From assembly GCF_003044305.1 (NCBI RefSeq), contig NZ_PZOX01000005.1, positions 195,493 to 259,492 of the forward strand: a DNA stretch of 64,000 nt, read 5' to 3'. Position 1 is the first letter of the stretch. Each line of letters starts with the position of its first letter. The notes under the pieces were generated by a model that was not told the DNA's origin, did not search any database, and worked only from the letters and a program-made list of their open reading frames with translations. Below are positions 1 to 64,000 of the stretch, piece by piece. The position numbers were made by a program, and so were the translations under genes. Source of the DNA: Vitiosangium sp. GDMCC 1.1324 (lineage in GTDB: Bacteria; Myxococcota; Myxococcia; Myxococcales; Myxococcaceae).

Positions 1-333
1 CTTCGGCCCCGGATCGACCATGTGAATCCCATCTGGGCGGGAGGTGCTGTCCGCGAGCGCCGAACAACGTGCGCCACCGGATATACCCGGTCGCTCGTCC
101 ACTCCCCGGGGAGCCCACACCCGGTCCGCTGGCCACGCTTCAAATGCCAGCAGATGCCCTGCGGTCGGGAGCGGGCTGCCCAGTCTCGTTCCCCGGGGCA
201 GTGGGCTCCTGCTTCCGCCAACACCCATCGTGTCGCCTGATCGGCTCACGACCATTCGAGCAGAGCATCGACGTCGCGGGGGTCTCCGGGCCCGGTGCGG
301 ACCTCGGCAGCGGCCCGCTGCTCAAGGGGCCCT

Positions 334-1731
334 TCAATCGCACGCATCCCCGGGCCGGAAGGGCAGCGCCCACAGCTCCGGCCCGTGCGCGCCGTCATCC
401 GCCACGAAGAAGACGTCCCAGCCCGAACGCAGGAAGCTTCGAGGATTCGAGGACGCCGCTCCCGGCGCGAGGTCCGCGAGCGGCACCGTGCCCCCAGGCG
501 TGCCATCACTCACCCACGGCTCGCGGCCCTGGCCCGGCAGCTCGGCGCTGAAGAAGAGCGTCCCCTGGATGGCGCGCAACTCCTCCGGTAAGGCGCTGAG
601 GGGTCCGGGCAGGAGGTCCTTGAAGAGGCGCGTGCCCGAGGCGGTGCCATCGCTGCGCCACAGCTCGCGCCCATGCACACCGTCATCCGCCGTGAAGAAG
701 AGCCGGTCGTCTAGCACCTCCAGCCAGTCCGGCCACGAGCCCCCCGCTCCAGGCCGCAGGTCCTTCACCAGATGCGTGCCCTCGCGCGTTCCATCGCTGC
801 GCCACAGCTCCACGCCGGTGGGCGAGCGGTCCGCGCCCGCGCGAAAGTAGAGCTTCCCCTTGAAGCCGGTCAGCTCCTCCGGAGGGCTGCTTCCCGCCAT
901 CTCGTGGTCAAACCCCGTCAGCTCCACGGTCCCCGCGAGCGTCCCATCCGTGCGCCACAGCACGCCCACGGGCCCATCCGGGTCCAACCGGAAGTAGAGC
1001 AGGTCCCCCACCCGCGTCGGCAGCAGGTAGTGCCCGATGCTCTGGCCCCCGAGGGGGACTGCGCCGGGCGTGCCCTCGCTGCGATAGATGGACACGAAGT
1101 CCTCGAACGTAGCCCCGAAATAGAGCGCGCCGTCGCCGCCGATGGCCAGCGCGCGCGGGTACGAGCCGTTGGAGCCGGGATAGACGTCGTCCACGAGGAC
1201 GGTGCCCTCGGGCGTGCCGTCGCTGCGCCACAACTCGAAGCCGTGCTCGCCATCATTCGCGCTGAAATACAGCGCACCCCGGTAGTCGATGAGGGAAGGG
1301 TAGATGCCCAGCAGGTCCGGGTGGAGCCGCGTCAGCTGGCGCGTGCCCCGGGCCGTTCCGTCGCTCACCCACAATTGCTGTCCGTCCACGCCGTCATCCG
1401 CGATGAAGAAGACGCGGTCTCCCACCACCGTGAGCGCGTGGGGCTCGGAGCCGAGCGGACCCGGCCGCACGTCGGCCACCAGAAAGGTGCCCGCGCCGCC
1501 CGTCCCGCTGCTCTTCCACAGCTCGCGCCCGTGCGCCCCGTCGTCCGCGGTGAAGAAGAGAACGCCATTGCCGTGCACGAGCTCGCGTGGCTCCGAACCC
1601 GTTGCTCCAGGCGCAATGTCTTTCATGAGGACAGGAGGGCCGCAGGACTTCCAGTTCCGCGGCTCCCCCGACCAGGACTCCACGCCCAGCACGGCCAACG
1701 CCAATGACAGACACGCCCCGAGACTCATCAT
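334..1731 (-). CDS. ELWxxDGT-repeat lipoprotein. The likely start is the internal Met giving the MMSLGACLSLALAVLGV signal peptide.
   Basis: The ORF 334..1794 carries about 10 tandem ~45-aa repeats with the ELW(K/R)SDGT...GT signature (ELWKSSGTGGAGT, ELWRSDGTPEGT). An N-terminal hydrophobic signal with Cys is present. This family is abundant in Myxococcales. Confidence 0.6.
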   Translation of the reverse strand: MMSLGACLSLALAVLGVESWSGEPRNWKSCGPPVLMKDIAPGATGSEPRELVHGNGVLFFTADDGAHGRELWKSSGTGGAGTFLVADVRPGPLGSEPHALTVVGDRVFFIADDGVDGQQLWVSDGTARGTRQLTRLHPDLLGIYPSLIDYRGALYFSANDGEHGFELWRSDGTPEGTVLVDDVYPGSNGSYPRALAIGGDGALYFGATFEDFVSIYRSEGTPGAVPLGGQSIGHYLLPTRVGDLLYFRLDPDGPVGVLWRTDGTLAGTVELTGFDHEMAGSSPPEELTGFKGKLYFRAGADRSPTGVELWRSDGTREGTHLVKDLRPGAGGSWPDWLEVLDDRLFFTADDGVHGRELWRSDGTASGTRLFKDLLPGPLSALPEELRAIQGTLFFSAELPGQGREPWVSDGTPGGTVPLADLAPGAASSNPRSFLRSGWDVFFVADDGAHGPELWALPFRPGDACD

Positions 1732-1745
1732 CCACCCTCCTGTCA

Positions 1746-3239
1746 TCAATGGCTGGAGCGGCACTCGTCCTCGGGGCGGAACGGCACGGCCCACAGCTCG
1801 GTGCCGTGCACACCATCGTTCGCCGCGAAAAACACGTCCCAGCCCGAGCGGGTGAACCAGGCGGGGTCGAACGGCCTGAGGACGGAGGCCGGGCCGGGAG
1901 CGATGTCATCGAGCTGCACCGTGCCCGCCACCGTGCCGTCGCTCACCCAGACCTCCCGGCCGTGGCCCGTGGTCTCCGCGGTGAAGAAGAGCCAGTCCTC
2001 GGTGGCCAGCAAGTCCTGGGGCGAGGAGCTCCCCGTGCCCGGCTCAATGTCCTTGAAGAGCCGCGTGCCCTTGGCGGTGCCGTCACTCACCCACAGCTCG
2101 CGTCCGGCACCGGCGTCCTCGGCGGCGAAGAAGAGCCGCCCGCCCAGGACCTGCAAATACCGGGGAGACGAGCTCTCCGGCCCCGGCACGATGTCCTTCA
2201 CCATCCCCGTCCCCGCCCGAGTGCCGTTGGTCCGCCACAGCTCGGCGCCCCTTTCCAGCTCGCCGCCCGTCGGCAAGTCGCCCGCGCCGAAGTAGACCTT
2301 GCCACCCAGGCGGGTCAGGTCCCTGGGGCTCTCGGCCACACCGCTCAAACGGCCGAAGTCATAAAGGTCGTAGGTCGTTTCAGGAGTCCCCTCGGTCCGC
2401 GCCAGGACGGCCTCGGGCCCATCGTATTGCCGCACGTACACGAGCACGTCGCCCAACCAGGTGAAGCCGTAGAAGCTCCCATTCCCCACCGAGTCCAGCG
2501 CGACGGTGTCGCCGCCCGGCCCGAGCCGCCACAGGGTCACGATGTAATCGATGTTGGTAGAGTAGTAGATGGAGCCGTCTGGCCCCTCGGTCCCTGGCGT
2601 GACAGAGAAGGAATTATGAAGCCCGTAGTAATCCTTCACCACCACGGTGCCTTCCTCTGTGCCGTCGCTGCGCCACAGCGCAGCCCCACGGGCGGGGTCG
2701 TAGACCCCGAAGTAAACGAAGCCACCCACGGGGAGGAACGTGATGGAGTCCGGCGACGAGATCGCGCCCTCCGCGCCGGGAAGGATGTCCTTCACCATGT
2801 GGGTGCCCGCGGGGGTGTCGTCGCTCACCCACAGCTCGCGCCCGTGCATCCCATCGTCCGCGGAGAAGAAGAGGCGATCCCCCACCTCAATGAGGGAGTG
2901 GGGATCCGAGGACTCCCCCCCCGGACGGATGTCCTTCACCAGGAAGGTGCCCGCGCCTCCAGTGCCACTGCTCTTCCACAGCTCGCGCCCATGGGCCCCG
3001 TCATCCGCGTTGAAGAAGAGCACCCGGTCCCCATGTACCAGGTAGCGCGGCTCCGACCCCGCCGAGCCGGGATTGATGTCCTTCAGGAGGACGGGGGTGT
3101 GGCCGCAGGGCTTCCACTCCCGCGAGCTTCGCGCCCGGGACTCCACCGGAGTGTCCACCCGCGCCGGCACCTTCACGGAGGCCGGGCCCGCTCCGAGCAC
3201 GGTCAGCAACAACGACAGAGAGGACACGAGGCTCATCAT
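1746..3239 (-). CDS. ELWxxDGT-repeat lipoprotein, a paralogue of the downstream gene.
   Basis: The N-terminus is MMSLVSSLSLLLTVLGAG. Repeats of ELW(K/R/V)SDGT/ELWRTNGT run throughout. It sits in tandem with the 334..1731 gene on the same strand. Confidence 0.6.
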   Translation of the reverse strand: MMSLVSSLSLLLTVLGAGPASVKVPARVDTPVESRARSSREWKPCGHTPVLLKDINPGSAGSEPRYLVHGDRVLFFNADDGAHGRELWKSSGTGGAGTFLVKDIRPGGESSDPHSLIEVGDRLFFSADDGMHGRELWVSDDTPAGTHMVKDILPGAEGAISSPDSITFLPVGGFVYFGVYDPARGAALWRSDGTEEGTVVVKDYYGLHNSFSVTPGTEGPDGSIYYSTNIDYIVTLWRLGPGGDTVALDSVGNGSFYGFTWLGDVLVYVRQYDGPEAVLARTEGTPETTYDLYDFGRLSGVAESPRDLTRLGGKVYFGAGDLPTGGELERGAELWRTNGTRAGTGMVKDIVPGPESSSPRYLQVLGGRLFFAAEDAGAGRELWVSDGTAKGTRLFKDIEPGTGSSSPQDLLATEDWLFFTAETTGHGREVWVSDGTVAGTVQLDDIAPGPASVLRPFDPAWFTRSGWDVFFAANDGVHGTELWAVPFRPEDECRSSH

Positions 3240-3568
3240 CCACGCTCCTGAGCGGAATGGAGACAGACGCGCAATCTGTGAGCGCGGGCCCCGAGGCCCA
3301 GCCGTACGTGGGTGCGCCGCTCACGTCCAATGACTGACGTGGGCCCCCCACTGAGCACACGACACGGCGCTGTGCACCTCGTGCCTGGAGGGCGGGCGAG
3401 CGCGGCCTCCCCTTCATTCACGTCCGGAATGGTGGCCCCTGGAGAGTGATTGATGCGCAGGACCGGGTTCTGTGCCCCGACCTCCTCTCTCCATGTCGCG
3501 CGCCTCGCGCCCGGCTCGCGGGCGACGTGCGCGGTGAGAGGGCCCACCCTTCAACCCTGAGAGTCACC

Positions 3569-4981
3569 TTGAAGAGACTGCACAAGTCGTTGGGCCTCGT
3601 TGGCTTGTCCCTCTCCGTCCTCGCCGGTTGCGGTGCTCCGGAAGGCTCCGACGCGAGCCTCGGCTCCTCTCCCTCCGAGTTCCAGGCGCAGACGGCGGGC
3701 TCCGCCCTCACCACGGACTGCACCAGCCCCACCGTCGGCCCGCTCGCCATCAGCGGCGTGACGGCCAGCGACCATGACGGCAATGTCCCGCCCAATGTCC
3801 TGGACGGCAATCTCTCCACACGCTGGTCCTGCAACGGCGTGGGGTGCTGGTTGACGGCCGACCTCGGGGCAGAGAAGACGGTCAGCGGGGTGGAGCTCGC
3901 CTGGTACCTCGGGGACCTCCGCGCCAGCAAGTTCGAGGTGAGCGTGTCGCGCGACGGCTCCGGCTACACGCGCGTCGCCGCCGGCACGAGCAGCGGCAAG
4001 ACGCTCCAGCCCGAGCGCACCCCCTTCACCGCCGTGCCCGCCCGCTACGTGAAGCTCACCGTCAATGGCAACTCGCAGAACACCTGGGCGAGCCTCGCCG
4101 AGCTGCACGTGCTCGGCAGCAGCTGCACCCCATCGACGGGCGGCGGCACCCCCACCACCGACCCGGCGCCCATGCCGGGGCGCGACGTCTTCGGCAGCAG
4201 CGAAATCTACCCCACGGCCCCCAACGGCCGGACGTGGAGCGCGAAGTGGAACGCCAACCCGCGCAAGCTGAGCGCGGGCCAGGACGACCCGTATGACGCC
4301 GAGTTCCACATGCGCGGCTCCAACCACACGCTGGACATCCGGGGCGACGGCACCGCCAAGAGCGCGGGCAGCACCATCCGCTTCTACCTGAGCAGCCCGG
4401 GCAAGACGTGGTTCAACACCGAGTTGACGATCTACGCCAAGCGCGTCTCCGAGCAGAGCAACGCGGACAGCGCCACCGGCTTCGAGTTCCAGGCGCGCAC
4501 CGCCGACGGTCACACCGAGGACAGCAGCGCGAAGAACGCCGCGGGCCTGCCGCAGCAGTGCGATGGCCACTCCTACGGGTACTCGCTGCGCTACGACGGC
4601 CGAGCGCTCTTCGAGAAGGAGCTGCGGCACCCGACGTACACCTCGCAGGTGTCTCGCAATGTCTGGAATGGCGGCACGCTGCCACGCAACCAGTGGATTG
4701 GCATCAAGGTCATCACCTACAGCAAACCTGACGGCGGCGTGAAGCTGGAGCTGTGGCGCGACCTCACGGACGGCGCTGACGGCGGCAAGTGGGAGAAGGT
4801 GCACGAGTACACGGACGTGGGCGGCTGGAGCATCAGCCCGTCGGTGGCCGCCAGCTGCGCCATCCCCGCCGACTTCCGCATCACCACGCCGCAGCCCATC
4901 TTCATCATCCGCAACAGCAACATCGCGGAGCAGTGGTACAAGAAGGCCACCCTGCGCGAGATCGTCCCGCCGGCGCAGTAG
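3569..4981 (+). CDS. Secreted lipoprotein with an F5/8 type C (discoidin) carbohydrate-binding domain. The C-terminal ~300-aa domain is uncharacterised and may be jelly-roll / polysaccharide-lyase-like.
   Basis: A TTG start at 3569 follows a GAGAG-like ribosome-binding site. The lipobox is LSVLAGCGA. The discoidin signature is SGVTASDHDGNVPPNVLDGNLSTRWSCNGVGCWLTADLG...VSGVELAWY. The C-terminal domain is rich in W/Y/G beta-strand motifs. The upstream part of ORF 3446.. is probably non-coding. Confidence 0.5.
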   Translation: MKRLHKSLGLVGLSLSVLAGCGAPEGSDASLGSSPSEFQAQTAGSALTTDCTSPTVGPLAISGVTASDHDGNVPPNVLDGNLSTRWSCNGVGCWLTADLGAEKTVSGVELAWYLGDLRASKFEVSVSRDGSGYTRVAAGTSSGKTLQPERTPFTAVPARYVKLTVNGNSQNTWASLAELHVLGSSCTPSTGGGTPTTDPAPMPGRDVFGSSEIYPTAPNGRTWSAKWNANPRKLSAGQDDPYDAEFHMRGSNHTLDIRGDGTAKSAGSTIRFYLSSPGKTWFNTELTIYAKRVSEQSNADSATGFEFQARTADGHTEDSSAKNAAGLPQQCDGHSYGYSLRYDGRALFEKELRHPTYTSQVSRNVWNGGTLPRNQWIGIKVITYSKPDGGVKLELWRDLTDGADGGKWEKVHEYTDVGGWSISPSVAASCAIPADFRITTPQPIFIIRNSNIAEQWYKKATLREIVPPAQ

Positions 4982-5204
4982 CCGCGGGCCACCGGACGGC
5001 ACCGGCGCGCTGCTCATCCACGAGTACCCGCGCCTCGCCGGACCTCTCCCATGACTTGGAACTCACCATCACGCCCTGCGCACCGTCGGCCACGCGCTCG
5101 CGCGGTGCCCTTGCGTCCAGCTGGCATGGGGCGGACACGTCCCCATGCTCTGCCTCCAGGAGCCCGGGAGCAGTCCCGGCCCGGGCGAGCGAGAGTGGAC
5201 TGCG

Positions 5205-6578
5205 ATGGGTGGAAGAGCCTGGGCCTGGGCGTGGAGTGTGTTGTGCGTGGGCCTCATCGCCTGTGGAGCACCGGGCGGTGGGCCTGGGACGGACGAGGGG
5301 CGGGAGGCGCTCCATGCGCACGTGTCGCGCATCGAGGAGGAGCCGGGGGCGCCGCGCTGGTCCTGGTATGCCGGAGGGCCCGATGACGCCGAACTGAATC
5401 GTGTGGCGCATGACCGCGACGGCAGCATCGTCGCGCTGGGCAACTTCGAGGACTTCCTCACGCCGCGCCCGGGAGATACGGGGGGCCCCATCACCGGGAC
5501 GGGGCAGCGGAGCCTGCTCGTGGCGCGCTTCTCGCCCGAGGGCCGCCGCCTCTGGACGCGGGTCTTCAATGCCACGAGCACGGAGTCCGTCACCGGAGAG
5601 GTGTTCAGCTCCGCCCTCGCCCTGGACGGCGCTGGCAACATCTACATCGCGGGGTTCCACGAAGGCGTGCTCGACTTCGGCCACGGGCCCATCCCCTCGG
5701 GGGCATTCCTCGTCAAGCTCGACTGCACCGGCCGGCCTCTCTGGTCCACGGGCCTGCTGGGAAGCGGAGACCTTCAGTTCGAGAGACTGCTGGTGGACGA
5801 GGGGGAGCTCATCGCTGCCGGGACGGTGTCAGGCACGGTGGACCTGGGCGGAGGCCCGCTCACCGCGCCGGACCGCCGGGGCGTGCTCGCGAAGTTCACC
5901 ACGGGCGGCGCCTTGCGGTGGGCCCTGCTGGACCCCGAGGGCCGGGACTCCTACCTCGGGCTGGCCGTGGACACGGACGAGAACCTGTACGTCAGCGGTG
6001 CCGATGCCTTCCCCGCGCCCCCCTTCCTCCTGAAGGTGTCGCCCAAAGGGACGATCCTCTGGTCCCGCAGCCTCGTGGGTGCAACCGGTGAGCTTCGGGA
6101 CGTCGCGGTGTGTGGCGACCGCGTGGTGATTGCCGGCAGCATCCAGGGCAGCTTCATCTTCCGGGGCCAGACCATCCCCTCTCCCTTTGGAGGAGTCGTG
6201 GCCGCCTACACCCGCAAGGGCCAGGAGCGCTGGGCGAAAATCGTGGGCACCAACGCGCATTCCGTCGCCACGGATGGGCGCGGCGGGGTGGTGTTGGGCG
6301 GCAACTACCGGCCCGGCGATGACCTCGGCCGGGGACCCGAGGCCGGTGACCCGGCAGGCAACAACCTCTACGTCGCGAAGTTCGACTACGGCGACGGCGC
6401 GCTGCGCTGGGTTCGCACCTTCCTCTCGGACGGGGCGTTTGCAATCGACCTGGCGGTGCGCAAGGACGGCTCGAGCACCGCCGTGGGCGCCTTCATGTCG
6501 CACGTGGACCTGGGGGAGGGCCGCATTGACTACCCGTCCTCGTATGACCACCCTTTCATCCTGGAGTTGGCGCCGTAG
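5205..6578 (+). CDS. Secreted beta-propeller repeat (SBBP-like) lipoprotein.
   Basis: The internal Met gives the signal peptide MGGRAWAWAWSVLCVGLIACGAPGG. Repeated ~50-aa units such as GNIYIAGFHEGVLDFG, ENLYVSGADAFPAPPFLLKVSPKGTILWSRSL and NNLYVAKFDYGDGALRWVRTF are typical of beta-propeller repeats. Confidence 0.5.
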   Translation: MGGRAWAWAWSVLCVGLIACGAPGGGPGTDEGREALHAHVSRIEEEPGAPRWSWYAGGPDDAELNRVAHDRDGSIVALGNFEDFLTPRPGDTGGPITGTGQRSLLVARFSPEGRRLWTRVFNATSTESVTGEVFSSALALDGAGNIYIAGFHEGVLDFGHGPIPSGAFLVKLDCTGRPLWSTGLLGSGDLQFERLLVDEGELIAAGTVSGTVDLGGGPLTAPDRRGVLAKFTTGGALRWALLDPEGRDSYLGLAVDTDENLYVSGADAFPAPPFLLKVSPKGTILWSRSLVGATGELRDVAVCGDRVVIAGSIQGSFIFRGQTIPSPFGGVVAAYTRKGQERWAKIVGTNAHSVATDGRGGVVLGGNYRPGDDLGRGPEAGDPAGNNLYVAKFDYGDGALRWVRTFLSDGAFAIDLAVRKDGSSTAVGAFMSHVDLGEGRIDYPSSYDHPFILELAP

Positions 6579-6725
6579 CGCGTGGGCGCGCCGCGCCAGC
6601 ACCGTGGGACGAGCCCCTATCCGCAACCGGCTGGCGCACTGCCCCCCTGAGTCCACGCCTCGCGCACCACCAACTTCGGCACGCGTGTCCGCGAGGCAAG
6701 CCCACCGGGCGAGTGAGCGCGTCGA

Positions 6726-7208
6726 TCACACAAACTGCGGGAGAGCCAAACTGGGCAGGCACATGTGGATGGAGGGACGCCAGCGCTCCGTGTCGACGAG
6801 CCCCTCCAGCCGCTCACGCCACTCGTCGGGCACGGTGATGACGTTGCACCCGCCGTCCGTACCCGCGAGCGTCTTGCCTTCCGGCAGACGCGCCGCGTAG
6901 CTCACCAACGCGGTGCTGCATTCGGATGACATGACCCCCCACGTCTCGCGCACCCACAGCCGGTCCCCGGGTCGGCCATAGGGGCAGGACAGCCCCATCT
7001 TTTCGGCCACGCTCAGGTGGCCCACGGAACCGACCGGAACGTGTACCCCGCGCTCAGGAAGCCACGCCCACAGCGTCCCCCCGTCGTTGGGCTGGTTCGG
7101 CGCGGGCTGTGGTTTCAGCATCCGCCACGTCTGCGTCTTCCGGCCGTCAAGGATGGCGCGCACCATGTTCCCGCTGAACAGGATGGGCCGCTCGCGGAGC
7201 TCAGCCAC
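6726..7208 (-). CDS. ASCH/PUA-like domain protein, probably phage or integrative-element associated.
   Basis: The N-terminal motif PILFSGNMVRAILDGRKTQTWRM resembles the ASCH signature (ILaGrKTveiR). The gene is small and cytoplasmic. It lies next to a tRNA-like fragment and an AlpA-like gene. Confidence 0.35.
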   Translation of the reverse strand: MAELRERPILFSGNMVRAILDGRKTQTWRMLKPQPAPNQPNDGGTLWAWLPERGVHVPVGSVGHLSVAEKMGLSCPYGRPGDRLWVRETWGVMSSECSTALVSYAARLPEGKTLAGTDGGCNVITVPDEWRERLEGLVDTERWRPSIHMCLPSLALPQFV

Positions 7209-7527
7209 GGGATACCTCCGTGAGGCGAGCGAAGGCTCCGCGCAGGTCGGCGAGGGACTCGCACATCTCCTGCTGCCGCGCCTCCTCCTGCTCGAAGGTG
7301 ATGGGGGTGTCCGTCACGCGGAGGACGGCACGCGCGGCCAACTCCACCTGCCGGAGCCTCTCCATCTCGCGCGTTGTATCCACCAGCGCCTGGCGCGTCT
7401 GCGCGTGGGAGCGGGACTCCCGGTCCAGCACGTCCGCCAGTTCCTCAGCGAGCGCGCAGGGCTCAGCCGGGTGGACCTCGGTTACAACGAGCTTCCGCTC
7501 GGGCGCGGGGCAGTGGGGCGTGCTCAT
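7201..7527 (-). CDS. Hypothetical small coiled-coil protein.
   Basis: The ORF overlaps the upstream gene by 8 nt, suggesting translational coupling. GC3 bias is consistent with coding. I see no recognisable motif. Confidence 0.3.
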   Translation of the reverse strand: MSTPHCPAPERKLVVTEVHPAEPCALAEELADVLDRESRSHAQTRQALVDTTREMERLRQVELAARAVLRVTDTPITFEQEEARQQEMCESLADLRGAFARLTEVSRG

Positions 7528-7821
7528 GCCGCACCACCCTTCCGCCCGAGCGAGGAAAGAGCCCTGCGCAGAGCATCGACAAGGGCCTCCTCAAGCGTCG
7601 AGCCGGTCCCGCTGACAGAGACCTCACCGCCAGGGCCGTGAGCAGGGACGATTGAGCCCTCCAGTTCTGGCCCAGAGGCGAGGCCGAAGCCGACGATGGC
7701 GGGCGGCCCTTCGGCAGGTCGCGTATCGCCTGCATGCAACTGGCTGATGGAGGCTGGTTGGCTACCGGGCGTCCCGGCGAACTCCCCGGTGTTTTCCGAG
7801 GAGTTCTGCCGGGTTACCTCA

Positions 7822-7850
7822 GCGCGCGATACAGGATTCGAACCTGTGGC
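7822..7850 (-). other. tRNA 3'-end-like fragment (T-arm plus acceptor 3' strand). A possible att-site remnant of an integrated element.
   Basis: The plus strand reads GCGCGCGATACAGGATTCGAACCTGTGGCC. Its reverse complement is GGCCACAGGTTCGAATCCTGTATCGCGCGC. This gives a canonical T-stem/loop (ACAGG-TTCGAAT-CCTGT) followed by an acceptor strand. The upstream sequence cannot be folded into a D-arm/anticodon cloverleaf. Confidence 0.35.
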
Positions 7851-8037
7851 CTTTGGCTCCGGAGGCCAACCGGCAAATCTTCCAGTGGTTATCAGCCCTT
7901 CGCAAACGCTCGTAACTCCTAGGGATTCCGAGGCAGGACAGTTCCAACCGTCCCATCCGGTCACAGGGTCTACCAAGCCTTTTGCTGCATATTTGCTGCA
8001 AGGTGCGGCTGTGGCCTCTGGGACCGCGGGAGCACGC

Positions 8038-8211
8038 TTGCTCTCGGTGCGCGACGTGGCTGACCAGCTCGCCGTTTCCACGGCCACGGTGTACGCCCTC
8101 TGCAAGCGCAGGCAGCTCCGGCATGTACGGATATCGGGGGCCCTCCGGATTGATCCGGCCAGCGTGGAGGCGTTCATCGCCGCTGGAGGAGCGAGTTCCG
8201 GACACGGTTGA
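8038..8211 (+). CDS. Small AlpA/Xis-like helix-turn-helix DNA-binding protein (excisionase / phage transcriptional regulator family).
   Basis: The C-terminal 57 aa read LSVRDVADQLAVSTATVYALCKRRQLRHVRISGALRIDPASVEAFIAAG. This is a typical MerR-superfamily AlpA/excisionase HTH. A TTG start is assumed and the start is uncertain. Confidence 0.35.
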   Translation: MLSVRDVADQLAVSTATVYALCKRRQLRHVRISGALRIDPASVEAFIAAGGASSGHG

Positions 8212-8740
8212 AGGCCTCAGCCCAGCAGCCCCATCCACCTCAGGTGGGGCTACCCCACAGGGCATCGAGCGGCCAGCCCTCCGGGGCTTGGGCCATCCCA
8301 CCGCTGGCGGCTGGAAAAGCGGGGCACTGGGCCCGCTCTGCGCGCCCATGCGTACGTCGGCGGAGGGACCAAGCTACAGGCTGTGGCCCGGGAGCATCGA
8401 TATAGAGAACGCGAGCATACACGGGCAAGACGCTCCCTCCGGGAGCTGCCCCGGGCACAGCGGCTGTGCGGAGTATCAGCATGCTTGGCGCCGTGCAGAA
8501 ATCGTTCGGAGTGCCCACGCCTCGGAACGGCGCGGTTGCTCGCGGCACGGGTCCGAGCTTCAAAACCGGTGGGGGGCATGGAGACATGTCCCTGGGAGGT
8601 TCGATTCCTCTGTCCTACCGCCCCGTTTTTCCTATGAAGGCGGACACTCGATGCGGGCGAGCCGCTGGGCTTATGTGTTCGCACGCGTTCGGACGCATCC
8701 ACCCGGTTGTGTCCCATCTACGGTTCCTGGTGTTTGCGCC

Positions 8741-9685
8741 TCATCCCCACGTAGCGACAAAGGAACGGAGCTGCTCTACCGCATGAATGGATCGAGTGCT
8801 CACCGCCGTGTTCCGCCACGCGAACTGTCCTGCGGCATGGATGCCAACGACGAGACCCGTGCGCAGTTCAAAGAGCGGAGAGCCCGAGTTGCCAGATAGG
8901 GTCGTGCAGTCATGGAACAGTCGCGCGCTCTCCTCGCCCAGCAGTTCCCCGGGCGAGGCCCGCTTCACGCCATAGACGTTCTCAAAGAGCGCATCGATCC
9001 AGGGAGGATTGCCATCGCTGTAGATGGGGTAGCCCACCCCGAGCACTCGCCCACCTCGGGAGAGCCATGGCTCCCGAGCCAGCCGTAGCCCCTGCTCCAG
9101 CGGCCCATCGGACGCCATCTCAAGAAACGCCACGTCCTCCTGCGGGTGGCGGTCGAGGGCGCCTATAATCGGAATGACGCGCTCTTCTCGGTGCTCGTCC
9201 GCGTCAAACCGAGCGACGAAGTGTCCTTGAGCCAGAGCCTCGTCATCCTGCAACAGCCGCTCCGCCACATGCGCGCAGGTCATCAGCACACGCGGGGCGA
9301 CCTGAAAGGCGGTCGCCCAAGGGATGTTCCAGCGCCAGCCGACCGAGGCAATCCCCGGCAACGAGGCCTCGAGCACAGCCCGTGCCGCGTCGTCCAGACC
9401 TGGTGATGCCAAGAACGGCAGCCGTCCTTTCTCGATGCGAAGCGCCGGGCGCGCCCTGCGGATCCCCTCCTCCAGCGCTTCCAGTTCGGCCGGAAGGAGC
9501 CTGCCTCCCGCCCGGAGCTTCTCGACCGCTCTCTGGGCGAGCACCCCGTCCACACTCGACGCGACCGCGGCTTCGAACCCGACCAGCGCCCGAGGAGCAG
9601 AGAAGACCTCTTCGAGGGACCTGCCTCCGAGGGCACGCTCCAGCCGCTCCAGGAGCCAGCTCGTTTCGTCCATATGCATCGTCAT
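8741..9685 (-). CDS. Cytoplasmic trypsin-like serine peptidase (S1 family) with an N-terminal ~100-aa extension.
   Basis: The catalytic triad context reads TCAHV (His), DVAFLE (Asp) and TLSGNSGSPLF (Ser, the GDSGGP equivalent). There is no signal peptide. A 9-nt gap separates it from the upstream caspase-like gene on the same strand. Confidence 0.7.
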   Translation of the reverse strand: MTMHMDETSWLLERLERALGGRSLEEVFSAPRALVGFEAAVASSVDGVLAQRAVEKLRAGGRLLPAELEALEEGIRRARPALRIEKGRLPFLASPGLDDAARAVLEASLPGIASVGWRWNIPWATAFQVAPRVLMTCAHVAERLLQDDEALAQGHFVARFDADEHREERVIPIIGALDRHPQEDVAFLEMASDGPLEQGLRLAREPWLSRGGRVLGVGYPIYSDGNPPWIDALFENVYGVKRASPGELLGEESARLFHDCTTLSGNSGSPLFELRTGLVVGIHAAGQFAWRNTAVSTRSIHAVEQLRSFVATWG

Positions 9686-9694
9686 CGGACCTGC

Positions 9695-11620
9695 CTACCG
9701 ACGAGGGCGCGGGTCCAGCCAGAATCGGATGTGCTTCACGGCATACGTCACCCGGAGAGAGCCGCCTCCCTGTACAGACGCCGCCCGGGTCGTCCCCACC
9801 TCGAACCCTTGCAGCAACCGTTGCAGGGACAAGGCCGTAGCCCGCACCATCCGCGACCCGGGCGTCTCAAGCAGGCGGAGATCCACGGGTGCATCCGACG
9901 CGATGACCACGAGGGACTCAGGGCGCTCTCCAGCGGGCGGCACGCCAGCGGGCCAATCCAGCTCGAGCCCTACGAGCGCTCCATCCGGGCGGGCCCCCAG
10001 GGTCTCCACACCCTCGGGCCCGAGGACCAGACCCGAGGGTTGCGAGGTGTTCAACAAGGTGATGCAGCCGCTGACTCCAACGTCGAAAACCGAGACATAG
10101 ATGCGGGAGCGCCCCCGGTTGCGCAGGCGAACATAGAGACGCTCTCCCGCGTGGAGGCACGCGCCCACCGAGGGAAGCCGGCGCGTGAGCCCGGCAAACA
10201 CCCGTCCCCACTCGATATCGAGGCAGCCCTCAAGCCAGTCAGCATCCGCAGCACTCTCGAGCTCACGCAGCGTCTGCGCTCGCGCCAGGACCTCCAGCGC
10301 ACGAATGACCTCCAGGGCTCCGTGGGAAGTGAGTGGCAGGGGGTGGACGATGCTGTCCTCATCCGCATCGAGAACGTCCACCCAACCCTCTCCTAGCCTG
10401 ACGCGAGCGAGCACGGACTCCTGCTCGTCCCCGGTGGCCTTCCGTACGAAAGGCGAGGCCTGAAGCCCTTCACTCAGATGCACGTGAAAAGGCGCACTCG
10501 CATCCCAGAGCCCTTCCAGCACCACGGCACGCCGGGGTTGGACAGAACGGAGCAAGAAGGCCGGCGCCCCCGTTGGAATGACGGAGCCGGACCTCCTGTC
10601 CAATTCCACCTGACTGGATCCTCCCAGCACCTCGATGACCCGGGCAAGCGCGAGGGCTCGACGAGCATCCGGTCCGAGGGTACCCAGGGGCATGATCGCG
10701 TACTCGTCCTCCAGGTGGACCCCGTGGAGACGTCCGCCCCGCAACCAGTGGCGATTGCGCTCCGGGAAGTACGGCAGCGCGAGTTCCTGCTCGAGCTCCT
10801 CAAGCAGGAACAACAGCCGCCGCCCAGGGCCTTCAAGCTCGGGCCGCTGCCGGGGACACCGCGCCAGGACCCGCTCTCGGACACGCCGGCCCAACTGACC
10901 CCAGGAGACGCGGAGCCCTCGTGCCTCCTCGAGCACCTCGAGGAACGCATCGGTCAACAGCCCCGTCCTCACCCCACGCGCATTGGTGTACTCGTAGGCG
11001 GACTCATCGAGCGCCGAGGCGACCAGCCGGACCGCATGTGGATTGCTCTCGACGTGGAGCCCTCCGAGTGCACTGCTCCGGGCCCGGAGCCGCGCCAGGT
11101 GAGCGCGCACGACCGGCAGAGGCACCTCCGGGAGCGCCCTCGGCACCAGCCCCAGCCCGCGAGACATACGCGCGGAGAAACAACAATCGAGCACGACCGC
11201 CACGTTCCGTGTCTTTGTCGTCAGCTCCGCCAGCAGCACCGACAGCTCCAGGGAGGTGATCCCACGGAAGTCCTCCTCCGTGGAGCGCTCGAAGTCCGCC
11301 GGCACGATGAACTGGAACCCATCCTCTGGCTCCGGAGACCTCGCGCCGTGACCCGCGTAGTAGACGAAGGCCGCCTCGCCCGGCGCACACACCTCAATGA
11401 GTCGGCGGTAGCCCTGGAGGATGCCCTCGCGCGTCGCCTCCGCGCCCACGCAGCGGAGCACACCAAAGCCGAGCGCGCCCAGCGCGTCCGCCATCCGCTC
11501 CGCATCCCCGAGCACCCCCGTCAGTCCGTGCGTCTGGCTCCCGAGGATGAGTGCATGTCCACGCATTGTCTTTCCTGTCCGAGCAAGGGCCATGCCCAGG
11601 ACCCGCATCGGGCCATACAC
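9695..11620 (-). CDS. Caspase-like cysteine peptidase (peptidase C14 / metacaspase-like domain) with a ~380-aa C-terminal domain of unknown function. The true start is probably an internal Met near 11566.
   Basis: The N-terminal domain reads HALILGSQTHGLTGVLGDAERMADALGALGFGV...AAFVYYAGHGARS...VAVVLDCCFSA. This is the caspase His (YYAGHG) and Cys (DCCFS) dyad in canonical order. There is no signal peptide. Confidence 0.7.
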   Translation of the reverse strand: MYGPMRVLGMALARTGKTMRGHALILGSQTHGLTGVLGDAERMADALGALGFGVLRCVGAEATREGILQGYRRLIEVCAPGEAAFVYYAGHGARSPEPEDGFQFIVPADFERSTEEDFRGITSLELSVLLAELTTKTRNVAVVLDCCFSARMSRGLGLVPRALPEVPLPVVRAHLARLRARSSALGGLHVESNPHAVRLVASALDESAYEYTNARGVRTGLLTDAFLEVLEEARGLRVSWGQLGRRVRERVLARCPRQRPELEGPGRRLLFLLEELEQELALPYFPERNRHWLRGGRLHGVHLEDEYAIMPLGTLGPDARRALALARVIEVLGGSSQVELDRRSGSVIPTGAPAFLLRSVQPRRAVVLEGLWDASAPFHVHLSEGLQASPFVRKATGDEQESVLARVRLGEGWVDVLDADEDSIVHPLPLTSHGALEVIRALEVLARAQTLRELESAADADWLEGCLDIEWGRVFAGLTRRLPSVGACLHAGERLYVRLRNRGRSRIYVSVFDVGVSGCITLLNTSQPSGLVLGPEGVETLGARPDGALVGLELDWPAGVPPAGERPESLVVIASDAPVDLRLLETPGSRMVRATALSLQRLLQGFEVGTTRAASVQGGGSLRVTYAVKHIRFWLDPRPRR

Positions 11621-11983
11621 GGACGCCTCCAGCCAAACAATTGATCGAGGCTTGCTATTCAGCGCGTTCCCCGGTGGTCACTTTCATCCCCAGAATGGAC
11701 ACGAGCGTCCACGTCACTGCTCGAAAGGCATCCTCCACCTCCCATGTGGAGGAGCCATGGCGCGCACCCTCCTGCCTCTCGGCACAATCGCTCCCGATCG
11801 GACACGTCCGTCCATCCGGCGGCCGAAAACGTCCACTCCGCCAGGGAACGAGGCGTGCTGATGCGGATTCTCCACCCGTAGGGCGCCCGTCGTGGGCGGC
11901 ACGGCAGTTGCTCTTGCACCCCAATGCGGTGCCTGGAGCATCGCTTCAGCCCAACACCCCCTCTCCCTCCGAGGACATATCCG

Positions 11984-12586
11984 ATGAATCCCAATACATC
12001 CCCCTCCCACGCCTACCCGCACTCAAGGTCCGTCACCCTTTCCAACGCAGTGTTCGGGGACCTCTACCTCCGGCTCCTGCGCCCGGACGGCAACGGCCTG
12101 GAGCGCTTGCGGAAGATGCGCGACGCCACCCGCGACCCCCACGTCTCCGGCGGCGCCACCGCTTTGGAGCAGTTCCTCACCCAGCTCCTCGACCGGCCGG
12201 TGCGGCTGAGCGAGCCCCAGATTCGCGCGTTCGAGCGCCTCGCCGAGTCGCCCGCCCTCGCCGCGCTCTCACCCTGGAGCGGGCAGCAGCAGCTCGGGGA
12301 AGTCCAGGAGATGGTATCGGCCTCGGACCTTCACGACCTCTACCTGGCGCTCCTCAAGCCGGACGGTGGCCTCGTGAAGCGCGTCAAGGCGGTCCAGGCC
12401 GCCGCTGCCCTGTACGAGCCTGGAACCGCGGGCAGCCGGGACGCTCTGGACCAGGAACTCTCCCGGCTCGTCGGCCGGCCTGTGCAGCTCAGCGAGCCCC
12501 AGCTGCGCTGCTTCAAGGAGCTGCTCGTCGACGAGCCGGCCTTCGCCCACATCGCCCCCTGGGAGGACCTCACCGCGAGCTGGTGA
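11984..12586 (+). CDS. Small cytoplasmic protein built from two tandem ~70-aa repeats; function unknown.
   Basis: The start is MNPNTSPSHAY. Repeat 1 is DLYLRLLRPDGNGLERLRKMRD...RPVRLSEPQIRAFERL. Repeat 2 is DLYLALLKPDGGLVKRVKAVQ...RPVQLSEPQLRCFKEL. It is divergently transcribed from the caspase/trypsin pair. Confidence 0.45.
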   Translation: MNPNTSPSHAYPHSRSVTLSNAVFGDLYLRLLRPDGNGLERLRKMRDATRDPHVSGGATALEQFLTQLLDRPVRLSEPQIRAFERLAESPALAALSPWSGQQQLGEVQEMVSASDLHDLYLALLKPDGGLVKRVKAVQAAAALYEPGTAGSRDALDQELSRLVGRPVQLSEPQLRCFKELLVDEPAFAHIAPWEDLTASW

Positions 12587-12598
12587 ACCCGACTGCCC

Positions 12599-13537
12599 AT
12601 GAGCACCACGATTGATTCCACCTACCGGACGGTGATCGCCAACCTCCCGCCTGACCTGCGCGACCCAGCGCGCGGGCTGCTGTTCGAGCTGGGCCTCGCT
12701 CGCACTCCGGAAGCGGGTTGGGCCGACGTCTTCCAGCTCCAGCCCAGCAGGGATCTGCCCCTCTTCGCCCTGCCCACCGACAGCCCGGGTAGTGAGCATA
12801 CACTCGAGGCCTTCCGGAGGGCCCACCACGGAGCGTGCTTCTACAACGTGCTGGTGGACCGCATGGCCGACCGGCAAGCGCCCACCACGCCCGAGAGAGA
12901 ACGGCTGGCGACGCACTTCCTGGCGTACTGGCGGCAAAGCCTCGCCGAGGCCGATGGGGAAGAGTGCCATACGGCGAAGGTGATTGATCGTGGCATCCGA
13001 GCGTGGCGCCACGGCGTCGGTCTTGAGCGGGCAGCACTGGCGCGACGCTCGCTGAACCTCCGGCGCTACGGCCGCATCATCCTCCTCAAGCTCGGCTGGG
13101 CGGGTGTCGCCAGCGAGTGCCTGCTCCGCCACCGGGTAGAGGAACACAGGGCCCGGCTCTTCCGGTGCGCCTTTTCCCTGCTCGCCTCGGGCATGCAGTG
13201 CGTGGACGACGCGGCGGACACCGCCGAGGACGAAGCGGTCCACGGGCTCGGGATACCCGCGGCGTTGGGATTCCCTCCCACCGCATTCTTCACCGCGGGA
13301 GCCCTGCTGACGAGGGCCGCCGCATCCACCGCGGAGCAGGGCCGGTTCGATCGCTTCGCGGAATGGCTCTCCCACCGCGCGAGCGAGTTGGAGCGGATCC
13401 GCGAACGGCGCGTCCGCCCCGTGGACAACCTCGCCGGAATCGTCATCGCATCTTCATTGGAGGCCGTATGTCTTTCCGTGTCCAGGCCTACCCGCGACAG
13501 CACCGTGGGTATCACCTCTTGCGCCAGCTCGACGTAG
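12599..13537 (+). CDS. Hypothetical all-alpha protein.
   Basis: The 312-aa ORF begins 13 nt after the previous gene. It contains CVDDAADTAEDEA (a DDxxD-like acidic motif). It overlaps the downstream subtilase start by about 70 nt. Confidence 0.4.
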   Translation: MSTTIDSTYRTVIANLPPDLRDPARGLLFELGLARTPEAGWADVFQLQPSRDLPLFALPTDSPGSEHTLEAFRRAHHGACFYNVLVDRMADRQAPTTPERERLATHFLAYWRQSLAEADGEECHTAKVIDRGIRAWRHGVGLERAALARRSLNLRRYGRIILLKLGWAGVASECLLRHRVEEHRARLFRCAFSLLASGMQCVDDAADTAEDEAVHGLGIPAALGFPPTAFFTAGALLTRAAASTAEQGRFDRFAEWLSHRASELERIRERRVRPVDNLAGIVIASSLEAVCLSVSRPTRDSTVGITSCASST

Positions 13538-15339
13538 CCCTCTCGGCCGACGATCTGCCCTACCAGGACTTCTCGATCGTCTCGCCCCTCCCAGGAGCGG
13601 ATGGCCGTCCGCTGCCTGTCCCCGCGAGCTGGGTTTCCTTTCCCTCGGTCGGCAAAGAGCGACTGTACGTCTCGCCGTCGATCGATGAGGGGGCACTGCC
13701 CGCACGCTTCATCCAACCCCTTGTGTGTCGCAGACGCGGCCATCCAGCGCGTGGAGTGGGCTACATCGGCGTGGACAGCCATGTTTCCATGGGCGAGCGC
13801 TACGCTCCCCAGCCCACTCCGAACGAGCTTCTGCCTCCCACCACCGCAGAGCAACCCGAGATCGGTCTGCCACGCCCACGGCTCGCCATCGACACCCTGC
13901 TGCGCGCCATCGGCCTTCCCTCACCCAATAGCCCCGCGGTGGGCTGGGACGGTCATCCGCGCGCCCCGGTCCGGGTGGCCGTCATCGACACGGACTGCGG
14001 CGGCTGGGGCGTCCTGCGTGGCCTGGATGAGAGCACCGTCCACCAGGCGCCCTCGGAGCAGGGGTTGCGATTTCCACGGGGTCAGCAAGCACCGGAGCCT
14101 GTGCAGCCGATGGCGGGGCACGGAGTGGTGATGGCCGCCGCGATCGAGGCGGTGGCCATGAACGTACGGCTCGGACTGTTCGAAATTCCCTTCGCGCACG
14201 CCTCCCACGTCCATGGGACCGACCTGGCGGCGGCCCTGGCCCGAGCCGTGGGTGACTGGGGTGCAGATGTCGTCCTGATCGCCATGGCCCATTCGGGTTG
14301 GGGGGTTCCCGCCCACCTGCGGGCCATCCTGCGAGGCTGCGCCCGGAGCGGCCGTGGTGGCCGGGGAGCCATCATCGTGTGCTGTACCGGGCGCATCGAT
14401 CAGAACCGGGATGTTCATGGAGACAGCACGGTCCTCGCGGCCGATGACTTCAACGCCCAGCCTTGGGTCATCCCGGTGGCGGCCTGCGGCCTCAGGGGCG
14501 GCTGGTACCGGGTCCACCGCCATCCCCTCGGGCGACTGGGTCCTTCCGTCGAGCTCTGCGCGCCGGGGGAGCTCGTCACGTTTCCGGACGTGGGGGCGGC
14601 GGACGACTCGAGTCTGGCCGCGGCGCTGGTCGCCGGCACCGCCGCCCGCATGCTGGCAACCCATCCGGAATTGAGCCTCGTCGAAGTCCGCCAGCTCCTG
14701 CGCGCCACGGCCCTGAAGTTGCCCTCCGAGGAAGAGCCCACCGCACCGGGCCTGGAGGCCGATCGTTTCAATGAATGGGACGGTGCCGGGCACAACTTCA
14801 AGCTGGGCCATGGAAGGGTCGACGCGCAGGGGGCCTGTCTGGCCGCAGCCGACCCGGTCTGTTACGCCTTGCTGGCCACGCGTCGCGCCCTCTCCGACCA
14901 ATCAGACAGCCCCTCCACTGCTGGGGTGGAGTTGGAGGCGGCGCGAGGATGGGAGTCCCTTCTGCGGAACCTGGCGCCTCGGAGCGATCTGGCCCAACGC
15001 TATCTGGCCCTGCGTGGGTACCTGGTCCCACTGGTGCTGCGCACCCCTGCCCTGCAGGATGCCCTCTTCTGGCTCGCGCGCCACCTGCGCGCCCTGCGGC
15101 TGTACGGCCCTCCCGTGTGGCCGGAGGATGGAACGGACCATGGCGCGCTCGGAGATCGCTGCCTCCACGTGCTCGAGGTGCTGGGCGATTCGCTGGAGCA
15201 GGCCCCAGCCGAGGTCCCGGTCAAGGAGGCGTCGAGATGGCTTTACGAGCTGGTGCGCCTCCTTGAGGCCATGCCTCCCCAGACGGTTGCCCGCTTCCTC
15301 GCCAAGGCTTGCGCATTCCCCACGGCGGCACCGGGCTAG
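13468..15339 (+). CDS. Intracellular subtilisin-like serine peptidase (S8 family) with a ~200-aa C-terminal extension.
   Basis: ATG at 13468 follows a GGAGG ribosome-binding site at 13459-13463. The S8 motifs in order are VAVIDTDCGG (Asp), GHGVVMAAAI (His) and GAADDSSLAAALVAGTAARMLATHPELSLVEVRQLL (Ser plus the conserved helix, compare GTSMAAPHVAGAAAL...HP). There is no signal peptide. The 740-aa ORF 13117.. is an upstream extension in a GC-rich reading frame. Confidence 0.65.
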   Translation: MSFRVQAYPRQHRGYHLLRQLDVALSADDLPYQDFSIVSPLPGADGRPLPVPASWVSFPSVGKERLYVSPSIDEGALPARFIQPLVCRRRGHPARGVGYIGVDSHVSMGERYAPQPTPNELLPPTTAEQPEIGLPRPRLAIDTLLRAIGLPSPNSPAVGWDGHPRAPVRVAVIDTDCGGWGVLRGLDESTVHQAPSEQGLRFPRGQQAPEPVQPMAGHGVVMAAAIEAVAMNVRLGLFEIPFAHASHVHGTDLAAALARAVGDWGADVVLIAMAHSGWGVPAHLRAILRGCARSGRGGRGAIIVCCTGRIDQNRDVHGDSTVLAADDFNAQPWVIPVAACGLRGGWYRVHRHPLGRLGPSVELCAPGELVTFPDVGAADDSSLAAALVAGTAARMLATHPELSLVEVRQLLRATALKLPSEEEPTAPGLEADRFNEWDGAGHNFKLGHGRVDAQGACLAAADPVCYALLATRRALSDQSDSPSTAGVELEAARGWESLLRNLAPRSDLAQRYLALRGYLVPLVLRTPALQDALFWLARHLRALRLYGPPVWPEDGTDHGALGDRCLHVLEVLGDSLEQAPAEVPVKEASRWLYELVRLLEAMPPQTVARFLAKACAFPTAAPG

Positions 15340-15345
15340 ACTCCC

Positions 15346-17694
15346 TTGCGCTCCAGACCAGGAAGAACGATGGCCCCAGCAACGAATTCGCGAGTCCAAC
15401 ACCCTCGGGGACATCGCCTGCTCTTCCCGTCGCTCCTGGCATTCGTGCTCACGGGGGTTGCCGCGGCCAGCGCGTACACCACCCTGGGCAAGCATTTCCC
15501 CTCGCTCCTGGTGGATGCCTACCACTTCTATTCGATCGTCGAGTTGCCCTCGTGGGAGCGCACCGAGCCCCGCCCGCACGTGAGCCACCGCCTGGTGGCC
15601 GTGAATGGAGTGACTCTGCCGGAGAAGGCCCCTCTTCCATCACCCCTGGAGCTCTACGAGCTCATGGCGGGCACCTCCAGAGACTCGATGGCCCACCTCG
15701 AGTTCGAGGATCCGCGGGGTCGATCTTTCCCTCCCATCCACTCCCGCGTCAGCTGCTTCGGTGCCGAAGAGCTCCTGTTCTTCTTCGTCGCGTATGCGCT
15801 GGCGGCTTGGCTGGTGCTCTGGTCCGGAGGCCTGGTCTTCACCGTGTGCGGCCGTCCCGCCGCGCGGCGTGCCTACACGTTCTGGTCGGTCGTGACCTTT
15901 CTTCTCCTGCTCTCCTTCTACGACTACCACACGAATGCATGGCTCGCGCCGTTCTTCTCGGTTTCGGCGGTAGGCATTCCGCTCGGGGCGCTCTGGCTGG
16001 CCTATGCCTTCCCAAGGCCACCCCGGTGGAGGGCGACTATCATTCGCCGCGGGCTCATCGTCCTGACGGTGCTGGGAGCCGGAACGGCCACCGGTCTCGT
16101 GGTGGCGCGCTTCACCGGATGGAATGTCTACCCCATCCGCAATGCCATCGATCATCTGATGGCCCCCAGCTTCGTAACCCTCGCGGGGATCGTCCTCCTC
16201 CGGATGCGGCGTAGCACGGGACTGGAACGCACCGAGTTGGTCACCGCGTCCTGGGGCCTCATCACCACGCCCTTGCTGCTGGCACTCGTGCACGTGCTCT
16301 CCCTCATCACCGGCAGGGACGTGCGACACCTGGTGCTGCCCTTCGCGGTCCTCCTCTTTCCGCTCTCCATCGGATACGCCTTGATTCGCAACAACATCCT
16401 GGAAGCCCGGACGGTGCTGACCTCGAGGATGTTGAGGGTTCCATTCGCCCTGGGGGCCATCCTCCTGTCGGTCCTGGGCACATACCTGGCCTATCTGGCC
16501 ACCCGGAACGGACAGGTCGTGCTTGATCTGCTCTTCCTGCTGGGCTTCGCACTCTTCCTCCTCTTGATGGTGCTCGCCCGGCACATTCAGACGCGGCTGT
16601 TCTTCCCCTCCACCCTTGCATTCCGAGGCACCGTCCAGGGCCTCAGTGACAGGCTGGCCGCACTGCGTGACATTCCCGCCATCCGGCGAGCCGTGGAGGA
16701 GGCGGTGGTGAAGACCCTTCCCACCCTCTCGGCCCAGGTTGTCGAGCCCGGAGCGCTTGTCGAGCTCTCCTATCTTCCTGGTGACTCCCAGGAGCGGCTC
16801 GCACGGGGGGAAAACCTCTGGACGGCGCAAAGCCCCCGCGATCAGCACCTCCTGCTCCCCATGCGCTCGCTGGGAGAGCTTCGAGCCGTGCTGCTCGTCG
16901 CTCCCAAGCGTGGGGCGGCCCTCTACACCCAGGAAGACATCCACCTGCTGGAGACGCTCGCCAGCCTGGGTGCCCTGGCCCTTCACAACGCCGAGGTCGT
17001 TCAGGAGCTCGAGTCCATCAGGCGCCTTGAGGTGGGCGCGGCCCAGAAAGAAAAACAGCTGACGCTCAGTGCGTTGAGTGAGGAGCTGTGCCACGAGATG
17101 GTCTATCCCCTGAACTTCCTCCAGGATCTCCTCCGGCGAGGTGCCAGCGGTCAGCCGCTCGACGAGGAGGACCTCTCCTTCGCACGCGATGAGGTCGACC
17201 GCATGAAGCGGATGCTCGACTCCCTGCGCCGACTCCAGCTCCCCACCCCCCGGCTCGCTCCACTCCAGCTCCTCGGACACATCCAGCGAGCGCTCCTGCT
17301 CGTCCGCGAGCCGATCCACGAAAAGAAGCTGTCCGTCACGATCGATGTCCCCCCCGAGCTGACCGTGAACGCCGAGGGGGGCGCCCTCGTGCAGCTCCTC
17401 AGCAACCTCCTGCGCAACGCAGCCCAGGCGACCCCCGAGGCGGGAGCTATTGGCATCCGTCTCCACCAGGGTCCCGGGGGTCAGCTCCTCGACGTCTGGG
17501 ACACAGGCCCTGGCATCCCAGAGCATGTGGCGCCCGCCCTCTTCACCAGCCGCCGCATCAGCACGAAGCAGGGAGGGTATGGCATTGGACTGACCGTGGT
17601 CCAGCGCATCGCCTACACCTTCCAATGGGACATCTCCTTCCGGCGTGAATCGGAGCGCACGTTGTTCCGACTCACCCTTCCCCACCCGCCATGA
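15346..17694 (+). CDS. Membrane sensor histidine kinase with a multi-TM (7TM-type) N-terminal sensor, HisKA and HATPase_c domains.
   Basis: There are 7-8 hydrophobic segments in residues ~30-400. The H-box reads LSEELCHEMVYPLNFL. The N, G1 and G2 boxes read LLSNLLRNAAQAT, VWDTGPGIP and GGYGIGLTVV. The start may be the Met at 15370 (MAPATNS). Confidence 0.7.
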   Translation: MRSRPGRTMAPATNSRVQHPRGHRLLFPSLLAFVLTGVAAASAYTTLGKHFPSLLVDAYHFYSIVELPSWERTEPRPHVSHRLVAVNGVTLPEKAPLPSPLELYELMAGTSRDSMAHLEFEDPRGRSFPPIHSRVSCFGAEELLFFFVAYALAAWLVLWSGGLVFTVCGRPAARRAYTFWSVVTFLLLLSFYDYHTNAWLAPFFSVSAVGIPLGALWLAYAFPRPPRWRATIIRRGLIVLTVLGAGTATGLVVARFTGWNVYPIRNAIDHLMAPSFVTLAGIVLLRMRRSTGLERTELVTASWGLITTPLLLALVHVLSLITGRDVRHLVLPFAVLLFPLSIGYALIRNNILEARTVLTSRMLRVPFALGAILLSVLGTYLAYLATRNGQVVLDLLFLLGFALFLLLMVLARHIQTRLFFPSTLAFRGTVQGLSDRLAALRDIPAIRRAVEEAVVKTLPTLSAQVVEPGALVELSYLPGDSQERLARGENLWTAQSPRDQHLLLPMRSLGELRAVLLVAPKRGAALYTQEDIHLLETLASLGALALHNAEVVQELESIRRLEVGAAQKEKQLTLSALSEELCHEMVYPLNFLQDLLRRGASGQPLDEEDLSFARDEVDRMKRMLDSLRRLQLPTPRLAPLQLLGHIQRALLLVREPIHEKKLSVTIDVPPELTVNAEGGALVQLLSNLLRNAAQATPEAGAIGIRLHQGPGGQLLDVWDTGPGIPEHVAPALFTSRRISTKQGGYGIGLTVVQRIAYTFQWDISFRRESERTLFRLTLPHPP

Positions 17695-19163
17695 ACTTCG
17701 ACGATACGAATGAACAGCGGCTTCTCAGGGTCCTCATCGTCGATGACGAGAGAATGGCGCTGAGGAGTCTGTCCGGCATCCTGCAATCCCTCGGAAACAT
17801 CGAGCTCCATCGCGCCAGCAACCTGGCCGAGGCCCGGCAGATCCTCGAGGAGGCCGTGCTCGACATCGCCTTCATCGATCTACAGCTCTCTCAAGACATC
17901 CGGAACCGGGATGGCTTCACACTCGTCCAGGAGATCCGCGGCCGTTACCAGACGGTGCCCGTCGTGGTGAGCAGCCACAGCCAGCCCAACGAGATCCGCG
18001 AGGCCATGAAGCTGGGCGCCGAAGACTACGTGCTCAAGACGGAAATCGATCAGCGGGTCCCCATCATCATCAAGGAGCTGCGCCACAAGCTCGAGCTGAA
18101 TCAGGAGTTGCTGGACCTCCGGGCCCGAGGAGCCCCCGACTCGAACCTTGGACTCATTGGCACCTCGGTGGCCATGCAGAACCTGCGAGCCCTGCTCCAG
18201 CGAGTGGCCACGGCCGACCTCCAGGAACCGGTGCCCGTCCTCATCCTGGGGCCGACGGGCTCCGGAAAGGAGCTGGTGGCCCAGGGCATCCACAAGCTCG
18301 GTCCCCATCCCTCCGAGCCCTTCTTCGACATCAACTGCGGTGCACTCGCCGAGACCCTGGTCGAGGATCAGCTCTTCGGACACGTCCGGGGCGCCTTCAC
18401 CGACGCCACCCGGGACCAGGACGGGTACTTCACGCTCGTGCGGCGAGGCACCCTCTTCCTGGACGAGGTGGCCGAGCTGACCCCGGCCCTCCAGGCCAGG
18501 CTGCTGCGCGTCCTGGAGACGCGACGTTTCAGGCCCGTCGGTCCCACCGCCCGCGAACAGTTCTTCCAGGGCCGCATCGTCGCCGCCACCCACGTCGACC
18601 TCCAGGAGCGCGTCCGAAAAGGGCAGTTCCGCGAGGACCTCTTCCACCGGCTCAACGTGCTGTTGATCCGCGTCCCCCCGCTCTCGGGGCACCGGGAGGA
18701 CATCCCGGCGCTCGTCCAGCACTTCGTCGCCGGGCACCGCAAGCCATTGCATTTCACGCAGGAGGCCATCGAGCAGCTCTGCCGACGACCCTGGCCGGGT
18801 AACATCCGCGAGCTGCGCAACGCCATCTACCGGCTGGCCATCCTCGCCGACTCCGAGCGCATCGACGCGGAGATGCTCGAGCGCTATCTCCCCCTGGAGT
18901 CCAATGGAGCCCCGGGTGACGTGCTGGAGGAGCTGTTGAGCCATATGGCTCGGCAGCTCCTCTCCCTTCCCCTCCCCGGCCAGGACAGAAGCCACGTCAT
19001 CACCAAGGCCCTTGTGCTGGAGGCAATGGAACAGGCGCGTGACAACAAGACGGAGGCCGGCAAGAAGCTGGGGTGGAACCGCAAGGCCGTCGAGCGCTTC
19101 CTCAAGAACCTCGACGACTCCGAATCTGGCGAGGACGAAGACAAGGGCGAGCCGGTGGTGTGA
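17691..19163 (+). CDS. Sigma-54-dependent response regulator (NtrC-family enhancer-binding protein).
   Basis: The REC domain reads RVLIVDDERMALRSL...DIAFIDLQL. The AAA+ sigma-54 activator domain has Walker A GPTGSGKELVA, GAFTDA, GTLFLDEV and the FGH loop. There is a C-terminal HTH. An ATGA overlap with the kinase indicates an operon. Confidence 0.8.
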   Translation: MNFDDTNEQRLLRVLIVDDERMALRSLSGILQSLGNIELHRASNLAEARQILEEAVLDIAFIDLQLSQDIRNRDGFTLVQEIRGRYQTVPVVVSSHSQPNEIREAMKLGAEDYVLKTEIDQRVPIIIKELRHKLELNQELLDLRARGAPDSNLGLIGTSVAMQNLRALLQRVATADLQEPVPVLILGPTGSGKELVAQGIHKLGPHPSEPFFDINCGALAETLVEDQLFGHVRGAFTDATRDQDGYFTLVRRGTLFLDEVAELTPALQARLLRVLETRRFRPVGPTAREQFFQGRIVAATHVDLQERVRKGQFREDLFHRLNVLLIRVPPLSGHREDIPALVQHFVAGHRKPLHFTQEAIEQLCRRPWPGNIRELRNAIYRLAILADSERIDAEMLERYLPLESNGAPGDVLEELLSHMARQLLSLPLPGQDRSHVITKALVLEAMEQARDNKTEAGKKLGWNRKAVERFLKNLDDSESGEDEDKGEPVV

Positions 19164-19279
19164 ACCGACGCACGTGGACGGTTCTGTCCAACCTCCACGT
19201 CCCGGTGGTCGACTCCGTCCAGGCTCGGAAGGGGCTCCAGGACGTTCTTCCCTCTGAAGAAACCTCCGCGGCCATGCAC

Positions 19280-19295
19280 TGGCTCACTGCTTGCT
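19280..19295 (+). promoter_or_regulatory. Candidate sigma-54 (-24/-12) promoter for the downstream repeat lipoprotein gene.
   Basis: TGGCTCACTGCTTGCT matches TGGCAC-N5-TTGC with exact GG-N10-GC spacing. It lies ~110 nt upstream of the ATG at 19407. It is directly downstream of the sigma-54 activator gene. An identical element occurs at 24499. Confidence 0.5.
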
Positions 19296-19406
19296 AGTCA
19301 TCACCTCGGCTGAAGTCACCCAGCCCCCCAGGGCAGGAGGGGAGTGTCGGGGGGCGCCCCCTCCTGTCGTGGTGGACGGATAGCCCCAGGTACGGAGGTT
19401 TCAACA

Positions 19407-22400
19407 ATGAGTCTCACTTCGAACAGCCGCTGGGCTGCGGGATTTCTCGCGGCCTGGTTGTTCTCTGGATGCGCCCAGGAAGAACGTACACTGCCCTCGT
19501 CCAACGAAGCCCCCGCGGGCTCCGGGCAGGTGAGCCCCCCATTCGACGTGCAGAAGATCATGGACCAGGTGCACTTCGCCTTCCGGCCCCAGGGCTCTAC
19601 CTGGGAGGGAGGGCACAGCACCTACGCTGTGCGGGTGGAGACCGACAGTTTTAGCGTCACGCCCTACCACTACCCACGGAGTCAGCCCGAGGGAACCGAG
19701 ATCTCACGGCTCTCTCAGGAGCACGGGGCGCAACGACTGGCGTCCCCCACGCAAGAGCATGTGGAAGGAGCCCCCGTGAGCTTCGGCGCCGCCCACGTGA
19801 CCCGTGGAGGCATGCTGCTGTCGAGCCACGAAGCGAAGGGCCAAGCGCAGGACTCCGATGGCCTTACCATAGTTCGTGGTTGGGTGGCCGAACACTTCCA
19901 CAACAACAAGGACGGAGTGGAACAGAGCTGGAGTTTCGAGCAGAAGCCCGGTGGAACGGGGGACATCGAGGTGCGGCTGCCGGTGAAGAGCGGACGCTTC
20001 CTCGGAGAGACGGCCAATGGGTTGCACTTCGCCACGGGGAGCGCCGGTCTGGGCGTGCGCTACGGCCATGGCACCTGGGTGGATGCGGAGGGCCAACGCA
20101 CCCCCGTGCCCTCCCGTTTCGAAGCGGACAGCATCGTATTGCGCGTACCGGCGCAGGTGGTGGATGCGTCAGCCTACCCGGCCGTGCTCGACCCCATCGT
20201 TTCGCCAGAGATTGGCATGGACGATCCAGTGAATGGTCCTGCAGACAACAGCCAATGGGACCCTGCGATAGCCCACAACGGAACGAACTTCCTGGTCGTT
20301 TGGGGTGACTACCGCAGCAACAACAGCTATGACATCTACGGTGCTCGGGTGAGCAATGCCGGCACCGTGCTCGACACCACTGGCATTCGCATCTCAAATG
20401 CAATCAATAGCCAGTACGCGCCCGCCGTGGCCCAGGACGGAACGAACTTCCTGGTCGTCTGGCAGGACAACCGCGGCAGCAGCACTGACATCTACGGTGC
20501 TCGGGTGAGCGGCACCGGCACCGTGCTCGACACCAGCGGCATCCCCATCTCCACGGCCAACAACGAACAGTACAACCCCATGGCGACCTACGACGGAACG
20601 AACTTCCTGGTCGTCTGGCAGGACTACCGCAGCGGCACGAACTATGACATCTACGGTGCTCGGGTGAGCGGCACCGGCACCGTGCTCGACGCCAGCGGCA
20701 TCCCCATCTCCACCGCCGCCAACAACCAGGTCACCCCCGCCGTGGCCAGCAACGGAACGAACTCCCTGGTCGTGTGGCAGGACACCCGCAGCGGCAGCAG
20801 CGCTGACATCTATGGCGCTCGAGTGAGCAACACTGGCACGGTACTCAACGCCAGCGGCATTCTCATTTCCAATGCTGTCAATGCGCAGGAATCCCCCGCA
20901 GTGGCCTACAATGGGGTGGACTTCATGGTCGCGTGGCAGGACTACCGCAGCGGCACGAACTATGACATCTACGGTGCTCGGGTGAGCGGTACGGGTGTGG
21001 TGCGCAACCCCAGCGGCATCCCCATCTCCACTGCCACCAACGACCAAAAATCCCCTGCACTGGCGCGAGAGGGGACGAACTGCCTGGTCGTGTGGCGGGA
21101 CTACGCCAGCTACGACATCTATGCTGCGCGGGTGAACAGCACCGGCACGGTCCTCGATACCAGTGGCATCCTCCTCTCCACCTCCGCCAGCAACACGGAT
21201 ACTCCTGCGGTAGCCCACGACGGGACGAACTTCCTGGTCGTTTGGACGGACTATAGCCGCCCCAACAGTTCAAACATCTATGGTGCGCGGGTGAGCAGCA
21301 CCGGCATGGTGCTCGATGCGAGCGACATCGCCGTCTCTAGATCCGCGAACGGCCAGTACAATCCTGCAGTGGCTCACGATGGGACGAACTTCCTGGTCGT
21401 CTGGCGGGATACCCGCAGCGGCATCTCCACGATCTATGGTGCACGGGTAGACGAAACAGGTACGGAAGTGCTCGACACCAGCGGTATCCCTATTGCTATC
21501 GGCAATAATAAGTACTCCCCCAAAGTAGTCTATGGCGGGACAGATTTCCTGGTTGTGTGGAGTGAATACCGCGGCAGCACGAGCTCTGACATCTACGGTG
21601 CGCGGGTGAGCATCGACGGCACGGTACTCGACACCAGCGGCATTCCCATCTCTACCACCACCAACGACCAGTATAACCCCGTCGCGGCCTACGACGGGAC
21701 GAACTTCCTGGTCGTTTGGACGGACTATCGCAGTGGCACGTCCACATCCTATGACATCTACGGTGCGCGGGTGAGCAGCGCTGGCACAGTACTCGACACC
21801 AGCGGCATTCCCATCTCTGCCGCCACCAACGACCAGTATTACCCCGTCGTGACCTTCAACGGGAGCTTCTTGGTTGCATGGCAAGACTACCGCAGTGGCA
21901 GCAACCCTGATATCTACGGTGCACGGGTGAGCAGCGACGGTACGGTGCTCGACACCAGTGGCATCCTCATTTCCAGCACCACCAATTACAAACAACATCC
22001 CTCGGTGACCCACAACGGGATCAACTTCCTGGTCGTGTGGAATGAATACCGCAGCAGCACGGGCTCTGACATCTACGGGGCGCGGGTGAGCGGTGACGGC
22101 ACGGTGCTCGACACCAGCGGTATTTCCATCTCTGCCGCCACCAACGACCAGTATTACCCCGTCGTGGCCTACGACGGGGCGAACTTCCTGGTCGTCTGGC
22201 AGGATACCCGCAGCGGCTCTAGTTTCTCTGACATCTACGGGGCGCGGGTCAACGAACTGGGCAAGGTGCTCGACACCAGCGGCATTTCCATCTCCACCGA
22301 GCCGGAGGCTGAAGTCGAGCCCACGGTTGTCTCTATGGGAGGAGAAAGTTCGCTCGTCGTCTATCGCCGTTCCAATCCCTCGCCGAGCACCAACAGCGAG

Positions 22401-22433
22401 CGTGTGATGGCACGACTGGTCCAGTCTCCCTAA
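19407..22433 (+). CDS. Giant secreted lipoprotein with about 20 tandem ~40-aa repeats (consensus ...TNFLVVWQDYRSG...DIYGARVS..GTVLD.SGI.IS...).
   Basis: GGAGG precedes the ATG. The signal/lipobox is MSLTSNSRWAAGFLAAWLFSGCAQEE. Highly regular repeats run from ~20270 to 22250. Opposite-strand ORFs here are shadow ORFs of the repeats. Confidence 0.65.
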   Translation: MSLTSNSRWAAGFLAAWLFSGCAQEERTLPSSNEAPAGSGQVSPPFDVQKIMDQVHFAFRPQGSTWEGGHSTYAVRVETDSFSVTPYHYPRSQPEGTEISRLSQEHGAQRLASPTQEHVEGAPVSFGAAHVTRGGMLLSSHEAKGQAQDSDGLTIVRGWVAEHFHNNKDGVEQSWSFEQKPGGTGDIEVRLPVKSGRFLGETANGLHFATGSAGLGVRYGHGTWVDAEGQRTPVPSRFEADSIVLRVPAQVVDASAYPAVLDPIVSPEIGMDDPVNGPADNSQWDPAIAHNGTNFLVVWGDYRSNNSYDIYGARVSNAGTVLDTTGIRISNAINSQYAPAVAQDGTNFLVVWQDNRGSSTDIYGARVSGTGTVLDTSGIPISTANNEQYNPMATYDGTNFLVVWQDYRSGTNYDIYGARVSGTGTVLDASGIPISTAANNQVTPAVASNGTNSLVVWQDTRSGSSADIYGARVSNTGTVLNASGILISNAVNAQESPAVAYNGVDFMVAWQDYRSGTNYDIYGARVSGTGVVRNPSGIPISTATNDQKSPALAREGTNCLVVWRDYASYDIYAARVNSTGTVLDTSGILLSTSASNTDTPAVAHDGTNFLVVWTDYSRPNSSNIYGARVSSTGMVLDASDIAVSRSANGQYNPAVAHDGTNFLVVWRDTRSGISTIYGARVDETGTEVLDTSGIPIAIGNNKYSPKVVYGGTDFLVVWSEYRGSTSSDIYGARVSIDGTVLDTSGIPISTTTNDQYNPVAAYDGTNFLVVWTDYRSGTSTSYDIYGARVSSAGTVLDTSGIPISAATNDQYYPVVTFNGSFLVAWQDYRSGSNPDIYGARVSSDGTVLDTSGILISSTTNYKQHPSVTHNGINFLVVWNEYRSSTGSDIYGARVSGDGTVLDTSGISISAATNDQYYPVVAYDGANFLVVWQDTRSGSSFSDIYGARVNELGKVLDTSGISISTEPEAEVEPTVVSMGGESSLVVYRRSNPSPSTNSERVMARLVQSP

Positions 22434-22440
22434 GAGCATG

Positions 22441-22512
22441 TTCCGGTAGAGCTGAACCCTAGCAGGCTGCTCCTCGGGCGAGGGTGCAGAGCAGCCTCCT
22501 ACCGGAACAGGT
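22441..22512 (+). terminator. Long nested inverted-repeat hairpin immediately after the lipoprotein gene stop; a putative intrinsic terminator/structured element.
   Basis: The outer stem is TGTTCCGGTAG...CTACCGGAACA. The inner stem is CAGGCTGCTC...GAGCAGCCTC. A degenerate copy lies at ~24017-24075. Confidence 0.35.
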
Positions 22513-22514
22513 TC

Positions 22515-23996
22515 TAATACTACAGCTGTAGTTCGGAAGACCTGAGCGGTGGCCTCTGTTGAACCAACAGCAGAGGTAACCGGAGGTTTCCCATGAAGGC
22601 GCAGGTCGCGACCGAGCCTGCCGAGATGGTCCTTGCACAGAGGCTGGTCGAAGAGTTCGAGCGAGTCACTGCACGGCTGGGATCGCACTTCCGCCGACGA
22701 GAGGCGCACGAGGCAGCCAGCAGCTACGTGAAGGCACTGCTATCGCGAGCAGAGAGGAAGAATGCGTGGGGCCTGGCCGAGGAGGCTGGCAAGGCCGCGC
22801 CGTATTGCTTCCAACACCTGCTGCTGCGGGCGAAGTGGGACGAGGCGGCCGTGCGAGATGGCGTGCTGGCGTACATGCGCGAGCGGCTCGGCGAGGGCGG
22901 CGTGCTCGTGGTGGACGAGACGGGATTCTTGAAGAAGGGCGACAAGTCGGCCGGCGTGGCACGCCAATACACGGGCACTGCCGGGCGGATTGAGAACTGC
23001 CAAGTGGGTGTCTTCCTCGCGTACGAAACGCCTCGAGGCCATTCGCTGGTAGACAGGGAACTGTACCTGCCGGAGGAGTGGACGCGGAACAAACCCCGGT
23101 GTCAGCAGGCCGGTGTTCCGGACGAGGCGGCATTCCGCACCAAGACCCAACTGGCTCACGCCATGTTGCTGCGAGCCTTCGAGGCGGGTTTGCGCCCCTC
23201 GTGGGTGACGGGTGACGAGGTGTATGGCCGCGACGGCGAGTTGCGCCGCTTCCTGGAGCAACGCCACCAACGGTACGTGCTCGCGGTGGCCTCCAATACC
23301 TACGTATGGCGAGGCTTCGTGCAGGTGCCGGCTGGCCGTGTGTTGTCCGAGCTGGAGCCAGAGGACTGGACGCGCCTGTCCGCGGGAGCAGGCAGCAAGG
23401 GCCCGCGCCTGTACGACTGGGCGCTCGTCCGGGTCAACTCGCATACCGGCACGCTGGCCCGGTGGCTGCTGTTCCGCAGAAGCCTCGCGGACCCTAGCAA
23501 CGTGGCGCACTACTTGGTGCACGCGCCCGCCAATACCTCGCTGGATGCCATGGTGAAGGCCGCTGGCAGTCGCTGGCCGGTAGAGGAGTGCTTCGAGTCG
23601 GGAAAGGGCGAGGTCGGGCTGGGCGACTATGAAGTGCGCAGCTACACCGGCTGGTACCGCCACATGACGTTGTGCCTGGTGGCCCATGCGTACTTGGCCG
23701 CAGCGCGCTCGCTGGCCAATACCGAGGAGCAGCTGCCTCCCCCAAAAGCTCTGGGCCTGCCGCACCGCAGAAGCCGGATGACCGCGTTTCGTCGGCGCCA
23801 GGGCCTGCTCTCCGCGTCCGCCTCTCCGTCCAGGAGATAAGACGTCTGCTGCTGGCACTCGTCTGGGCGATTCGCCCGACGGTGGACTTCGTGCTGCGGT
23901 GGAGCCGCTGAAGGCGACGACACCAAGCCATCGCCAAGCTGTGCCACTACCGCCGCAGTAATCCTCGGCTCAAAGTACAACCGTAGTACTAAGAGC
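22515..23996 (+). mobile_element. IS701-family insertion sequence (transposase CDS 22593..23840) with imperfect ~30-bp terminal inverted repeats.
   Basis: The transposase motifs VLVVDETGFLKKGDKSAGVARQYTGTAGRIENCQVGVFLAY and SWVTGDEVYG give an IS701-type DDE. The left end is GGTTCTAATACTACAGCTGTAGTTCGGAAG. The right end, as reverse complement, is GGCTCTTAGTACTACGGTTGTACTTTGAG. Confidence 0.65.
22593..23840 (+). CDS. IS701-family DDE transposase.
   Basis: See the mobile-element entry. The 415-aa ORF begins after GGAGGTTTCCC ATG. Confidence 0.7.
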   Translation: MKAQVATEPAEMVLAQRLVEEFERVTARLGSHFRRREAHEAASSYVKALLSRAERKNAWGLAEEAGKAAPYCFQHLLLRAKWDEAAVRDGVLAYMRERLGEGGVLVVDETGFLKKGDKSAGVARQYTGTAGRIENCQVGVFLAYETPRGHSLVDRELYLPEEWTRNKPRCQQAGVPDEAAFRTKTQLAHAMLLRAFEAGLRPSWVTGDEVYGRDGELRRFLEQRHQRYVLAVASNTYVWRGFVQVPAGRVLSELEPEDWTRLSAGAGSKGPRLYDWALVRVNSHTGTLARWLLFRRSLADPSNVAHYLVHAPANTSLDAMVKAAGSRWPVEECFESGKGEVGLGDYEVRSYTGWYRHMTLCLVAHAYLAAARSLANTEEQLPPPKALGLPHRRSRMTAFRRRQGLLSASASPSRR

Positions 23997-24498
23997 CAAT
24001 TTCAGCAAGCCTCACCCCTGGCCGGTTGCTCCTCGGGCAGGGAAAAGAAGAAGGAGCCTACCGAAACAGGCCTTGAGAGCACATCTCAGCAGGCTCCATT
24101 CCTGACTATTGCTCCTCAAACTTCCGGGCACCCTCATGAGCCATGCGCTGGCACATGAAGGCGCCCGGCTTCTCGTACTGCCATTTGATGCAGAGGGACT
24201 GGCGCTCTGCTGGGTTACACACCTTGCACTTGAAACAGCAGGCGCAGCCCTCGTCTCAGTACACCATACATCCGTCACCACCTCAGCCTCCTCCCCGACC
24301 AGCACAGAAGCCACGTCATCAAGGATCTCGATGACTCCCAATCTGGGGGAGAGCAGCAGGAAGAGGGTGAGCCGGAGACGTGAGCTGACGGGCGTGGATG
24401 GTTCTGTCCAATCTCCACGTCCCAGTGGCCGGTTCCGTCCAGACTCGGAAGAGGAGCCAAGGCGTTCTTCCCTCTGACGAAGCCCCGCTGCCATGCAC

Positions 24499-24514
24499 TG
24501 GCTCACTGCTTGCT
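24499..24514 (+). promoter_or_regulatory. Second copy of the candidate sigma-54 promoter.
   Basis: An identical TGGCTCACTGCTTGCT lies inside a ~190-bp block (24395-24580) that is about 85% identical to 19180-19370. It is ~350 nt upstream of the 24866 gene. Confidence 0.45.
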
Positions 24515-24865
24515 AAGCAACACCTCGACTGGAGTCACAGCCCCAGGGCAGGAGGGGAGCGTCAGGGGTATCCCCTCTTGCATTGGAGACTGCCGGAGCG
24601 TCCTCCAGGAAAGACAAGAGATGACCTTGAGGTTCAGCGCATTGTGCCGCGTCATATTGCTTGGCTTCGGCATCTCCGGGGGATTTCAGCAGAAATCCTG
24701 ACAAACTTTAGGACTCATTGGCGTTGCAAACAAAACCCTAGGACTCATTGGCGTTGCAAACAACAAATACCCTTCGCGCTCTCCCGCCCGGCATCTCCTC
24801 ACTCAAACAGCACAGAAGTATGACCACCAATCAAGTATCCTGCCCTTAAGCTAGAATCCGATAAC

Positions 24866-27800
24866 TTGTATCCTTTGGAGATATTACCTTTGCGCCACAA
24901 ACAGTTTCGGCTCGCAATCGGTGGTGTTCTCGGTTTTCTCCTGGTAGCCATCTGGGCTGGCTATTCATGGAAGACCGAGCAAGGTGTAGGTCAGAGAACG
25001 CCCACCGAGAACATGCCGGAGCCGGTGCGGGCAACTCAGCACGAGGCCCATGGCGCCACGCCCTCAGGAGAGTTGTCATCTCTGGTGGGACAGCATGAGA
25101 CATACCAGGTGCACGCAACGGGAGCCACTTTCACTGTGACCCCCATCCGTCCACGTCAGCAGTCGCTAACCACGCCAGAACTGGTAATCGAAAGAGAGGA
25201 GGGAGCGCCCGCCACTTTCGAGACGATCGCGATGGAAAGAGGGGGGAATCCACTGGCCTTGACCGCTGGGCGTGGACGCGCCACGACTGACGGGGACTGG
25301 GTCATCGAGCGGGGGAGTGTCGTCGAGCAGGTGCGCCAGATGGAGAGGGGCGTTGAGCAAAGCTGGAATTTTGATCGCAAGCCCGCTGGGCGCGGTGGGC
25401 TCGTGGTTCACATCCGAGTCACGGGGCAGAAATACACGGAGTCTTCCCGGTATGGCTTGCATTTCGCGAGCGAGGGCAAGAAGACGGGTCTGCTCTATAG
25501 CCGGGCCACATGGGTGGATGCACGGGGCCGACGAACCCCCATCATGCCACGTTATGAGGGCGGGGAGATTCGCCTCGCTATCTCGAACGAGGTGCTCGAG
25601 TCTTCAGAGTACCCCGCCGTGCTGGATCCGATCATCTCGTCCGATTTCAAGATGGAGAACTCAGTATACCCGGCCATTTCCGGCGCCCAGACCAATCCGG
25701 CCGTGGCATTTGATCATGTGAACAAACATTACCTGGTCGTTTGGACCAACCAGCGCCCCACCACCGGGGCAGACATCTACGGCGCGTTGCTCAATACCGA
25801 CGGCACCCTCTTCAAGGGCGGCGTCGTCATCTCCAGTGCGAGTGGCGATCAGAGGAACCCCTCCGTCGCGTTTGACGGCAGCAACTTTCTCGTCGTCTGG
25901 GAGGACGAACGCAACCCCGCTTCCACGGACATCTATGGCGCACGGGTGGATGGAAACGGGGCTGTTCTAGATACTTCGGGCATTGTGCTGACCAGCGCCA
26001 CCAACAACCAGACCCTACCGAAAGTTGTCTTCAGGGGCTCCGATTCCGACTATCTTGTTGTCTGGCAAGATACACGCAACGTAAATCGGGATATCTATGG
26101 CACCCGGGTGAACGTGGCGGGCAATGTGTTGGACGGGAGCGGCGTTGCGCTTATCATGCGGCCTGGAGAACAAGGCCAACCAGCAATCGCCGTAGGGGCG
26201 ACCAACTCGTTCTTGGTGTGGGAGGACGGGAGCGGTTCTGCGACTTCGCATATCTATGGCGCCCTGCTGCCCGCGGGTAGCTTGACCTCCCTCTCCGCCT
26301 TCAATATTTGCCCAGGCCCTACAGCCAGCCAGATTACTCCCAGCGTTACATTCCACGTCGCCTCTGGGAACTATTTCGTGGTCTGGAGCGATACACGCAA
26401 CACGACGACCTCCAACGACATCTACGGAACCCGAGTAAACAGTGCCGGCACGGTATTGGATGCCTCCGGCTTCGCTATCTCCAACGCGCCGCTCGAACAG
26501 TTCGCGCCATCCATTGCCACTGCTGGGGACAGCCTTGTGGCAGTGTGGCAAGACGCACGTAACTCCATCGATAACGATATCTTCGGAAACCGGTTGCTCG
26601 GATCTGGCGGCGTACTGGATGGTTCGGGTTTTTCCATCTCCAGCAGCACGGATGAGCAAACCCCCGTAGTGAGCCCTGCCGTCACGGGCCAACAACTGGT
26701 GCTCTACAGCGCGCCGGACCCAAGCCTATCGATTCCACGCATCCGCGGTAGGCTCATTAGCAGGCAACCGCTGGGGAACACATGCAGCCTGAATCAGGAT
26801 TGTGCCTCTGGCTTCTGCGTGGACGGAGTGTGTTGCAACAGCGCCTGTGGAGGGAACTCTTCCGACGACTGCTTGGCCTGCAGCACTGTTACCGGGGCAA
26901 CGGCGAATGGAACGTGCACTGCCCGCCCGAACGGCGCTGCCTGTAGCGATGGCAATGCGTGCACAACCCCGGATACCTGCCAGGCAGGTGTCTGCACCGC
27001 AGGCACTCCTGCCACCTGTCCGGCCTCCGACCAGTGCCACGATGTGGGCACCTGCAACCCTGCCACGGGCACCTGCTCCAACCCCACCAAGCCCAATGGC
27101 TCTTCCTGCAGCGACGGCAATGCCTGTACTCGCACCGACACCTGCCAGGGCGGCACCTGTACCGGAGCTGCCCCTGTCACCTGTGCGGCCTCCGACCAGT
27201 GCCACGATGTGGGCACCTGCAACCCTGCCACGGGCACCTGCTCCAACCCCGCCAAGCCCAATGGCTCTTCCTGCAGCGACGGCAATGCCTGTACTCGCAC
27301 CGACACCTGCCAGGCAGGTACCTGCACCGCAAGCAGTCCTGTCACATGTACGGCCTCCGACCAGTGCCACGATGTGGGTACCTGCAACCCTGCCACGGGC
27401 ATCTGCTCCAACCCCGCCAAGCCCAATGGCTCTTCCTGCAGCGACGGCAATGCTTGTACTCGCACCGATACCTGCCAGGCAGGTACCTGCACCGCAGGCA
27501 CTCCTGCCACCTGTACGGCCTCCGACCAGTGCCACGATGTGGGTACCTGCAACCCTGCCACGGGCACCTGCTCCAACCCCGCCAAGCCCAATGGCTCTTC
27601 CTGCAGCGACGGCAATGCCTGTACTCGCACCGATACCTGCCAGGGCGGCACCTGTACCGGAGCTGCCCCTGTCACCTGTGCGGCCTCCGACCAGTGCCAC
27701 GATGTGGGCACCTGCAACCCTGCCACGGGCACCTGCTCCAACCCCGCCAAGCCCAATGGCTCTTCCTGCGACGATGGCAATACCTGCGCTCTCGCAGACA

Positions 27801-28204
27801 GCTGCCAAGCTGGAGTCTGCGTTGCCGGTACGGTGCGCCCCCCCGAGATATGTAACCTCGTGGACGACAACTGTGACGGCGCCGTCGACAACATCCCCGC
27901 TCTCACCTGCTCAACCAGAGAGTGTCGCGTTGGTACGAAATACTGCACGGCCCGTGGTGGCACCGCGTGCTCCTATACGGCCAACTCACGCAGCGGCACC
28001 CTGTGCAGCATCGGCTCGTGTAACGGCAAGGGCTCCTGCTGTGGCACGGTCCGCACTTATGTCGCTGCACGCTATGAGTACGAGATTCTCTTCTGGTACA
28101 GGCACTGTTCGGGTTGGCTGTGGTGGAGGAAGTGTACCTGGTACCCATTCTGGGGCTGGCGTTACTACCCGGCTCATTACGTCAATAAATACAAGTGCAT
28201 TTGA
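24866..28204 (+). CDS. Giant membrane-anchored/secreted protein. The N-terminal half has the same ~40-aa repeat family as the 19407 gene. The C-terminal half has 9 tandem Cys-rich modules (Myxococcus cysteine-rich repeat type) and a Trp-rich tail.
   Basis: The N-terminal TM helix is LAIGGVLGFLLVAIWAGYSW. Repeats such as NFLVVWEDERNPASTDIYGARVDGNGAVLDTSGIVLTS recur. The C-terminal modules read PNGSSCSDGNACTRTDTCQ(A/G)GTCT...TC.ASDQCHDVGTCNPATGTCSNPAK and occur 9 times. The tail reads WYRHCSGWLWWRKCTWYPFWGWRYY. Confidence 0.6.
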   Translation: MYPLEILPLRHKQFRLAIGGVLGFLLVAIWAGYSWKTEQGVGQRTPTENMPEPVRATQHEAHGATPSGELSSLVGQHETYQVHATGATFTVTPIRPRQQSLTTPELVIEREEGAPATFETIAMERGGNPLALTAGRGRATTDGDWVIERGSVVEQVRQMERGVEQSWNFDRKPAGRGGLVVHIRVTGQKYTESSRYGLHFASEGKKTGLLYSRATWVDARGRRTPIMPRYEGGEIRLAISNEVLESSEYPAVLDPIISSDFKMENSVYPAISGAQTNPAVAFDHVNKHYLVVWTNQRPTTGADIYGALLNTDGTLFKGGVVISSASGDQRNPSVAFDGSNFLVVWEDERNPASTDIYGARVDGNGAVLDTSGIVLTSATNNQTLPKVVFRGSDSDYLVVWQDTRNVNRDIYGTRVNVAGNVLDGSGVALIMRPGEQGQPAIAVGATNSFLVWEDGSGSATSHIYGALLPAGSLTSLSAFNICPGPTASQITPSVTFHVASGNYFVVWSDTRNTTTSNDIYGTRVNSAGTVLDASGFAISNAPLEQFAPSIATAGDSLVAVWQDARNSIDNDIFGNRLLGSGGVLDGSGFSISSSTDEQTPVVSPAVTGQQLVLYSAPDPSLSIPRIRGRLISRQPLGNTCSLNQDCASGFCVDGVCCNSACGGNSSDDCLACSTVTGATANGTCTARPNGAACSDGNACTTPDTCQAGVCTAGTPATCPASDQCHDVGTCNPATGTCSNPTKPNGSSCSDGNACTRTDTCQGGTCTGAAPVTCAASDQCHDVGTCNPATGTCSNPAKPNGSSCSDGNACTRTDTCQAGTCTASSPVTCTASDQCHDVGTCNPATGICSNPAKPNGSSCSDGNACTRTDTCQAGTCTAGTPATCTASDQCHDVGTCNPATGTCSNPAKPNGSSCSDGNACTRTDTCQGGTCTGAAPVTCAASDQCHDVGTCNPATGTCSNPAKPNGSSCDDGNTCALADSCQAGVCVAGTVRPPEICNLVDDNCDGAVDNIPALTCSTRECRVGTKYCTARGGTACSYTANSRSGTLCSIGSCNGKGSCCGTVRTYVAARYEYEILFWYRHCSGWLWWRKCTWYPFWGWRYYPAHYVNKYKCI
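26930..27800 (+). repeat. Near-identical tandem DNA repeats (~120-bp unit, alternating two variants, so ~240-bp periodicity) encoding the Cys-rich modules.
   Basis: Long stretches such as CTGCCACGGGCACCTGCTCCAACCCCGCCAAGCCCAATGGCTCTTCCTGCAGCGACGGCAATGCCTGTACTCGCACCGA recur almost perfectly. Confidence 0.7.
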
Positions 28205-28219
28205 TTCAGGTGATCCACC

Positions 28220-29368
28220 ATGGGTTTTGACCCGGAGAGCCGACACGTGAGGCCTCAGCAAATCAAATTCGTCAGTACACTGCTCCTGGCAGTAGCGGTC
28301 ATCGTCGTCGGGGCGCGGTGCCAGACTTCTTCTACCCCTCCCGAAAAGCCCGCGGAGCAGGAGGATGCGGGTGTTGTGCCAACAGACGGAGGAATCGCGG
28401 AACCGGATGGTGGCGAAGGGGACGCGGGAGAGGATCCGGACATGCCGCTGTCCTGCCCGGAGGAAACAACAGCATGCAAGACATCGTGTACCAACACCTC
28501 CTTGGACACCGAGAACTGCGGCACTTGTGGCACGCGTTGTAATGAGGACCAGGAGTGTATCCAAGGACAGTGCCTGGCTATGGGCTGCGCTCCCTTTCAG
28601 CAGGCATGCGCCACAGGGTGTACGGAGGTAGCGATCGATCCGGCCAACTGCGGCCAGTGCGGCAAAGCGTGCTCGGCGGAACAGGTGTGTGTGAATGGCC
28701 AGTGTGCTGAGCCCTCCGAGTGTCCTCCGCTGAGTGTGCTGTGTGGAGGCAAGTGCACACTGTTGAGTGAGGATCCAGCCAACTGCGGCCAGTGCGGCAA
28801 GGAATGCCCAGCGGGGCAGGGTTGCAGGGAGGGCGTGTGTGGGCCCATGACGGACTGCCCCGCCCCCGGAGTGTTCTGCAATGGGGTATGTACCGTGCTC
28901 GCCAAGGATCCGAACAACTGTGGCAAGTGCGGCAATACTTGCGAGCCTGGACGGACCTGCACCAACGGCAGTTGTGAGGCTCGCTGTCAGGCACCCGCAG
29001 TCGAATGCTCGGGGATATGCACCATTCTAGATGCCGACCCAAGCCACTGTGGTGCCTGCGGTAATGCATGTGGCAAGGGAATGTCCTGCAAGGGTGGCAA
29101 GTGCGAAGCGGGTTGCGAGCAAGGATGGGTCCTCTGCAATGGGGAGTGCACCGAGCTGGCCAATGACGCGCGGAACTGCGGCGCCTGTGGCAACTCGTGC
29201 GCTGCAAACGAGCATTGCGTGCAAGGGAGTTGCAGTGCCGGCTGTGGAGACGGGGGGACACTCTGTTCGAATGGATGTACCTCGGTGGAGTATGACCCGC
29301 AGAATTGCGGCACCTGCGGCAACGTGTGTCCGAGCGGCAAGAACTGTGTCCAAGGCAGTTGCCGTTGA
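28220..29368 (+). CDS. Secreted cysteine-rich repeat protein with about 9 tandem units of C.x.C....NCG.CG..C..G..C..G.C.
   Basis: There is an N-terminal hydrophobic signal. Units such as CKTSCTNTSLDTENCGTCGTRCNEDQECIQGQC and CTEVAIDPANCGQCGKACSAEQVCVNGQC recur. The protein ends in a Cys-rich module. Confidence 0.55.
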   Translation: MGFDPESRHVRPQQIKFVSTLLLAVAVIVVGARCQTSSTPPEKPAEQEDAGVVPTDGGIAEPDGGEGDAGEDPDMPLSCPEETTACKTSCTNTSLDTENCGTCGTRCNEDQECIQGQCLAMGCAPFQQACATGCTEVAIDPANCGQCGKACSAEQVCVNGQCAEPSECPPLSVLCGGKCTLLSEDPANCGQCGKECPAGQGCREGVCGPMTDCPAPGVFCNGVCTVLAKDPNNCGKCGNTCEPGRTCTNGSCEARCQAPAVECSGICTILDADPSHCGACGNACGKGMSCKGGKCEAGCEQGWVLCNGECTELANDARNCGACGNSCAANEHCVQGSCSAGCGDGGTLCSNGCTSVEYDPQNCGTCGNVCPSGKNCVQGSCR

Positions 29369-29657
29369 GCCTGCCCGCCGCACCTTGAATAATCGTGGGC
29401 TCGCCTCCTGACCTTGCGTGAGACTTCAGCCTCACCCAAGCGCCGGTGGCGAGCCCCGAGCCCACCTCCTCCTGGTGCAGTCGCCAGTGCTTGGCAGCGA
29501 GTTCCGGTGGTCACTTCCGTCCACCAGGTGGACACATGTGTCCACCTGGCCTCAAGAATGGACGTTTTCGTCCATCCCCCGCCAGCTTGCGACACAGGCT
29601 TGGTAGCCAACGGACGACCTCCAGGTTGCGTCGCTTGATTCCCAGATTCACATCGGT

Positions 29658-32600
29658 TTGTTCTTCCCGCCGATGCGAACCTCAGACTCCGACACGGCCC
29701 TGCCTGGCTTCGAGCGCAGTCTCGCCATCGTCATCGGTATCAACGCCTATTCCCACGGCATTCCCCCCCTCCACAACGCCGTGCGCGACGCCAACGCCGT
29801 CGCCGACTCCCTGGAGAGCCAGGGCTTCGAGGTGATCCGTCTCCTCGACTCCCAGGCAACCCTCTCATCCCTCTCCCTCCTGCTCTCCCATCACCTCCCC
29901 TCCCTTCCCTCGCCTGCCGATAGGATTCTCATCTACTTCGCCGGTCATGGCCTGGCCCATACCGACGAGCAGCACCAGTTCTCCGGGTTCCTGCTGCCCG
30001 CTGACGCTCGCCGCGACGACACCTCCTCCTACTGGCCCATGGCCGCCCTTCGCGACGCGCTGCGCCTGCTGCCCTGCCGCCACCTGCTGCTCATCCTCGA
30101 CTGCTGCTTCGCCGGGGCCTTCCCCCACTCCCCCTCGCGCGACATCCGCGCGCCCTCCCTCCCCGCGCCCCTCCACCTCGAGCGCTTCCGTCACTTCTCC
30201 TCCCGCCGCTCCTTCCAACTCCTTCTTTCCACCGCCCACGACGAGCTGGCCTCCGACAGGCTCCTGGCCAAATCCTCTCAGGAGTCCCTCGGCGACGGAC
30301 TCCACTCCCCCTTCGCCCTCGCGCTCCTCCAGGCCCTCCAACCCCATTCCCCCGCCGACTCCAATCAAGACGGCCTCCTCACCGCCGCCGAGCTCTACAC
30401 CTTCCTGCGCGACAGGCTCCTCTCCCTCGTCCCCTCCCACTGCCAGCAGACTCCCTCCCTCTGGCACCTGGACTGGCACGACGGAGGCGAGTTCCTCTTC
30501 CTCCTCTCCGACTCCCTCCCCTCCCTGCCTCCCGCCGCCCCGCTCTCCCAGCGCTCCAATCCCTACCTCGGCCTGCGCCCCTTCTCCTCCTCCCACCGCC
30601 ACCTCTTCTTCGGCCGAGAGCGCCTCGTCGACTCCCTCCTCGAGCGACTGAGGACCCAGCCCCTGCTGCTGCTGTGCGGCCCCTCCGGCGCGGGCAAGTC
30701 CAGCCTCGTCCATGCCGGCCTCCTTCCGAGCGTCTCCGAGGACCCCTCCTGGCGCGTCCCCCCATCCCTGCGCCCCTCGTCCCAGCCATTCCAGGCGCTG
30801 TCCTCCTGGCTCGCCTCGCTGGCTCCCAATACCGCGGCTCCCTCGGCCTCCGCCCTCGCCTCACGGCCCCGCGCCGCCGCCGACTTCCTCTCCTCCTTCC
30901 TCTCCCGCAACCCCGAGCGCGCTGTTCTCCTCGTCATCGACCCGCTCGAGGAGCTCGTCACCGCTTGCCTCGAGGACTCCGTGCGCCGCGCCTTCCTGCG
31001 CTCACTGTCCAGCCTCCTCCTGCTCTCGCACCCCCGGCTCCACCTGCTGCTGCTGCTGCGCTCGGACTTCGAGCCCCACTTCCTCTCCCTCCTCCAGGCC
31101 TCCGCCCTTCCCTCCGCACTCTGGCATGGCGCCCGTCTCAACCTCCCGCCCATGAACCGGGACGAGCTGCGCCGCTGCATCGAGAAGCCCGCGGAGTCCT
31201 GTGTCCTCTTCTTCTCCCCGGGCCTCGTCGAGCGCCTGTTGGATGACGTCGAGCAGATGCCCGGCGCCCTTCCCCTTCTCTCCGTAGCCCTCAGTGAGCT
31301 GTTCGGCGCCTACCTGGCCAGTGGCCGGGACGACCGCACCCTCTGCTTCGAGGACTACCACCACATTGGCGGTGGCATCGCGGGAGCGCTCCAGCGCCGG
31401 GCCGAGCTCGTCTTCTCCGGGCTGCCACCGCCCTCCACCGAAGGACAGCCCGCCCTGCCGCCTGTTCTCTCATCGGAGCTGCCCTCCTTCCAGCGCACCC
31501 TGCGCAACGTGCTGCTGCGCATGGTGTCTCCCGAAGGTGGCGAGCTGGCGCGCCGCAGGGTGCCGCGCGCCGAGCTGGAGTACCCCCACCACGAGGAGAA
31601 TTCCCGCGTCCTGCGTGTCCTGCGCACCCTGGAGGCCAGCCGTCTCGTGGTGGCCAGCGACGACGGAGGACCCTGTGTCGAGCCCGCTCACGATGCCTTG
31701 CTCTCCGCCTGGCCCAGGCTTCATGACTGGGCACGCCACGCTCAGCGCGAGCTACTCCTGCTGCGCCGTATCTCCCATGCCGCCTTCGAGTGGAACCGCC
31801 ACCATCGCGCAAGCGACTTCCTCTGGGCGGACGCGCGATTGGATCAGCTCGGTCTGGCGCTGACCTCCCCGCGCCGCACCGACGAGCCTCTCGCATTGCC
31901 CACCGTTTCACCTGGGGGCCAACCCACTGAGCCCTTGGCGCTCAACGCCGCGGAGAGTGGATTCCTCCGCGCCAGCGCGACACGCCGGCGCTTGCTGCGC
32001 ACCCGCCGCGGCGTGCTCGCTCTTACGTTGGCCATGATGCTCGTTGCGCTCACCGTGGCCGCCCTCTTCCAGGCCAACAAAGCTAACTTCAATGCCAGGG
32101 AAGCCCAGCGCCAGCAGCGCGCCGCCGAAGCCAGCGCGGAAGAGGCACGCAAGCAGAAGGAGGCCGCCGAGGCCAACGCCAGGGAGGCCCAGAAGCAGCA
32201 GCGCATCGCCGGCCTCAACGCCAAGGAAGCCCAGCGGCAGCAACAAGCAGCCGAGGCCAACCTCGAGGAGGCTCGAAAGCAACAAGAAGCCGCTGATGCC
32301 AACGCCCGAGAGGCGCTGCGACAGCAGAGGGTTGCCGAGGCCAATGCCACGGAGGCTCAGCGGCAAAAGCAGTTCGCCGACGCGAACGCCCAGGAAGCCC
32401 TGAAACAGAAGAATACCTCCGAGGCCAATGCCAGGGAGGCTCGCAAGCAACAGGAGGCCGCCGAAGCCAACTTCATGGAGGCTCAGCGGCAAAAGCAGTT
32501 TGCCGACGCGAACGCCCAGGAAGCCCTGAAACAGAAGAACACCTCCGAGACCAATGCCAGGGAGGCTCGCAAGCAACAGGAGGCCGCCGAAGCCAACTTC

Positions 32601-34835
32601 ATGGAGACTCAGCGGCAAAAGCAGCTCGCCGACGACAACGCCTTGGAAGCCCGCAAGCAGCAAGAATCCGCCGAGGCCAACTTCAGGGAGGCTCGCAAAC
32701 AACAGGAGGCCGCCGACGCGAGCGCCAGTGAGGCCCAGCGACAAAAAGAAGCCGCTGAGCTCAACCTCCAGGAGGCGCGAAGACAACAGCAGATCGCTGA
32801 CACCAATGCCAGGGAGACCTTGGAGCAAAAGAATGCCGCTGAAGCCAATGCCAAGGAAGCGCGCAAGCAACAAGAAGCAGCCATCGCCAGTGCCAGGGAA
32901 GCTCAGAAACAAAAGGACCTGGTCCTGGCCAGCGCGCGGGTCAAACAAGTAGACATGCTCATTGAGGAGGATCCCACCAAGGCACTTCTGGTGCTCCTCG
33001 AGGCAAGCCCTCAGATCGAATCCTGGGGCAACCCATGGCACCAGGTTGCCCTGGCTCTCAGTCAACACGCCATCAGCAGCGCCATCCTGTCCGGGCACAA
33101 GGACACTGTATTCACAGCGCTCTTCAGTTCCGACGGCTCCCGCGTCCTCACTGCCTCCGCGGATGGCACCGCTCGCATCTGGCGTACCGACGGCACCGGG
33201 GCGCCTCTCATCCTCTCGGGCCATTCCGGAAATGTGACCTCCGCCACCTTCAGCCCCGACGGCTCCCGCGTCCTCACTGCCTCTGAGGATAACACCGCTC
33301 GCATCTGGCGTACCAACGGCAAAGGGAAACCTGTCATCCTCTCGGGCCATACCGATACAGTGAATTCCGCCACCTTCAGCCCCGACGGTTCCCACGTCCT
33401 CACTGCCTCTGTGGATGGCACCGCTCGCATCTGGCACATAGACGGCAAGGGCGAGCCTCTCATCCTCTCGGGCCATAAAGATGCAGTCAGATTCGCCACC
33501 TTCAGCCCCGACGGCTCGCTCGTCCTCACTGCCTCTTGGGATGGCACCGCTCGCATCTGGCGCATCGACGCCCCGGAGGAACCCATCATCCTCTCAGGCC
33601 ATACCAATGCAATATACAACGCCACCTTCAGCCCCGACGCATCCCTCGTCCTCACCGCCTCTTTGGATGGTACTGCTCGCATCTGGCACACGGACGGCGC
33701 GAAGGCGCCCTGCATCTTCACAGGCCATCCCATCGACCTGACGTCCACCACCCTCAGCCCCGACGGCTCCCACATTGTCATTGCCAATGCGGATGGCACC
33801 GCTCACATCTGGCGCACCAATGGAACGGGGGAGCCTGTCCTTCTCTCAGGCCATACCAATGGGCTGAATTCCGCCACCTTCAGCCCCGACGGCGCCCTCG
33901 TCCTCACCGCCTCTTTGGATGGTACTGCTCGCATCTGGCGCACCGATGGTACGGGGGAGCCTATCCTCCTGTCGGGCCATACCGATGGACTGAATTCCGC
34001 CACCTTCAGCCCCGACGGCTCCCTCGTCGTCACTGCCTCTTGGGATGGCACAGCTCGCATCTGGCGCACCGACGGCAAGGGCGAGCCTCTCATCCTCTGG
34101 GGCCATACCGACAATGTGGCTTCCGCCGTCTTCAGCCCCGACGGATCCCTCGTCGTCACTGCCTCTTGGGATGGCACCGCTCGCATCTGGCGCACCGACG
34201 GCAAGGGTGAGCCCGTCAGCCTCTCAGGTCATTCCAATGCAGTGAATTCCGCCACCTTCAGCCCCGACGGATCTCGCGTCCTTACTGCCTCCGTGGATGG
34301 CACCGCTCGCATCTGGCGCACCGACGGCAAGGGCGAGCCTCTCATCCTCTCAAGCAGTGACGATGAAGTGAATTCCGCCACCTTCAGTCCCGATGGTTCC
34401 CGCGTGCTCACTGTCTCCGAGGATGGCACCGCCCGCCTCTGGCACACTGACAGCACGAAAGAACTCTTCATCCTAGCGGACCATGGCACGGCAGTGACTT
34501 CCGCCGCGTTCAGCCCCGACGGATCCAGCGTGCTCACAGTCTTTACGGATGGCACCGCTCGCATCTGGCGTGTGGATGAGCAGAGTCGTCCCCTCATTCT
34601 GCGGCAGCAAGGGCGTGCGTTGGTCCTTCCAGACGGCTCGGGCGTCGTGACCTTGAGCGAAAATGGGCTGGTTTACATCTGGCCTATAGAGCCCCACACG
34701 CTGATCACCTCTTTTTTGAATGCCACGACGGCGTGCCTCTCCATTAACGAACGCGTGAACTACCTCTTCGAGTCTCCGGATGAGGCACACAAAGGCCATG
34801 AACGTTGCGAGCGCTTCCATGGCCGGCGTCCCTGA
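29658..34835 (+). CDS. Giant caspase-like (peptidase C14) - STAND P-loop NTPase - coiled-coil - WD40 (about 14 blades/repeats) protein.
   Basis: The caspase region reads SLAIVIGINAYSHG...ILIYFAGHGLAH...LLLILDCCFAGAF (His/Cys dyad). The NTPase region has GRERLVDSLLERL...LLLCGPSGAGKSSLVHAGL (Walker A). The coiled-coil section is built from EANAREA(Q/R)KQQ(E/R)AAEAN heptad/11-mer repeats. The WD40 units are (L/V)TAS.DGTARIWRTDG.GEP.ILSGH...V.SATFSPDGS. Confidence 0.75.
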   Translation: MFFPPMRTSDSDTALPGFERSLAIVIGINAYSHGIPPLHNAVRDANAVADSLESQGFEVIRLLDSQATLSSLSLLLSHHLPSLPSPADRILIYFAGHGLAHTDEQHQFSGFLLPADARRDDTSSYWPMAALRDALRLLPCRHLLLILDCCFAGAFPHSPSRDIRAPSLPAPLHLERFRHFSSRRSFQLLLSTAHDELASDRLLAKSSQESLGDGLHSPFALALLQALQPHSPADSNQDGLLTAAELYTFLRDRLLSLVPSHCQQTPSLWHLDWHDGGEFLFLLSDSLPSLPPAAPLSQRSNPYLGLRPFSSSHRHLFFGRERLVDSLLERLRTQPLLLLCGPSGAGKSSLVHAGLLPSVSEDPSWRVPPSLRPSSQPFQALSSWLASLAPNTAAPSASALASRPRAAADFLSSFLSRNPERAVLLVIDPLEELVTACLEDSVRRAFLRSLSSLLLLSHPRLHLLLLLRSDFEPHFLSLLQASALPSALWHGARLNLPPMNRDELRRCIEKPAESCVLFFSPGLVERLLDDVEQMPGALPLLSVALSELFGAYLASGRDDRTLCFEDYHHIGGGIAGALQRRAELVFSGLPPPSTEGQPALPPVLSSELPSFQRTLRNVLLRMVSPEGGELARRRVPRAELEYPHHEENSRVLRVLRTLEASRLVVASDDGGPCVEPAHDALLSAWPRLHDWARHAQRELLLLRRISHAAFEWNRHHRASDFLWADARLDQLGLALTSPRRTDEPLALPTVSPGGQPTEPLALNAAESGFLRASATRRRLLRTRRGVLALTLAMMLVALTVAALFQANKANFNAREAQRQQRAAEASAEEARKQKEAAEANAREAQKQQRIAGLNAKEAQRQQQAAEANLEEARKQQEAADANAREALRQQRVAEANATEAQRQKQFADANAQEALKQKNTSEANAREARKQQEAAEANFMEAQRQKQFADANAQEALKQKNTSETNAREARKQQEAAEANFMETQRQKQLADDNALEARKQQESAEANFREARKQQEAADASASEAQRQKEAAELNLQEARRQQQIADTNARETLEQKNAAEANAKEARKQQEAAIASAREAQKQKDLVLASARVKQVDMLIEEDPTKALLVLLEASPQIESWGNPWHQVALALSQHAISSAILSGHKDTVFTALFSSDGSRVLTASADGTARIWRTDGTGAPLILSGHSGNVTSATFSPDGSRVLTASEDNTARIWRTNGKGKPVILSGHTDTVNSATFSPDGSHVLTASVDGTARIWHIDGKGEPLILSGHKDAVRFATFSPDGSLVLTASWDGTARIWRIDAPEEPIILSGHTNAIYNATFSPDASLVLTASLDGTARIWHTDGAKAPCIFTGHPIDLTSTTLSPDGSHIVIANADGTAHIWRTNGTGEPVLLSGHTNGLNSATFSPDGALVLTASLDGTARIWRTDGTGEPILLSGHTDGLNSATFSPDGSLVVTASWDGTARIWRTDGKGEPLILWGHTDNVASAVFSPDGSLVVTASWDGTARIWRTDGKGEPVSLSGHSNAVNSATFSPDGSRVLTASVDGTARIWRTDGKGEPLILSSSDDEVNSATFSPDGSRVLTVSEDGTARLWHTDSTKELFILADHGTAVTSAAFSPDGSSVLTVFTDGTARIWRVDEQSRPLILRQQGRALVLPDGSGVVTLSENGLVYIWPIEPHTLITSFLNATTACLSINERVNYLFESPDEAHKGHERCERFHGRRP
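33060..34600 (+). repeat. Tandem ~126-bp DNA repeats encoding WD40 blades, preceded by an 11-codon coiled-coil repeat tract (32090-32900).
   Basis: Recurrent CACCTTCAGCCCCGACGG...CGCTCGCATCTGGCGCACCGACGGCAAGGGCGAGCCTCTCATCCTCTC blocks are visible directly in the sequence. Confidence 0.7.
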
Positions 34836-34949
34836 TCTCCTCTCAAGCAGATGGAACAACAGCGTCCGTTCATAGCCTTCGTTGAGCTGTGAGCCTGCCC
34901 CGGTTTTGTGGACACACCTCATAAGTCGGCTACACGGGAGGTAGTGTTC

Positions 34950-35480
34950 ATGGAGCGAAGGAAGAGGCGGAGTTTCACCCTGGAGTTCAGGGCCGATGCG
35001 GTCCGGCTGGTGCGTGAGGGCGGCAAGAGCTTGCCTCAGGTGGCAAAGGACCTGGACCTGACCGAGTCGGCCCTGCGCAACTGGGTACGCGAGACCGACG
35101 GCGACAAGGGCAAGGAGCCGGCAGGCGCGCTCTCCACGGCCGAGCGGGAGGAGTTGGTCAGGCTGCGCAAGGAAGTGCGCCATCTGGAGATGGAGCGTGA
35201 CTTCTTAAAAAAGCGGCGGCCTTCTTCGCGAAGGAGACCTCGAAGTGAAATTCGAGTTCATCGAGGCGGAGAAGGCTCATTTTCCCGTGGATTTCATGTG
35301 CCAGCAGTTGGGCGTCTCGCGCTCGGGCTACTATGCTTCACCAGAATCGGTGCTCGACATGCCCGGAATGCCTGCTCGGCTTCCCCGGAACGGCTGCTCA
35401 CCTTCCTCCGGAATCGCTGCTCGGCTTGGCCCGGAATCGGTGCTCGGCATGCCCCGGAACACGCACGCCTGAGCCGGGCC
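34950..35480 (+). mobile_element. Truncated IS3-family element. OrfA (HTH transposase subunit) is intact. The OrfB N-terminus is present after an A6G slippery site and then degenerates into short tandem repeats.
   Basis: OrfA reads MERRKRRSFTLEFRADAVRLVREGGKSLPQVAKDLDLTESALRNWV (IS3 OrfA HTH). The frameshift motif TTAAAAAAG lies at ~35207-35215. The OrfB start reads VKFEFIEAEKAHFPVDFMCQQLGVSRSGYYA and is then lost. It is followed by about 4 copies of a CCGGAATCG(G/C)TGCTCGGC-like 17-18-bp repeat (35330-35470). Confidence 0.55.
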
Positions 35481-36521
35481 GTCGGAGCGGCACTCCCTGC
35501 CGTGCGGGCCCCGCCCTCCTGGGCTTGCGCACTACCTCACCCGTCATGGCTTGACCCGAACCTGCTGGGTGATGGGCCACTCCACGCCCCTACGGTTCCT
35601 CCCATCATCCAGTCGGTCCGATTTCGGGCCGATCTCTCCCATCTACGCTGCGCGGTAACACCCATGCACGGCAGATAGGCGGAGTGCCAGAGTGCTTGGC
35701 GCCGTGCAGCAACCGTCCGAAGTGCCGACGCCTCGGAACGGCGCGGTTGCTCGGGCAGAGGGCCCTGAGGATGCATAGGCCGCGAAGTGGGCAAGGCGGG
35801 CAGACCCCGGGGGCTGTAGCTGCGTCCGCCGTGTGCCGTGCCGGTCAGCTGACGCGGTGCGAACGGGGGGCCTCGGACTGCTTCGAGGTGGCGCATGCAG
35901 TGGCGCCCCCTCCTGCGGCTGTTGTTGCTGCGTCGTGCGGCTGCGGATACGCGGCGGCCGTGGAGCCCTTGTCCGAGCGCACTTCCTGACGTGGCGGCTA
36001 CACCACGACTCGCCGATGGGCGCGCGAAACGTCCTCCTCCCCGTTTTCCGCGAAGCGTCGCGCCAGCTCGGCCGCACCTTTCGCGCCGCGCTTCGACACG
36101 TACTCCAGCTCGGCGGGTAGCAGGGCCTTGATGGCGGCGAGCCGCACATCGCCAAATGGCGTGGGGAACTGCCTCGGCCGGGTGCGCGACTCCACGCCAA
36201 GCAGCACGCCCACCCGGCCCTCCGGGATAACGAGGGACTCCGGAATGCCGTTCCCCTCCACCTCCAGCGCGAGGACGCCCGCCTTCGCTCCCTCGCGCAC
36301 ATGCTCGTGGACCACCACCTCCCTGGAGACCCGCTTCAGCAGCAGGTAGGGCCAGCTTCGCCCGATGACGTCAAGGGGGAAGCTCCGTCCCCTGCGTCTC
36401 CAAAGCGAGCTCCAGGCCAGAGCCCACCGAGGGCTCCAGACGGGCAAAGAGGGGGTCCGAGGGCAACACATGACCAGGTGGCGTGTGTGGTTGGACTCAC
36501 CAGCCCTAGGAATCAGGTTGG

Positions 36522-37924
36522 GTGTGCCCCGCTATCGCAGCTATCCGGATTTGTCGGAGGTGCCCGGTAGAGTGGGAGCACCTAACGGAGGCGCCGATGA
36601 CTCCCACGCTGCTGGTGTTGCTGCTGCTCACCCAAGCGGAAGCGCCTGACAACCCTCCGGCAGGGGCCCTGGAGCCTCCGGAGTCGGCTTCGCTGGCTGA
36701 AACGTGGCGCTACCTCGCGCGCGTGGATGCCTCGGGACTGGCGCTGCTGTCGCGGGCTGGAGTGGGCACCGAGGAGGGCTTCGTCCAGGTGGAGCCCACG
36801 CTGATTCTCGACGGGGGCGAGGAACTGGGCGTCAACCTGGGTGCTCCCGTGCGACTGCGCCTGGGGCGCGGCGGTGAGGGCGCGGGCCTCGTTCGCCGCG
36901 AGGACTGGGACAGCCTCTCGGATTGGGGGCAGCTCGTGCGCGGCCTCAAGCTGGGCTCGGACAGCGCGCCCGTGGCGCTATGGGTGGGCGGACTCGAGTC
37001 CTACAGCCTCCTCTCGGGGCACCTCATCCGCCGCTACTCCAACCGCACCAACCCGGACTACCACCCGGCGGGCGCATTCCTCACCGGCACGCTGGGCCCG
37101 GTGTACTCCGAGGCCTTCGCCTCCGACGTGCTGGGCGCGCGCCTCATGGGCGCGGAGGTGGCGCTCGACGTGCAGCACCTCCTCTTCGGCCAGCCCAAGG
37201 AGCGCGGACGCTACACGCTCGCGGTGTCGGCCGTGCATGACTGGGGCAGGGCCGAGGGGCGGACTTCCCCGGTGACGCTGGCACACGTGAACGGGACGGC
37301 AGTGGTGGTGGTGCGCCCGGGCTTCGAGGCGCACGTGCTCGCCGGCTGGGGGGACGGCCGGGCGTGGGTGGCGCGTGGGGCACAGTGGTGGGAGCGGGCG
37401 CGGATGCAGTGACGCCCACGCTGGACATGACGCTGCGGCTGGAAGTGCGCAGGCAGCACGGCGGCTTCCGCCAGGGCTATGTCGGCCCGGACTACGAGCT
37501 GGCGCGCTTCCGGGCCGCGGGCCCCGAGGGCGTGCCGCTGGCCGAGGCGCGCTTCCCGGACGGCTTCTCCGCCTACGGCGAGGCGGTAGTGGGCTGGGAT
37601 GCCGTGCGCTACGGCGGGCTGTGGAAGCAGTTGCAGCTTTCGCTCGCCGCCGAGACCTTCACCTGGGGCCGCTTCGACGTGGACGGGCGCGTGGCGGTGC
37701 AGCTCTTCGACCGCAACCTCGAGGTGGCGGTAAAAGGGCTGGCGGTGGGCCTGGGGCAACCCGGGGCACGCTACCTGGGCGACGCCGAGGTGCGCTGGCG
37801 CCTCTTCGGCGGGCGCCTATATGCGCTGGGCACGGGCGGCACGCTGCTGTTTCCGGAAGGGATGGGCACGCTGCGGCCGGGGGCCTTCGCCTCCGTGGGC
37901 CTGGGGGTGGACAATGCGCGCTGA
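36522..37924 (+). pseudogene. Secreted hypothetical protein split into two overlapping frames (36522..37412 and 37364..37924). The probable frameshift lies near a G6 homopolymer, so this is either a genuine pseudogene or a homopolymer sequencing error.
   Basis: The signal peptide is MTPTLLVLLLLTQAEAPD. Both frames show coding-like GC3 bias and overlap at 37364-37412. The G6 run CTGGGGGGAC lies at ~37346-37355. Confidence 0.4.
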
Positions 37925-39455
37925 CTCGCACCGCGCCTCGTGGGCAGGCCTGCTGCTCGCCCTGGCGCTGCTGTCCACCGGCTGTGCCTCGCTGACGCAA
38001 CCTTCCGTCGAGAGGACGAGCTTGCGCTACGCACCGCGCGAGGCCGCAGGGCCCACCTCAGTCCAGGAGCAAGACGGCGATTCGCCACGCACCTCCGGCT
38101 CCATACTGCCCTCCCCTTCCGTGTCCACTGCACCCGAGCGGCTGCACCGGCGCCGGGCCCCTCGCGTGGAAGTGACGGCGGTGGGCCCGGACAGCGCGGA
38201 GAGGAAGGCGAGGCAGGAGGCCCTCGCGGCCCAACTGGCGTTTCGAGGGGCCCTGCGCGAGGTGTCCGGCTCCACCCACCGCGCCTCCGCCGAGCTCGCC
38301 CGGCTCAAGGCCAGTGGGAGAGGACTCTCGGGCATGCATGCCGAGCTCTTCGTGCGCTTCATCGACTTCGGCACCGAGCAGGGGCGGTGGATGGACGCCC
38401 AGCTCGCCGCCGCCACCCGCCTGGCCGACGCCGCCTCGGAGGTGGACGACCCGGACATGCAGATCGCCCTGCTGAGCATGGCGGGCCCCCGGCTGGAGGC
38501 CGCCATGCTCGGCTCGCTCCTGCTCGCCGCCTGGCTCGACTGCCTGCACCTCGTGGATGCCCTGCTCGACCAGTCCCTCCACAGCGTGGAGAGGATGCGC
38601 CGCGACCTGATGGACTGGCAGGGAATGCTCGAGCCCTCCCTGCGGGCGCTCTCCTCTCTGGAGCCGGACCAGGTGGAGGCCGCGGCGCAAGACGCCCCCG
38701 CCCTGGTGGGCCACCTCTCGGACGCGCTCGCCGCCACAGTTACCAATGTGCGCAAGGGGGTGGAGCTCACCGGGAAGGTGCTGGTGCTCAGAGACATCCT
38801 CCTGTCGCTTCCCCTGGCGCTGGAAGCGCCCCTGCTGGCGTCCGAGGCACCGTCAGCCCCGGCGCTGCTCGGCGCGGGCCTGACGGTGGGTGGCGGCGGA
38901 GTGACGATGGGCACGCGCCTTGTCGTCTCCGCCGAATGGGTGGAGATGATGCGGCAGTTGGTACGCGCGGGTGTCCTCTCGCTGCCCGCCGTCGGTGCCG
39001 CCGTTCGGATTCACGCGGGCGGGGTGATGCTGGCGCAGGCGCATGACGAGTTGCCGCAAGGCGTACGCGAGGCGCTCGGGGACGGGCCCGAGGTGCGGGC
39101 CATGCGCGTGACGGGCAAGACGGGGGCAGGCATGGCCGAGCCGCCGCGGCACCACGTCATGCCCGAGGAGTTCCGCGAGTGGTTCGAGAAGCGCGGCTTG
39201 ACAGGCGAGATGGATATCAACGGGTTCTGCGTCGAGCTGGAGCTGGCACACCACCAAGCCATTCACGGTGGTGGAAACTGGAAGCTGGGGCGCAAATGGA
39301 GCGGTGAATGGAACCGGATGATTATGAAGGTGCTACTCGACGCCGAGAGCAAGGCCGGTCGGATGTTGACGCGCAACACGATCCTGGAGATCGTCGCGAG
39401 TTATATGACGTTGTACGACATCCCGATGAACTTCGTCCGCTGTCGTGGGAGATGA
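37914..39455 (+). CDS. Lipoprotein with a conserved C-terminal toxin-like module; a SitA-like polymorphic lipoprotein toxin candidate.
   Basis: The lipobox is MRADSHRASWAGLLLALALLSTGCASL. The C-terminal ~110 aa read HHVMPEEFREWFEKRG...ELAHHQAIHGGGNWKLGRKWSGEWNRM, a His-rich nuclease-like module. A small cytoplasmic ORF follows with a 3-nt gap. Confidence 0.45.
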   Translation: MRADSHRASWAGLLLALALLSTGCASLTQPSVERTSLRYAPREAAGPTSVQEQDGDSPRTSGSILPSPSVSTAPERLHRRRAPRVEVTAVGPDSAERKARQEALAAQLAFRGALREVSGSTHRASAELARLKASGRGLSGMHAELFVRFIDFGTEQGRWMDAQLAAATRLADAASEVDDPDMQIALLSMAGPRLEAAMLGSLLLAAWLDCLHLVDALLDQSLHSVERMRRDLMDWQGMLEPSLRALSSLEPDQVEAAAQDAPALVGHLSDALAATVTNVRKGVELTGKVLVLRDILLSLPLALEAPLLASEAPSAPALLGAGLTVGGGGVTMGTRLVVSAEWVEMMRQLVRAGVLSLPAVGAAVRIHAGGVMLAQAHDELPQGVREALGDGPEVRAMRVTGKTGAGMAEPPRHHVMPEEFREWFEKRGLTGEMDINGFCVELELAHHQAIHGGGNWKLGRKWSGEWNRMIMKVLLDAESKAGRMLTRNTILEIVASYMTLYDIPMNFVRCRGR

Positions 39456-39458
39456 GCA

Positions 39459-39929
39459 ATGACCGACGGACGTTCCTGGGAGGGTAACTGGAAGGTGCGC
39501 CTGTACGAGCGGGTCCGCGAGCGGGGCTACGATTCACTCACCGCCTTCGCCGAGGCGCGCCCGACCGCTTCGCTGGTGGCGCTGGCCGAGGAGCTTGGTC
39601 CGGACGACATCGCGGGAGTGCAGGTGTTCAGTGGACTGCTGGCCGAAGCGGAGCGGAAGAATCAGGTCACGCGGCTAGTGCGCGGTCAGCTCGTTCGCGA
39701 GCTGGCCGAAGCACTCCCCAACGGCTGGCCGCCCGTGCTGGACGACGCAAACCGCCTAAAGGTTGCCGTCGCACTCGCCCGTTGGGGAACCTTCACCCCA
39801 GAAACTCATGAGCAGCGCGTCGACAAAGCCGGCGATTCACTCCTCGCCAAGCCACCGCCCGCCGGTTGGCGCCCGCTCGGCCCCGACGACGAGTTGCTGC
39901 TAACGCTTCTGCCCGACAAAGAAGCCTGA
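39459..39929 (+). CDS. Small cytoplasmic protein, an immunity-protein candidate for the upstream lipoprotein toxin.
   Basis: The 156-aa ORF starts 3 nt after the stop of the 37914 gene. It has no signal peptide and shows tight coupling typical of toxin/immunity pairs. Confidence 0.4.
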   Translation: MTDGRSWEGNWKVRLYERVRERGYDSLTAFAEARPTASLVALAEELGPDDIAGVQVFSGLLAEAERKNQVTRLVRGQLVRELAEALPNGWPPVLDDANRLKVAVALARWGTFTPETHEQRVDKAGDSLLAKPPPAGWRPLGPDDELLLTLLPDKEA

Positions 39930-40009
39930 ACCTCCCCTGCTCCTCCATGAGTGAGTACGTGGGATGAGACAGGGGCTCGGGCGAGCCCAGCGGACACGGC
40001 AGGCGACCA

Positions 40010-40951
40010 CTACTGAGGAAACGTCACGTTGCCGAGGGTGACGGAGCGCTGGCGCTCCGCGTCCCACAAGACGAGGGTGTAGGAGCCCCGCGCCTCCTTC
40101 TCCGTAGCTATTAGCTCCACCACGACGCGTCCCAGCTCGCCCTTCACTCCTGGCGCGGCCGGGAGGATGGGCTCGATCGGCCAGAGCGGGAGCGGCTTCA
40201 ATATTTCGCCTTTAGGCCCGCGAAGCACCGCGCCCGCCGCCGTCCAGGGCACCGTGCCCGGATTCAGGAGGGACACCTCCACCGCCACCCGCTCCTTGGC
40301 GCGGTAGCTGGTGACGGAGCGCTTGACGAGAGCATTACCTTCCTTCGCCGTGACGTCCCACGTCAGTTCCTTGAGGGAAATACCCCGCCTGCCGTCCACG
40401 AGACCGGAGGCGATGGCACCGCGCAAGCCGTCCGGCACGGCGCGCTCGGCGCGGAGTTGCTTCACCTCCGCCCGGCATTGCTGGACATTGGCCTCGGCAT
40501 CCTCCGCCACCTGCTGGAAGTAGGCTGCCGGGCGCACCTGACGCAGCACCTTCACCTCCTGCATGCCGAGCCCGGGGTGCACGATGAGCTCGAAGCTGGT
40601 GCATGCCGGTGCGGCTTCGTCGGCGAAGCACACCTCCACGTTGGTCCGTTTCCCAGCGACGAGATTGTCGCGAGGAACCAGCGTGAAGGTCTGCTGCCCC
40701 GATGACCAATCCTCGAACCACCCCCGGTCCTCAAGCTTTAGGGACTGCTGCTTGAGCTGCGAGTCGAAACGGAAGGTGATGGGCAGGCCCGGGCCGATAC
40801 ACACCACGGGCGGATTCCTGCCATGGGTGGCGGAAAGCTCGATGCGCGGGCTCGCCGCCTCGCACTCGTCGGTGGACGTAGCTGCGGACACGTCAGCGGG
40901 GGTGGACGCGAGAGCCAGCGCCAAGAGGCCGGCAGGGAAAGCGGGGAGCAC
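40010..40951 (-). CDS. Secreted DUF2381 / TIGR02268-like protein (Myxococcus paralogous family found next to Ser/Thr kinase genes).
   Basis: The signal peptide is MLPAFPAGLLALALASTPADVSA. It lies immediately downstream of, and on the same strand as, the 741-aa kinase. The family assignment is from memory of the conserved arrangement and is not alignment-verified. Confidence 0.5.
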   Translation of the reverse strand: MLPAFPAGLLALALASTPADVSAATSTDECEAASPRIELSATHGRNPPVVCIGPGLPITFRFDSQLKQQSLKLEDRGWFEDWSSGQQTFTLVPRDNLVAGKRTNVEVCFADEAAPACTSFELIVHPGLGMQEVKVLRQVRPAAYFQQVAEDAEANVQQCRAEVKQLRAERAVPDGLRGAIASGLVDGRRGISLKELTWDVTAKEGNALVKRSVTSYRAKERVAVEVSLLNPGTVPWTAAGAVLRGPKGEILKPLPLWPIEPILPAAPGVKGELGRVVVELIATEKEARGSYTLVLWDAERQRSVTLGNVTFPQ

Positions 40952-41062
40952 GGACGGTCAACCTCCAGGGAGGCGCGGGGAGTCGCCCCGGGAGGAGGGG
41001 CCTCTACCACACCTCCGTGCCCGAAATGCCCGGGGCGCGGCCTGCAAAGCCCACGCACGTCT

Positions 41063-43288
41063 CTACTCGAAGCGCTCCACTGCCTCGACCCACGCCGTGG
41101 ACCCAACCACGGCGGAGTCGGGCCCGCCGTCGCGCATGATTGCGGTGCCCCGTTGCCCTCGGTACTGGAGCTCCAGACAGACGGGGTAGGTCTGTCCGCC
41201 CTTCGATTGGGTCTGCTTGGCCTGGGTGAAGCGCCCATAGACGCGGCTCTCCCCGAAGATGAGGCGCCCGGAGAGCACGGTGCCCGGCCTCAGCTTCCCC
41301 AGATGTTCCTCCAGCTCGAACGTGGTGAACTCCTGTACGGTGACGGGCTTGGCATCTCCGACGACGGGGAAGGTGCCACCAGCCGTGTCGCCAATATCAA
41401 TGTCCAGTTCCTTCATGGAGGCCAGGGCCTCGGGAGAGCACGCCTCGACCTTGGGGGTGGAGCGCACCTGGGGTCCGCCGGTGCAGGCAACAAGTACCCA
41501 ACCGCAGCTCGCGGCGAGGCACTGCCACTTCTTGCAGCGCCCGCCTCGGGGCTGAGGCGCGGGCGCGGGCATCTCCTGGGGCGGCAAACGGGGCTCTTGC
41601 TTGCGAAGAGGCATGGCGGTTGCGAGCGCGGGGGTGGAGGCAAGGGACAAAGCCGCGCCCGGCCCAGCTTCAGACGACTCCGGGGAATTCGCCACTTCGC
41701 GAACGGCACCGGCCCGTGTGGTAGGGCCAGAGCCGGGGGACTCGGCAGGGAGCGGAGCGTGCTGCACAGCCTGCACGGGAGGAGCTGCGTCAGGCGCCGG
41801 GCGGCTGCGCACCACCCACGCGCTCGCGCTCGCCACGGCCAGCGCCCCCAGGGCCACGAAGAAGAGCGCGGCGTGCCGGAGGGAGTCCACCGCCATGGCG
41901 CGCAGCGGAAACATGCCGACGACGGAGGGAATGAAGCGGGAGAGCGTGCGCTGGAAGGGGCTGCGCACCACACGCGCGGGCGGGGGTGGCTCGCGCGGTA
42001 ACGGTGGCGCTGCTCGCACCGAAACCGCGGCGGGCTGCACAGCGGCAGGGGCCGGTAGCGGCGGAGACAGCAAGGCGGACTCGGGCACCGGAGGCGGCAA
42101 GGACTCCCAGGCACGCTCCAGGGCCACTTCCGCCAGCACCGCGACGAGAGCCTCGGCGGGCGAAGCGGCGGCCTCCGCTTTCGCAGGGGCAGGCGGCTGG
42201 GCCAGCTTCACGGGCGCGGGGGCGGGGACGGCCGGGGTGCCGCCGCTCTCCTGCGCTTGGCGGCGCTTGCGAGCGTCCCCACGTCCGCGCCGGGGACGGG
42301 CCGCTTTCCACGCGAGGCCCGCCTCCTCACCCGCTGGCGGGCCCATGCCCGGAACCTTCACTGTGGGCGTGGCGTCGGGCGCGTCCGGGTCCATGAGCGG
42401 CACGTCCCAGGCCGCATCCCCGTCGGCAGCCGAGAGGGCCGCTTCGAGGGCGCCACACAGCTCCTCATAGTTGGCGAAGCGCGCCTCCCGGCGCTTCTCC
42501 AGCATGCGCATGCACAGTGCGCTGAGTACCGGGGGCACGCGCGAGCTGTATGCGTGTGGAGAGGGGGGCCGCTGCGCGAGAATGCGGTCCTCGAGGCCCC
42601 CTTCGGTGCGGTTGCCGAAGGGCAGCACGTCGGTGAGCAGCCAGTAGAAAGTGACGCCCAGGGCCCACAGCTCGTCCCCCACGTCGGGCCGGTAACCCAC
42701 TTTTTTCTTCGAGGGGTCCCGCTCGAAGAGAATGTGCTCGGGCGAGCGGTACTCGTCGGTGCCGGGCGGCTCGCGCTCGCCGGTAATGGTGGGCTCGCCT
42801 GCGAGCCACCCAATCCCGAAATCCACGAGGACGGGCCGCCCGTCCTCGTCGCGAATGAGAATGTTCTCCCGCTTCAAGTCCCGGTGCAGCACGCCCTGCG
42901 CGAGAATGTTGGCGAGGGCGCGCGCCACCTCGAGGAGGACGCGTACCACCTGGCGCGCGGTGGGGTTCTCGTCGAGGGCCCACTCGTCCAACGTCCTGCC
43001 CACCACCAGGTCCATGACGAAGCACAGGTAGCCATGGTCTGGGTCGGGCCACCTGTCGCACGCGCGGAAGCGGACGACGTTGGGGTGCACCACGTGCCGC
43101 AGAATGTTGATTTCGCGCTGTCCCCAGGACTCGAGCTCGCGAGCGCGGATGACCTTGAGGGCGTAGTAGCGGCCGGCGCGCTCCACCTTGTAGACGAAGC
43201 CGAAGCCCCCGTCGCCGAGCTTCTCCATCACACGGTAGCCGCCCACCATGTCTCCGGGCTCGGGGGGCTTGAAGGGCGGGGCTTTCAT
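41063..43288 (-). CDS. Eukaryotic-like Ser/Thr protein kinase. It has an N-terminal kinase domain, a Pro/Ala-rich linker, a TM segment and an extracytoplasmic C-terminal domain.
   Basis: Kinase motifs are GDGGFGFVYKV (G-loop), YALKVI (VAIK), HRDLKRENILI and DFGIG. Later segments are the linker ...PAPAPVKLAQPPAPAKAEAAA... and the hydrophobic LFFVALGALAVASASAWVV. Confidence 0.75.
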   Translation of the reverse strand: MKAPPFKPPEPGDMVGGYRVMEKLGDGGFGFVYKVERAGRYYALKVIRARELESWGQREINILRHVVHPNVVRFRACDRWPDPDHGYLCFVMDLVVGRTLDEWALDENPTARQVVRVLLEVARALANILAQGVLHRDLKRENILIRDEDGRPVLVDFGIGWLAGEPTITGEREPPGTDEYRSPEHILFERDPSKKKVGYRPDVGDELWALGVTFYWLLTDVLPFGNRTEGGLEDRILAQRPPSPHAYSSRVPPVLSALCMRMLEKRREARFANYEELCGALEAALSAADGDAAWDVPLMDPDAPDATPTVKVPGMGPPAGEEAGLAWKAARPRRGRGDARKRRQAQESGGTPAVPAPAPVKLAQPPAPAKAEAAASPAEALVAVLAEVALERAWESLPPPVPESALLSPPLPAPAAVQPAAVSVRAAPPLPREPPPPARVVRSPFQRTLSRFIPSVVGMFPLRAMAVDSLRHAALFFVALGALAVASASAWVVRSRPAPDAAPPVQAVQHAPLPAESPGSGPTTRAGAVREVANSPESSEAGPGAALSLASTPALATAMPLRKQEPRLPPQEMPAPAPQPRGGRCKKWQCLAASCGWVLVACTGGPQVRSTPKVEACSPEALASMKELDIDIGDTAGGTFPVVGDAKPVTVQEFTTFELEEHLGKLRPGTVLSGRLIFGESRVYGRFTQAKQTQSKGGQTYPVCLELQYRGQRGTAIMRDGGPDSAVVGSTAWVEAVERFE

Positions 43289-43447
43289 GGGAGCGGCGAC
43301 TCCTCCTGACTCGAAACGCTAGCACGGCGGTAGCGTCGCGCCGCCGTGGGCTTGGGGCCGAAGCCGGGGGCGGCGCACACCGAAACCCCTCCGGAAAGGG
43401 TGCAGCTCGGCCCCCGGCTCCGGCTCCAACTTGTTGAGGCCCCTGCC

Positions 43448-43897
43448 CTACTCCTCGGCAGGGCTCTCCAGCACCTTGGCTACGCGAATCAGCCGCTTCA
43501 CCTCCCCGGGGCTCCACCCGCGAAGCATGCGCACGAACTGCCGCAGCTCGGGTGAGAGGCTCCCCTCGGGGGTGGGCTGCGCCAGCGTAGCGGCCACGTC
43601 CGTGCGGCTGAGCTCGAGCAGCACGTCGGCGGAGATTCCGAGCGTGAGGGCCAGCTTCCGCAGCGTGGGTACGGACGGCATCATGCCTCCGCGCTCAATG
43701 CGTCCGTAGACTTCGGGGGCGAGGCACGTCTGCTTCGCCACCTGGGCCTGGGTCAGCCCCAGCCGCTCGCGGACCGTGCGGCAGACTTCACCGAGAGACT
43801 TCTGAAGGTGTTCGAGTTCCATGGGTTGTCTCCACAGGGTTCCGGCCCGCCCGAGCGTTCCGGGGGTATTCGTCCTTTGCTGCTCGGCGCGGCTCAC
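43448..43897 (-). CDS. XRE-family helix-turn-helix regulator.
   Basis: LGEVCRTVRERLGLTQAQVAKQTCLAPEVYGRIERGGMMPSVPTLRKLALTLGISADVLL is a classic Cro/C1-type HTH. Confidence 0.55.
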   Translation of the reverse strand: MSRAEQQRTNTPGTLGRAGTLWRQPMELEHLQKSLGEVCRTVRERLGLTQAQVAKQTCLAPEVYGRIERGGMMPSVPTLRKLALTLGISADVLLELSRTDVAATLAQPTPEGSLSPELRQFVRMLRGWSPGEVKRLIRVAKVLESPAEE

Positions 43898-44298
43898 CTG
43901 GCGCGCGGCGCCCGCTTCCGGGCCTTCGCCGCGCGGGACTTCGCCACCATGGAGCGCGCCAGGGTGGCGAGCGCGGCGTGCTGCACCGGCGTCAACGTGC
44001 GAATTGTCCGGAGGAAGCGCCGCACCTCTGGGGTGTCATCCACTGCTTCGCTCGTCGGTACGAGCCAGGGTGGCGGCTGCTTCAACTGGAAGCCCAGCAG
44101 GGTGTTCGCATCCAGCTCCAGCGCGTCGCACAGCCGCAGCAGCGTGGGCACGCTGGGCAGCATTCGCGCCCGCTCGATGCGGCCGTAGACGGCAGCCGCG
44201 AGGTGAGTGCGTTCGGCCATCTGCGCCTGGGTGAGGCCCAGGCGCTGGCGGGTGTCCTTGGCTACCTTGGCGAGGTGGTGTTGCAGGGCCGTGGGCAT
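43894..44298 (-). CDS. XRE-family HTH regulator, paralogue 2.
   Basis: VAKDTRQRLGLTQAQMAERTHLAAAVYGRIERARMLPSVPTLLRLCDALELDANTLLG. It has a 4-nt overlap with the downstream paralogue. Confidence 0.55.
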   Translation of the reverse strand: MPTALQHHLAKVAKDTRQRLGLTQAQMAERTHLAAAVYGRIERARMLPSVPTLLRLCDALELDANTLLGFQLKQPPPWLVPTSEAVDDTPEVRRFLRTIRTLTPVQHAALATLARSMVAKSRAAKARKRAPRAR

Positions 44299-44310
44299 GA
44301 GCGCGCTCCC

Positions 44311-44724
44311 TCAACGTGCGGCCTGTTTGGGTGGGCGTGGGCCGGGCGCACTCCCCATGAAGCGGGCCACATTGGTGAGCGCGTCCACCTGCTTCGCCCC
44401 CAGCCGGCGCACGGAGCGCAGCAAGCGGCGAAGCGCGGGCCGCTCCTCGGAAGGAGGCGCGGCCTGGGCGAGCCACGGCGGCGGGGTGTCGGTGACGAGT
44501 CCCAACAACGAGTTGGCGTCCACGCCGAGAGCGCGGCACAACCGCAGGAGGGAAGGCACGCTCGGGAGCATGTGGCCACGCTCCAGGCGGGCGTACACCT
44601 CCGTGGCCAGCTCGGCGCGCTCGGCGACTTCCGCCTGCGTCAGCCCAGCACGAGCGCGTGCCTCACGGGCCGCGGCCCCCACGTGGCGTGCGAGCGAAAA
44701 GTCCCTCTTGTTGACGGAGCCCAC
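44311..44724 (-). CDS. XRE-family HTH regulator, paralogue 3, with a GTG start.
   Basis: REARARAGLTQAEVAERAELATEVYARLERGHMLPSVPSLLRLCRALGVDANSLLG. The 642-aa ORF 44311..46239 is an artefactual frame extension. Confidence 0.5.
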   Translation of the reverse strand: MGSVNKRDFSLARHVGAAAREARARAGLTQAEVAERAELATEVYARLERGHMLPSVPSLLRLCRALGVDANSLLGLVTDTPPPWLAQAAPPSEERPALRRLLRSVRRLGAKQVDALTNVARFMGSAPGPRPPKQAAR

Positions 44725-44732
44725 GGTGCACC

Positions 44733-45911
44733 TCAGTGAGCGTCTCCGGGCTCGCGGCCCGTCAGGTCCGGGGGCAGCGGAAACACGCCTTCTTCCACGT
44801 CCGGGTGGGCTTGCAGCTTCCGCAAGTCCGAGGCCTCCTTGAGGATGTCGCTCAGTTCCGCCTCGGCCTCCCTTGCACCATAGGGCCGCCCCGGACGAGC
44901 GTGCAGGAAGTCCCGCAGGTCGTAACGCATGTCGTCCGCCGACGGGTAGCGGTCCGAGGGGTTCTGCTGCAACGCCCGGGCGACAATCTTCTGCAGAGGA
45001 GCGGGCAGGTCCTTCGCCGCGTGCTCCACCTCTTCCGGGCCAAAGTGCAGCACGCGGTTGGCCAGCGCCTCCAAGGGCAGCAGTGTGGAGCGCTCGGCGC
45101 GCACCTCGGGAGGCAATCGCTCGTCGAGGTCCTCCCACAGTTTGTCGGGCGGGTCCAACGGGTAGCGCGCGAGCAGCATCTCGAGCAACACCAGGCCCAG
45201 CGAGAAGATGTCGGCCCTGCCGTCCAGCTTGCGGGGCGTGAGGGGGTCTCGCTGGCGGGCCTCCGGCTTGAGGAAGCCGCGGAGGACTTCCGGAGCGATG
45301 TAGGCCGGGTCTCCCCGCAGCAGCCCACGGCGCGTGGGAATGCGGCCGAGCAGCTCCGAGTAGGCCGCGCCGAAGTTGGTGAGCTTGACGCGGCCATTCT
45401 CCCCCAGGCGGATGCGCATGGGGCCCACGGCGCGGTGGACGAGCTTGAGGGGGTTGCCGTCCTCGTCCTCGCAGCGGTGCGCGTAGTCGAGCGCGTCGGC
45501 CACCTCGCCGGCCACGTACGCGGCGAAGTCGGGGCTCAGCCTGCGCCCCACCAACCAGGCAGCGTCCATGAGGGTGAGGAGGAAACAGCCGCGCAGGTGC
45601 TCCATGACGATGTAGGGCACCTCGTCGTGCACCACGTAGCCGTACACGGTGGCGATGTTGGGGTGGCGCAGGGTCTTGGAGAGCGTCACCTCCTCCAGCG
45701 CCCGGTGCCGGGCCTCGCGCCCGTGCTCCATGACAATGGGCTTGAGGACGATGAGCTTCACTGGGCCGCCTCCAAGCGGCTCTCGCGTGGCGAGCAGGAG
45801 GGTGTCGTAGTCGGGGTGCGCGACGAGGCGGCGCACCACCTCGTAGCGAAAGTCGCCCACGGTGAAGGACGTGAGGGGCATGGGCCCGCCGGGTTTCTTC
45901 GGTTCGGACAT
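44733..45911 (-). CDS. Protein-kinase-like protein, a predicted pseudokinase.
   Basis: The kinase fold is recognisable (VKLIVLKP, TLRHPNIATVYGYV, APEVLRG). The catalytic loop is HRAVGP (HRD to HRA) and DFG is replaced by TNFG, so both catalytic Asp residues are lost. Confidence 0.55.
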   Translation of the reverse strand: MSEPKKPGGPMPLTSFTVGDFRYEVVRRLVAHPDYDTLLLATREPLGGGPVKLIVLKPIVMEHGREARHRALEEVTLSKTLRHPNIATVYGYVVHDEVPYIVMEHLRGCFLLTLMDAAWLVGRRLSPDFAAYVAGEVADALDYAHRCEDEDGNPLKLVHRAVGPMRIRLGENGRVKLTNFGAAYSELLGRIPTRRGLLRGDPAYIAPEVLRGFLKPEARQRDPLTPRKLDGRADIFSLGLVLLEMLLARYPLDPPDKLWEDLDERLPPEVRAERSTLLPLEALANRVLHFGPEEVEHAAKDLPAPLQKIVARALQQNPSDRYPSADDMRYDLRDFLHARPGRPYGAREAEAELSDILKEASDLRKLQAHPDVEEGVFPLPPDLTGREPGDAH

Positions 45912-45961
45912 GGAAGGCTCGTGGGAGTGAGGGAAGTGAAAAGGAGGTTGCGGCGGCGGAG

Positions 45962-47302
45962 TCAGTGGACGTTTCCCAACCCCGTCTCCGGCAACGGCGA
46001 GGGCTTGCCTGCCTCAACGCCAACAGGGCCCGGCAGCCGTCCAAGGTCGGCCGCATCCATGAGGATTTCAGCGGCTTCCTCGGCGGCCTCCTTCTCGCCG
46101 TAGGGCGTCTGAAGCGAGTGCAGGTAGTCGTACAAGTCAGTGTGCATGTCGCTCGAGGTGAGGTAGCGCTCGTCCGGGTTGTCTCGGAGGGCCCGCGCGA
46201 TGATTCGCCGGAGAGCCTCGGGCAGCTCGTCCGCCGCACGCCGCACCTCCGCAGGCCCGAAGTGCAGTACGCGATTGGCGAGCGTCTCCAGCCTCACGAG
46301 CGCCGCCTCGTCGCTGAGGACGCTGGAAGGGAAGCGCGCCTTGAGGTCGAGCCACAGCGGCTCGCGCTGGTTGCGCGGGTAACGCGCCAGCAACATCTCC
46401 AGCATCACCAAGCCTAGGGAGAAGACATCGGCCCTCTGGTCGAGCCCCGGGGGAGAGAGTGGATCTTCGTGGCCCTTCTCTGGCTGGAGAAAGCCGCGAA
46501 GGATTTCAGGAGCGGTGTAGGCCGCATCGCCTCGGACGGGTGCCCCTGGGGAGGGAGGATGCTCGAGCAACTCCGTGTACATGACGCCCAGGTGAGTGAG
46601 CTGAACGCGGCCGGTGACGCCCACGCGAATGCGCCGGGGACCAATGGCGCGGTGGACGAGGTGGAGGGGTTTCTCATCGTCCTTCTTGCCGTGGAGGTAG
46701 AGGAGTGCGTCCGCCAGCTCCGTGGCCGCGTACGCCACGAAGGAGGGGGACAGTCTGCGCCCCACCGCCACGGCCGCATCCAGCAGGGTGAGGAGGCAGC
46801 AGCCGCGCAGGTGCTCCAGGAGGATGTAGGGCCGCGTGTCGTCGAAGACGCAGCCCCAGACGCCAGCGAGGTTGGGATGGCGTGTAAGGCCCGCGCGCCG
46901 CACCTCCTCGATGCATCGGTCCACCGTCGCGGAGGGATACTCGTGCGGGAGGAAGGGCCTGAGCTCCACCAACCTGGGCTGGCCCTCCATCTCCGGGTAG
47001 CCGTTGAGGACGAGCTGGCGGGAGGCGAGCAGCCCCGACTCATAGTCGGGGTGGGTGCCCACGTCGCCGTGGACTTCGTAGCGGTAGCGGCCCCATTGGA
47101 AGCCGAAGCGTGGCGCGGGGCGCGGAGAGGAGACAGTCACGGTGGGAGTCCCGGGAGTGGAGGGAGTGCCTAATGAGTGACTACGAGGGCCGGGACGGCC
47201 ACGGGCCGCCATGTGTCCGTCTCGTCCTTCATGTAGAAGGTGCCCACCTCGAAAGTGCCCGCTCGGTAAGCCCCGTCCTGCACTCCCACGGGGCCCACGC
47301 AC
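45962..47302 (-). CDS. Second pseudokinase paralogue.
   Basis: LVHRAIGPRRIRVGVTGRVQLTHLGV. HRD has become HRA and DFG has become HLG. Confidence 0.5.
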   Translation of the reverse strand: MRGPRGSAGRGLPSGHFRGGHLLHEGRDGHMAARGRPGPRSHSLGTPSTPGTPTVTVSSPRPAPRFGFQWGRYRYEVHGDVGTHPDYESGLLASRQLVLNGYPEMEGQPRLVELRPFLPHEYPSATVDRCIEEVRRAGLTRHPNLAGVWGCVFDDTRPYILLEHLRGCCLLTLLDAAVAVGRRLSPSFVAYAATELADALLYLHGKKDDEKPLHLVHRAIGPRRIRVGVTGRVQLTHLGVMYTELLEHPPSPGAPVRGDAAYTAPEILRGFLQPEKGHEDPLSPPGLDQRADVFSLGLVMLEMLLARYPRNQREPLWLDLKARFPSSVLSDEAALVRLETLANRVLHFGPAEVRRAADELPEALRRIIARALRDNPDERYLTSSDMHTDLYDYLHSLQTPYGEKEAAEEAAEILMDAADLGRLPGPVGVEAGKPSPLPETGLGNVH

Positions 47303-47779
47303 TGCTGCTCCTTGCCGGTGAGCGCCCAGGCCAAGTAGCCATCAGGCCGCAGCACCACGAGGGGTTGGAACTCCTGGACGCGCCGGCCCAGCTCGGCCCG
47401 GGGAACGGCCTCAGTCTTGAGCGTCACGTCGAGCAGCAACACGTCCGCCACAAGCCACGGGGCATATTCTGAGGCCTTGGGCGGAAAGAGGTGGAAGTGT
47501 AGCCGGAGCTGCTTGGCCTCCTGGGGAGACAAGTCCCGGCCCCTGGGCAGTAGCTCCGTGGGGAGCCCGGCCTTGAGCAGCAGGACGGCGAACTCGTCCA
47601 GGTCCGCGAGCGCATCCCGGGTGGTGGCATACGCCGCGGGCGGCGCGTTGCTGGCGCAGGCCAGTGGGCACAGGAGCACGAAGGAGAGCGCGGCCAACAG
47701 GCCCGGCAGGAGACGGGCGGGACGCGCGCAGACACGAGCCCCCTCCCGACGCGAAAGAATTTCGCTCGGCACGATGGCA
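47170..47779 (-). CDS. Hypothetical secreted/lipoprotein; start uncertain.
   Basis: A hydrophobic N-terminus with LLCPLACASN resembles a lipobox. The ORF has coding-like GC3 bias. Confidence 0.3.
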
Positions 47780-48102
47780 CCTCCGAAAACACATGATGTG
47801 AATTGAACTGACGACCAAACAGGTAGCACAGCCAAAATAGGAAGGGAAGCCCCGCCCAACCGCTTACGTCAGACACGCAGTCCAACCAATCAGAGCGGCA
47901 GAAGCCTGCTTTTGAGAGAGCAGCGAGCTCCTCGGCGATTTGGAATCGATAAGTAAGTCGGCATGCCCCAACCCAGGAAGTCACGCCGGAAATCTGGCGT
48001 GAGACAGGCGGCGGAACGAAGTCAGAGACAAGAACGCCAGCCGCCCGGAACACAGGCGCGGAGCACCTACGGCTCCGTGCACAGGACGCTGATTGGGCCG
48101 CC

Positions 48103-48516
48103 TTGTTCCCGCGATGGGGACGCAGCACGGCGATGCGGGGCTGCCCGACTCAAGGCCTCTCACTCGCCCCCGGCACGATGCGCCTCGGACAGCCTCGAGT
48201 TGGCCAGCACCACGGGCAGCACGCGCACCAGGCCCTCCTCAACGGCCAGCCTATCGACTACGTGGAGAAGGCCGAGGCGGAGGCGAAGCGTGTGCGCGAG
48301 AAGCTCATGGGCGTGACGCGGCGGCACGCCCTCTGGGTGCAGTCGTCGCTCGTTTTCATGAAGCCAAAGCTCAGGGTGAAGTTTCAGCCGCGCAATGTGG
48401 CGGCGCTCACCGACGAGATGCTGCTGCCATTCCTTCGGCAGAAGCCTCAGAAGCTCGGGCCTTACGAGTTGGAGGAGCTTGTCCAAGCCGCACAGCGGGA
48501 GGAGACGTGGGAGTAG
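48103..48516 (+). CDS. Hypothetical protein, possibly a truncated remnant.
   Basis: A 137-aa ORF lies between the kinase cluster and cas6. I see no recognisable motifs. Confidence 0.2.
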   Translation: MFPRWGRSTAMRGCPTQGLSLAPGTMRLGQPRVGQHHGQHAHQALLNGQPIDYVEKAEAEAKRVREKLMGVTRRHALWVQSSLVFMKPKLRVKFQPRNVAALTDEMLLPFLRQKPQKLGPYELEELVQAAQREETWE

Positions 48517-48680
48517 CCCCGCGCCGGGCTGACCGCGCCGCTGCTGGGCGTTGGCGCTCCGAACGATGGCAGCACGGCGCCAAGCACGCTGGAGCTTCGT
48601 ACGCGCGCCGTGCCCGCGAGCGCCTCCGACGGGAAATGGTACTGCGGGAGCCCGTACGTGAATGACCTCGCTGGGGGCTT

Positions 48681-49388
48681 CTACCGGACCGACGCCAGCG
48701 GATTGAACGGGGGCCTCGGGCTGCACCGAGGCGGCGCAGGCGATAGACCCCCTCCTTTTTCGGACGGCATTTCATACTCAAGGCCCTGTCCGTCCCGAAC
48801 CTCCTCGTGTCGGGTGGGAAGGAAGAGCCCACAGCCCAGGTGACGGCGCCCACCCAGTCCCTGCGTTTGGAGGCGCAGGGAGTCCTCTGGCGCGAGGCCT
48901 CCCACCGTGAGGGCAAAGCCCACGACCTTTCTCCCCGCGATGGACAGGATGCGCCGTCGGCCCAGGGTCAGCGTCCCCTCGCAGCGCAGTTCCCTCAGGA
49001 ACTTGCGCGTGGAGAGCTCGAAGGTGGCGGCGTCCAACGCGTGCTTGAAGGTGACGAGCCGAGCGGACAGCGAGGGGGCTGCCGCCAGGGGGTGGATCTC
49101 AGGCCTTCCCAGGCGGACTTCCCGGCCCGCGAGGACGAGTGCACTGCACGCGAGCGGTAGGAAGAATGCGAGGGAATCCGCTGGACAGCGCAGACGCAGC
49201 GCGCCTCTTCCCAGGTGGAGGACCTGGGCATCGGCTCTCGTGCCACGCAGGGTGAAGACACCGACGTCATGGCGCTCGTGCAGCCCAGGAAGCCGACGGG
49301 AGAGTGCCGAGAACAGCAAGTAACCGTGATCGAGCGGCACCGGGCCGCCGCGCACGGGAAACAGAATATCGATGACAGGCGAAGTCAT
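48681..49388 (-). CDS. cas6: Cas6 crRNA-processing endoribonuclease (type III-associated).
   Basis: MTSPVIDILFPVRGGPVPLDHGYLLFSAL... has a C-terminal Gly-rich loop GLGGRRHLGCGLF (GhGxxxxxGhG). It overlaps the cmr6 stop by ATGA. It is the last gene of the cmr operon. Confidence 0.6.
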   Translation of the reverse strand: MTSPVIDILFPVRGGPVPLDHGYLLFSALSRRLPGLHERHDVGVFTLRGTRADAQVLHLGRGALRLRCPADSLAFFLPLACSALVLAGREVRLGRPEIHPLAAAPSLSARLVTFKHALDAATFELSTRKFLRELRCEGTLTLGRRRILSIAGRKVVGFALTVGGLAPEDSLRLQTQGLGGRRHLGCGLFLPTRHEEVRDGQGLEYEMPSEKGGGLSPAPPRCSPRPPFNPLASVR

Positions 49389-50512
49389 GCACGAAGCCTC
49401 GTGAGGAGCTCTTCGAGCCGTTGCTGCTCCTCGGGACGCTTGAGGTTCAGGTACTTCTTGAGGAGGCGCGCCGCCTCGAGCCGCTCCGGCTCCGTCAACG
49501 CCAGCAGTCGATTCACCCATTGCTGCTCCACCTGCTGGAACTGCTGTCGCTGGCCCACGGTGCGCGCTTTCTGCTCCTCCAACCAGGTCTTCAGTTCCAT
49601 CACGGCCGGAGTCTCCAGACTCTTGCCGGGTTGGAGGCCCGGTGTCTCCGGAACGAGCCGCCCGTACCCGGTCGCGGTCTTTCCTCCCAGGCCCCAGGAC
49701 TCCAACGCCTCGCCCACGTAACGGCCCGCCCGCTCCAGCAGCACTCGCTCGCCCCTCGCCTCCAGTACCACCAGGAAGCGATTGCCCGGCGCCACCGTCA
49801 AGAATGACACGGGGTTGGGATCGTCGAAGTCCACGGGCCATTCCCCGCCCCCGCTCTCGTAATACCCACGCTGATGCACGGTGAGCACGTCTCGCGCCAA
49901 CATCGGCCCACTCCCCTTCTCCGGCGGGATCCACAGCGCATCGTGGAAGGTCACCTCCCCCTGGCTGCCTTTCTCCGATACCTCGTCCACCTCCGGAGCA
50001 CCGAACAGCCGTCGGAACACCCGGCCTGGAACCCGGCTCGGACGAGAGAGCTCCCAGGTCGTCCCACGGAAGGGCTCACGCTCGGGCTCCTCAATATCGG
50101 GATCCGGGCCATACACCGTCTGAACGTAATGGGCCGTGAGTCCCTTGAGGGCCGAGCCGGGCAGCACGGGCACTCCCCAGGTATGGTGCAGCGTCAGCCC
50201 GACTCCGGTGGCCGACGAGGTGCCGTGCCCCACGAGGATCCGGCTCTCCGCCCGTACGATGAAGCAGAGGGTGTCTGGACCCTGGAAGGATTCCTTCCAA
50301 CGGCGATAGGCCTGTGCATAGCGAGGCGGCTCGCGGCACCGGGACAGAAGCTCCAGCCATCGAGTCCGAAGTTCCAGCCACCGCTTGCGCTCGACGGGGT
50401 CTTCTCGCAACAGGGCCAGGGGCGCACACCGGGTGTACCCCAGGCCCACGTGGCTCGGCACCTGCCCGGGGGTCTCCGGGCACCGGTCCTCACCGTCCGC
50501 CTTCAGCCACAT
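49385..50512 (-). CDS. cmr6: Cmr6 (Cas7-group RAMP).
   Basis: ILVGHGTSSATGVGLTLHHTWGVPVLPGSALKGLTAHYV is the RAMP G-rich loop GSALKG. Start choice among in-frame Met codons is uncertain. Confidence 0.6.
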   Translation of the reverse strand: MWLKADGEDRCPETPGQVPSHVGLGYTRCAPLALLREDPVERKRWLELRTRWLELLSRCREPPRYAQAYRRWKESFQGPDTLCFIVRAESRILVGHGTSSATGVGLTLHHTWGVPVLPGSALKGLTAHYVQTVYGPDPDIEEPEREPFRGTTWELSRPSRVPGRVFRRLFGAPEVDEVSEKGSQGEVTFHDALWIPPEKGSGPMLARDVLTVHQRGYYESGGGEWPVDFDDPNPVSFLTVAPGNRFLVVLEARGERVLLERAGRYVGEALESWGLGGKTATGYGRLVPETPGLQPGKSLETPAVMELKTWLEEQKARTVGQRQQFQQVEQQWVNRLLALTEPERLEAARLLKKYLNLKRPEEQQRLEELLTRLRA

Positions 50513-50903
50513 GGCTTCGCTCCTCCTGCGTGAAGGTGGCCTGCACCGCGCGCCGGAACCACACCAACAGCTGAAGCAACTCACGGGTCGCCAGCATGTA
50601 GTCGCTCATCTCGAGCCGCCGCACCGCATCTGGAAGCTTCACGCCCGCCGTCCGGGGAGGCCCGGGGAGCAGTGCGTCGGCGAGATCCTCAAGGAGCCGT
50701 CCCACGGGCTTGTCGTGCTTCGCCTTCTCGGACTCCAGCTCACGCTCGAGGAAGGCCAGCGCCGCTGCCAGGCCATTGCGCAGCACGGCGGCGCCGAGGG
50801 AGTGGACGTGCATCGCATAGTCCGCGCGCTCGCCCGGGGGCACGCGCATGACCCGCTCGTAGGCGTGGAGGGCTCGCGTCTGCTGCCGCGTCCGGTGGGT
50901 CAT
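50490..50903 (-). CDS. cmr5: Cmr5 small subunit.
   Basis: MTHRTRQQTRALHAYERVM...HSLGAAVLRNGLAAALAFLERE is a 137-aa all-alpha protein. It shows an ATGA overlap with the cmr4 stop and a GGAGG-like ribosome-binding site. Confidence 0.6.
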   Translation of the reverse strand: MTHRTRQQTRALHAYERVMRVPPGERADYAMHVHSLGAAVLRNGLAAALAFLERELESEKAKHDKPVGRLLEDLADALLPGPPRTAGVKLPDAVRRLEMSDYMLATRELLQLLVWFRRAVQATFTQEERSHVAEGGR

Positions 50904-51811
50904 GGCCGTGCCTCCCTCTGAGCGCCGGGCCATGCCGCCAGCCGGCACCTGCCCCGGCCCACGGTGGCCTTGCCACCCAGTTGCAACAGCGTTGTCCCCT
51001 TCAGCGCCCGGTCGAGCACCTCCGTCGCGCTGAGATCGGTGCCCCGGCGCAAGCTACGTCCCGCGGCCAGCACCCCTACCAGGAGGGTCTCCGCGGGCAG
51101 GCTCTCTTCCTGCCAGAGCGCTCCCTGCACCACCGTGCCGGTCCCGGGGTCGATTCGCACGCGCGTCTCCACCTGGGTGGCCGTCTCCAGGAGGAAGCTC
51201 ATCGTCTCGTCGTCTACCACGGCGAAGCGCTCGCGCAGCCCTTCCTCTTCCTCGGGCCAGGTCCGAGCGAGGAAGCGTGCCCAGGCTTCCACCGCGGGCT
51301 CCACCTGGGTGTCCAGGTCCAGATCCTCCAGCAAAAGCCTGCGGTGCTTGGGCGACACGGTGATGTTGCCCTCCCCCACCCGTGCGCCAGTCACGGGCAG
51401 CCGCTTCATGCGCCCCGGTAAGCCCTCGAGGCCCGTCAGGTCCCTGCGCGCCAGTTCCAGCAGGAGCGGCGAGGACACCCACGCGAAGGCGCCCAGGAAG
51501 CTGCGCACGGGCAGCGCCACCAGCCGCGCATCTCCCACCACCAGCGCACCGGCATGGTCTCCTTCCCGGGTCTCGTCTCCCGCCGCGCCGCTCGTCTCGC
51601 GCAGAGGGCCGAAGAGGGCCTCCCGCTCCTCCGAAGGCAGGTCCCGGTGTGCATCGCGCAGCACGCCCTTGAGCGAAGAACCGGGGACGAAGGGGATGTT
51701 CGTCGCACGCAACCTCGCGATGGGTAGGTCGATGAGGCCCACGCTCTGCCCCGTCCCCGCGTGCAGGGGAGAGAGGGCGTGCAGCAGGTAGGGCCGGGTC
51801 TCCATGCTCAT
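50900..51811 (-). CDS. cmr4: Cmr4 (Cas7 backbone subunit).
   Basis: MSMETRPYLLHALSPLHAGTGQSVGLIDLPIARLRATNIPFVPGSSLKGVLRDAH shows the Cmr4 thumb and G-rich loop. It overlaps the cmr3 stop by ATGA. Confidence 0.7.
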   Translation of the reverse strand: MSMETRPYLLHALSPLHAGTGQSVGLIDLPIARLRATNIPFVPGSSLKGVLRDAHRDLPSEEREALFGPLRETSGAAGDETREGDHAGALVVGDARLVALPVRSFLGAFAWVSSPLLLELARRDLTGLEGLPGRMKRLPVTGARVGEGNITVSPKHRRLLLEDLDLDTQVEPAVEAWARFLARTWPEEEEGLRERFAVVDDETMSFLLETATQVETRVRIDPGTGTVVQGALWQEESLPAETLLVGVLAAGRSLRRGTDLSATEVLDRALKGTTLLQLGGKATVGRGRCRLAAWPGAQREARP

Positions 51812-52983
51812 GTGTTCATCTCCTCGGGGTTCCAATGCCCGGGCAGTACCCGCCCCAGGCCCTCCTCGCGGCCACTGCCCCAGGGGGCCAGCCAGAGAGT
51901 GCTCAGCGCGGTGAAGGGAAGTCCGTCCACCCGCTCGAAGAAATAGACCGAGCCCGCGGGCACCAGCCGCCGGGTGGCGCGAGCCCTCCGCTGGACCATG
52001 TCCCAGGTGGACAGTTCCAGGGGCCGGTTCACCAGTGCCGCGCGGAGCACCACCTGCCCTTCGACTCCCGGCAAGGTGCCGACCCACGCGGGACATCCCT
52101 CGTACTCGGCACGCTCCAGACCATCCGGCAGCCAGCCGCGTTGGAATTGCGCGGGCGTGGCCAGAATCAATCGCAGCCCGGGCGAGCGCTCCGGCAGTCC
52201 CCTGGGCGCCGCGAAGAGCCCGGGGGACACACGCTCCGCCAGCGTCAACCGCCGCTTGCCACCCAGTCCCAGCGGTCCCCAGGGAAAGCCCGGAGCCTCG
52301 GTGGGCAGCGTGCACTCCAGGCCCAGGGCCCACTCGCGGGCTCCGTTACCGAGGGGTTCGCGGCAGAGCATCTCCAGGATGGGCGTCTGGTACAGCATGC
52401 CGGGCTCCGCGGTCTGGGTGTCGGGGTTCAAGGTCACCCGCACATCGACACGCCAGGGAGGACCGGACTGGCCGCGAGATTTTGGAACCTCGCCGCGCAG
52501 CCAGCCGCTCAGGGCCTCCTCCGTCCAGAACGGCGGCAGGGGCCTCGGCTTGCCCGGCGGGAGCACGGGGCGCCACAGGGCCTCCAGCGCCGCATCGTCC
52601 TCCGTGCCCAGGGTCGCGACGCCGCGCGAAGGCCGCCGGGGGAGAAGTCGCTGGAGACCTCCGTCCACGGCCAGGGCATCCGCCGACACGGGCCACATGC
52701 GGTGCTCGGGGGCGAACTCCTCCCCGAGGGGCCGCAGGAGGGCCAGCACGGCTCCGAGGGCAACTTCCCGGGTCTCCCGCTCCCACTGTTCGGGAGATAG
52801 GGTGCGCGAGGAGCGGGCCATGAGGGACTGGCCCCAGGCCGCCCGCAGCGCGCCACGAATCGTGGAGGGGGGAGGCCAGGGGTGGGAATGGCTCCGCCCG
52901 ACATCGCTGGTGTACCAGCCACGGCCGTCCTTGCAGAACAGCCCATCACGCGGCAACAGGGCCAGGCACGCCGTCGTGCTCAT
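51808..52983 (-). CDS. cmr3: Cmr3 (Cas5-group RAMP).
   Basis: The N-terminal motif is MSTTACLALLPRDGLFCKDGRGW (L.PrD.lf.rDgRpf). It is 391 aa and overlaps the cmr2 stop. Confidence 0.6.
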   Translation of the reverse strand: MSTTACLALLPRDGLFCKDGRGWYTSDVGRSHSHPWPPPSTIRGALRAAWGQSLMARSSRTLSPEQWERETREVALGAVLALLRPLGEEFAPEHRMWPVSADALAVDGGLQRLLPRRPSRGVATLGTEDDAALEALWRPVLPPGKPRPLPPFWTEEALSGWLRGEVPKSRGQSGPPWRVDVRVTLNPDTQTAEPGMLYQTPILEMLCREPLGNGAREWALGLECTLPTEAPGFPWGPLGLGGKRRLTLAERVSPGLFAAPRGLPERSPGLRLILATPAQFQRGWLPDGLERAEYEGCPAWVGTLPGVEGQVVLRAALVNRPLELSTWDMVQRRARATRRLVPAGSVYFFERVDGLPFTALSTLWLAPWGSGREEGLGRVLPGHWNPEEMNT

Positions 52984-54803
52984 GCTGCACCTCGGGTATC
53001 ACCCCGCGGCCGGAGGGTGGCGCGCGAGAGCAACTCCGCCAGGAACACGCGCTCCGCCCAGGCCTCCACCTGGACGTGGAGCTCCTCCAGGGTTCCTTCT
53101 TCCTTCAAGTCCAATCCCGCCTGCTGGGGTGTGAGTCCCGCCCCGGGAGTACCTGCCTCCACGCGGGCCAGCACCCGCCGCACCTCACCCACCAGCATGG
53201 GCCGCCAACGCGCCTCGTCCTGAGGCGAACCAGCGTGGCGGGGAATGCGCCGCAGGGCCGTGGACACATCACGGACCTTCGTCATGGGCAGCGTGCCCGC
53301 CTTCCGCAGGGTGATGGTGTCCTCGAGCGCCTTCACGGGCCCGTCGGGCCAGCGCTGCCGCCAGGCGTGCTCACGGCCGGAGCGCAGCCGTGCCAGGAGC
53401 GCGAAACCATTCCGGTCCTCGCCCTTGGCCAACTGCTCCGCGCGCCGCCCGAGGTCCAGCAAATCCCCGAGGCTCTCCAGGACATGGCCCACCCCCAGCC
53501 CCACCGAGAGCGTGGGCGCGTTCACTCCCGCCCGGCTCTGGAGCTCCTGCTCCATGGCAGCGGCGAAGGCCCGCGACAACTCGGCGGCGCAGCTCAGCGC
53601 GTCCGGAAGACAGACGAAACCCAGCACGTCATCTCCACCGGCGTAGACCAGCACGCCCCGGTGCCGCTCCTCGAGGATGCGCCGGGCCTCGGTGGCGAAG
53701 TCGGAGAGCGTGCGAGACAACGACTGGTGCGCGGCGGGGCCATGAGAGGCCAGGGCATGAAGCGTCTCTCCCATCTTGTCGCCGTCCGCCACGAGGCAGG
53801 CCACATAGGGGAAGGGCTCACCCAGGGTGGCCAGCAAGGGCCGCACGAAGTCCTGGCCGAAGCGCTCCGCGTCCTGGCGCCCCATTCCCTGCTCCTCCAG
53901 GTACGTGCTCCACCGGCCGGGCAGCAGGAGCTGTGCGTCGAAGGGGAAATCACGCACCCACTCTCGGTCCCCCGCCTGGACTGGCGTCAGGACTCCTTGG
54001 TCGCGCAGCCGCACACACTCCCGGCGGAGCCTCTCCATCGCCGGGGGCTGGGTGTGCTTCGCGAGCGCCGTATAGGCGGCGAGGCCGATGGTCGGGACGG
54101 GGATGAACTGCCCGGGCTGTCCGCCCGTGCGCTTGAGCAGACCGATGGCGTCCAGTTCCTCACGCTGGCCGATACGGAAGCGGCGCCAGTCGCCCCCCTC
54201 ACGCCTCCCCTCCCGCAGCACGGACTCGCGTGCACCATCCAGGCTGGACTTGTGGCGGCCGCCCCGCTGGTGTTGCCACGGAGAGAATGGGCGCAGCCGC
54301 TTGCGCTCGGCCAGCGCGGCTTCCGCGAGACGTAAGGCCCTGGGGTACTCCTCCGGCGTGGTGAAGGGACACCAGGCGGCATGGAACTCCAGGAGGGTGT
54401 CCAGTTGCTCCTGGGCGGTGCCGAGAGCGCCGGGGTCCACGAGCTGGGGATGCTTGCGCCAGACCTCCAGGCCCCATTCGCGCAGCCGTGTGCGCGCCGC
54501 CTCCCGCGCAGCCCGCGCCACCTCGCGAGGCTCCCCCTGCCGCACGAGCACCAAGAGCTTGTTGGGGACGCTGGGGGCGGCCTCCTGCCCATCCACGAAG
54601 GCGGGGAAGATGAGCTCGGCCCGGAGCCGCTGGGCGGTGCGGGCGGCCTCGAGGCTCAGCTCGCTGAGCACATGGCTGCCGAACCACAGGTCCCGGGTGC
54701 GCCGGGCCTGGGCGATGAAATCCTGCACGGGACCGAGGCTCATGAGGAGCAGGTGCGCGGTGCTCACGTCGACTCCTTCACGCCACTGAAACCCTTCACC
54801 CAC
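52980..54803 (-). CDS. cmr2: Cmr2/Cas10 short form, lacking an HD domain but with an intact GGDD cyclase motif.
   Basis: The N-terminus reads LLLMSLGPVQDFIAQARRTRDLWFGSHVLSELS, as in the Cmr2 N-terminus. The Palm2 motif VLVYAGGDDVLGFV is present. At 607 aa there is no room for an HD nuclease domain. Confidence 0.75.
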   Translation of the reverse strand: MGEGFQWREGVDVSTAHLLLMSLGPVQDFIAQARRTRDLWFGSHVLSELSLEAARTAQRLRAELIFPAFVDGQEAAPSVPNKLLVLVRQGEPREVARAAREAARTRLREWGLEVWRKHPQLVDPGALGTAQEQLDTLLEFHAAWCPFTTPEEYPRALRLAEAALAERKRLRPFSPWQHQRGGRHKSSLDGARESVLREGRREGGDWRRFRIGQREELDAIGLLKRTGGQPGQFIPVPTIGLAAYTALAKHTQPPAMERLRRECVRLRDQGVLTPVQAGDREWVRDFPFDAQLLLPGRWSTYLEEQGMGRQDAERFGQDFVRPLLATLGEPFPYVACLVADGDKMGETLHALASHGPAAHQSLSRTLSDFATEARRILEERHRGVLVYAGGDDVLGFVCLPDALSCAAELSRAFAAAMEQELQSRAGVNAPTLSVGLGVGHVLESLGDLLDLGRRAEQLAKGEDRNGFALLARLRSGREHAWRQRWPDGPVKALEDTITLRKAGTLPMTKVRDVSTALRRIPRHAGSPQDEARWRPMLVGEVRRVLARVEAGTPGAGLTPQQAGLDLKEEGTLEELHVQVEAWAERVFLAELLSRATLRPRGDTRGAA

Positions 54804-56092
54804 CCCAGAAACGCTTCCTCGAGGTTCTCCGCGACGAGGGGCGCGTAGAGCGCGGTATCCCCCGGTGCCAGGAGCCGGTCGAAGGGCGCCGCGGAACCCC
54901 GGACGGGCTCACGCGCCTTGCCCATCAGCACGACCTGGCCCTTCTCGGGCCACGCGCGGCGAAGCCACAGCGCGATGGGGACGAAGGAGCCATCCGCCAG
55001 GGGCATGGCCTTGACGATCAACGGAGAAGCGAACCGCTCGCGGACCCGCGTTCCATCATGCCAGCGCAGCTCGACGTCCGGAGGTTCGGCATAGGGCGCT
55101 CCCCTGCCCCCCGGCGTCTTGGGCCGGGCGGTGCGTTGGAAGCGAATGGCCAGAGGCAGGCCGAACCCCGCGCGAGGCCAGGCCACGGCCTTGCCGGCGC
55201 AGGCGGGCCGGGGCGGGTGGGCCCAGGAAGTCCCCTTCGGAGGGGAAAACAACTGGCGGACCTTGTCGGCCTCCGGCCAGTAGGAGCGTCCCGGTCGCTC
55301 TGGCCTGGGCTCCCGGGCGGTTGCACTGCGGCCCTCGCCCTTCTTCCCGGGCGAGGCCACACGCGAGCCCTGGGGAAGACGTCCCTCGCCCTGGCGGAAC
55401 TCCCGCAGCCAGCCCAGCGCCACCTCCCAGGCATCATCGGCGCCCGGCCGCGAGGCGCCGTAGAGCAATCGAGCCCCCCGCAACAGGGGCACCTGTTTGG
55501 CCCCCCCCGGAGGGAGCGCGCCGAACAGGGGCAGCTCCGGGAAGAGCCGCGACCACTCCTCGCGCGTGGGCTGCCGAGGCAACCACGCCGCCGCGTCGTC
55601 CACGACGGTGAGCGCACCGAGCCCCCGGCGGGTGCGACTTCCATATCCCCCCCAGAGCACCCAGGCCCGGAGAGCGCCTTCCACCTCGGAGAAGCGCTCC
55701 GCCGGGGCGAGGAGGTGGAGGTGGAAACACAGCGAGGAGTGCCAGCGTGGGGCGAGGGGCTTGCTCGCGACCCAGAGGGCATAGGCGCCCCGGGCTCTCT
55801 GATCGATGCGCCCATCGTCCCGGGACACGGTTCGCGGCTCCACCTCCACACGCACTTCCACGCGAGAGCGCGTCCCCTGCTCCTTGCCCATCCCACCCCA
55901 GAGCTCGCGCTCCCGGCGGGCCAGCTCCGCGGGCGTGGCGCACGCGTGCCCATGGAGCGCCCGCCACCAGAAGCGCAGGTGGCCTCGAATCGACGGCGCG
56001 CGAAGGGGGTCCAGCTCGTCCAATTCCCGGGCGGCGGACGAGCCACCGAGGATGGGCGTGATCGTCTTCAGCCGCACCCGCAGCGACTTCAT
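54764..56092 (-). CDS. cmr1: Cmr1 (Cas7-group RAMP).
   Basis: The start is MKSLRVRLKTITPILGGSSAARELDE...PSIRGHLRFWWRAL after a GGAGG ribosome-binding site. This is the classic Cmr1 RAMP start. The 773-aa ORF 54764..57085 is an upstream frame extension. Confidence 0.65.
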   Translation of the reverse strand: MKSLRVRLKTITPILGGSSAARELDELDPLRAPSIRGHLRFWWRALHGHACATPAELARRERELWGGMGKEQGTRSRVEVRVEVEPRTVSRDDGRIDQRARGAYALWVASKPLAPRWHSSLCFHLHLLAPAERFSEVEGALRAWVLWGGYGSRTRRGLGALTVVDDAAAWLPRQPTREEWSRLFPELPLFGALPPGGAKQVPLLRGARLLYGASRPGADDAWEVALGWLREFRQGEGRLPQGSRVASPGKKGEGRSATAREPRPERPGRSYWPEADKVRQLFSPPKGTSWAHPPRPACAGKAVAWPRAGFGLPLAIRFQRTARPKTPGGRGAPYAEPPDVELRWHDGTRVRERFASPLIVKAMPLADGSFVPIALWLRRAWPEKGQVVLMGKAREPVRGSAAPFDRLLAPGDTALYAPLVAENLEEAFLGWVKGFSGVKEST

Positions 56093-56151
56093 CGGAGGCC
56101 CACCCGTGAGACGCCGGGCCCGCGGCGCCGGGTCTGGCAGGGCGTCGTTGC

Positions 56152-57963
56152 TCACGTGGACCGGCTCCTTCCCGGGGCGTCGAGCAAGGTGCGGTGTTGG
56201 TCGAACAGCCCCTCGAAGAGCAGCCGCAGCTCGTCCTGGATTTGCTCCCGAGAGCACTCGTCCCAGCGGCGGAGCGCGAGCAGCAGCGCACGCACCCAGC
56301 CGGGCTCCTTCGTGCGAACCAGCTCCCTGCGGTAATAGAGGGCCAGTGTCAGGGTGTCGTTCTTGTCCAGCCCTTCCAACTTCACGCGCAGTTGGCTGTA
56401 GCTCTCGTGGGGATCCGGGAAGGTGGGCAGCCCCGCGACCTCGATGAACACCCGCTCCAACGCCGGCTGCTCCTCCCTGGCCAGAGCGGCCGTGGAGAAC
56501 CGGCAAGCATGGAAGAGCCAGATGAGGTAGCGCCGCAACCGCCGCTCGGGAAGGGTCTGGATGGGGCGCTCCGGCTCGAAGACGCGAACGCTCTCCAACG
56601 CGTTCCAGATGATGTTCGCGAGGGCGTGTGATGGAGGCTGGGCGGTCGCGGCCCGATGGCTCCGCCGCCAGGCCAATGCCACCTCGACGGAGACCACGTC
56701 CGCGTCGTAATCCACCGCCTCGAGCACCCACCCCGTGCGGCCACTGCCGCTGTAGCTGTAGGAGGTCAGGCCTCGCTGCTGGACATGGTAGGCCTCGTGG
56801 ACGAGGAGCAGCCGGATGCACTCGTCCCAATCTTCTTTCGAGCCCAGGCGCTGGCGCAGGGCCCGGAAGCCCTCCAGCAGGTCGACGGGGAACTTCCAGG
56901 TTCCGGCCTGATAGCGGAACAGGGGCGTCCTCTCCGTCGCGGGCGTGGTGTCGATTTGACTGTCCAGGAGGACCCGCCCCCCGAGCCGCTCGACCAGTGT
57001 CTGTTGCTCGGGTTGGCGCAGCCACTCGACCAACTGCTGGTGGATGCCGATCACCTTCTTGAGCTCTTCCTGGATCTCCTGCCACTGCTTGGAGGTGAGC
57101 GTCTCCTCCCGTGCTGCGGCCAGACGGCGCCGAGGGCTGATCTGATGGACGGCGAGATACTGGCCCTGCTCGCGATTGAAGTGGTGCAACCCCAGGGGGT
57201 GCTGGGTCTGGGCGTTGATGGCGGTCCCCAGCGCGGCGGCGAGGCTGCCGGGACAGTCCATGGCCAGGAGCACCGATCCGGCGCCCTCCAGCCGCTCGTG
57301 GAGGGTGTCGAGCACGGTGCGGAATTGCTCCACCGCCCGCGAGACCTCGCCAGGGTTCTGCAGGGCCCGCTCCGAGGTGCCTCGTACGGGCCGCAGGCAG
57401 ACCGTGGCCAGGATCTCCATGGGGTGGCGTGCCTTGAACTGCGCGAGCGCCGTGTCACGAATGGGGTTGGTGACCTCGACGATGAGCGCCACGTGCCCAC
57501 GGCCCTCCTGCCGCGCGGCGGGAAGACCCTCGACGGTGAAGTAGGGCTCCGGGGTGGAGGGATGGGATCGGTCCGCCATGAGCGACCAGGAACCATCCTC
57601 CCGCGACTGCTGATAGACATACAGCCGCCGGCGCGGCAGACACCACGCCAGGTGCAGCATCAACACCAGGGGCGCGCACCCGAACAGGTGGACGGGCAGG
57701 TCGAGCCCCAGCTCGCGCTCCCGGGCCAGGAGCGCCTCGGCGAACCGCTCGTTCTCATCGAAGGCCCAGCCCCAGTCCTGCTCCCGCTGGGCACGGACGA
57801 GCGTGTCCTTGTTGTACTCATGCAATACGCAGGACGCGACGTCCCGGTCCCCCTCGAAGCCACTGTGCTTCAACGCCTCGCGCGCGGTGTTCTCGGCCAC
57901 GGGGCGGTCGTGCTCGTAGCGAAGGATGAGGGCCTGGGTCCTGGGTGTCAGGGCAATGACCAT
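56152..57963 (-). CDS. Large type III-associated accessory protein of unknown function. It is a candidate cyclic-nucleotide sensor/effector (SAVED/CARF-like region is a hypothesis) with a C-terminal HExxH...E zincin-like motif.
   Basis: The 603-aa ORF ends 60 nt upstream of cmr1 on the same strand and directly follows the SMODS nucleotidyltransferase gene. The C-terminal region contains LLVHEAYHVQQRG...WVLEAVDYD. There is no signal peptide. Domain assignment is not alignment-verified. Confidence 0.45.
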   Translation of the reverse strand: MVIALTPRTQALILRYEHDRPVAENTAREALKHSGFEGDRDVASCVLHEYNKDTLVRAQREQDWGWAFDENERFAEALLARERELGLDLPVHLFGCAPLVLMLHLAWCLPRRRLYVYQQSREDGSWSLMADRSHPSTPEPYFTVEGLPAARQEGRGHVALIVEVTNPIRDTALAQFKARHPMEILATVCLRPVRGTSERALQNPGEVSRAVEQFRTVLDTLHERLEGAGSVLLAMDCPGSLAAALGTAINAQTQHPLGLHHFNREQGQYLAVHQISPRRRLAAAREETLTSKQWQEIQEELKKVIGIHQQLVEWLRQPEQQTLVERLGGRVLLDSQIDTTPATERTPLFRYQAGTWKFPVDLLEGFRALRQRLGSKEDWDECIRLLLVHEAYHVQQRGLTSYSYSGSGRTGWVLEAVDYDADVVSVEVALAWRRSHRAATAQPPSHALANIIWNALESVRVFEPERPIQTLPERRLRRYLIWLFHACRFSTAALAREEQPALERVFIEVAGLPTFPDPHESYSQLRVKLEGLDKNDTLTLALYYRRELVRTKEPGWVRALLLALRRWDECSREQIQDELRLLFEGLFDQHRTLLDAPGRSRST

Positions 57964-58002
57964 GGGAAGGCTCCTGAAGAGGATGGGACCGCGAGGACGG
58001 AC

Positions 58003-58889
58003 TCAGGGCCCCCGCTGCCGGTAGAACTCGCCGAAGAGCTCCCGCAGGCGCCCGTGGGCCCGCGGAGGATCCGAGTCGCTCTCGTCCCTCGCGAGCCGCA
58101 CCTGTCTCGCCGCGCTCGCCAGCAACTGATGGGCCGCCGTCTTCTGGTTGGAGGTCATCCGCTCATCCACGGCGGGGCCCAGCCCGGCGGGATCCGGACA
58201 CGTCCCCAGCACCTTCTGGCTCAGGTGGGAGAAAAGCCTCTCCAGCCCGTCGAGGTAGTCCCCGGGGGGCGAGGGAAACGCGCTGTAGCTCATCACCTCC
58301 AGATGGAACGAGCCCAGGGGGCTGGACGGGTGATGTCGGTTCCAATGCTTGACGGCCTTGAGGAGCGGCTTGAGCTTCTTGCCTGCGGCCTCGTTGGCCT
58401 CCGTGCTCAGAGTCTGGTGGATGCGGGGATTGGTGGAGATCCATCGCCCCGTTTCCCGCTCGGGGATGAGGAAGGTGTCCCGCCCCGGCACCGAGAACGC
58501 GGGCACGACGTCGAACTCGTTTCCCGAGTCCGTGAAGCCGATGTGCACCGAGTGCTGCTGGAGGATCGGAAGGCTCTTGTTGGACCACTTGTCGTGAAGC
58601 GCCTGCTGGACCTGCTTGAGCGCATCATCCGCCGTCAGCCCCCCTGCGAGGTGAATCGGGGTGGATGAGAGGACATCTCCCCCAGCACGACGAAGATGTC
58701 GATGTCATGCAGTGGCCGGATAGCGGTGTGGCGGCTGTAGGAACCGGAGAGAAAGTCCGTCTTCGTGTTGAGCCGCTTCCGCAAGGCCTCGCGCACCAGG
58801 GTGTGCTGCCGGCTGACCTCGTCCCGCTGTCCCTGCGTCAATTCCAGGGACTGGATGAACTTCTCCAGGCCCTCACGCACGCTCCACAT
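58003..58889 (-). pseudogene. SMODS-type (CBASS cGAS/DncV-like minimal) nucleotidyltransferase interrupted by a frameshift at a G6 homopolymer. This is either a pseudogene or a sequencing indel.
   Basis: The N-fragment (58635..58889) carries the SMODS signature GSYSRHTAIRPLHDIDIFVVL. The C-fragment (58003..58548) continues with ...ADDALKQVQQALHDKWSN...SGNEFDVVPAF, the second acidic motif. The two fragments are out of frame around CAGGGGGGCTGA. One extra or missing G restores a single ~295-aa ORF. Confidence 0.6.
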
Positions 58890-58968
58890 GTCCGCTCCTT
58901 GGATTCTTCCGTATCCAAGAAGAAGGACGTCAAAAGCGGCGGCGGACCATCGCGGTCCGGTGCTTTTT

Positions 58969-59808
58969 TCAAGGCAGGAGGCTCAGGACGTCCGCCATGG
59001 AGGGGCGTTCCGGGGCCTTCTTGGCCAGCAGGCGAGCCAGCAGCGAGCGAAGGGCCACGGGCGCCACCCCCTCCAGGAGCTCCAGCGGGGGCGGCCGGGC
59101 CACATGACAGAACATCAGGCTTTGCTGCGCCTCGGCGATGAAGGGCGGGCGGCCCGTGAGCAACTGGAATCCGAGAATTCCGAGCGAGTAGACATCGGCC
59201 CGGTCATCCACTGTCTTGGAACGAGTCCACTGCTCGGGGGCCCTGTACTCCCCGGTCCCTAGGAGCGCGCTCCCCGCCGTCGAGACCGGGAGTGCGGCGA
59301 GCCCGCTCCCGGTGGCGAGCCTCTTGGCGAGCCCGAGGTCGGCGAGCTGGACCTTCCACGCCCCCGGCTCCCGCTGGGAGACCAGGATGTTGGCGGGCTT
59401 CAGGTCCCGGTGAACGAGGCCCCGCGCATGCAACAGGGCCAGGACCTCCGCCAGTTGGCGGAGCACCTGGACGCAGTCGCGAACCGCGAGGCGGCCTCCC
59501 TCATGGACGAGCGCATGGTGGAGATCTTCCGGTTGCCACGCCAGGACCATGAAGGGACGGCCCTCCAGGAGCACTCCGGATGCCTGGGCACGGACCAGGT
59601 GCGGGTGCCGGAGCTCCTGGAGCGTCCGCGCCTCATTGAGGAAGCGGGCCACCACCTCGGGGTGGAGGCACCACTCCGGACTCAACACCTTCACCGCTAC
59701 GAACTCGCCCGAAGTGGCGTGCCGCCCCGCGTAGACCTCACTCGTGGCGCCCACCGCCACACAGCGCACGATGAGGTACTCACCCACGCATGTGCCAGCT
59801 GCCAGCAT
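58969..59808 (-). CDS. Small Ser/Thr protein kinase (catalytic domain only).
   Basis: YLIVRCVAVGATSEVYAG...AVKVL...HRDLKPANILV...ADLGLA...GTGEYRAPE. The in-frame N-terminal extension to 60216 is probably not translated, because the ECF sigma gene occupies that region in another frame. Confidence 0.55.
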   Translation of the reverse strand: MLAAGTCVGEYLIVRCVAVGATSEVYAGRHATSGEFVAVKVLSPEWCLHPEVVARFLNEARTLQELRHPHLVRAQASGVLLEGRPFMVLAWQPEDLHHALVHEGGRLAVRDCVQVLRQLAEVLALLHARGLVHRDLKPANILVSQREPGAWKVQLADLGLAKRLATGSGLAALPVSTAGSALLGTGEYRAPEQWTRSKTVDDRADVYSLGILGFQLLTGRPPFIAEAQQSLMFCHVARPPPLELLEGVAPVALRSLLARLLAKKAPERPSMADVLSLLP

Positions 59809-59819
59809 CGAGGGCTCCG

Positions 59820-60626
59820 TCAGCTCGAGGCGGAAGGCTGAAGGGCGCGCAGCTTCTCCAGCCAGTGCAGCAGCCCCCGAAGCTCCTCGGCGCACTCCGG
59901 ATAGCCCGCGGCGAAGGCCTCGGGCTCCAGGGGTCTCCCCTCCTCGCGCCGTCTGAAATAGGCGGCCAGGGCCGCATCCACCCGGTTGCGGGAGAGGACC
60001 GCATCGGGATTCTCCTCGGACTCCTCTTCCGCCGTGCCTTCCATGCGCGCACGGAGGGCCCGCAGACCCCGCTGCAGCAGCGACTCCACGGCTTCCTTGG
60101 AGCGGCCGAGTCGCTGCGCGATGCCTCCCACCGTCGAGTCCTGGAGGTAGTAGAGCGACAGGGCTTCGCGCTGGGCGTCGGGGAGCTCGTAGAAGTGCGT
60201 CAACAATCGACGCCACTCCTCCTGGTGGGAGGAGACCTGGCTCGGGCTGCGCTGGGGAGCGGGCAGGCCCTGGGCTTCGGAGCTGTCCAGGGGGAGCGCT
60301 CCCCCGTCATCCCGCTTCTGGCTGCCCGCCTTGCGTAGCATGTCCACCCAGCGCGAGTGGAGCACCTGCTCCAGCCAGACCCGCCATTCTCCCTCGGCCG
60401 TGCCCCGGAAGGAGGCGAAGCGCTGGAACGCCCCCAGCGCCGCCTCCTGGGCGACATCCGAGGGCCGAATTCCTCCCGGCGGCGAGCGCCCAATGCGCCG
60501 GGCCGCCCACCTGTCCAGATCGGACTGGCTGCGGCGGAGCAATTCCTCCCAGGCGCCCTGCTCCCCCTCTCGCACCCGGTGCAGCAGCGCCTCGATGGAC
60601 AACTCAGACAGGATGGATGAGCTCAT
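59820..60626 (-). CDS. ECF-type sigma-70 family factor with a C-terminal extension.
   Basis: Region 2 reads LLRRSQSDLDRWAARRIG...DVAQEAALGAFQRF. Region 4 reads PDAQREALSLYYLQDSTVGGIAQRLGRSKEAVESLLQRGLRALR. An ATGA overlap with the upstream kinase-STAND gene is present. Confidence 0.6.
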   Translation of the reverse strand: MSSSILSELSIEALLHRVREGEQGAWEELLRRSQSDLDRWAARRIGRSPPGGIRPSDVAQEAALGAFQRFASFRGTAEGEWRVWLEQVLHSRWVDMLRKAGSQKRDDGGALPLDSSEAQGLPAPQRSPSQVSSHQEEWRRLLTHFYELPDAQREALSLYYLQDSTVGGIAQRLGRSKEAVESLLQRGLRALRARMEGTAEEESEENPDAVLSRNRVDAALAAYFRRREEGRPLEPEAFAAGYPECAEELRGLLHWLEKLRALQPSASS

Positions 60627-63600
60627 GGGCAGCCCTCGAACACGAAGCGTATATCTTCTCCATCCCTGTCCTTGAACTCCCTGGCCAGGGCGCATCGCGC
60701 GGTGTGCAGGCGCGTGGCCTGTTCCCCGTCGCCCATGAGCGCCTCCTGTCCGGCCACAGCGCGAAGCCACACCAGGGCCTGGCGTTTGCCCAGGGGCTCC
60801 CCTTCCCTCAACCGCTCGCCCAATTCCACCGCCTCCTGGTAGTTCCGCTCCGCCTCCCCATACTGGCCCCGGGCGGCCTGGAACGAGGCCACGTCCACGA
60901 GGACCCAGGCGAGCACCCACCGGCTGTATTGATCCCCCGCCGGAGCATCATGGAAGCTGCTCCGTGCCAGGCGCAACGCCCGGTCGAGGAACCCCCGCGC
61001 CGCGTCTGGCTCGCCCGCCGCACGCGCCACGTTCCCGCGCATGCCGAGCACCTGGGCGAGGAGGGCTTTGTTATAGGACTCGCCGTTCTGTTCGTGGAGC
61101 CGGGTGGCCTTGTCCAGGAGGTCGGCGGCGGCGTTCCACCTCCCCGCCGCGAGCTCGCACTCGGCCAGCTCGGAGTCACTGACCGCCAGGGTGCGCCGGT
61201 CGTCCACCGGGTCATCCGTCGCCACCTCGGGACGCTCCAGTCCCCGGACGGCTTCGGCGAAATGCTCGCAGGCCAGGTCGAGGTGCCCCCGCGCCTGTTC
61301 CACCTTCCCGCGCTTGGAGTGCTCGAGGGCCACCAGCCGCGACAGCCTCCCATCGTCAGGCCGATCGGCGAGGGCCGCGCGCAGTTCCTCTCGAGCCTCG
61401 TCCAGGAACAGGCTGGCTCGTGCCAGGGTTCCATCATGGAAGGCGAGGTCCGCCTGCCGATGGATGAAACGGACGGCCACGCGCCGCACTTCGAGACTCT
61501 CGCGTTGCTGGGGCGTCAGCCCGGCCAGGGACTTACGAAAGCCTTCCAACGTGGGCTCGCGCAACCGCAGCGTGTACGGCAGCCAGCTGAGCCTCCAGTC
61601 CAGGTCCCCGGCGAACTCGTCCATCGTGTCGACGTACTGCCGCAGGGAGGCCTCCGCGAGCCGACGCTCGTGGCTCGCGAGGGCCGCGTAGAAGACGATG
61701 GCCAGGAGGGCCAGCCCCCCCGCGGCGGCGAGCAGCCCCCGGGTGAGCGTGCGCCGCCGCTCCAACCGCCGCGCCGCCTCCAGGAAGCGCTCCACTTCGG
61801 GGCTCTCTCGCGGGCTCCCGGCGCGGCGGGCGCGGGCAGGCGAAGCGCCGTCCCGGTAGTGGGTGAGCAGGGTGCCCGTGGGCAGTCCCTCCACCGGACA
61901 GCCCGCCTGGTGCCAGACATGCGCCGCGGCCTCCAGGTCCGCGTGGCGCTCCAGCCGCGTCCGCTCCTCCTCAATCCACGAGGCAATGGAGCGCACCCGG
62001 TACAGCAGCAGCTCGTGCGCCAGCTCGACGCGCTGCTCCGTGGCACTAGCTCCGCCCGACAGAAGCAACAACCGCAACCCCGCCGGAGCCTCCCGCGGGG
62101 TGCCATGGGACAGCCCGGAGAGCCGCAGCAGCACCTCCTCGGCCCGCGCATCGTCTCCCCCCGCGGCGAGCACCTCGCGCCGCGAGCGGGGGCGGCGGGT
62201 GTCGGGCACGCCCCGGCCCGTCCGCACCAGGGACAGAATCATCCCCCTGGCACGCTCGCGCCCCTCCTCTCCCAGACCGTCGAGCAGCGCCTCGGCCTGC
62301 TGGGCCAGGGCTCCCCCCACTCCCCCGAGCCGCTCGTAGTGCGCGTGGGTCAGTGGCGCGCCGCCGCTCAACGCCCACAGCGCCCGCAGCGCGTGCCCGA
62401 GCAGCGGCAGGCGGCCCGCCTCGCCCCGCGCGTCCTGCACCATACGCTCGGCCAGACCTTCGCCCAACCGGAGCCCCGCGCCGCGGGCCAGGCCCTGGAT
62501 GACCTGGGCCAGCGCGGCGGGCTCCATGGGCAGCAGGGGGAAGCGCGCGGCGTGCGGGAGGTGACGCGCCAGGGCCGGCACCTGCTCGATGCGATGCAGG
62601 AAGTCGGCGCGCACGCAGGTCAGCAGCCGCACCGGCGAGCCGGGGGCCTCGAGCGCGGCGCCCAGCAGCGCGTCCACCCATGGGCACTCCGCCGCGCCGA
62701 GCGTGAACAGCTCCTCCAGGGGCTCGAGCACCAGCAACAGGCGGCGCCCCTCGGGCGCATGGGCCGTGGCGAGGTCACGAAGGGCCCCGGCGTCCGCCCG
62801 CAGGGCGCGCTCCACCGTCTCCGCGCCCTCCCCCGCTCCCAGGCGAAGGGGGCCCGAGGCGAGCGCCCGGGCCAGGGCGCGGATCGGCTCGTCCCCCGGG
62901 CGAAGGCACACCACGCACCACTCCGGCGCCCGGGCGAGCCGGGGCAACAGGCCCGCCTGGAGCAACGAGGACTTGCCCACCCCGCTGGGCCCCTCCACCT
63001 GGAGCCACCGCCGCGGCCCCGTCTGGAGCTCTCCGAGCAGCGCGGACAGGCTCCGCAGCTCCTCGTCACGGCCGAAGAACAGCTCCGCCTGCGCCTCGGT
63101 GAAGGAGGCCAGTCCGGGAACGGGGCACGTCTCCGGATCGTCCTCCCACGCCCGGCCGAGCATGTCCTGGCAGCGCCGCATCGCCGGCCGCCGTGAGGGC
63201 TCCTTGGCGAGCATGGAGGCGATGAAGGCGCACAGGCCGCCGGGCAGCGAGGGGGCGAGCTCGCGCAGCGGGGGCGGCTCCTCGTGCACATGCGCGGAGA
63301 GGACCTCGACGGGGTCCTCGGACACGAAGGGCGTGCGGCCCGCGAGCAACTCGTAGAGCACCACGCCCAGGGCATAGACGTCCGCGCGGGAGTCCACGCG
63401 GGCGGCGCTCCGGAACTGCTCCGGCGCCATGTACGGGTAGGTGCCGATGAAGGCCGACTCGTGGGTATGGGCCAGGGTGGCGCCGAGCGCGTCCACCTCC
63501 ACGGGCGGCAGCTTGGCGATGCCAAAGTCCAGCAGCTTGACGCGGTGGCCAGCAAGGGCGCCTTCCCGGGGACACAGGAAGACGTTCTCCGGCTTCAGGT

Positions 63601-63964
63601 CCCGGTGGACGATGCCCCGGGCGTGGACCTGCGCCAGGATGTCCGCGAGTTGGGCGCCCACGTCCAGGGCGTCCCGGAGGGGCACCGGCTCCGCGTGCTG
63701 GCGCATCCACTCGCGCAGGGACAGCCCCGGGAGGTATTCCATGGCGAGGAACGCCGTGTCCGCCTGCCGCGCCGCGTGCAGGACCCGCACCACCCCCGGG
63801 AGCTCGAGCCGGGCCAGGACCTGGGCCTCCTGGAGGAATCGGGCAACGAGGTGCGGCTCCCGGGCCGCCTCGGGGGACAGGACCTTGAGGGCCACGCGTT
63901 GCCCCTGGGGCTCGAGCTCGGCGGCATAGACGCTCGCCATGCCCCCGCTGCCGAGCAGGTGCAA
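60623..63964 (-). CDS. Ser/Thr kinase - STAND (NB-ARC/AAA) NTPase - TPR repeat fusion protein. The N-terminus may extend to or beyond the window end.
   Basis: The kinase domain has LLHLLGSGGMASVYAA, ALKVL, HRDLKPENVFL, DFGIAK and APEQ. Then come FFGRDEELRSL...LQVEGPSGVGKSSLLQAGLL (Walker A) and C-terminal TPR-like helical repeats. A kinase-frame peptide GPYRLLHLLG precedes the first Met. Confidence 0.7.
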   Translation of the reverse strand: MHLLGSGGMASVYAAELEPQGQRVALKVLSPEAAREPHLVARFLQEAQVLARLELPGVVRVLHAARQADTAFLAMEYLPGLSLREWMRQHAEPVPLRDALDVGAQLADILAQVHARGIVHRDLKPENVFLCPREGALAGHRVKLLDFGIAKLPPVEVDALGATLAHTHESAFIGTYPYMAPEQFRSAARVDSRADVYALGVVLYELLAGRTPFVSEDPVEVLSAHVHEEPPPLRELAPSLPGGLCAFIASMLAKEPSRRPAMRRCQDMLGRAWEDDPETCPVPGLASFTEAQAELFFGRDEELRSLSALLGELQTGPRRWLQVEGPSGVGKSSLLQAGLLPRLARAPEWCVVCLRPGDEPIRALARALASGPLRLGAGEGAETVERALRADAGALRDLATAHAPEGRRLLLVLEPLEELFTLGAAECPWVDALLGAALEAPGSPVRLLTCVRADFLHRIEQVPALARHLPHAARFPLLPMEPAALAQVIQGLARGAGLRLGEGLAERMVQDARGEAGRLPLLGHALRALWALSGGAPLTHAHYERLGGVGGALAQQAEALLDGLGEEGRERARGMILSLVRTGRGVPDTRRPRSRREVLAAGGDDARAEEVLLRLSGLSHGTPREAPAGLRLLLLSGGASATEQRVELAHELLLYRVRSIASWIEEERTRLERHADLEAAAHVWHQAGCPVEGLPTGTLLTHYRDGASPARARRAGSPRESPEVERFLEAARRLERRRTLTRGLLAAAGGLALLAIVFYAALASHERRLAEASLRQYVDTMDEFAGDLDWRLSWLPYTLRLREPTLEGFRKSLAGLTPQQRESLEVRRVAVRFIHRQADLAFHDGTLARASLFLDEAREELRAALADRPDDGRLSRLVALEHSKRGKVEQARGHLDLACEHFAEAVRGLERPEVATDDPVDDRRTLAVSDSELAECELAAGRWNAAADLLDKATRLHEQNGESYNKALLAQVLGMRGNVARAAGEPDAARGFLDRALRLARSSFHDAPAGDQYSRWVLAWVLVDVASFQAARGQYGEAERNYQEAVELGERLREGEPLGKRQALVWLRAVAGQEALMGDGEQATRLHTARCALAREFKDRDGEDIRFVFEGCP

Positions 63965-64000
63965 CAGCCTGTAGGGTCCGACATGGGTGGGGAGGGAGGA

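Follow-up and report, generated by a model that had tools for sequence, protein, structure and literature searches.

Hybrids of CBASS and type III-B CRISPR systems that include a sigma factor, a kinase and a SAVED-protease have already been published in Myxococcota (Steens 2024; Bernal-Bernal 2018, 2024). In the H. ochraceum hybrid, a Cmr1-6 operon stands beside a SAVED-fused protease, a sigma factor and a Ser/Thr kinase; its effector, SAVED-CHAT, is activated by cA3, and the same work noted related Myxococcota CBASS operons with cyclases, a kinase and a sigma-70 factor (Steens et al.). The DdvS/DdvA CBASS-CRISPR4 island of M. xanthus has an ECF sigma factor beside CBASS genes and a cmr operon of type III-B in which an accessory gene lies a few bases upstream of cmr1, the cmr genes overlap and a Cas6 is terminal; the island is driven by the ECF sigma, with a polycistronic transcript running from the accessory gene through cmr and cas6 to the array (PMC6061681, PMC11506125). 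Two further relatives are CalpL-CalpT-CalpS, a type III-associated set that encodes an ECF-type sigma factor together with a Lon protease carrying a cOA-sensing SAVED domain, and type I CBASS, whose two-gene core pairs a CdnD-like CD-NTase with a SAVED effector nuclease of the Cap4/Cap5 type. Because such hybrids are published in related bacteria, the Vitiosangium locus described here is an uncharacterised variant and not a new kind of system. An earlier note on this DNA had held that the arrangement was not described in this form, a claim that falls with these reports and with the cataloguing of the large kinase by Shah et al.

We analysed a 64-kb stretch of DNA from Vitiosangium sp. GDMCC 1.1324 (the window), in which the locus comprises the following features, given in the direction of transcription.

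60623..63964, minus strand: large Ser/Thr kinase-nSTAND1 NTPase-TPR protein (Pfam Pkinase 2.7e-43, nSTAND1 9e-85, TPR)
59820..60626, minus strand: ECF-type sigma factor, 268 aa (Pfam Sigma70_r2, Sigma70_r4, Sigma70_ECF)
58969..59808, minus strand: small stand-alone Ser/Thr kinase, 279 aa (Pfam Pkinase 3e-38)
58925..58953, minus strand: bipartite promoter-like motif GCGATG-N18-CGTCC, 35 nt upstream of the CD-NTase ATG
58003..58889, minus strand: CdnD-like CD-NTase (SMODS), frameshifted (Pfam SMODS 1.4e-22; PADLOC cyclase 7.8e-78)
56152..57963, minus strand: SAVED + zincin-like HExxH protein, 603 aa (Pfam SAVED 2.6e-16; PADLOC SAVED_peptidaseM48 3.2e-171)
54764..56155, minus strand: cmr1 (RAMP and TIGR01894; likely GTG start 56155, alternative ATG 56092)
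52980..54767, minus strand: cas10/cmr2 (Cmr2_N, Cas10-Cmr2_palm2; TIGR02577 2.9e-55)
51808..52983, minus strand: cmr3 (Pfam Cas_Cmr3 2.3e-38)
50900..51811, minus strand: cmr4 (TIGR02580 1.2e-60)
50490..50903, minus strand: cmr5 (Pfam Cas_Cmr5 1.6e-21)
49385..50512, minus strand: cmr6 (TIGR01898 2.5e-35)
48681..49388, minus strand: cas6, Cmx6 type (TIGR02807 3.1e-66)

The nine genes between 48681 and 58889 (CD-NTase, SAVED protein, Cmr1-6 and Cas6) lie where the earlier note had placed them and are what it had taken them to be, each with a significant match to Pfam, NCBIfam or PADLOC models, the SMODS gene and the 603-aa protein included. The extent that it gave the unit was too short: the functional unit runs upstream past 63964 and takes in a kinase-sigma-kinase module and a promoter-like motif that had been missed. 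A 39-nt gap separates the CD-NTase from the SAVED gene, and from there to cas6 successive genes overlap by 4 nt or 23 nt. The junctions cmr2/3, cmr3/4, cmr4/5 and cmr6/cas6 are ATGA overlaps, cmr1/cmr2 is a GTGA overlap and cmr5/6 overlap by 23 nt. The SAVED/cmr1 junction is also GTGA provided that cmr1 starts at GTG 56155, which has a ribosome-binding site (GGAAGGAG) and is the identical start called in A. violaceum, where it likewise overlaps the stop codon of the SAVED gene. No CARF nuclease was found in the locus when the operon proteins were searched with family models, in agreement with the earlier note, nor does the window's operon encode a second CARF or SAVED effector besides the 603-aa protein. 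Pfam and PADLOC gave no E1/E2, JAB, HORMA, CHAT or caspase match among the operon proteins; the adjacent SAVED effector and the absence of Cap2/Cap3/HORMA genes are as in type I CBASS.

Compared with the H. ochraceum hybrid, the locus has an HExxH zincin-like domain in place of the CHAT effector, has no PCaspase or PCi, retains a CD-NTase in the same operon as Cmr and counts a large kinase-nSTAND-TPR protein in its conserved set. Its CBASS part is SAVED-zincin, whereas that of the M. xanthus island is CHAT-SAVED and E1/E2/JAB type II, and the M. xanthus island has an array whereas the window has none. We also considered DdvS/DdvA-type regulation and rejected it: an ECF sigma is there, but its neighbours are two kinases instead of a transmembrane TPR-CHAT anti-sigma, and the motif is GCGAYG-N18-CGTCY instead of GTAA-N16-CGT. 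CalpL carries a Lon protease where this locus has a zincin, and no CalpT-like anti-sigma was recognised in the window locus, kinases standing in its place; we hypothesise that a sigma regulator may be cleaved here. Unlike type I CBASS with Cap4/Cap5, the pair comprises a putative metalloprotease and a frameshifted cyclase, flanked by a sigma/kinase module on one side and a Cmr operon on the other.

We put at about 0.6 the probability of the reading in which this ~15-kb, 12-gene locus is a cyclic-oligoadenylate defence island of myxobacteria whose Cas10 and CD-NTase feed one cOA-activated SAVED metalloprotease under sigma/kinase control. The signal layer would then have an innate generator, the CdnD-like CD-NTase, and as an alternative to it an adaptive crRNA-guided one, the Cmr complex with its HD-less Cas10 and intact cyclase site. 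Both would act on a single receptor, the SAVED-zincin protein, in which oligoadenylate binding would switch on the HExxH metalloprotease. The ligand is probably cA3, judging from the closest characterised relatives of the cyclase and of the SAVED domain.

The 603-aa protein, called uncharacterised in the earlier note, belongs to a catalogued PADLOC family that combines SAVED with HExxH (M48 is the label that PADLOC uses for the HExxH domain). Its SAVED sensor spans residues about 10-280 and the zincin-like HExxH domain residues about 289-603. In the family alignment H389, E390, H393 and E415 are invariant, corresponding to HExxH and a downstream Glu as metal ligands, and HExxH, E, D and D are near-invariant across 148 family representatives. 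This composition suggests a putative cOA-activated metalloprotease effector. The SAVED fold is nearest to Cap5 and SAVED-CHAT, and the best PDB sequence match is H. ochraceum SAVED-CHAT (8tl0); the top fold matches include cGAMP- and c-diAMP-binding Cap5, and the sequence does not reveal the ligand specificity. Elsewhere in the family, CHAT-SAVED-zincin triple fusions exist.

The CD-NTase retains the catalytic motifs GS...DIDIF...D, and the repaired protein matches NCBIfam CBASS_cyclase_b (1.8e-60, score 204.9 against a cut-off of 200). The nearest solved chains are 6p8u/6p82 (2e-35), which we take to be P. aeruginosa CdnD, a cAAA synthase (Ye et al. 2020). What the earlier note had seen as SMODS fragments is indeed SMODS, broken in the sequence as given by one -1 frameshift, a single base missing in the G6 run 58639-58644, at a site within a loop of variable length. 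A single homopolymer indel of this kind could be a sequencing error, which leaves the suggestion that one of the two messenger sources is decaying a weak one.

The type III-B cassette is complete by Pfam, NCBIfam and PADLOC (Cas10/Cmr2 plus Cmr1, Cmr3, Cmr4, Cmr5 and Cmr6). As the earlier note had read it, Cas10 lacks the HD nuclease domain: the 595-aa protein has no HD match and opens with Cmr2_N at residue ~6, directly at the N-terminus. The cyclase motif YAGGDDVLGF is present; YAGGDDVL is conserved in all related loci, whose Cas10s are all HD-less with GGDD intact. Cmr4 keeps the backbone RNase Asp in an IDLPIAR motif that is likewise conserved in all related loci.

The missing array was also confirmed. 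Neither a CRISPR array nor a remnant of a repeat turned up in the 64 kb with tandem-repeat and direct-repeat finders, a k-mer periodicity scan or searches with the repeat of related loci. In orthologous loci the array sits after cas6. The last ~36 codons of the window's cas6 (below about 48790) are not homologous to the orthologues, and in alignment with A. violaceum homology is lost a few codons before the stop of that gene, where a degenerate 5-repeat array follows. The end of homology near 48790 is likely to be the breakpoint of an event in which the native stop codon was lost together with the leader and the array. Hyalangium versicolor also has no adjacent array, yet its operon is full-length although identity is only 53-75%. 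In the Vitiosangium window both inputs look compromised, the cognate array being deleted and the CD-NTase frameshifted, so that activity would depend either on crRNAs made from an array at another place in the genome or on the frameshift being a sequencing error; function in this strain is uncertain.

The control layer would consist of the kinase-nSTAND-TPR protein, the ECF sigma and the small Ser/Thr kinase. The large kinase, whose gene may extend at its 5' end outside the window, gives a PADLOC match to C3a189 'kinase' (1.4e-151), which corresponds to cluster 189 among the type III accessory families of Shah et al. Its gene opens the conserved trio and, in nearly all related loci, stands upstream of SAVED. 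The sigma factor, whose start coordinate was taken from its translation, has an ATG that overlaps the stop codon of the large kinase gene (ATGA), a C-terminal extension of ~75 aa and orthologues in the same position in related loci. The small kinase, also a conserved partner in these loci, has VAVK, HRDLKPAN, DLG and APE motifs on reading of its sequence. The promoter-like motif is preceded by AAAAAGCAC in the window. Across 15 sequences (14 related loci and the window), GCGAYG-N18-CGTCY occurs in 20 instances with identical spacing, each located 30-42 nt before the start codon of a CD-NTase or SAVED gene, and in Stigmatella it is also found directly upstream of cmr1. Since a loose form of the pattern has 4 matches in the whole window, about the chance expectation, the evidence is positional conservation and not rarity. 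The ECF sigma most likely drives transcription from this element, and the presence of the conserved element once in the window, upstream of the CD-NTase, would give one transcript carrying CD-NTase, SAVED, cmr1-6 and cas6. Foremost among candidate substrates of the protease would be the co-conserved sigma and kinases.

Comparison of 22 close-homologue loci bears on whether the two systems are coupled or merely neighbours. In 14 of them, spanning Vitiosangium, Archangium, Hyalangium, Pyxidicoccus, Myxococcus, Corallococcus and Stigmatella, cmr1-6 lies immediately downstream of the SAVED-zincin gene. Three loci (L007, L012 and Stigmatella L029/L030) have SAVED-zincin and Cmr with no CD-NTase, so that Cas10 is the only cyclase encoded beside the receptor. 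These observations fit the earlier note's view of a CBASS/type III hybrid rather than chance neighbours. The trio accompanies SAVED-zincin without Cmr in 8/22 loci (L004, L006, L008, L010, L016, L032-L034); the effector can therefore do without Cmr. An Archangium primigenium locus has the trio and SAVED-zincin with neither CD-NTase nor Cmr. The trio itself is present in 20/22 loci, and it is this kinase-sigma-kinase set, not either cyclase, that is the constant partner of SAVED-zincin. Among distant relatives, Sorangium and a Polyangia MAG place the trio, a CD-NTase and a 581-aa SAVED protein beside other type III modules.

The same loci can be read as two independent systems on one island, a complete type I CBASS and a type III-B module acting by Cmr4 RNA cleavage only, co-transcribed and co-regulated with no second-messenger cross-talk. 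The CD-NTase and SAVED-zincin pair does occur without Cmr (L004, L008, L010, L016, L033, L034), and the slot after the SAVED-zincin gene can hold Cap4-like SAVED nucleases and further cyclases, as expected of an insertion hot-spot; a hot-spot taking up defence modules would also produce the interleaving of Cmr-linked and Cmr-less loci in a quick NJ tree. The M. xanthus island, too, juxtaposes CBASS and Cmr, and its authors claim no cross-talk. Yet the three loci without a CD-NTase keep SAVED-zincin with Cmr, SAVED and cmr1 are translationally coupled, and in Polyangia and Sorangium the pairing is found again with other type III subtypes. Moreover, every Cas10 is HD-less while its GGDD has long been conserved, which is hard to explain if there is no receptor for the cyclase product. 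We regard two independent systems as unlikely.

Slightly less improbable, though still doubtful, is a recently inactivated relic in which the array was lost with the cas6 3' end, the CD-NTase is frameshifted, neither signal source works and the intact ORFs have simply not yet decayed. The absence of any repeat in 64 kb, the loss of A. violaceum homology just short of the cas6 stop, where only a degenerate array stands, and a frameshift that is real in the given sequence all fit it, as does decay elsewhere (L014 is frameshifted in both cyclase and SAVED, and the cmr2, cmr3 and cas6 matches of L005 are truncated). Against this, the remaining eleven ORFs are intact, as are the overlaps, the promoter-like motif and every catalytic motif, and a 1-nt change in a G6 homopolymer is a typical sequencing error. 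The diverged but full-length Hyalangium versicolor operon speaks for purifying selection even where no array lies nearby, and type III-B modules are commonly served by crRNAs of arrays elsewhere in the genome. The least probable of the alternatives, in our view, is that the HExxH domain is not a protease and serves as a metal-dependent hydrolase of another substrate or as a scaffold for filament formation.

Within the preferred reading of two cyclases feeding one metalloprotease, we tentatively consider a further step, possible but not the likelier case: SAVED-zincin might be a cOA-gated switch and not a suicide effector, cleaving the sigma C-terminal extension or one kinase, so that a CD-NTase or Cas10 signal would become a transcriptional and phospho-signalling programme feeding back on the island's GCGAYG-N18-CGTCY promoters. 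If true, the switch would parallel CalpL-CalpT-CalpS, with a metalloprotease as its protease and two inputs that can replace each other.

It is still largely unanswered whether, in nature, CBASS and type III CRISPR are merely adjacent or share messengers and effectors; NucC, TIR-SAVED and SAVED-CHAT are the known cases. The loci described here form a natural series with the same receptor and trio and a cyclase only, Cas10 only, both or neither, which makes the question directly testable. The practical value of the window itself is lower because both inputs look damaged, and the orthologous loci of A. violaceum or Corallococcus macrosporus are better experimental subjects. With about 300 clusters at 50% identity, the SAVED-zincin family contributes an as yet uncharacterised metalloprotease domain linked to cOA, and it suggests that kinases and ECF sigma factors control defence operons in Myxococcota.

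Third-position GC traces an unbroken minus-strand gene run through the ~70% G+C window, from beyond 63964 down to 48681. All nine genes named in the earlier note, from the SMODS cyclase to cas6, are real and each has a family match, but the interval proposed there missed three tightly packed upstream genes encoding a kinase-nSTAND1-TPR protein, an ECF sigma factor and a small Ser/Thr kinase (the trio).

Features of the operon in the window
58925-58953, upstream of the cyclase gene: the one copy of the motif GCGAYG-N18-CGTCY
58889..58003, minus strand: CD-NTase/SMODS
57963..56152, minus strand: 603-aa SAVED protein
between the SAVED gene and cas6, minus strand: cmr1, cas10/cmr2, cmr3, cmr4, cmr5, cmr6
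49388..48681, minus strand: cas6, Cmx6-type

The tight packing ascribed to all nine genes holds from the SAVED gene to cas6, where the cmr1-to-cas6 junctions are overlaps of 4 nt each except for cmr5/cmr6 (23 nt), but not at the operon head, where a 39-nt gap separates the end of the CD-NTase gene from the SAVED start. The most likely start of cmr1 is GTG 56155, which overlaps the SAVED stop codon (GTGA), is preceded by a GGAAGGAG ribosome-binding site and is the same GTG as the start called for Archangium violaceum cmr1; SAVED is therefore coupled in translation to the Cmr genes.

A scan for conventional sigma-70 promoters found none, and the operon showed no convincing terminator on its own strand. 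Near the operon head the sole terminator-like match is an opposite-strand one, at the position of a conserved bipartite motif, AAAAAGCAC..GCGAYG-N18-CGTCY. Every CD-NTase copy has this motif 30-42 nt ahead of its start codon, and in many loci the SAVED gene has one too, which makes 20 instances of identical spacing. In Stigmatella the motif stands directly upstream of cmr1. CGTC is a typical -10 element of ECF promoters, and we infer that the neighbouring ECF sigma recognises the motif; the published promoter of DdvS, the ECF sigma of the Myxococcus xanthus CBASS-CRISPR4 island, is GTAA-N16-CGT (Bernal-Bernal et al.). There are no further copies lower down the operon in the window, and a single copy without a convincing terminator fits one transcription unit running from the cyclase to cas6.

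The 603-aa protein, listed earlier as unknown, matches the PADLOC effector model SAVED_peptidaseM48 at 3e-171, a label whose origin was not traced in the literature. In its AlphaFold model (pLDDT 85) the N-terminal SAVED domain superposes on Cap5 and SAVED-CHAT, and its best PDB match by sequence is Haliangium ochraceum SAVED-CHAT, a protein that cA3 activates. A fold search with the full-length protein returned SAVED matches only. The C-terminal domain was modelled separately, and its profile found nothing meaningful among PDB sequences or in Pfam at E up to 10. In an exhaustive profile search, 308 clusters at 50% identity had this HExxH domain, and HExxH and downstream Glu, Asp and Asp residues are essentially invariant among the 148 best representatives of these. 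We call the domain a putative zincin-like metallopeptidase of unassigned family and the protein SAVED-zincin; 'M48' is PADLOC's label and a tentative assignment. An alternative reading, in which the HExxH domain does not act as a protease, we consider improbable.

Most members have the architecture SAVED plus HExxH domain (~580 aa), with a subgroup of ~800 aa that is CHAT-SAVED-zincin and one JAB-SAVED-zincin member. These triple-fusion proteins (P0078, P0079, P0082, P0094, P0113 and others, ~780-820 aa; P0071, 755 aa) place two different predicted protease domains on one SAVED sensor. At L024 (8666-11098), in a MAG labelled Enterobacterales yet with 72% GC and myxobacterial-like genes, an 810-aa triple-fusion protein is encoded directly upstream of cmr1-6, and a TIR-SAVED gene then follows.

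The CD-NTase frame is split by one base missing from a G6 run (58639-58644) that sits in a loop of orthologue-variable length; adding one G gives a full-length protein with intact GS, DIDIF and D motifs. Among solved structures, chains 6p8u and 6p82 come closest to it (2e-35); we take them to be P. aeruginosa CdnD, which makes cAAA (Ye et al. 2020). Cas10 is HD-less with an intact cyclase motif, as the earlier note had it: the protein opens directly with the Cmr2_N domain and keeps YAGGDDVLGF. Cmr4 retains its catalytic Asp, and these Cas10 and Cmr4 features are the same in every related locus.

The claim that the 64 kb holds no CRISPR repeats also stands, and for repeats of every kind; the 36-nt repeat of orthologous loci is absent from the window with mismatches allowed; GTCGCGCTCGCCGTGATGCCGGAAGGCGTTGAGCAC is the repeat sequence whose relatives would mark a cognate (Cmx6-type repeat) array. 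Homology to A. violaceum stops a few codons short of the cas6 stop, near window 48790, exactly where a degenerate five-repeat array starts in A. violaceum, and the window cas6 extends ~36 further, unrelated codons. The break and the array at this position therefore indicate that the array was lost via rearrangement at the cas6 3' end. The DNA 3' of cas6 has no homology to leaders or arrays of related loci by blastn or tblastn. With the array gone and the cyclase frame broken, the window is a poor exemplar, and these losses would suit a locus that is a dead relic in this strain; with the Cas10 and Cmr4 motifs kept and the cyclase one base from full length, we rate that reading as possible, though rather unlikely.

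Directly downstream of cas6, 48103-48516 (+) and 48160-48726 (-) have coding-like GC3, with ORFs overlapping on both strands. Neither has a PADLOC match or homology to related loci, the minus-strand ORF is also without a Pfam match, and the 48103-48726 stretch may be a gene fragment carried in by the array-removing rearrangement. Below the operon, 40010-47302 (-) encodes a DUF2381 protein (40010-40957) and an HTH_31 regulator (43894-44298) and is rich in more Ser/Thr kinase genes (41063-43318, 44733-45911, 45962-47302). This gene set is not conserved beside related loci. Elsewhere in the window, long in-frame tandem repeats (20271-22299, 26925-27807, 32121-32904 and 33122-34570; periods 159, 165, 42/126 and 126 nt, up to 12.8 copies) presumably encode repeat-domain proteins, and GC dips to 0.59-0.64 between ~20 and 30 kb.

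An alignment query gathered 22 loci with close homologues of the 603-aa protein (48-84% identity) and adequate flanking sequence. The cmr1-6 genes lie directly downstream of SAVED-zincin in 14 (the window, Archangium violaceum, two Hyalangium, Pyxidicoccus, seven Myxococcus, Corallococcus macrosporus and Stigmatella) and not in the other eight. Among the Cmr-linked loci, five have a long array directly 3' of cas6, three have arrays upstream, the A. violaceum array is degenerate, and neither Hyalangium versicolor nor the window has one nearby. The trio accompanies SAVED-zincin in 20 of the 22, including an A. primigenium locus without cyclase or Cmr; of the remaining two, transposons have rearranged L007, and the upstream sequence of L006 is too short to tell. 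For the large kinase the PADLOC match is model C3a189 (1e-151), which stands for type III accessory cluster 189 in Shah et al.; the example gene of that cluster comes from Haliangium ochraceum.

Three Cmr-linked loci are without any CD-NTase: L007 (transposases upstream), L012 and Stigmatella L029/L030 (in order SAVED-zincin, a Cap4-like SAVED nuclease, the trio and cmr). There the receptor has no cyclase encoded next to it other than Cas10. Sorangium and a Polyangia MAG hold distant relatives (24-27% identity) with the same HExxH core, flanked on one side by the same trio plus a CD-NTase and on the other by a different type III module. We reject the idea that the SMODS fragments belong to an unrelated neighbouring island, since nearly every locus keeps the cyclase-SAVED pair together with the same upstream motif. 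In a rough NJ tree, loci with and without Cmr are interleaved, which implies repeated gain or loss. Such turnover could be read as two independent systems merely co-located; with Cas10 as the sole neighbouring cyclase in three loci and a different type III module beside the distant relatives, we think this unlikely.

Several loci depart from these arrangements. Tandem sets of two or three CD-NTase genes, with a motif copy for each gene, occur at L002:2217-4081, L005:6103-7943, L034:4095-9946 and L016:13085-14044, some with Cap4-like SAVED nucleases and a Cap8 match too; in L005 a mini CRISPR array of three repeats (9500-9641) separates the cyclases from the SAVED gene. The A. primigenium locus (L032, 4857-11806) has trio and SAVED-zincin without CD-NTase or Cmr nearby; its receptor is either an orphan, whose signal must come from another source, or part of a relic locus. 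L014:9022-11790 (Myxococcus sp. 1LA), with CD-NTase and SAVED-zincin each split in two frames and truncated cmr2 and cmr3 matches, is a decaying copy or a low-quality assembly. In the Polyangia MAG, an IS4-family transposase lies within the type III RAMP gene cluster (L019:16547-17884), which a Card1-type CARF gene follows.

The hybrid, earlier thought not described in this form, is already published as a concept (Steens et al.; Bernal-Bernal et al.). Steens et al. describe a myxobacterial Cmr operon with SAVED-protease, sigma factor and kinase; they also remark that in other Myxococcota the genes for related SAVED proteins belong to CBASS-like operons, which encode cyclases, a kinase and a sigma-70-like factor. 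In the M. xanthus island, which protects against phage Mx4, an ECF sigma drives the CBASS genes and a polycistronic accessory-gene-cmr-cas6-array transcript (Bernal-Bernal et al., PMC6061681, PMC11506125). A SAVED-metalloprotease is not among the type III effectors listed in the bioinformatic survey of Hoikkala et al. As far as the literature consulted goes, what is new is a zincin-type effector in this role, a CD-NTase and Cas10 both kept in the same operon, ahead of one receptor, a natural series of loci (cyclase only, Cas10 only, both, neither), and the trio with its nSTAND kinase and conserved promoter-like motif.

The best-supported model has three layers. The sigma/kinase module would govern expression of the island; a CdnD-like cyclase, or crRNA-guided Cmr through the cyclase site of its HD-less Cas10, would make a cyclic oligoadenylate, most likely cA3 by analogy with the nearest characterised relatives of cyclase and sensor; and binding of this messenger would turn SAVED-zincin into an active metalloprotease. 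For the two type III protease systems that have been characterised (CalpL-CalpT-CalpS; SAVED-CHAT, PCaspase, PCc-sigma and PCk), a sigma regulator, or a sigma factor together with a kinase, has been proposed as the target. Since the trio is the most constant neighbour, the sigma C-terminal extension and the kinases would be, by analogy, the leading candidate substrates.

Follow-up and report, generated by a model that had tools for sequence, protein, structure and literature searches.

A CBASS cyclase gene split by a one-base lesion beside a type III-B CRISPR-Cas operon in Vitiosangium: probably a sequencing or assembly error

Introduction

When a defence gene appears broken in an assembled bacterial genome, the question arises whether the organism has lost the gene, switches it on and off, or carries an intact copy that was misread. 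This question is raised by a stretch of 64,000 nucleotides (hereafter, the window) of the draft assembly of Vitiosangium sp. GDMCC 1.1324 (contig NZ_PZOX01000005.1, positions 195,493–259,492), in which a SMODS nucleotidyltransferase gene is divided between two reading frames at a short homopolymer. The initial annotation offered three outcomes: a sequencing or assembly indel, a genuine inactivation, or a phase-variable switch. As described below, the first is the best supported, by a second gene with a like lesion, and the last is not supported.

Position and Size of the Lesion

The two fragments described in the initial annotation are indeed present on the minus strand, the first running from 58889 to 58635 and the second, in the −1 frame, to a stop codon at 58003–58005 (Table 1); the CD-NTase (SMODS) gene as a whole occupies 58889..58003 and is broken after codon 84. 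The ORF of the N-terminal fragment opens at 58889 (MWSVREGLEKF...), with an AGGAG Shine-Dalgarno sequence 5 nt 5' of the ATG. The −1 frame is open from about 58704 to its stop and reads LTADDALKQ...FGEFYRQRGP; a canonical start codon is absent from this C-terminal fragment, and the RefSeq forms begin at a CTG (211 aa) or an ATT (217 aa).

Table 1. Features of the window discussed in the text (positions are those of the window).
Feature	Position	Strand	Remarks
Second frameshifted gene, conserved myxobacterial 442-aa protein	36597..37924	+	One base missing at G6 37348-37353
Type III-B CRISPR-Cas operon	48789..56155	-	All genes intact; directly downstream of effector
CBASS effector, 603 aa	56152..57963	-	Intact; N-terminal SAVED sensor and C-terminal M48-like zinc metallopeptidase, HEAYH motif
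C-terminal CD-NTase fragment	58003..58641	-	Residues about 84-295, -1 frame; D127 and C-terminal helical domain
N-terminal CD-NTase (SMODS) fragment	58635..58889	-	Codons 1-84 and premature TGA 58637-58635; RefSeq WP_255415181.1, 84 aa
Homopolymer at frame change	58639..58644		C6 on plus strand, G6 in gene sense strand
Ser/Thr protein kinase	58969..59808	-	Conserved upstream module
ECF-type sigma factor	59820..60590	-	Conserved upstream module
STAND NTPase / Ser-Thr kinase / TPR protein, about 1130 aa	60623..64000	-	Heads module; start at or beyond window end

The proposal that a single frameshift separates the fragments is correct, as one added base gives an ORF of 295 aa. The run responsible had been placed at about 58631–58636, 8 nt away from the actual C6 at 58639–58644, and it had been suggested that either one more or one less G would restore the frame. 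When run lengths were simulated, G7 (+1) gave a single ORF of 295 aa and G4 (−2) one of 294 aa, and with G5 and G8 the frame was still broken, so that only the first half of that suggestion stands.

Protein alignment, DNA alignment and tblastn agree in placing the frame change at codons 83–85, on the run. Frame A is homologous to relatives up to '...FTSQGG' (SQGS, SQRG or AQGG in these), and frame B from 'LTADDALKQ'; the DNA alignment has one single-base gap, at the G6 run; and in tblastn residues 1–84 of the Archangium violaceum orthologue match 58889–58638, and residues 84–295 match 58641–58006. The missing base need not be a G and is perhaps a C adjoining the G6 run, since the closest relatives have AGC-CTG or GGC-CTG where the window has GGC-TG. 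A break at the G5 run at 58679–58683 was also considered, given that the frame-B reading GGDVLSSTPIHLAGG likewise forms a 15-residue linker, and was rejected: frame A is closer to the relatives (6–7 identities in 15 residues, the terminal SQGG included), and the gap falls on the G6 run both in the DNA alignment and in tblastn.

There are 39 G/C runs of at least 6 nt in the 64 kb, which have a G+C content of 67.5%. Since such runs cover only about 0.4% of positions, the location of the frameshift on one of them is no coincidence, yet runs of this length are ordinary in the Vitiosangium genome.

Identity of the Cyclase

The ORF repaired with one additional G matches the Pfam family SMODS (PF18144) with 77 bits, against a cut-off of 26.5, over profile positions 3–164 of 164, and the PADLOC model of CBASS cyclases PDLC00823 with 265 bits over positions 2–285 of 285. 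The repaired protein also matches the chains of PDB entries 6P8U, 6P82 and 6P8J, deposited as 'Nucleotidyltransferase' and which we take to be CdnD of P. aeruginosa (E = 4e-36 to 6P8U). In an alignment of 22 sequences, residues G49-S50, D62-I-D64 and D127 are conserved or invariant, and the GS and DxD motifs align with those of the 6P8U chain. Of these, the N-terminal fragment carries G49-S50 and D62-x-D64, and the C-terminal one D127. Neither fragment holds the full active site, and neither can be active alone, because the catalytic residues are divided between the two.

A CBASS CD-NTase is expected to be encoded by an uninterrupted ORF of about 285–300 aa, which is not the case in the assembled sequence, and to lie next to an effector with a cyclic-nucleotide sensor domain, which is the case here (a SAVED and M48-like peptidase gene). 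Nearly all of the approximately 120 homologues listed are uninterrupted and full-length, the closest of them measuring 271–304 aa, with identities of up to 86%, and the repaired 295-aa ORF aligns with them end to end. The initial annotation had recognized the gene as the SMODS/CD-NTase of a CBASS pair adjoining a Cmr operon, and the profile matches and the neighbouring genes agree with it. Judging from these matches, the gene is that of an ordinary CBASS cyclase, a CdnD-like CD-NTase for which cyclic-oligonucleotide synthesis and a role in phage defence are predicted. It shares with clade-D-like CBASS CD-NTases the full-length match, the equivalent GS...DxD...D residues and the SAVED effector directly downstream, and it differs from them in the upstream STAND-kinase, ECF-sigma and Ser-Thr-kinase module and in the interruption of its ORF in the assembly. 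No genes for HORMA/TRIP13 (Pch2), Cap2/Cap3 or other CBASS regulators adjoin the cyclase. Assignment to Type III CBASS (CdnC/CdnD with HORMA and TRIP13) is not supported, the neighbours being the kinase, ECF sigma, STAND kinase, SAVED peptidase and Cmr genes.

The Genes Around the Cyclase

The effector gene starts 39 nt downstream of the cyclase, and its product matches the PADLOC model SAVED_peptidaseM48 (PDLC02018) end to end with 568 bits, with a Pfam SAVED domain and an HExxH motif. In contrast to the PADLOC SAVED_peptidaseM48 systems, the effector gene described here is directly followed by cmr1 of a type III-B operon and overlaps the start of it (48789–57963 on the minus strand for the effector and the operon together). 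The operon comprises cmr1 (56155–54764), cas10/cmr2 with a GGDD motif (54767–52980), cmr3, cmr4, cmr5, cmr6 and cas6; no CARF effector gene was seen in it, and an array search of the 64-kb window gave no CRISPR array. The SAVED effector might respond to signals made by Cas10 too.

The corresponding locus of A. violaceum contains, in this order, STAND kinase, ECF sigma, Ser/Thr kinase, SMODS (295 aa, intact), SAVED, Cmr1, Cas10, Cmr3–Cmr6 and Cas6. When the window was compared with it by tblastn, the 12 flanking genes matched were collinear and gave one HSP each, and SMODS alone was split. The STAND kinase, ECF sigma, Ser/Thr kinase and SMODS genes are syntenic in seven myxobacterial loci (L001–L005, L009 and L010), with SMODS identities down to 53%, and the module recurs in loci of Archangium, Myxococcus and Corallococcus. 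In five of the seven (L001, L002, L005, L009 and L010), the SAVED-M48 peptidase gene comes next, and, among the loci compared, the module stands beside a Cmr operon only in the window and in one A. violaceum genome (L010, 10928–20132). This synteny across seven myxobacterial loci suggests that the predicted CBASS is under kinase and sigma-factor control; a description of such a kinase- and sigma-linked CBASS module was not found.

Other arrangements of these genes were observed. Locus L012 (positions 1–7057; A. violaceum CP069338) carries a paralogous STAND kinase, ECF sigma and Ser/Thr kinase followed by a distant SAVED protein (26% identity), with no cyclase gene between the Ser/Thr kinase and the SAVED gene, inside which the locus ends. 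Loci L004 (10001–11876), L005 (10001–14889) and L007 (5195–10443) each contain two paralogous SMODS genes, arranged in tandem or separated by a few kb.

Age of the Lesion

Apart from the frameshift, the split cyclase has no other defect, and it keeps all 52 of the 52 invariant alignment columns. Its dN/dS against four relatives is 0.20–0.33 in the N-terminal part and 0.23–0.35 in the C-terminal part, and among the intact orthologues the values are 0.18–0.38 (0.24–0.38 in the downstream part). Downstream of the break, the frame has been subject to selection for practically its entire history. Given that the residues are kept and that dN/dS resembles that of the intact orthologues, the lesion is either very recent or artefactual.

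A Second Frameshifted Gene in the Window

A scan for homopolymers in which a change of ±1 joins two coding-like ORFs flagged the G6 run at 37348–37353. One added base joins the ORFs 36522–37412 and 37364–37924 into a protein of 442 aa whose homologues, distributed across Myxococcaceae and Archangiaceae, are exactly 442 aa long and up to 90% identical over 100% of the length; some of them are named 'surface antigen D15' or DUF5723. The repaired junction gives back the invariant motif GWGGRPG. Relatives have TGGGGCGGACGG where the window has TGGGGGGACGG, one base short in the G-rich run, and here also the lost base may be an adjoining C. In tblastn with two relatives, this gene is found in two frames that change at the run, and the other matched genes between 36.5 and 47.8 kb are each in a single frame. 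Its dN/dS of 0.21–0.29 on either side of the break corresponds to purifying selection. Neither half of the gene was found in the protein collection, and therefore RefSeq may treat it as a pseudogene. Loss of the 442-aa gene might be tolerated, given that some relatives have paralogues of it.

A third candidate, at the C5 run at 7303–7307, was discarded, as it is really two genes, the GTG start of one overlapping the TGA stop of the other. The other overlapping ORF pairs on the same strand and in-frame neighbours contain complete and independent Pfam domains where they are matched, several of these ORFs being matchless, and the region from 12.6 to 18.9 kb is collinear with a metagenome contig, with no frame changes.

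Error, Loss or Switch

The explanation that we consider probable is that sequencing or consensus calling dropped one base in a G-rich run of this draft assembly of 67.5% GC, and that the actual Vitiosangium gene is uninterrupted, in which case the organism would make an intact 295-aa cyclase. It is preferred because a second conserved gene of the same window has a like one-base deletion at a G6 run. With two such lesions in genes otherwise without defect, consensus error is a far readier explanation than two independent recent mutations, and from the observed position and size of the lesion, the intact state of all else and the presence of the second we infer that both are artefacts rather than mutations. 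The count amounts to two one-base deletions at G-rich runs in about 34 kb of homology-checked sequence, which, extrapolated, would correspond to frameshifted genes by the hundred in each genome, a number that would be more typical of an unpolished assembly than of a free-living bacterium.

In PacBio assemblies of high-GC genomes, the residual errors are reported to be deletions of a single G or C in short homopolymers (PMC8574707). The lesions described here resemble the long-read indel errors addressed by ARAMIS (PMC8574707) and Kastor (PMC12007338) in that they are single-base deletions in short G/C runs at high GC, that they split intact conserved genes and that they recur within a short distance; they differ in that the base lost at both sites may be a C adjoining the run.

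Some observations count against an artefact. Seven C runs of 7–8 nt were called in the window, the run-length spectrum is that of the relatives and runs of at least 7 nt are not depleted; since the spectrum matches that of the relatives, there is no sign of a global under-calling of runs. True one-base deletions prefer the same G/C runs, and defence genes are frequently lost. An independent copy of the strain's sequence was not found, the exact-protein matches tracing to one NCBI contig, with no Logan assembly, and the repaired 295-aa protein is absent from a database of 5.8 billion proteins. As a separate observation, the G/C homopolymers of at least 7 nt (at 2915, 17349, 27838, 29763, 55501, 55647 and 61715) are all seven C on the plus strand; this has a probability of about 1.6% by chance, and could reflect either a strand-specific calling bias or a coincidence.

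The alternative is that the cyclase has become a pseudogene in this strain through a genuine one-base deletion of very recent date, which would leave the SAVED-peptidase orphaned or dependent on cyclic oligonucleotides from another source. This is possible, if rather unlikely. The sequence, as given, is frameshifted, slippage deletions fall preferentially on G/C runs, and the longer runs were called in the assembly without obvious trouble; CBASS genes are toxic and frequently lost, and the paralogous module of A. violaceum has no cyclase between the kinase and the SAVED gene. However, the gene shows no secondary decay, its dN/dS equals that of intact orthologues, and one would have to suppose another recent mutation, independent of the first, for the like lesion in the unrelated conserved gene at a distance of 21 kb. 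The initial annotation had envisaged that orthologues might be interrupted as well, in keeping with a true pseudogene, but the relatives examined are intact.

A more specific version of a real break, in which the cyclase is off or switchable and the SAVED-metallopeptidase is driven by cyclic oligoadenylate made by Cas10, is in our view improbable; if true, it would mean that CRISPR signalling has naturally taken over a CBASS effector.

Another way of looking at the G6 run is as a contingency switch, in which slipped-strand mispairing would keep the cyclase ON (G7) in part of the population and OFF (G6) in the rest. Defence genes are phase-variable in some bacteria, and the frame is indeed restored when the tract gains one G (G7), although not when it loses one (G5). 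As in the poly-G/C contingency loci of Neisseria, Haemophilus and Campylobacter, the length of a homopolymer within the ORF sets the frame; unlike those, the tract is short, unconserved in orthologues, not specific to the gene and known from one assembled length. A run of G6–G7 is below the usual hypermutable length, it belongs to the background composition of the window, where 39 G/C runs of at least 6 nt occur per 64 kb, and the orthologues have CAGGGTAGC, CAACGCGGC or CGGGGG at the site, or lack the segment, all of them in frame and with no G tract there. The like lesion in the 442-aa gene, which is not a defence gene, also argues against it. Taken together, these points make the switch very unlikely.

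Finally, full-length enzyme could in principle arise if the G GGG GGC before the TGA were a site of programmed −1 ribosomal frameshifting or of transcriptional slippage. Formally, CAG GGG GGC TGA has an X XXY YYZ heptamer with a stop codon behind it, and the shift needed is −1, but this reading is scarcely credible, as no homologue has the two-frame architecture, the folding of the 90 nt downstream is less stable than that of shuffled sequences (MFE of −23.7 kcal/mol against a mean of −27.4, z = +1.12), no Rfam element was found and G-only heptamers are not known as efficient slippery sites in bacteria.

Other Features of the Window

At 8744–11677, on the minus strand, a caspase-like (Peptidase_C14) ORF of 660 aa precedes a trypsin-like peptidase ORF that shares its frame, and the two could be another protease-based defence or cell-death pair. 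On the plus strand, a 1742-aa nSTAND1 NTPase with long WD40 repeat arrays is encoded at 29607–34832 and contains internal tandem repeats of 126 nt and 42 nt, and a DDE_5 family transposase gene lies at 22563–23837, with a 30-nt tandem duplicate at 24703–24762 in a low-coding stretch nearby; they may belong to an insertion sequence or mark the border of a mobile region. A cluster at 43451–47302 on the minus strand, made up of three Xre-type HTH genes and two Ser/Thr kinase paralogues, is conserved with loci L011 and L012.

Significance

If the break is real, it represents an ordinary recent loss of a defence gene, and wider interest would come only from the position of the effector beside the Cmr operon. 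If, as is probable, the break is a sequencing or assembly error, its consequences lie in how the genome is read. RefSeq lists the halves of the cyclase separately, one of 84 aa and the other of 211 or 217 aa, so that surveys of defence systems may count no CBASS cyclase in this genome, or an orphan SAVED effector. Judging from the second broken gene, the assembly should be polished before its pseudogene calls are trusted.

Follow-up and report, generated by a model that had tools for sequence, protein, structure and literature searches.

To our knowledge, the silencing and deployment of CBASS and type III CRISPR systems are largely unknown, and the sole worked example with an ECF sigma factor is DdvS/DdvA of Myxococcus xanthus. 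The ECF sigma factor DdvS drives an island with CBASS and type III-B genes in M. xanthus (PMC11506125; PMC6061681). DdvS is held by the transmembrane zinc-binding anti-sigma factor DdvA, a TPR-CHAT protein, and is freed by proteolysis. In the CalpL-CalpT-CalpS system, cleavage of CalpT by CalpL leads to release of CalpS (PMC11229360). In the type III-B locus of H. ochraceum, PCaspase cleaves PCc-sigma, and the locus also encodes a Ser/Thr kinase, PCk (Steens et al., bioRxiv 10.1101/2023.06.23.546230); the same preprint notes, in Myxococcota, related operons of CBASS-like type that encode cyclases together with a PCk-like kinase and a sigma-70 protein. ECF sigma factors of group ECF43 are controlled by phosphorylation: EcfP of Vibrio parahaemolyticus, which lacks the DAED motif, becomes active when Thr is phosphorylated there (PMC8999054), and EcfK of Xanthomonas citri is reported to be phosphorylated by PknS and to drive a T6SS (PMC13147305).

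Here, we describe a cassette in which an ECF sigma factor and two Ser/Thr kinases (STK1 and STK2) lie beside CBASS and Cmr genes within a 64-kb stretch of DNA (the window). Literature searches combining SAVED, M48, and CBASS, or nSTAND1, SMODS, and sigma, returned no description of it. As in DdvS/DdvA, the sigma factor is myxobacterial, island-encoded, and predicted to drive promoters ahead of CD-NTase/SAVED-effector and Cmr genes, and one protein, STK1, is predicted to be a sensor that spans the membrane and has its TPR-containing domain in the periplasm. Unlike that system, the cassette has no DdvA-like gene, STK1, its sole TM/TPR protein, gave no CHAT match, the effector is SAVED-HExxH instead of CHAT-SAVED, and there are two Hanks-type kinases, one of them STAND-fused, and a C-terminal extension on the sigma factor. 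EcfP/PknT and EcfK/PknS resemble the cassette in lacking an anti-sigma partner, in the adjacent transmembrane Ser/Thr kinase, tentatively in a Ser/Thr-containing motif in place of the DAED of sigma2.2, and in a conflict-system output (T6SS for EcfK); the cassette sigma factor, likened to ECF43 by features and not by group assignment, differs in reading RPSD, with one Asp kept, instead of STTA, and in its two kinases, its C-terminal module of ~60 aa, and its predicted CBASS/Cmr regulon. The H. ochraceum locus (SAVED-CHAT, PCaspase, PCc-sigma, PCi, and PCk) likewise belongs to Myxococcota and places a SAVED-fused protease, a sigma factor, and a Ser/Thr kinase beside cmr1-6, whereas the cassette has HExxH for CHAT, contains neither PCaspase (no caspase gene lies within it) nor PCi, and carries two kinases, one with a STAND-TM-TPR architecture. 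CalpL-CalpT-CalpS, to which an earlier, sequence-only reading had likened the locus, stands as an analogy only. Both systems pair a SAVED-fused protease with a sigma factor of ECF-like type near type III genes, with a transcriptional branch of cOA signalling, but the cassette has no Lon domain and no separate, CalpT-like anti-sigma gene, contains kinases, usually includes a CD-NTase, and carries Cmr genes only optionally. Finally, CBASS operons with SAVED-fused effectors (Cap4, Cap5, and PADLOC 'SAVED_peptidaseM48') share the CD-NTase and SAVED effector; in the cassette, the sigma factor and the two kinases stand as accessories in place of Cap2/Cap3 or HORMA/TRIP13.

Results

Organization of the locus

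The regulatory and defence genes all lie on the minus strand, as follows.

58969-64000, minus strand: regulatory set of STK1, sigma factor, and STK2
60623..64000, minus strand: STK1, Ser/Thr kinase, nSTAND1 NTPase, one TM helix, and TPR (Pfam Pkinase, nSTAND1, TPR_12)
60626..59820, minus strand: ECF sigma factor, 268 aa (Pfam Sigma70_r2, r4, r4_2, Sigma70_ECF)
roughly 59823-60012, minus strand: C-terminal extension of the sigma factor, three helices, aa ~205-268 (homologue alignment, AF2 model)
59808..58969, minus strand: STK2, kinase-domain-only Ser/Thr kinase, 279 aa (Pfam Pkinase, E 1e-37)
58921..58969, minus strand: promoter-like element, with A-tract at about 58963-58969, -35-like GCGATGG at 58947-58953, 17-nt spacer, and -10-like CGTC at 58926-58929
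58889..58003, minus strand: CD-NTase (Pfam SMODS, split over two frames)
57963..56152, minus strand: SAVED sensor fused to an HExxH (zincin-like) C-terminal domain, 603 aa
48681..56092, minus strand: type III-B module (Pfam RAMPs, Cmr2_N/Cas10 palm2, Cas_Cmr3, Cas6; start codons and overlaps)
56092-54764, minus strand: cmr1
54767-52980, minus strand: cas10/cmr2
52983-51808, minus strand: cmr3
51811-50900, minus strand: cmr4
50948-50490, minus strand: cmr5
50512-49385, minus strand: cmr6
49388-48681, minus strand: cas6

The sequence-only reading had placed three regulatory genes on one strand beside the defence genes, with the stop of STK1 overlapping the sigma factor gene in an ATGA, and both observations were confirmed. 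The length of 1113 aa that it gave for STK1 merely reflects where the window ends: the frame is still open at base 64000, reading ...SSLPTHVGPYRLLHLLGSGG, so the start codon lies a few codons beyond the window. The A. violaceum orthologue of STK1 is 1125 aa long. STK2 is separated from the sigma factor stop by 11 nt containing GGAG, with no overlap. The regulatory genes do not run directly into the defence genes, as had been proposed, since a 79-nt intergenic region (58890-58968) with a conserved promoter-like element lies between them. GC3 periodicity backed the frames of STK1, both SMODS fragments, the SAVED gene, cas10, cmr3, and cmr6; the sigma factor and STK2 ORFs failed this filter and are supported by their Pfam matches and homologues. 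Elsewhere, the window holds at least three other kinase genes, further STAND genes, and a Peptidase_C14 gene at 9698-11620, ~47 kb from the cassette.

A -1 frameshift breaks the CD-NTase in the window; it falls in a variable loop that has a G6 run at its end (about 58635-58650). The gene is intact and in frame in seven related loci (L001-L007), and the L001 orthologue matched the PADLOC CBASS 'Cyclase' model (E 8e-80). A CD-NTase with an adjacent SAVED effector, the gene pair of a CBASS, was found in 18 of 20 related loci. The SAVED fold of the SAVED-HExxH protein is closest to those of Cap5, SAVED-CHAT, and CalpL; the protein gave no CHAT match, PADLOC SAVED_CHAT scored only 1e-8, via the SAVED part, and structural confirmation of the protease fold was sought and not obtained. 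The type III-B module contains cmr1-6, a Cas10 palm domain, and cas6, and was collinear by tblastn with L006, L007, L016, L018, and L019. No CRISPR-like repeats were found in the 64-kb window by TRF, a repeat search, or a k-mer script; an array may lie outside it.

Recurrence of the cassette

The loci compared came from Vitiosangium, Archangium, Myxococcus, Corallococcus, Pyxidicoccus, Stigmatella, Hyalangium-like metagenomes, and Sorangium. Because scans of genomes and metagenomes gave few loci (six and five, respectively), most locus context was taken from exact-protein look-ups. The sigma factor and both kinases were found beside a SAVED effector in 20/20 non-redundant loci, in three gene orders. 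This synteny persisted down to 37-41% sigma factor identity and was recovered from both search directions, from sigma to SAVED and from SAVED to sigma. The flanks of the cassette (ATP synthase, NRPS, and ABC transporter genes) were unrelated between loci. Recurrence of the same gene set in every related locus places the arrangement far beyond chance, and the comparison supports a functional tie between the sigma/kinase genes and the adjoining defence genes.

The sequence-only reading had allowed that the linkage might be coincidental, and a chance adjacency of housekeeping or developmental regulators could arise in myxobacteria, whose genomes are very rich in Ser/Thr kinases and ECF sigma factors, and in a window with at least three other kinase genes. 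The synteny, kept in every locus examined across three gene orders and from both search directions, contradicts this, as does the movement of the cassette as a unit between unrelated flanks, and we regard coincidence as highly improbable.

The CD-NTase was present in 18/20 loci and a ~600-aa SAVED-HExxH protein in 19/20. No more than 10 loci had Cmr genes, and in 9 the flank lacked them, indicating that Cmr is an optional add-on and that the CD-NTase and SAVED pair is the conserved partner. Thus, of the sigma-kinase-Cmr synteny for which conservation had been the suggested check, the association of sigma factor and kinases with the SAVED effector held throughout, and Cmr as a conserved partner did not, the sigma/kinase genes being found elsewhere without it. 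The Cmr link is nonetheless real where present, as cmr1 directly follows STK2 behind the conserved element in Stigmatella (L015). The conserved genes of the cassette are STK1, the sigma factor, STK2, the CD-NTase, and the SAVED gene only, with no additional gene. Two loci indicate that the protease and the sigma factor are mutually dispensable: in L003, which has no SAVED-HExxH protein, a Cap4-like protein is the sole SAVED effector alongside the sigma factor, both kinases, and the CD-NTase, and a distant SAVED-HExxH homologue serves a HORMA/TRIP13 (type III) CBASS with neither sigma factor nor kinases (L021). Several loci also carry a Cap4-like nuclease-SAVED protein, a conventional killing effector. 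The Stigmatella locus has no CD-NTase, so Cas10 would feed its SAVED proteins.

Kinases and sigma factor

In the STK1 ORF at 60623..63964, Pfam placed Pkinase at aa 3-266, nSTAND1 at aa 281-688 (E 9e-85), and TPR at aa 927-1002. A hydrophobic helix at aa ~755-775, preceded by an Arg-rich stretch, lies between STAND and TPR and was kept in 10/10 homologues. The HRD, DFG, and APE motifs of STK1 are intact, and STK1 matched the PADLOC model 'C3a189 kinase' (E 1e-151). In STK2, the catalytic Lys, HRD, DLG, PE, and the activation-loop 'ST' were kept in 11/11 sequences.

These kinases raise the possibility that two independent defence systems share no more than an island, the STAND kinase (with STK2) itself serving in abortive infection, as effector or as sensor, in the manner of Stk2, PD-T4-6, or PCk, and the sigma factor being its substrate or its own regulator. 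Both kinases scored strongly against PADLOC PD-T4-6, mad6, and MkoA, STAND NTPases typically act in sensing infection, the PCk kinase of H. ochraceum seemed to be toxic, and more kinase and STAND genes occur in the window. However, the PADLOC matches span only the generic kinase domain, and mere co-residence in an island predicts neither the tight operon junctions nor co-occurrence in 20/20 loci with three gene orders and different flanks. We therefore consider this explanation very unlikely.

The sigma factor consists of sigma2, a disordered linker with an invariant SPSQ at its end, sigma4, and a three-helix C-terminal extension (Pfam Sigma70_r2 at aa 31-101, r4/r4_2 at 147-193, and Sigma70_ECF at 11-195). 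With only sigma2 and sigma4, and neither sigma1.1 nor sigma3, it belongs to the ECF family (group 4). Its PDB matches were RpoE, SigK, SigE, and SigW, and no Ddv protein appeared by name among them. The AF2 model showed two helical domains plus the extension, joined by a disordered linker; with a pTM of 0.40, domain packing in it is unreliable. S56, D57, P128, and S129 were invariant (alignment A1), S56 and D57 in 22 sequences. Compared with RpoE, the DAED position of sigma2.2 reads R54-P55-S56-D57, so that the first acidic residues are lost and the last Asp is kept. The HMMER alignment to RpoE sets S56 as an insertion, leaving the register ambiguous, and because of this placement and the retained D57, the assignment of Ser56 as a phosphosite is tentative.

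The C-terminal extension reported by the sequence-only reading (aa ~205-268) was kept in all homologues. A profile of it gave 585 matches; among the long proteins that have it at the N-terminus, 10/10 of those sampled were Ser/Thr kinases. By these matches, the extension shares homology with a module that many Ser/Thr kinases carry N-terminally, which constitutes a Rosetta-stone link between sigma factor and kinase. An anti-sigma identity was sought for the extension, which gave no Pfam match and no meaningful PDB match. The called neighbours in the related loci likewise yielded no anti-sigma Pfam domain. As in ECF43, the sigma gene is accompanied by kinases and not by an anti-sigma gene, with two kinases flanking it in 20/20 loci. 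Phosphorylation-gated control is plausible on the basis of the missing anti-sigma gene, the two catalytically intact kinases, the degenerate DAED with an invariant Ser, and the extension shared with kinases.

Alternatively, the sigma factor may be an output of nucleotide signalling, in that cOA from the CD-NTase or Cas10 would activate the SAVED-HExxH protease, which would cleave the sigma factor or a kinase, for example by removing the three-helix module or by cutting the invariant SPSQ linker, and the active sigma factor would reprogramme transcription. This is consistent with the presence of SAVED-HExxH with the sigma factor in 19/20 loci, rearranged ones included, with the Stigmatella locus, where Cas10 would supply the SAVED proteins, and with the Cap4-like nucleases that leave the protease free for signalling in several loci. 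The conserved extension is set off by a disordered linker, the SAVED fold is nearest to Cap5, SAVED-CHAT, and CalpL, and there are precedents for SAVED proteases encoded together with sigma factors: CalpL cleaves CalpT to free CalpS (PMC11229360), and PCaspase cleaves PCc-sigma, the co-encoded sigma factor of H. ochraceum having been a protease substrate in vitro. Against it, the cassette lacks a separate anti-sigma gene, the extension resembles kinase N-termini and no anti-sigma domain in Pfam or the PDB, L003 has sigma factor and kinases but no SAVED-HExxH, the distant homologue serves a HORMA/TRIP13 CBASS that has no sigma factor, and the protease fold lacks structural confirmation. Cleavage would also leave unexplained the dedicated element before the SAVED and CD-NTase genes and the need for two kinases. 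We judge this, the main alternative, unlikely, though it and kinase activation may coexist as a positive-feedback loop.

Intergenic promoter-like element

MAFFT alignment of the intergenic regions gave a bipartite consensus, AGAAA…GCGAnGG-N16/17-CGTC, upstream of CD-NTase genes, SAVED genes, a second CD-NTase copy, and, in Stigmatella, cmr1. In the window, the CD-NTase ATG lies ~37 nt downstream of the element. All 26 copies were intergenic and co-oriented with the downstream gene, and nhmmer recovered 12 copies outside the training set. Across the 26-copy alignment, GCG and TC were invariant, the A, the GG, and the CG of CGTC were at least 90% conserved, and the spacer was fixed in length (16/17 nt) and unconserved in sequence. 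A strict pattern matched the window exactly once, and with one mismatch allowed it showed no enrichment over shuffles; a loose regular expression for the bipartite motif was uninformative in DNA of 70% GC.

CGTC is typical of the -10 region of ECF promoters, and 'AAC' is typical in their -35 region; the -35-like block GCGAnGG contains no 'AAC'. A variant in the sigma4.2 helix (RS versus KT) tracked the -35/spacer variant of the element, a correlation confounded by phylogeny. Another sigma factor or a DNA-binding regulator could also read the element. A terminator or structured RNA was rejected as its conserved function, since RNAalifold predicted 0 pairs over the 26 copies and the SAVED-upstream copies have no T-run. 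Archangium-type copies overlap an A-tract/hairpin/T-run and could serve as a local terminator of the regulatory operon too.

Upstream of STK1, where the element would indicate autoregulation, nhmmer found no match, and inspection of 10 upstream regions by eye revealed no shared motif. In Sorangium-type loci, the element lies ahead of a SAVED-CD-NTase-sigma-STK2 operon, which would amount to autoregulation. No element was found before cmr1 in the window, in L004, L006, L007, or L016, or in any Cmr-bearing locus except L015. Control of Cmr outside L015 therefore rests on assumed read-through, which in the window would cross a 59-nt gap; terminator calling gave none on the minus strand from 58969 to 48681, this gap included.

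Discussion

These comparisons point to a kinase-activated ECF sigma factor that would license transcription of the CBASS and Cmr genes, a reading to which we give an even chance of being correct. The three genes would be one half, the regulatory one, of a mobile immune cassette of myxobacteria, and its second half would be a CBASS-like pair of CD-NTase and SAVED-HExxH protease, often joined by a type III-B Cmr operon. STK1 is predicted to be a bitopic receptor kinase with its kinase and STAND NTPase in the cytoplasm and its TPR domain in the periplasm. We infer that it senses an envelope or infection cue and, directly or via soluble STK2, phosphorylates the sigma factor, which, with RPSD, the invariant Ser56, and no anti-sigma partner, would act as in the EcfP/PknT class; its three-helix module may couple it to the kinases. 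The phosphorylated sigma factor would then bind RNA polymerase and fire the GCGAnGG-N16/17-CGTC promoters ahead of the CD-NTase and SAVED genes, with read-through in the window extending the transcript across cmr1-6 and cas6. The SAVED protease would in turn be activated by cyclic oligonucleotides that the CD-NTase or Cas10 makes.

It is conceivable, although we think it quite unlikely, that two inputs are combined, with kinase phosphorylation of the sigma factor joined by a cOA-activated SAVED metalloprotease acting back on the sigma-kinase complex. The transmembrane STAND kinase would report an envelope cue and, with STK2, phosphorylate the sigma factor, turning on the CD-NTase, the SAVED protease, and Cmr, and the metalloprotease may, for example, clip the docking module of kinase type that the sigma factor carries. 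In such a circuit, phosphorylation and nucleotide signalling would both be required for immune transcription to be full or sustained, and a loop from kinase to transcription factor, second messenger, and protease would join CBASS (innate) and type III (adaptive) immunity.

If activation of the sigma factor by the kinases is correct, the cassette would represent a second, mechanistically different solution from that of DdvS/DdvA, in which eukaryote-like STAND receptor kinase signalling acts on a sigma factor. It offers a promoter motif, a candidate phosphosite in Ser56, and a candidate docking module. The apparent pairing of the same SAVED protease with either a CD-NTase or Cas10 would be natural evidence for interchangeable signalling parts between CBASS and type III systems. 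PCc-sigma and PCk of the Haliangium protease cascade may follow the same logic as the cassette.

Organization of the regulatory and effector genes

The gene map of the window (GC content, ~70%) was assembled from the ORF listing, GC3 periodicity, Pfam scans, and reading of the gene junctions. It places three regulatory genes, a CBASS-like pair, and a type III-B Cmr set on the minus strand:

>64000..60623, minus: STK1, a Ser/Thr kinase-nSTAND1-TPR protein
60626..59820, minus: ECF sigma factor
59808..58969, minus: STK2, a kinase-only Ser/Thr kinase
between STK2 and CD-NTase, minus-strand map: intergenic region, 79 nt
58889..58003, minus: SMODS/CD-NTase
57963..56152, minus: SAVED protein
56092..48681, minus: cmr1, cas10, cmr3, cmr4, cmr5, cmr6, cas6

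All three regulatory genes proposed by the sequence-only reading were recovered by the ORF, Pfam, and junction analyses, and the ATGA overlap between the kinase and sigma factor genes is real. Overlap coupling does not continue at the sigma-STK2 junction, where an 11-nt gap containing GGAG was found instead, nor do the regulatory genes run directly into the SMODS/Cmr genes as had been described, since the 79-nt intergenic region precedes the CD-NTase gene. The kinase gene is present, but its reported length of 1113 aa is a lower bound because the frame is open to base 64000; at the window edge it already reads VGPYRLLHLLGSGG, and the orthologue in A. violaceum is 1125 aa long. The SAVED protein shares 100% identity with a protein of Vitiosangium sp. 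GDMCC 1.1324, the top sigma factor homologues were from Archangium, and Pfam also identified DUF2380/DUF2381 genes in the window, all pointing to an archangiacean myxobacterium as the source.

Conservation of the cassette across Myxococcota

Linkage was searched in both directions, from sigma factor homologues by a genome scan and exact-protein look-ups, and from SAVED homologues by homologue look-ups and a metagenome scan. Loci of Archangium, Myxococcus, Pyxidicoccus, and Corallococcus, as well as other contigs, share the order STK1-sigma-STK2-CD-NTase-SAVED, which persists down to 37-41% sigma factor identity. A second order, STK1-SAVED-CD-NTase-sigma-STK2, was found in Sorangium So ce291 and a JGI contig. 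The components were tallied over 20 non-redundant loci, all from Myxococcota and representing a modest number of independent lineages.

Occurrence of cassette and Cmr genes at the 20 loci
Sigma factor: 20/20
STK2: 20/20
STK1: 20/20, one without the STAND segment
SAVED-HExxH protein of ~600 aa: 19/20
CD-NTase: 18/20
Cmr: 10/20; absent from the flank in 9, status undecided in 1

The sigma factor, both kinases, and a SAVED partner thus recur across all 20 loci, and the linkage is not coincidental, as the earlier note had allowed it might be. The proposed synteny was conserved in part: the sigma-kinase set is kept beside the CBASS-like pair, but Cmr accompanies it in only half of the loci. The constant partner of the sigma factor and kinases is therefore the CBASS-like pair, and Cmr is a frequent optional extension. 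In C. macrosporus HW-1 (L016) and on three metagenomic contigs, the complete cassette is joined by cmr1-6; M. stipitatus (L017) combines the cassette with a Cap4-like SAVED protein but lacks Cmr; and Stigmatella aurantiaca encodes SAVED, Cap4-like SAVED, STK1, sigma, STK2, cmr1, cas10, and further genes, without a CD-NTase. The flanks vary by genus (ATP synthase, NRPS, or ABC transporter genes), indicating that the cassette moves as a unit.

Variants were also seen. In Myxococcus sp. RHSTA-1-4 (locus L003, 7659-14088), STK1 lacks the entire STAND segment (query aa 302-656), and the sole SAVED protein of the cassette is a 491-aa Cap4-like protein rather than SAVED-HExxH, a homologue of which is encoded on another contig of the same genome. 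Tandem CD-NTase pairs are present in two loci (L004, 11816-13656, and L018, 4442-6306).

The sigma factor and the two kinases

By Pfam, PDB matches, and an AF2 model, the sigma factor contains only sigma2 and sigma4 domains, and no anti-sigma gene lies beside it in any locus examined. Kinase-associated ECF groups are typically without anti-sigma factors (PMC7826278). In the ECF43 factor EcfP, STTA replaces the DAED motif, and activation occurs when PknT phosphorylates the second Thr (PMC8999054); EcfK/PknS is reported to behave like EcfP/PknT (PMC13147305). At the DAED position of sigma2.2, the cassette sigma factor reads R54-P55-S56-D57, with S56 and D57 invariant among 22 homologues, and its linker ends in an invariant S-P-S-Q. 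EcfP is a good analogue but not a perfect one, since RPSD keeps one Asp.

The C-terminal extension of the sigma factor forms three helices in the AF2 model and had no Pfam or PDB match. A profile of the extension gave 585 matches against 1.84 billion representatives. The strongest were the C-termini of sigma-sized proteins, and in the ten clusters looked up, all named members were Myxococcota. Many other matches were long proteins with the module at their very N-terminus; all 10 of those sampled were Ser/Thr kinases, carrying WD40, TPR, FGE-sulfatase, or NMT1 sensor domains. STK1 and STK2 of the cassette are without the module. Its presence on the sigma factor here and on kinases elsewhere argues, by Rosetta-stone logic, that sigma factor and kinase may interact directly.

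The catalytic Lys, HRD, DFG/DLG, and APE motifs are intact in STK1 and STK2 of all homologues, and the activation loop of STK2 has a conserved 'ST'. STK1 has one hydrophobic segment (aa ~755-775) between its STAND and TPR parts, kept in 10 of 10 homologues and preceded by an Arg-rich stretch; the positive-inside rule predicts a cytoplasmic location for its kinase and STAND parts and a periplasmic one for the TPR part. The PADLOC model 'C3a189 kinase' matches STK1 along its whole length, so this kinase family has already been flagged as defence associated, and the name suggests a putative type III CRISPR neighbourhood.

A promoter-like element upstream of the effector genes

Alignment of upstream regions revealed a conserved block of ~50 nt before the gene that follows STK2, or that follows STK1 in Sorangium-type loci, and an nhmmer profile of this block found 12 more copies outside the training set. 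These lie upstream of SAVED in L004, L005, L006, L012, L015, L016, and L017, and upstream of CD-NTase in L016 and L017 and of the second CD-NTase gene in L004; one is located downstream of the SWIM gene in L012, and in the Stigmatella locus, L015, a copy lies directly upstream of cmr1. Each of the tandem CD-NTase genes of L004 is preceded by its own element. Across the 26 aligned copies, GCG and the terminal TC never vary, and conservation is 90% or more for A, for GG, and for the CG within CGTC. In the consensus, AGAAA(A)-N~10-GCGAnGG-N16/17-CGTC(Y)T, the spacer has a fixed length and an unconserved sequence, and the element sits ~35-45 nt upstream of start codons, always in the orientation of the gene. 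Judged from sequence, such a co-oriented bipartite motif with fixed spacing and CGTC as the putative -10 is what characterizes promoters of the ECF type. RNAalifold found 0 consensus pairs, so a hairpin or terminator conserved across the copies was rejected as the explanation.

We infer that the element is read by the sigma factor of the cassette. A variant of the sigma4.2 helix (RS versus KT) covaries with a -35/spacer variant, a correlation confounded by phylogeny. Neither the profile nor the upstream regions gave a copy before STK1, so in the common gene order the regulators appear to be separately expressed; with the Sorangium-type order, the element precedes sigma and STK2, and the sigma factor would regulate its own expression. 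The window holds a single copy of the element, at 58921-58969, and its motif has one exact match there; no minus-strand terminator was called between this copy and cas6, consistent with a single transcription unit of roughly 10 kb.

Further features were noted around the element. A weak copy (E 0.07-0.08) downstream of neighbouring SNF2/SWIM genes in M. landrumensis (L012, 20456-20515) hints that the predicted regulon may in some genomes reach beyond the cassette. Archangium-type copies (window 58943-58969) overlap an A-tract/GC hairpin/T-run, reported on the plus strand by the terminator scan, that may also insulate or terminate between the regulatory and effector operons. A hairpin formed by the predicted CD-NTase 5'UTR (58890-58925, minus; CUUCUUGGAU/AUCCAAGGAG; -14.3 kcal/mol; z, -2.5) would hide the AAGGAG Shine-Dalgarno sequence of that gene, and its inverted repeat was seen in Archangium-clade copies only.

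Effector genes and the proposed direction of signalling

An intact CD-NTase orthologue matched a CBASS cyclase model of PADLOC over its full length (E 8e-80). The copy in the window has a -1 frameshift at 58635-58650, in a length-variable loop ending in a G6 run (about 58641-58646), and the frame is unbroken in the orthologues of L001-L007. Either a sequencing error in the homopolymer or an inactivation, whether real or phase variable, could account for the frameshift; after an inactivation, cOA could come from Cas10 alone. Although the cmr1-6/cas6 set is complete, the 64-kb window yielded no CRISPR array; the array must be located elsewhere or be absent.

The SAVED protein, 603 aa long and containing HEAYH, fits the PADLOC effector model 'SAVED_peptidaseM48' (E 3e-171). 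Residues H389, E390, H393, E415, D418, D420, and D422 are invariant among 29 homologues, and the proteins of L010, L013, L014, and L021 retain HExxH…LExxDYxAD although they are only 25-30% identical. At L021, a metagenomic locus (Ga0157374_10004449, 2-11247), a distant SAVED-HExxH protein (30% identical) is encoded behind genes for bacterial HORMA and a TRIP13-like AAA protein (type III CBASS), next to a type I-C cas operon (cas3, cas5d, csd1, cas7). Neither sigma factor nor kinase is present at this locus, so the protein family is a general CBASS effector type.

From these sequence features, the best-supported reading is that the three regulatory genes would form a phosphorylation-gated transcriptional switch of the CBASS/Cmr genes. 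STK1, as a bitopic STAND receptor kinase, would activate, with or without STK2 as a soluble relay kinase, an ECF sigma factor that is inactive by itself, and the activated sigma factor would then fire the conserved promoters. The main rival reverses the flow, with a cOA-activated SAVED protease processing the sigma factor or a kinase. By analogy, it is supported by CalpL/CalpT/CalpS and by a Haliangium III-B locus that co-encodes SAVED-CHAT, PCaspase, a sigma factor (PCc-sigma), and a Ser/Thr kinase (PCk), where PCaspase cleaves PCc-sigma in vitro (Steens et al., bioRxiv 10.1101/2023.06.23.546230); the separate Cap4-like killing effectors of some loci also support it. L003 retains the sigma factor, both kinases, and CD-NTase with a Cap4-like SAVED protein only, and at L021 the protease family operates without the sigma factor; both argue that the sigma factor is independent of the SAVED protease. 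The kinase-gated and protease readings can also be combined as a feedback loop.

The closest functional precedent is the CBASS and III-B island of M. xanthus controlled by DdvS/DdvA (PMC11506125), which is under a transmembrane anti-sigma factor rather than kinases. Activation of ECF sigma factors by kinases has precedents, though none is known for CBASS or CRISPR. Myxococcota CBASS-like operons with cyclases, a PCk-like kinase, and a sigma-70 protein are mentioned, unanalysed, by Steens et al. (bioRxiv 10.1101/2023.06.23.546230); no description of the five-gene cassette, the promoter element, or the module shared by sigma factor and kinases was found in the searchable literature.

Other features of the window

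The stretch directly downstream of cas6 (43451-47859, minus) may be another defence module: PADLOC's candidate-system model PDC-M17A matches a 229-aa ORF there, which is accompanied by a pair of divergent kinase-like proteins of 446 and 392 aa and by two XRE-type HTH proteins. A second nSTAND1 protein (29658-34835, plus; 1725 aa) combines WD40 propellers with internal tandem repeats of 42 and 126 nt, and STAND conflict-system genes are plentiful around it. A 641-aa protein with a caspase (Peptidase_C14) domain is encoded ~47 kb from the cassette (9698-11620, minus); other loci show no synteny between the two. Between 20000 and 30000, the GC content is lower (0.59-0.64 versus ~0.70 elsewhere), and this stretch, including 22593-23837, contains a DDE_5 transposase as well as large ORFs rich in tandem repeats of 159 and 165 nt, features that suggest acquired DNA. 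Finally, ~5.5 copies of a 23-nt unit (GCTTCCCCGGAATCGCTGCTCG) occupy an apparently non-coding stretch at 35335-35459.
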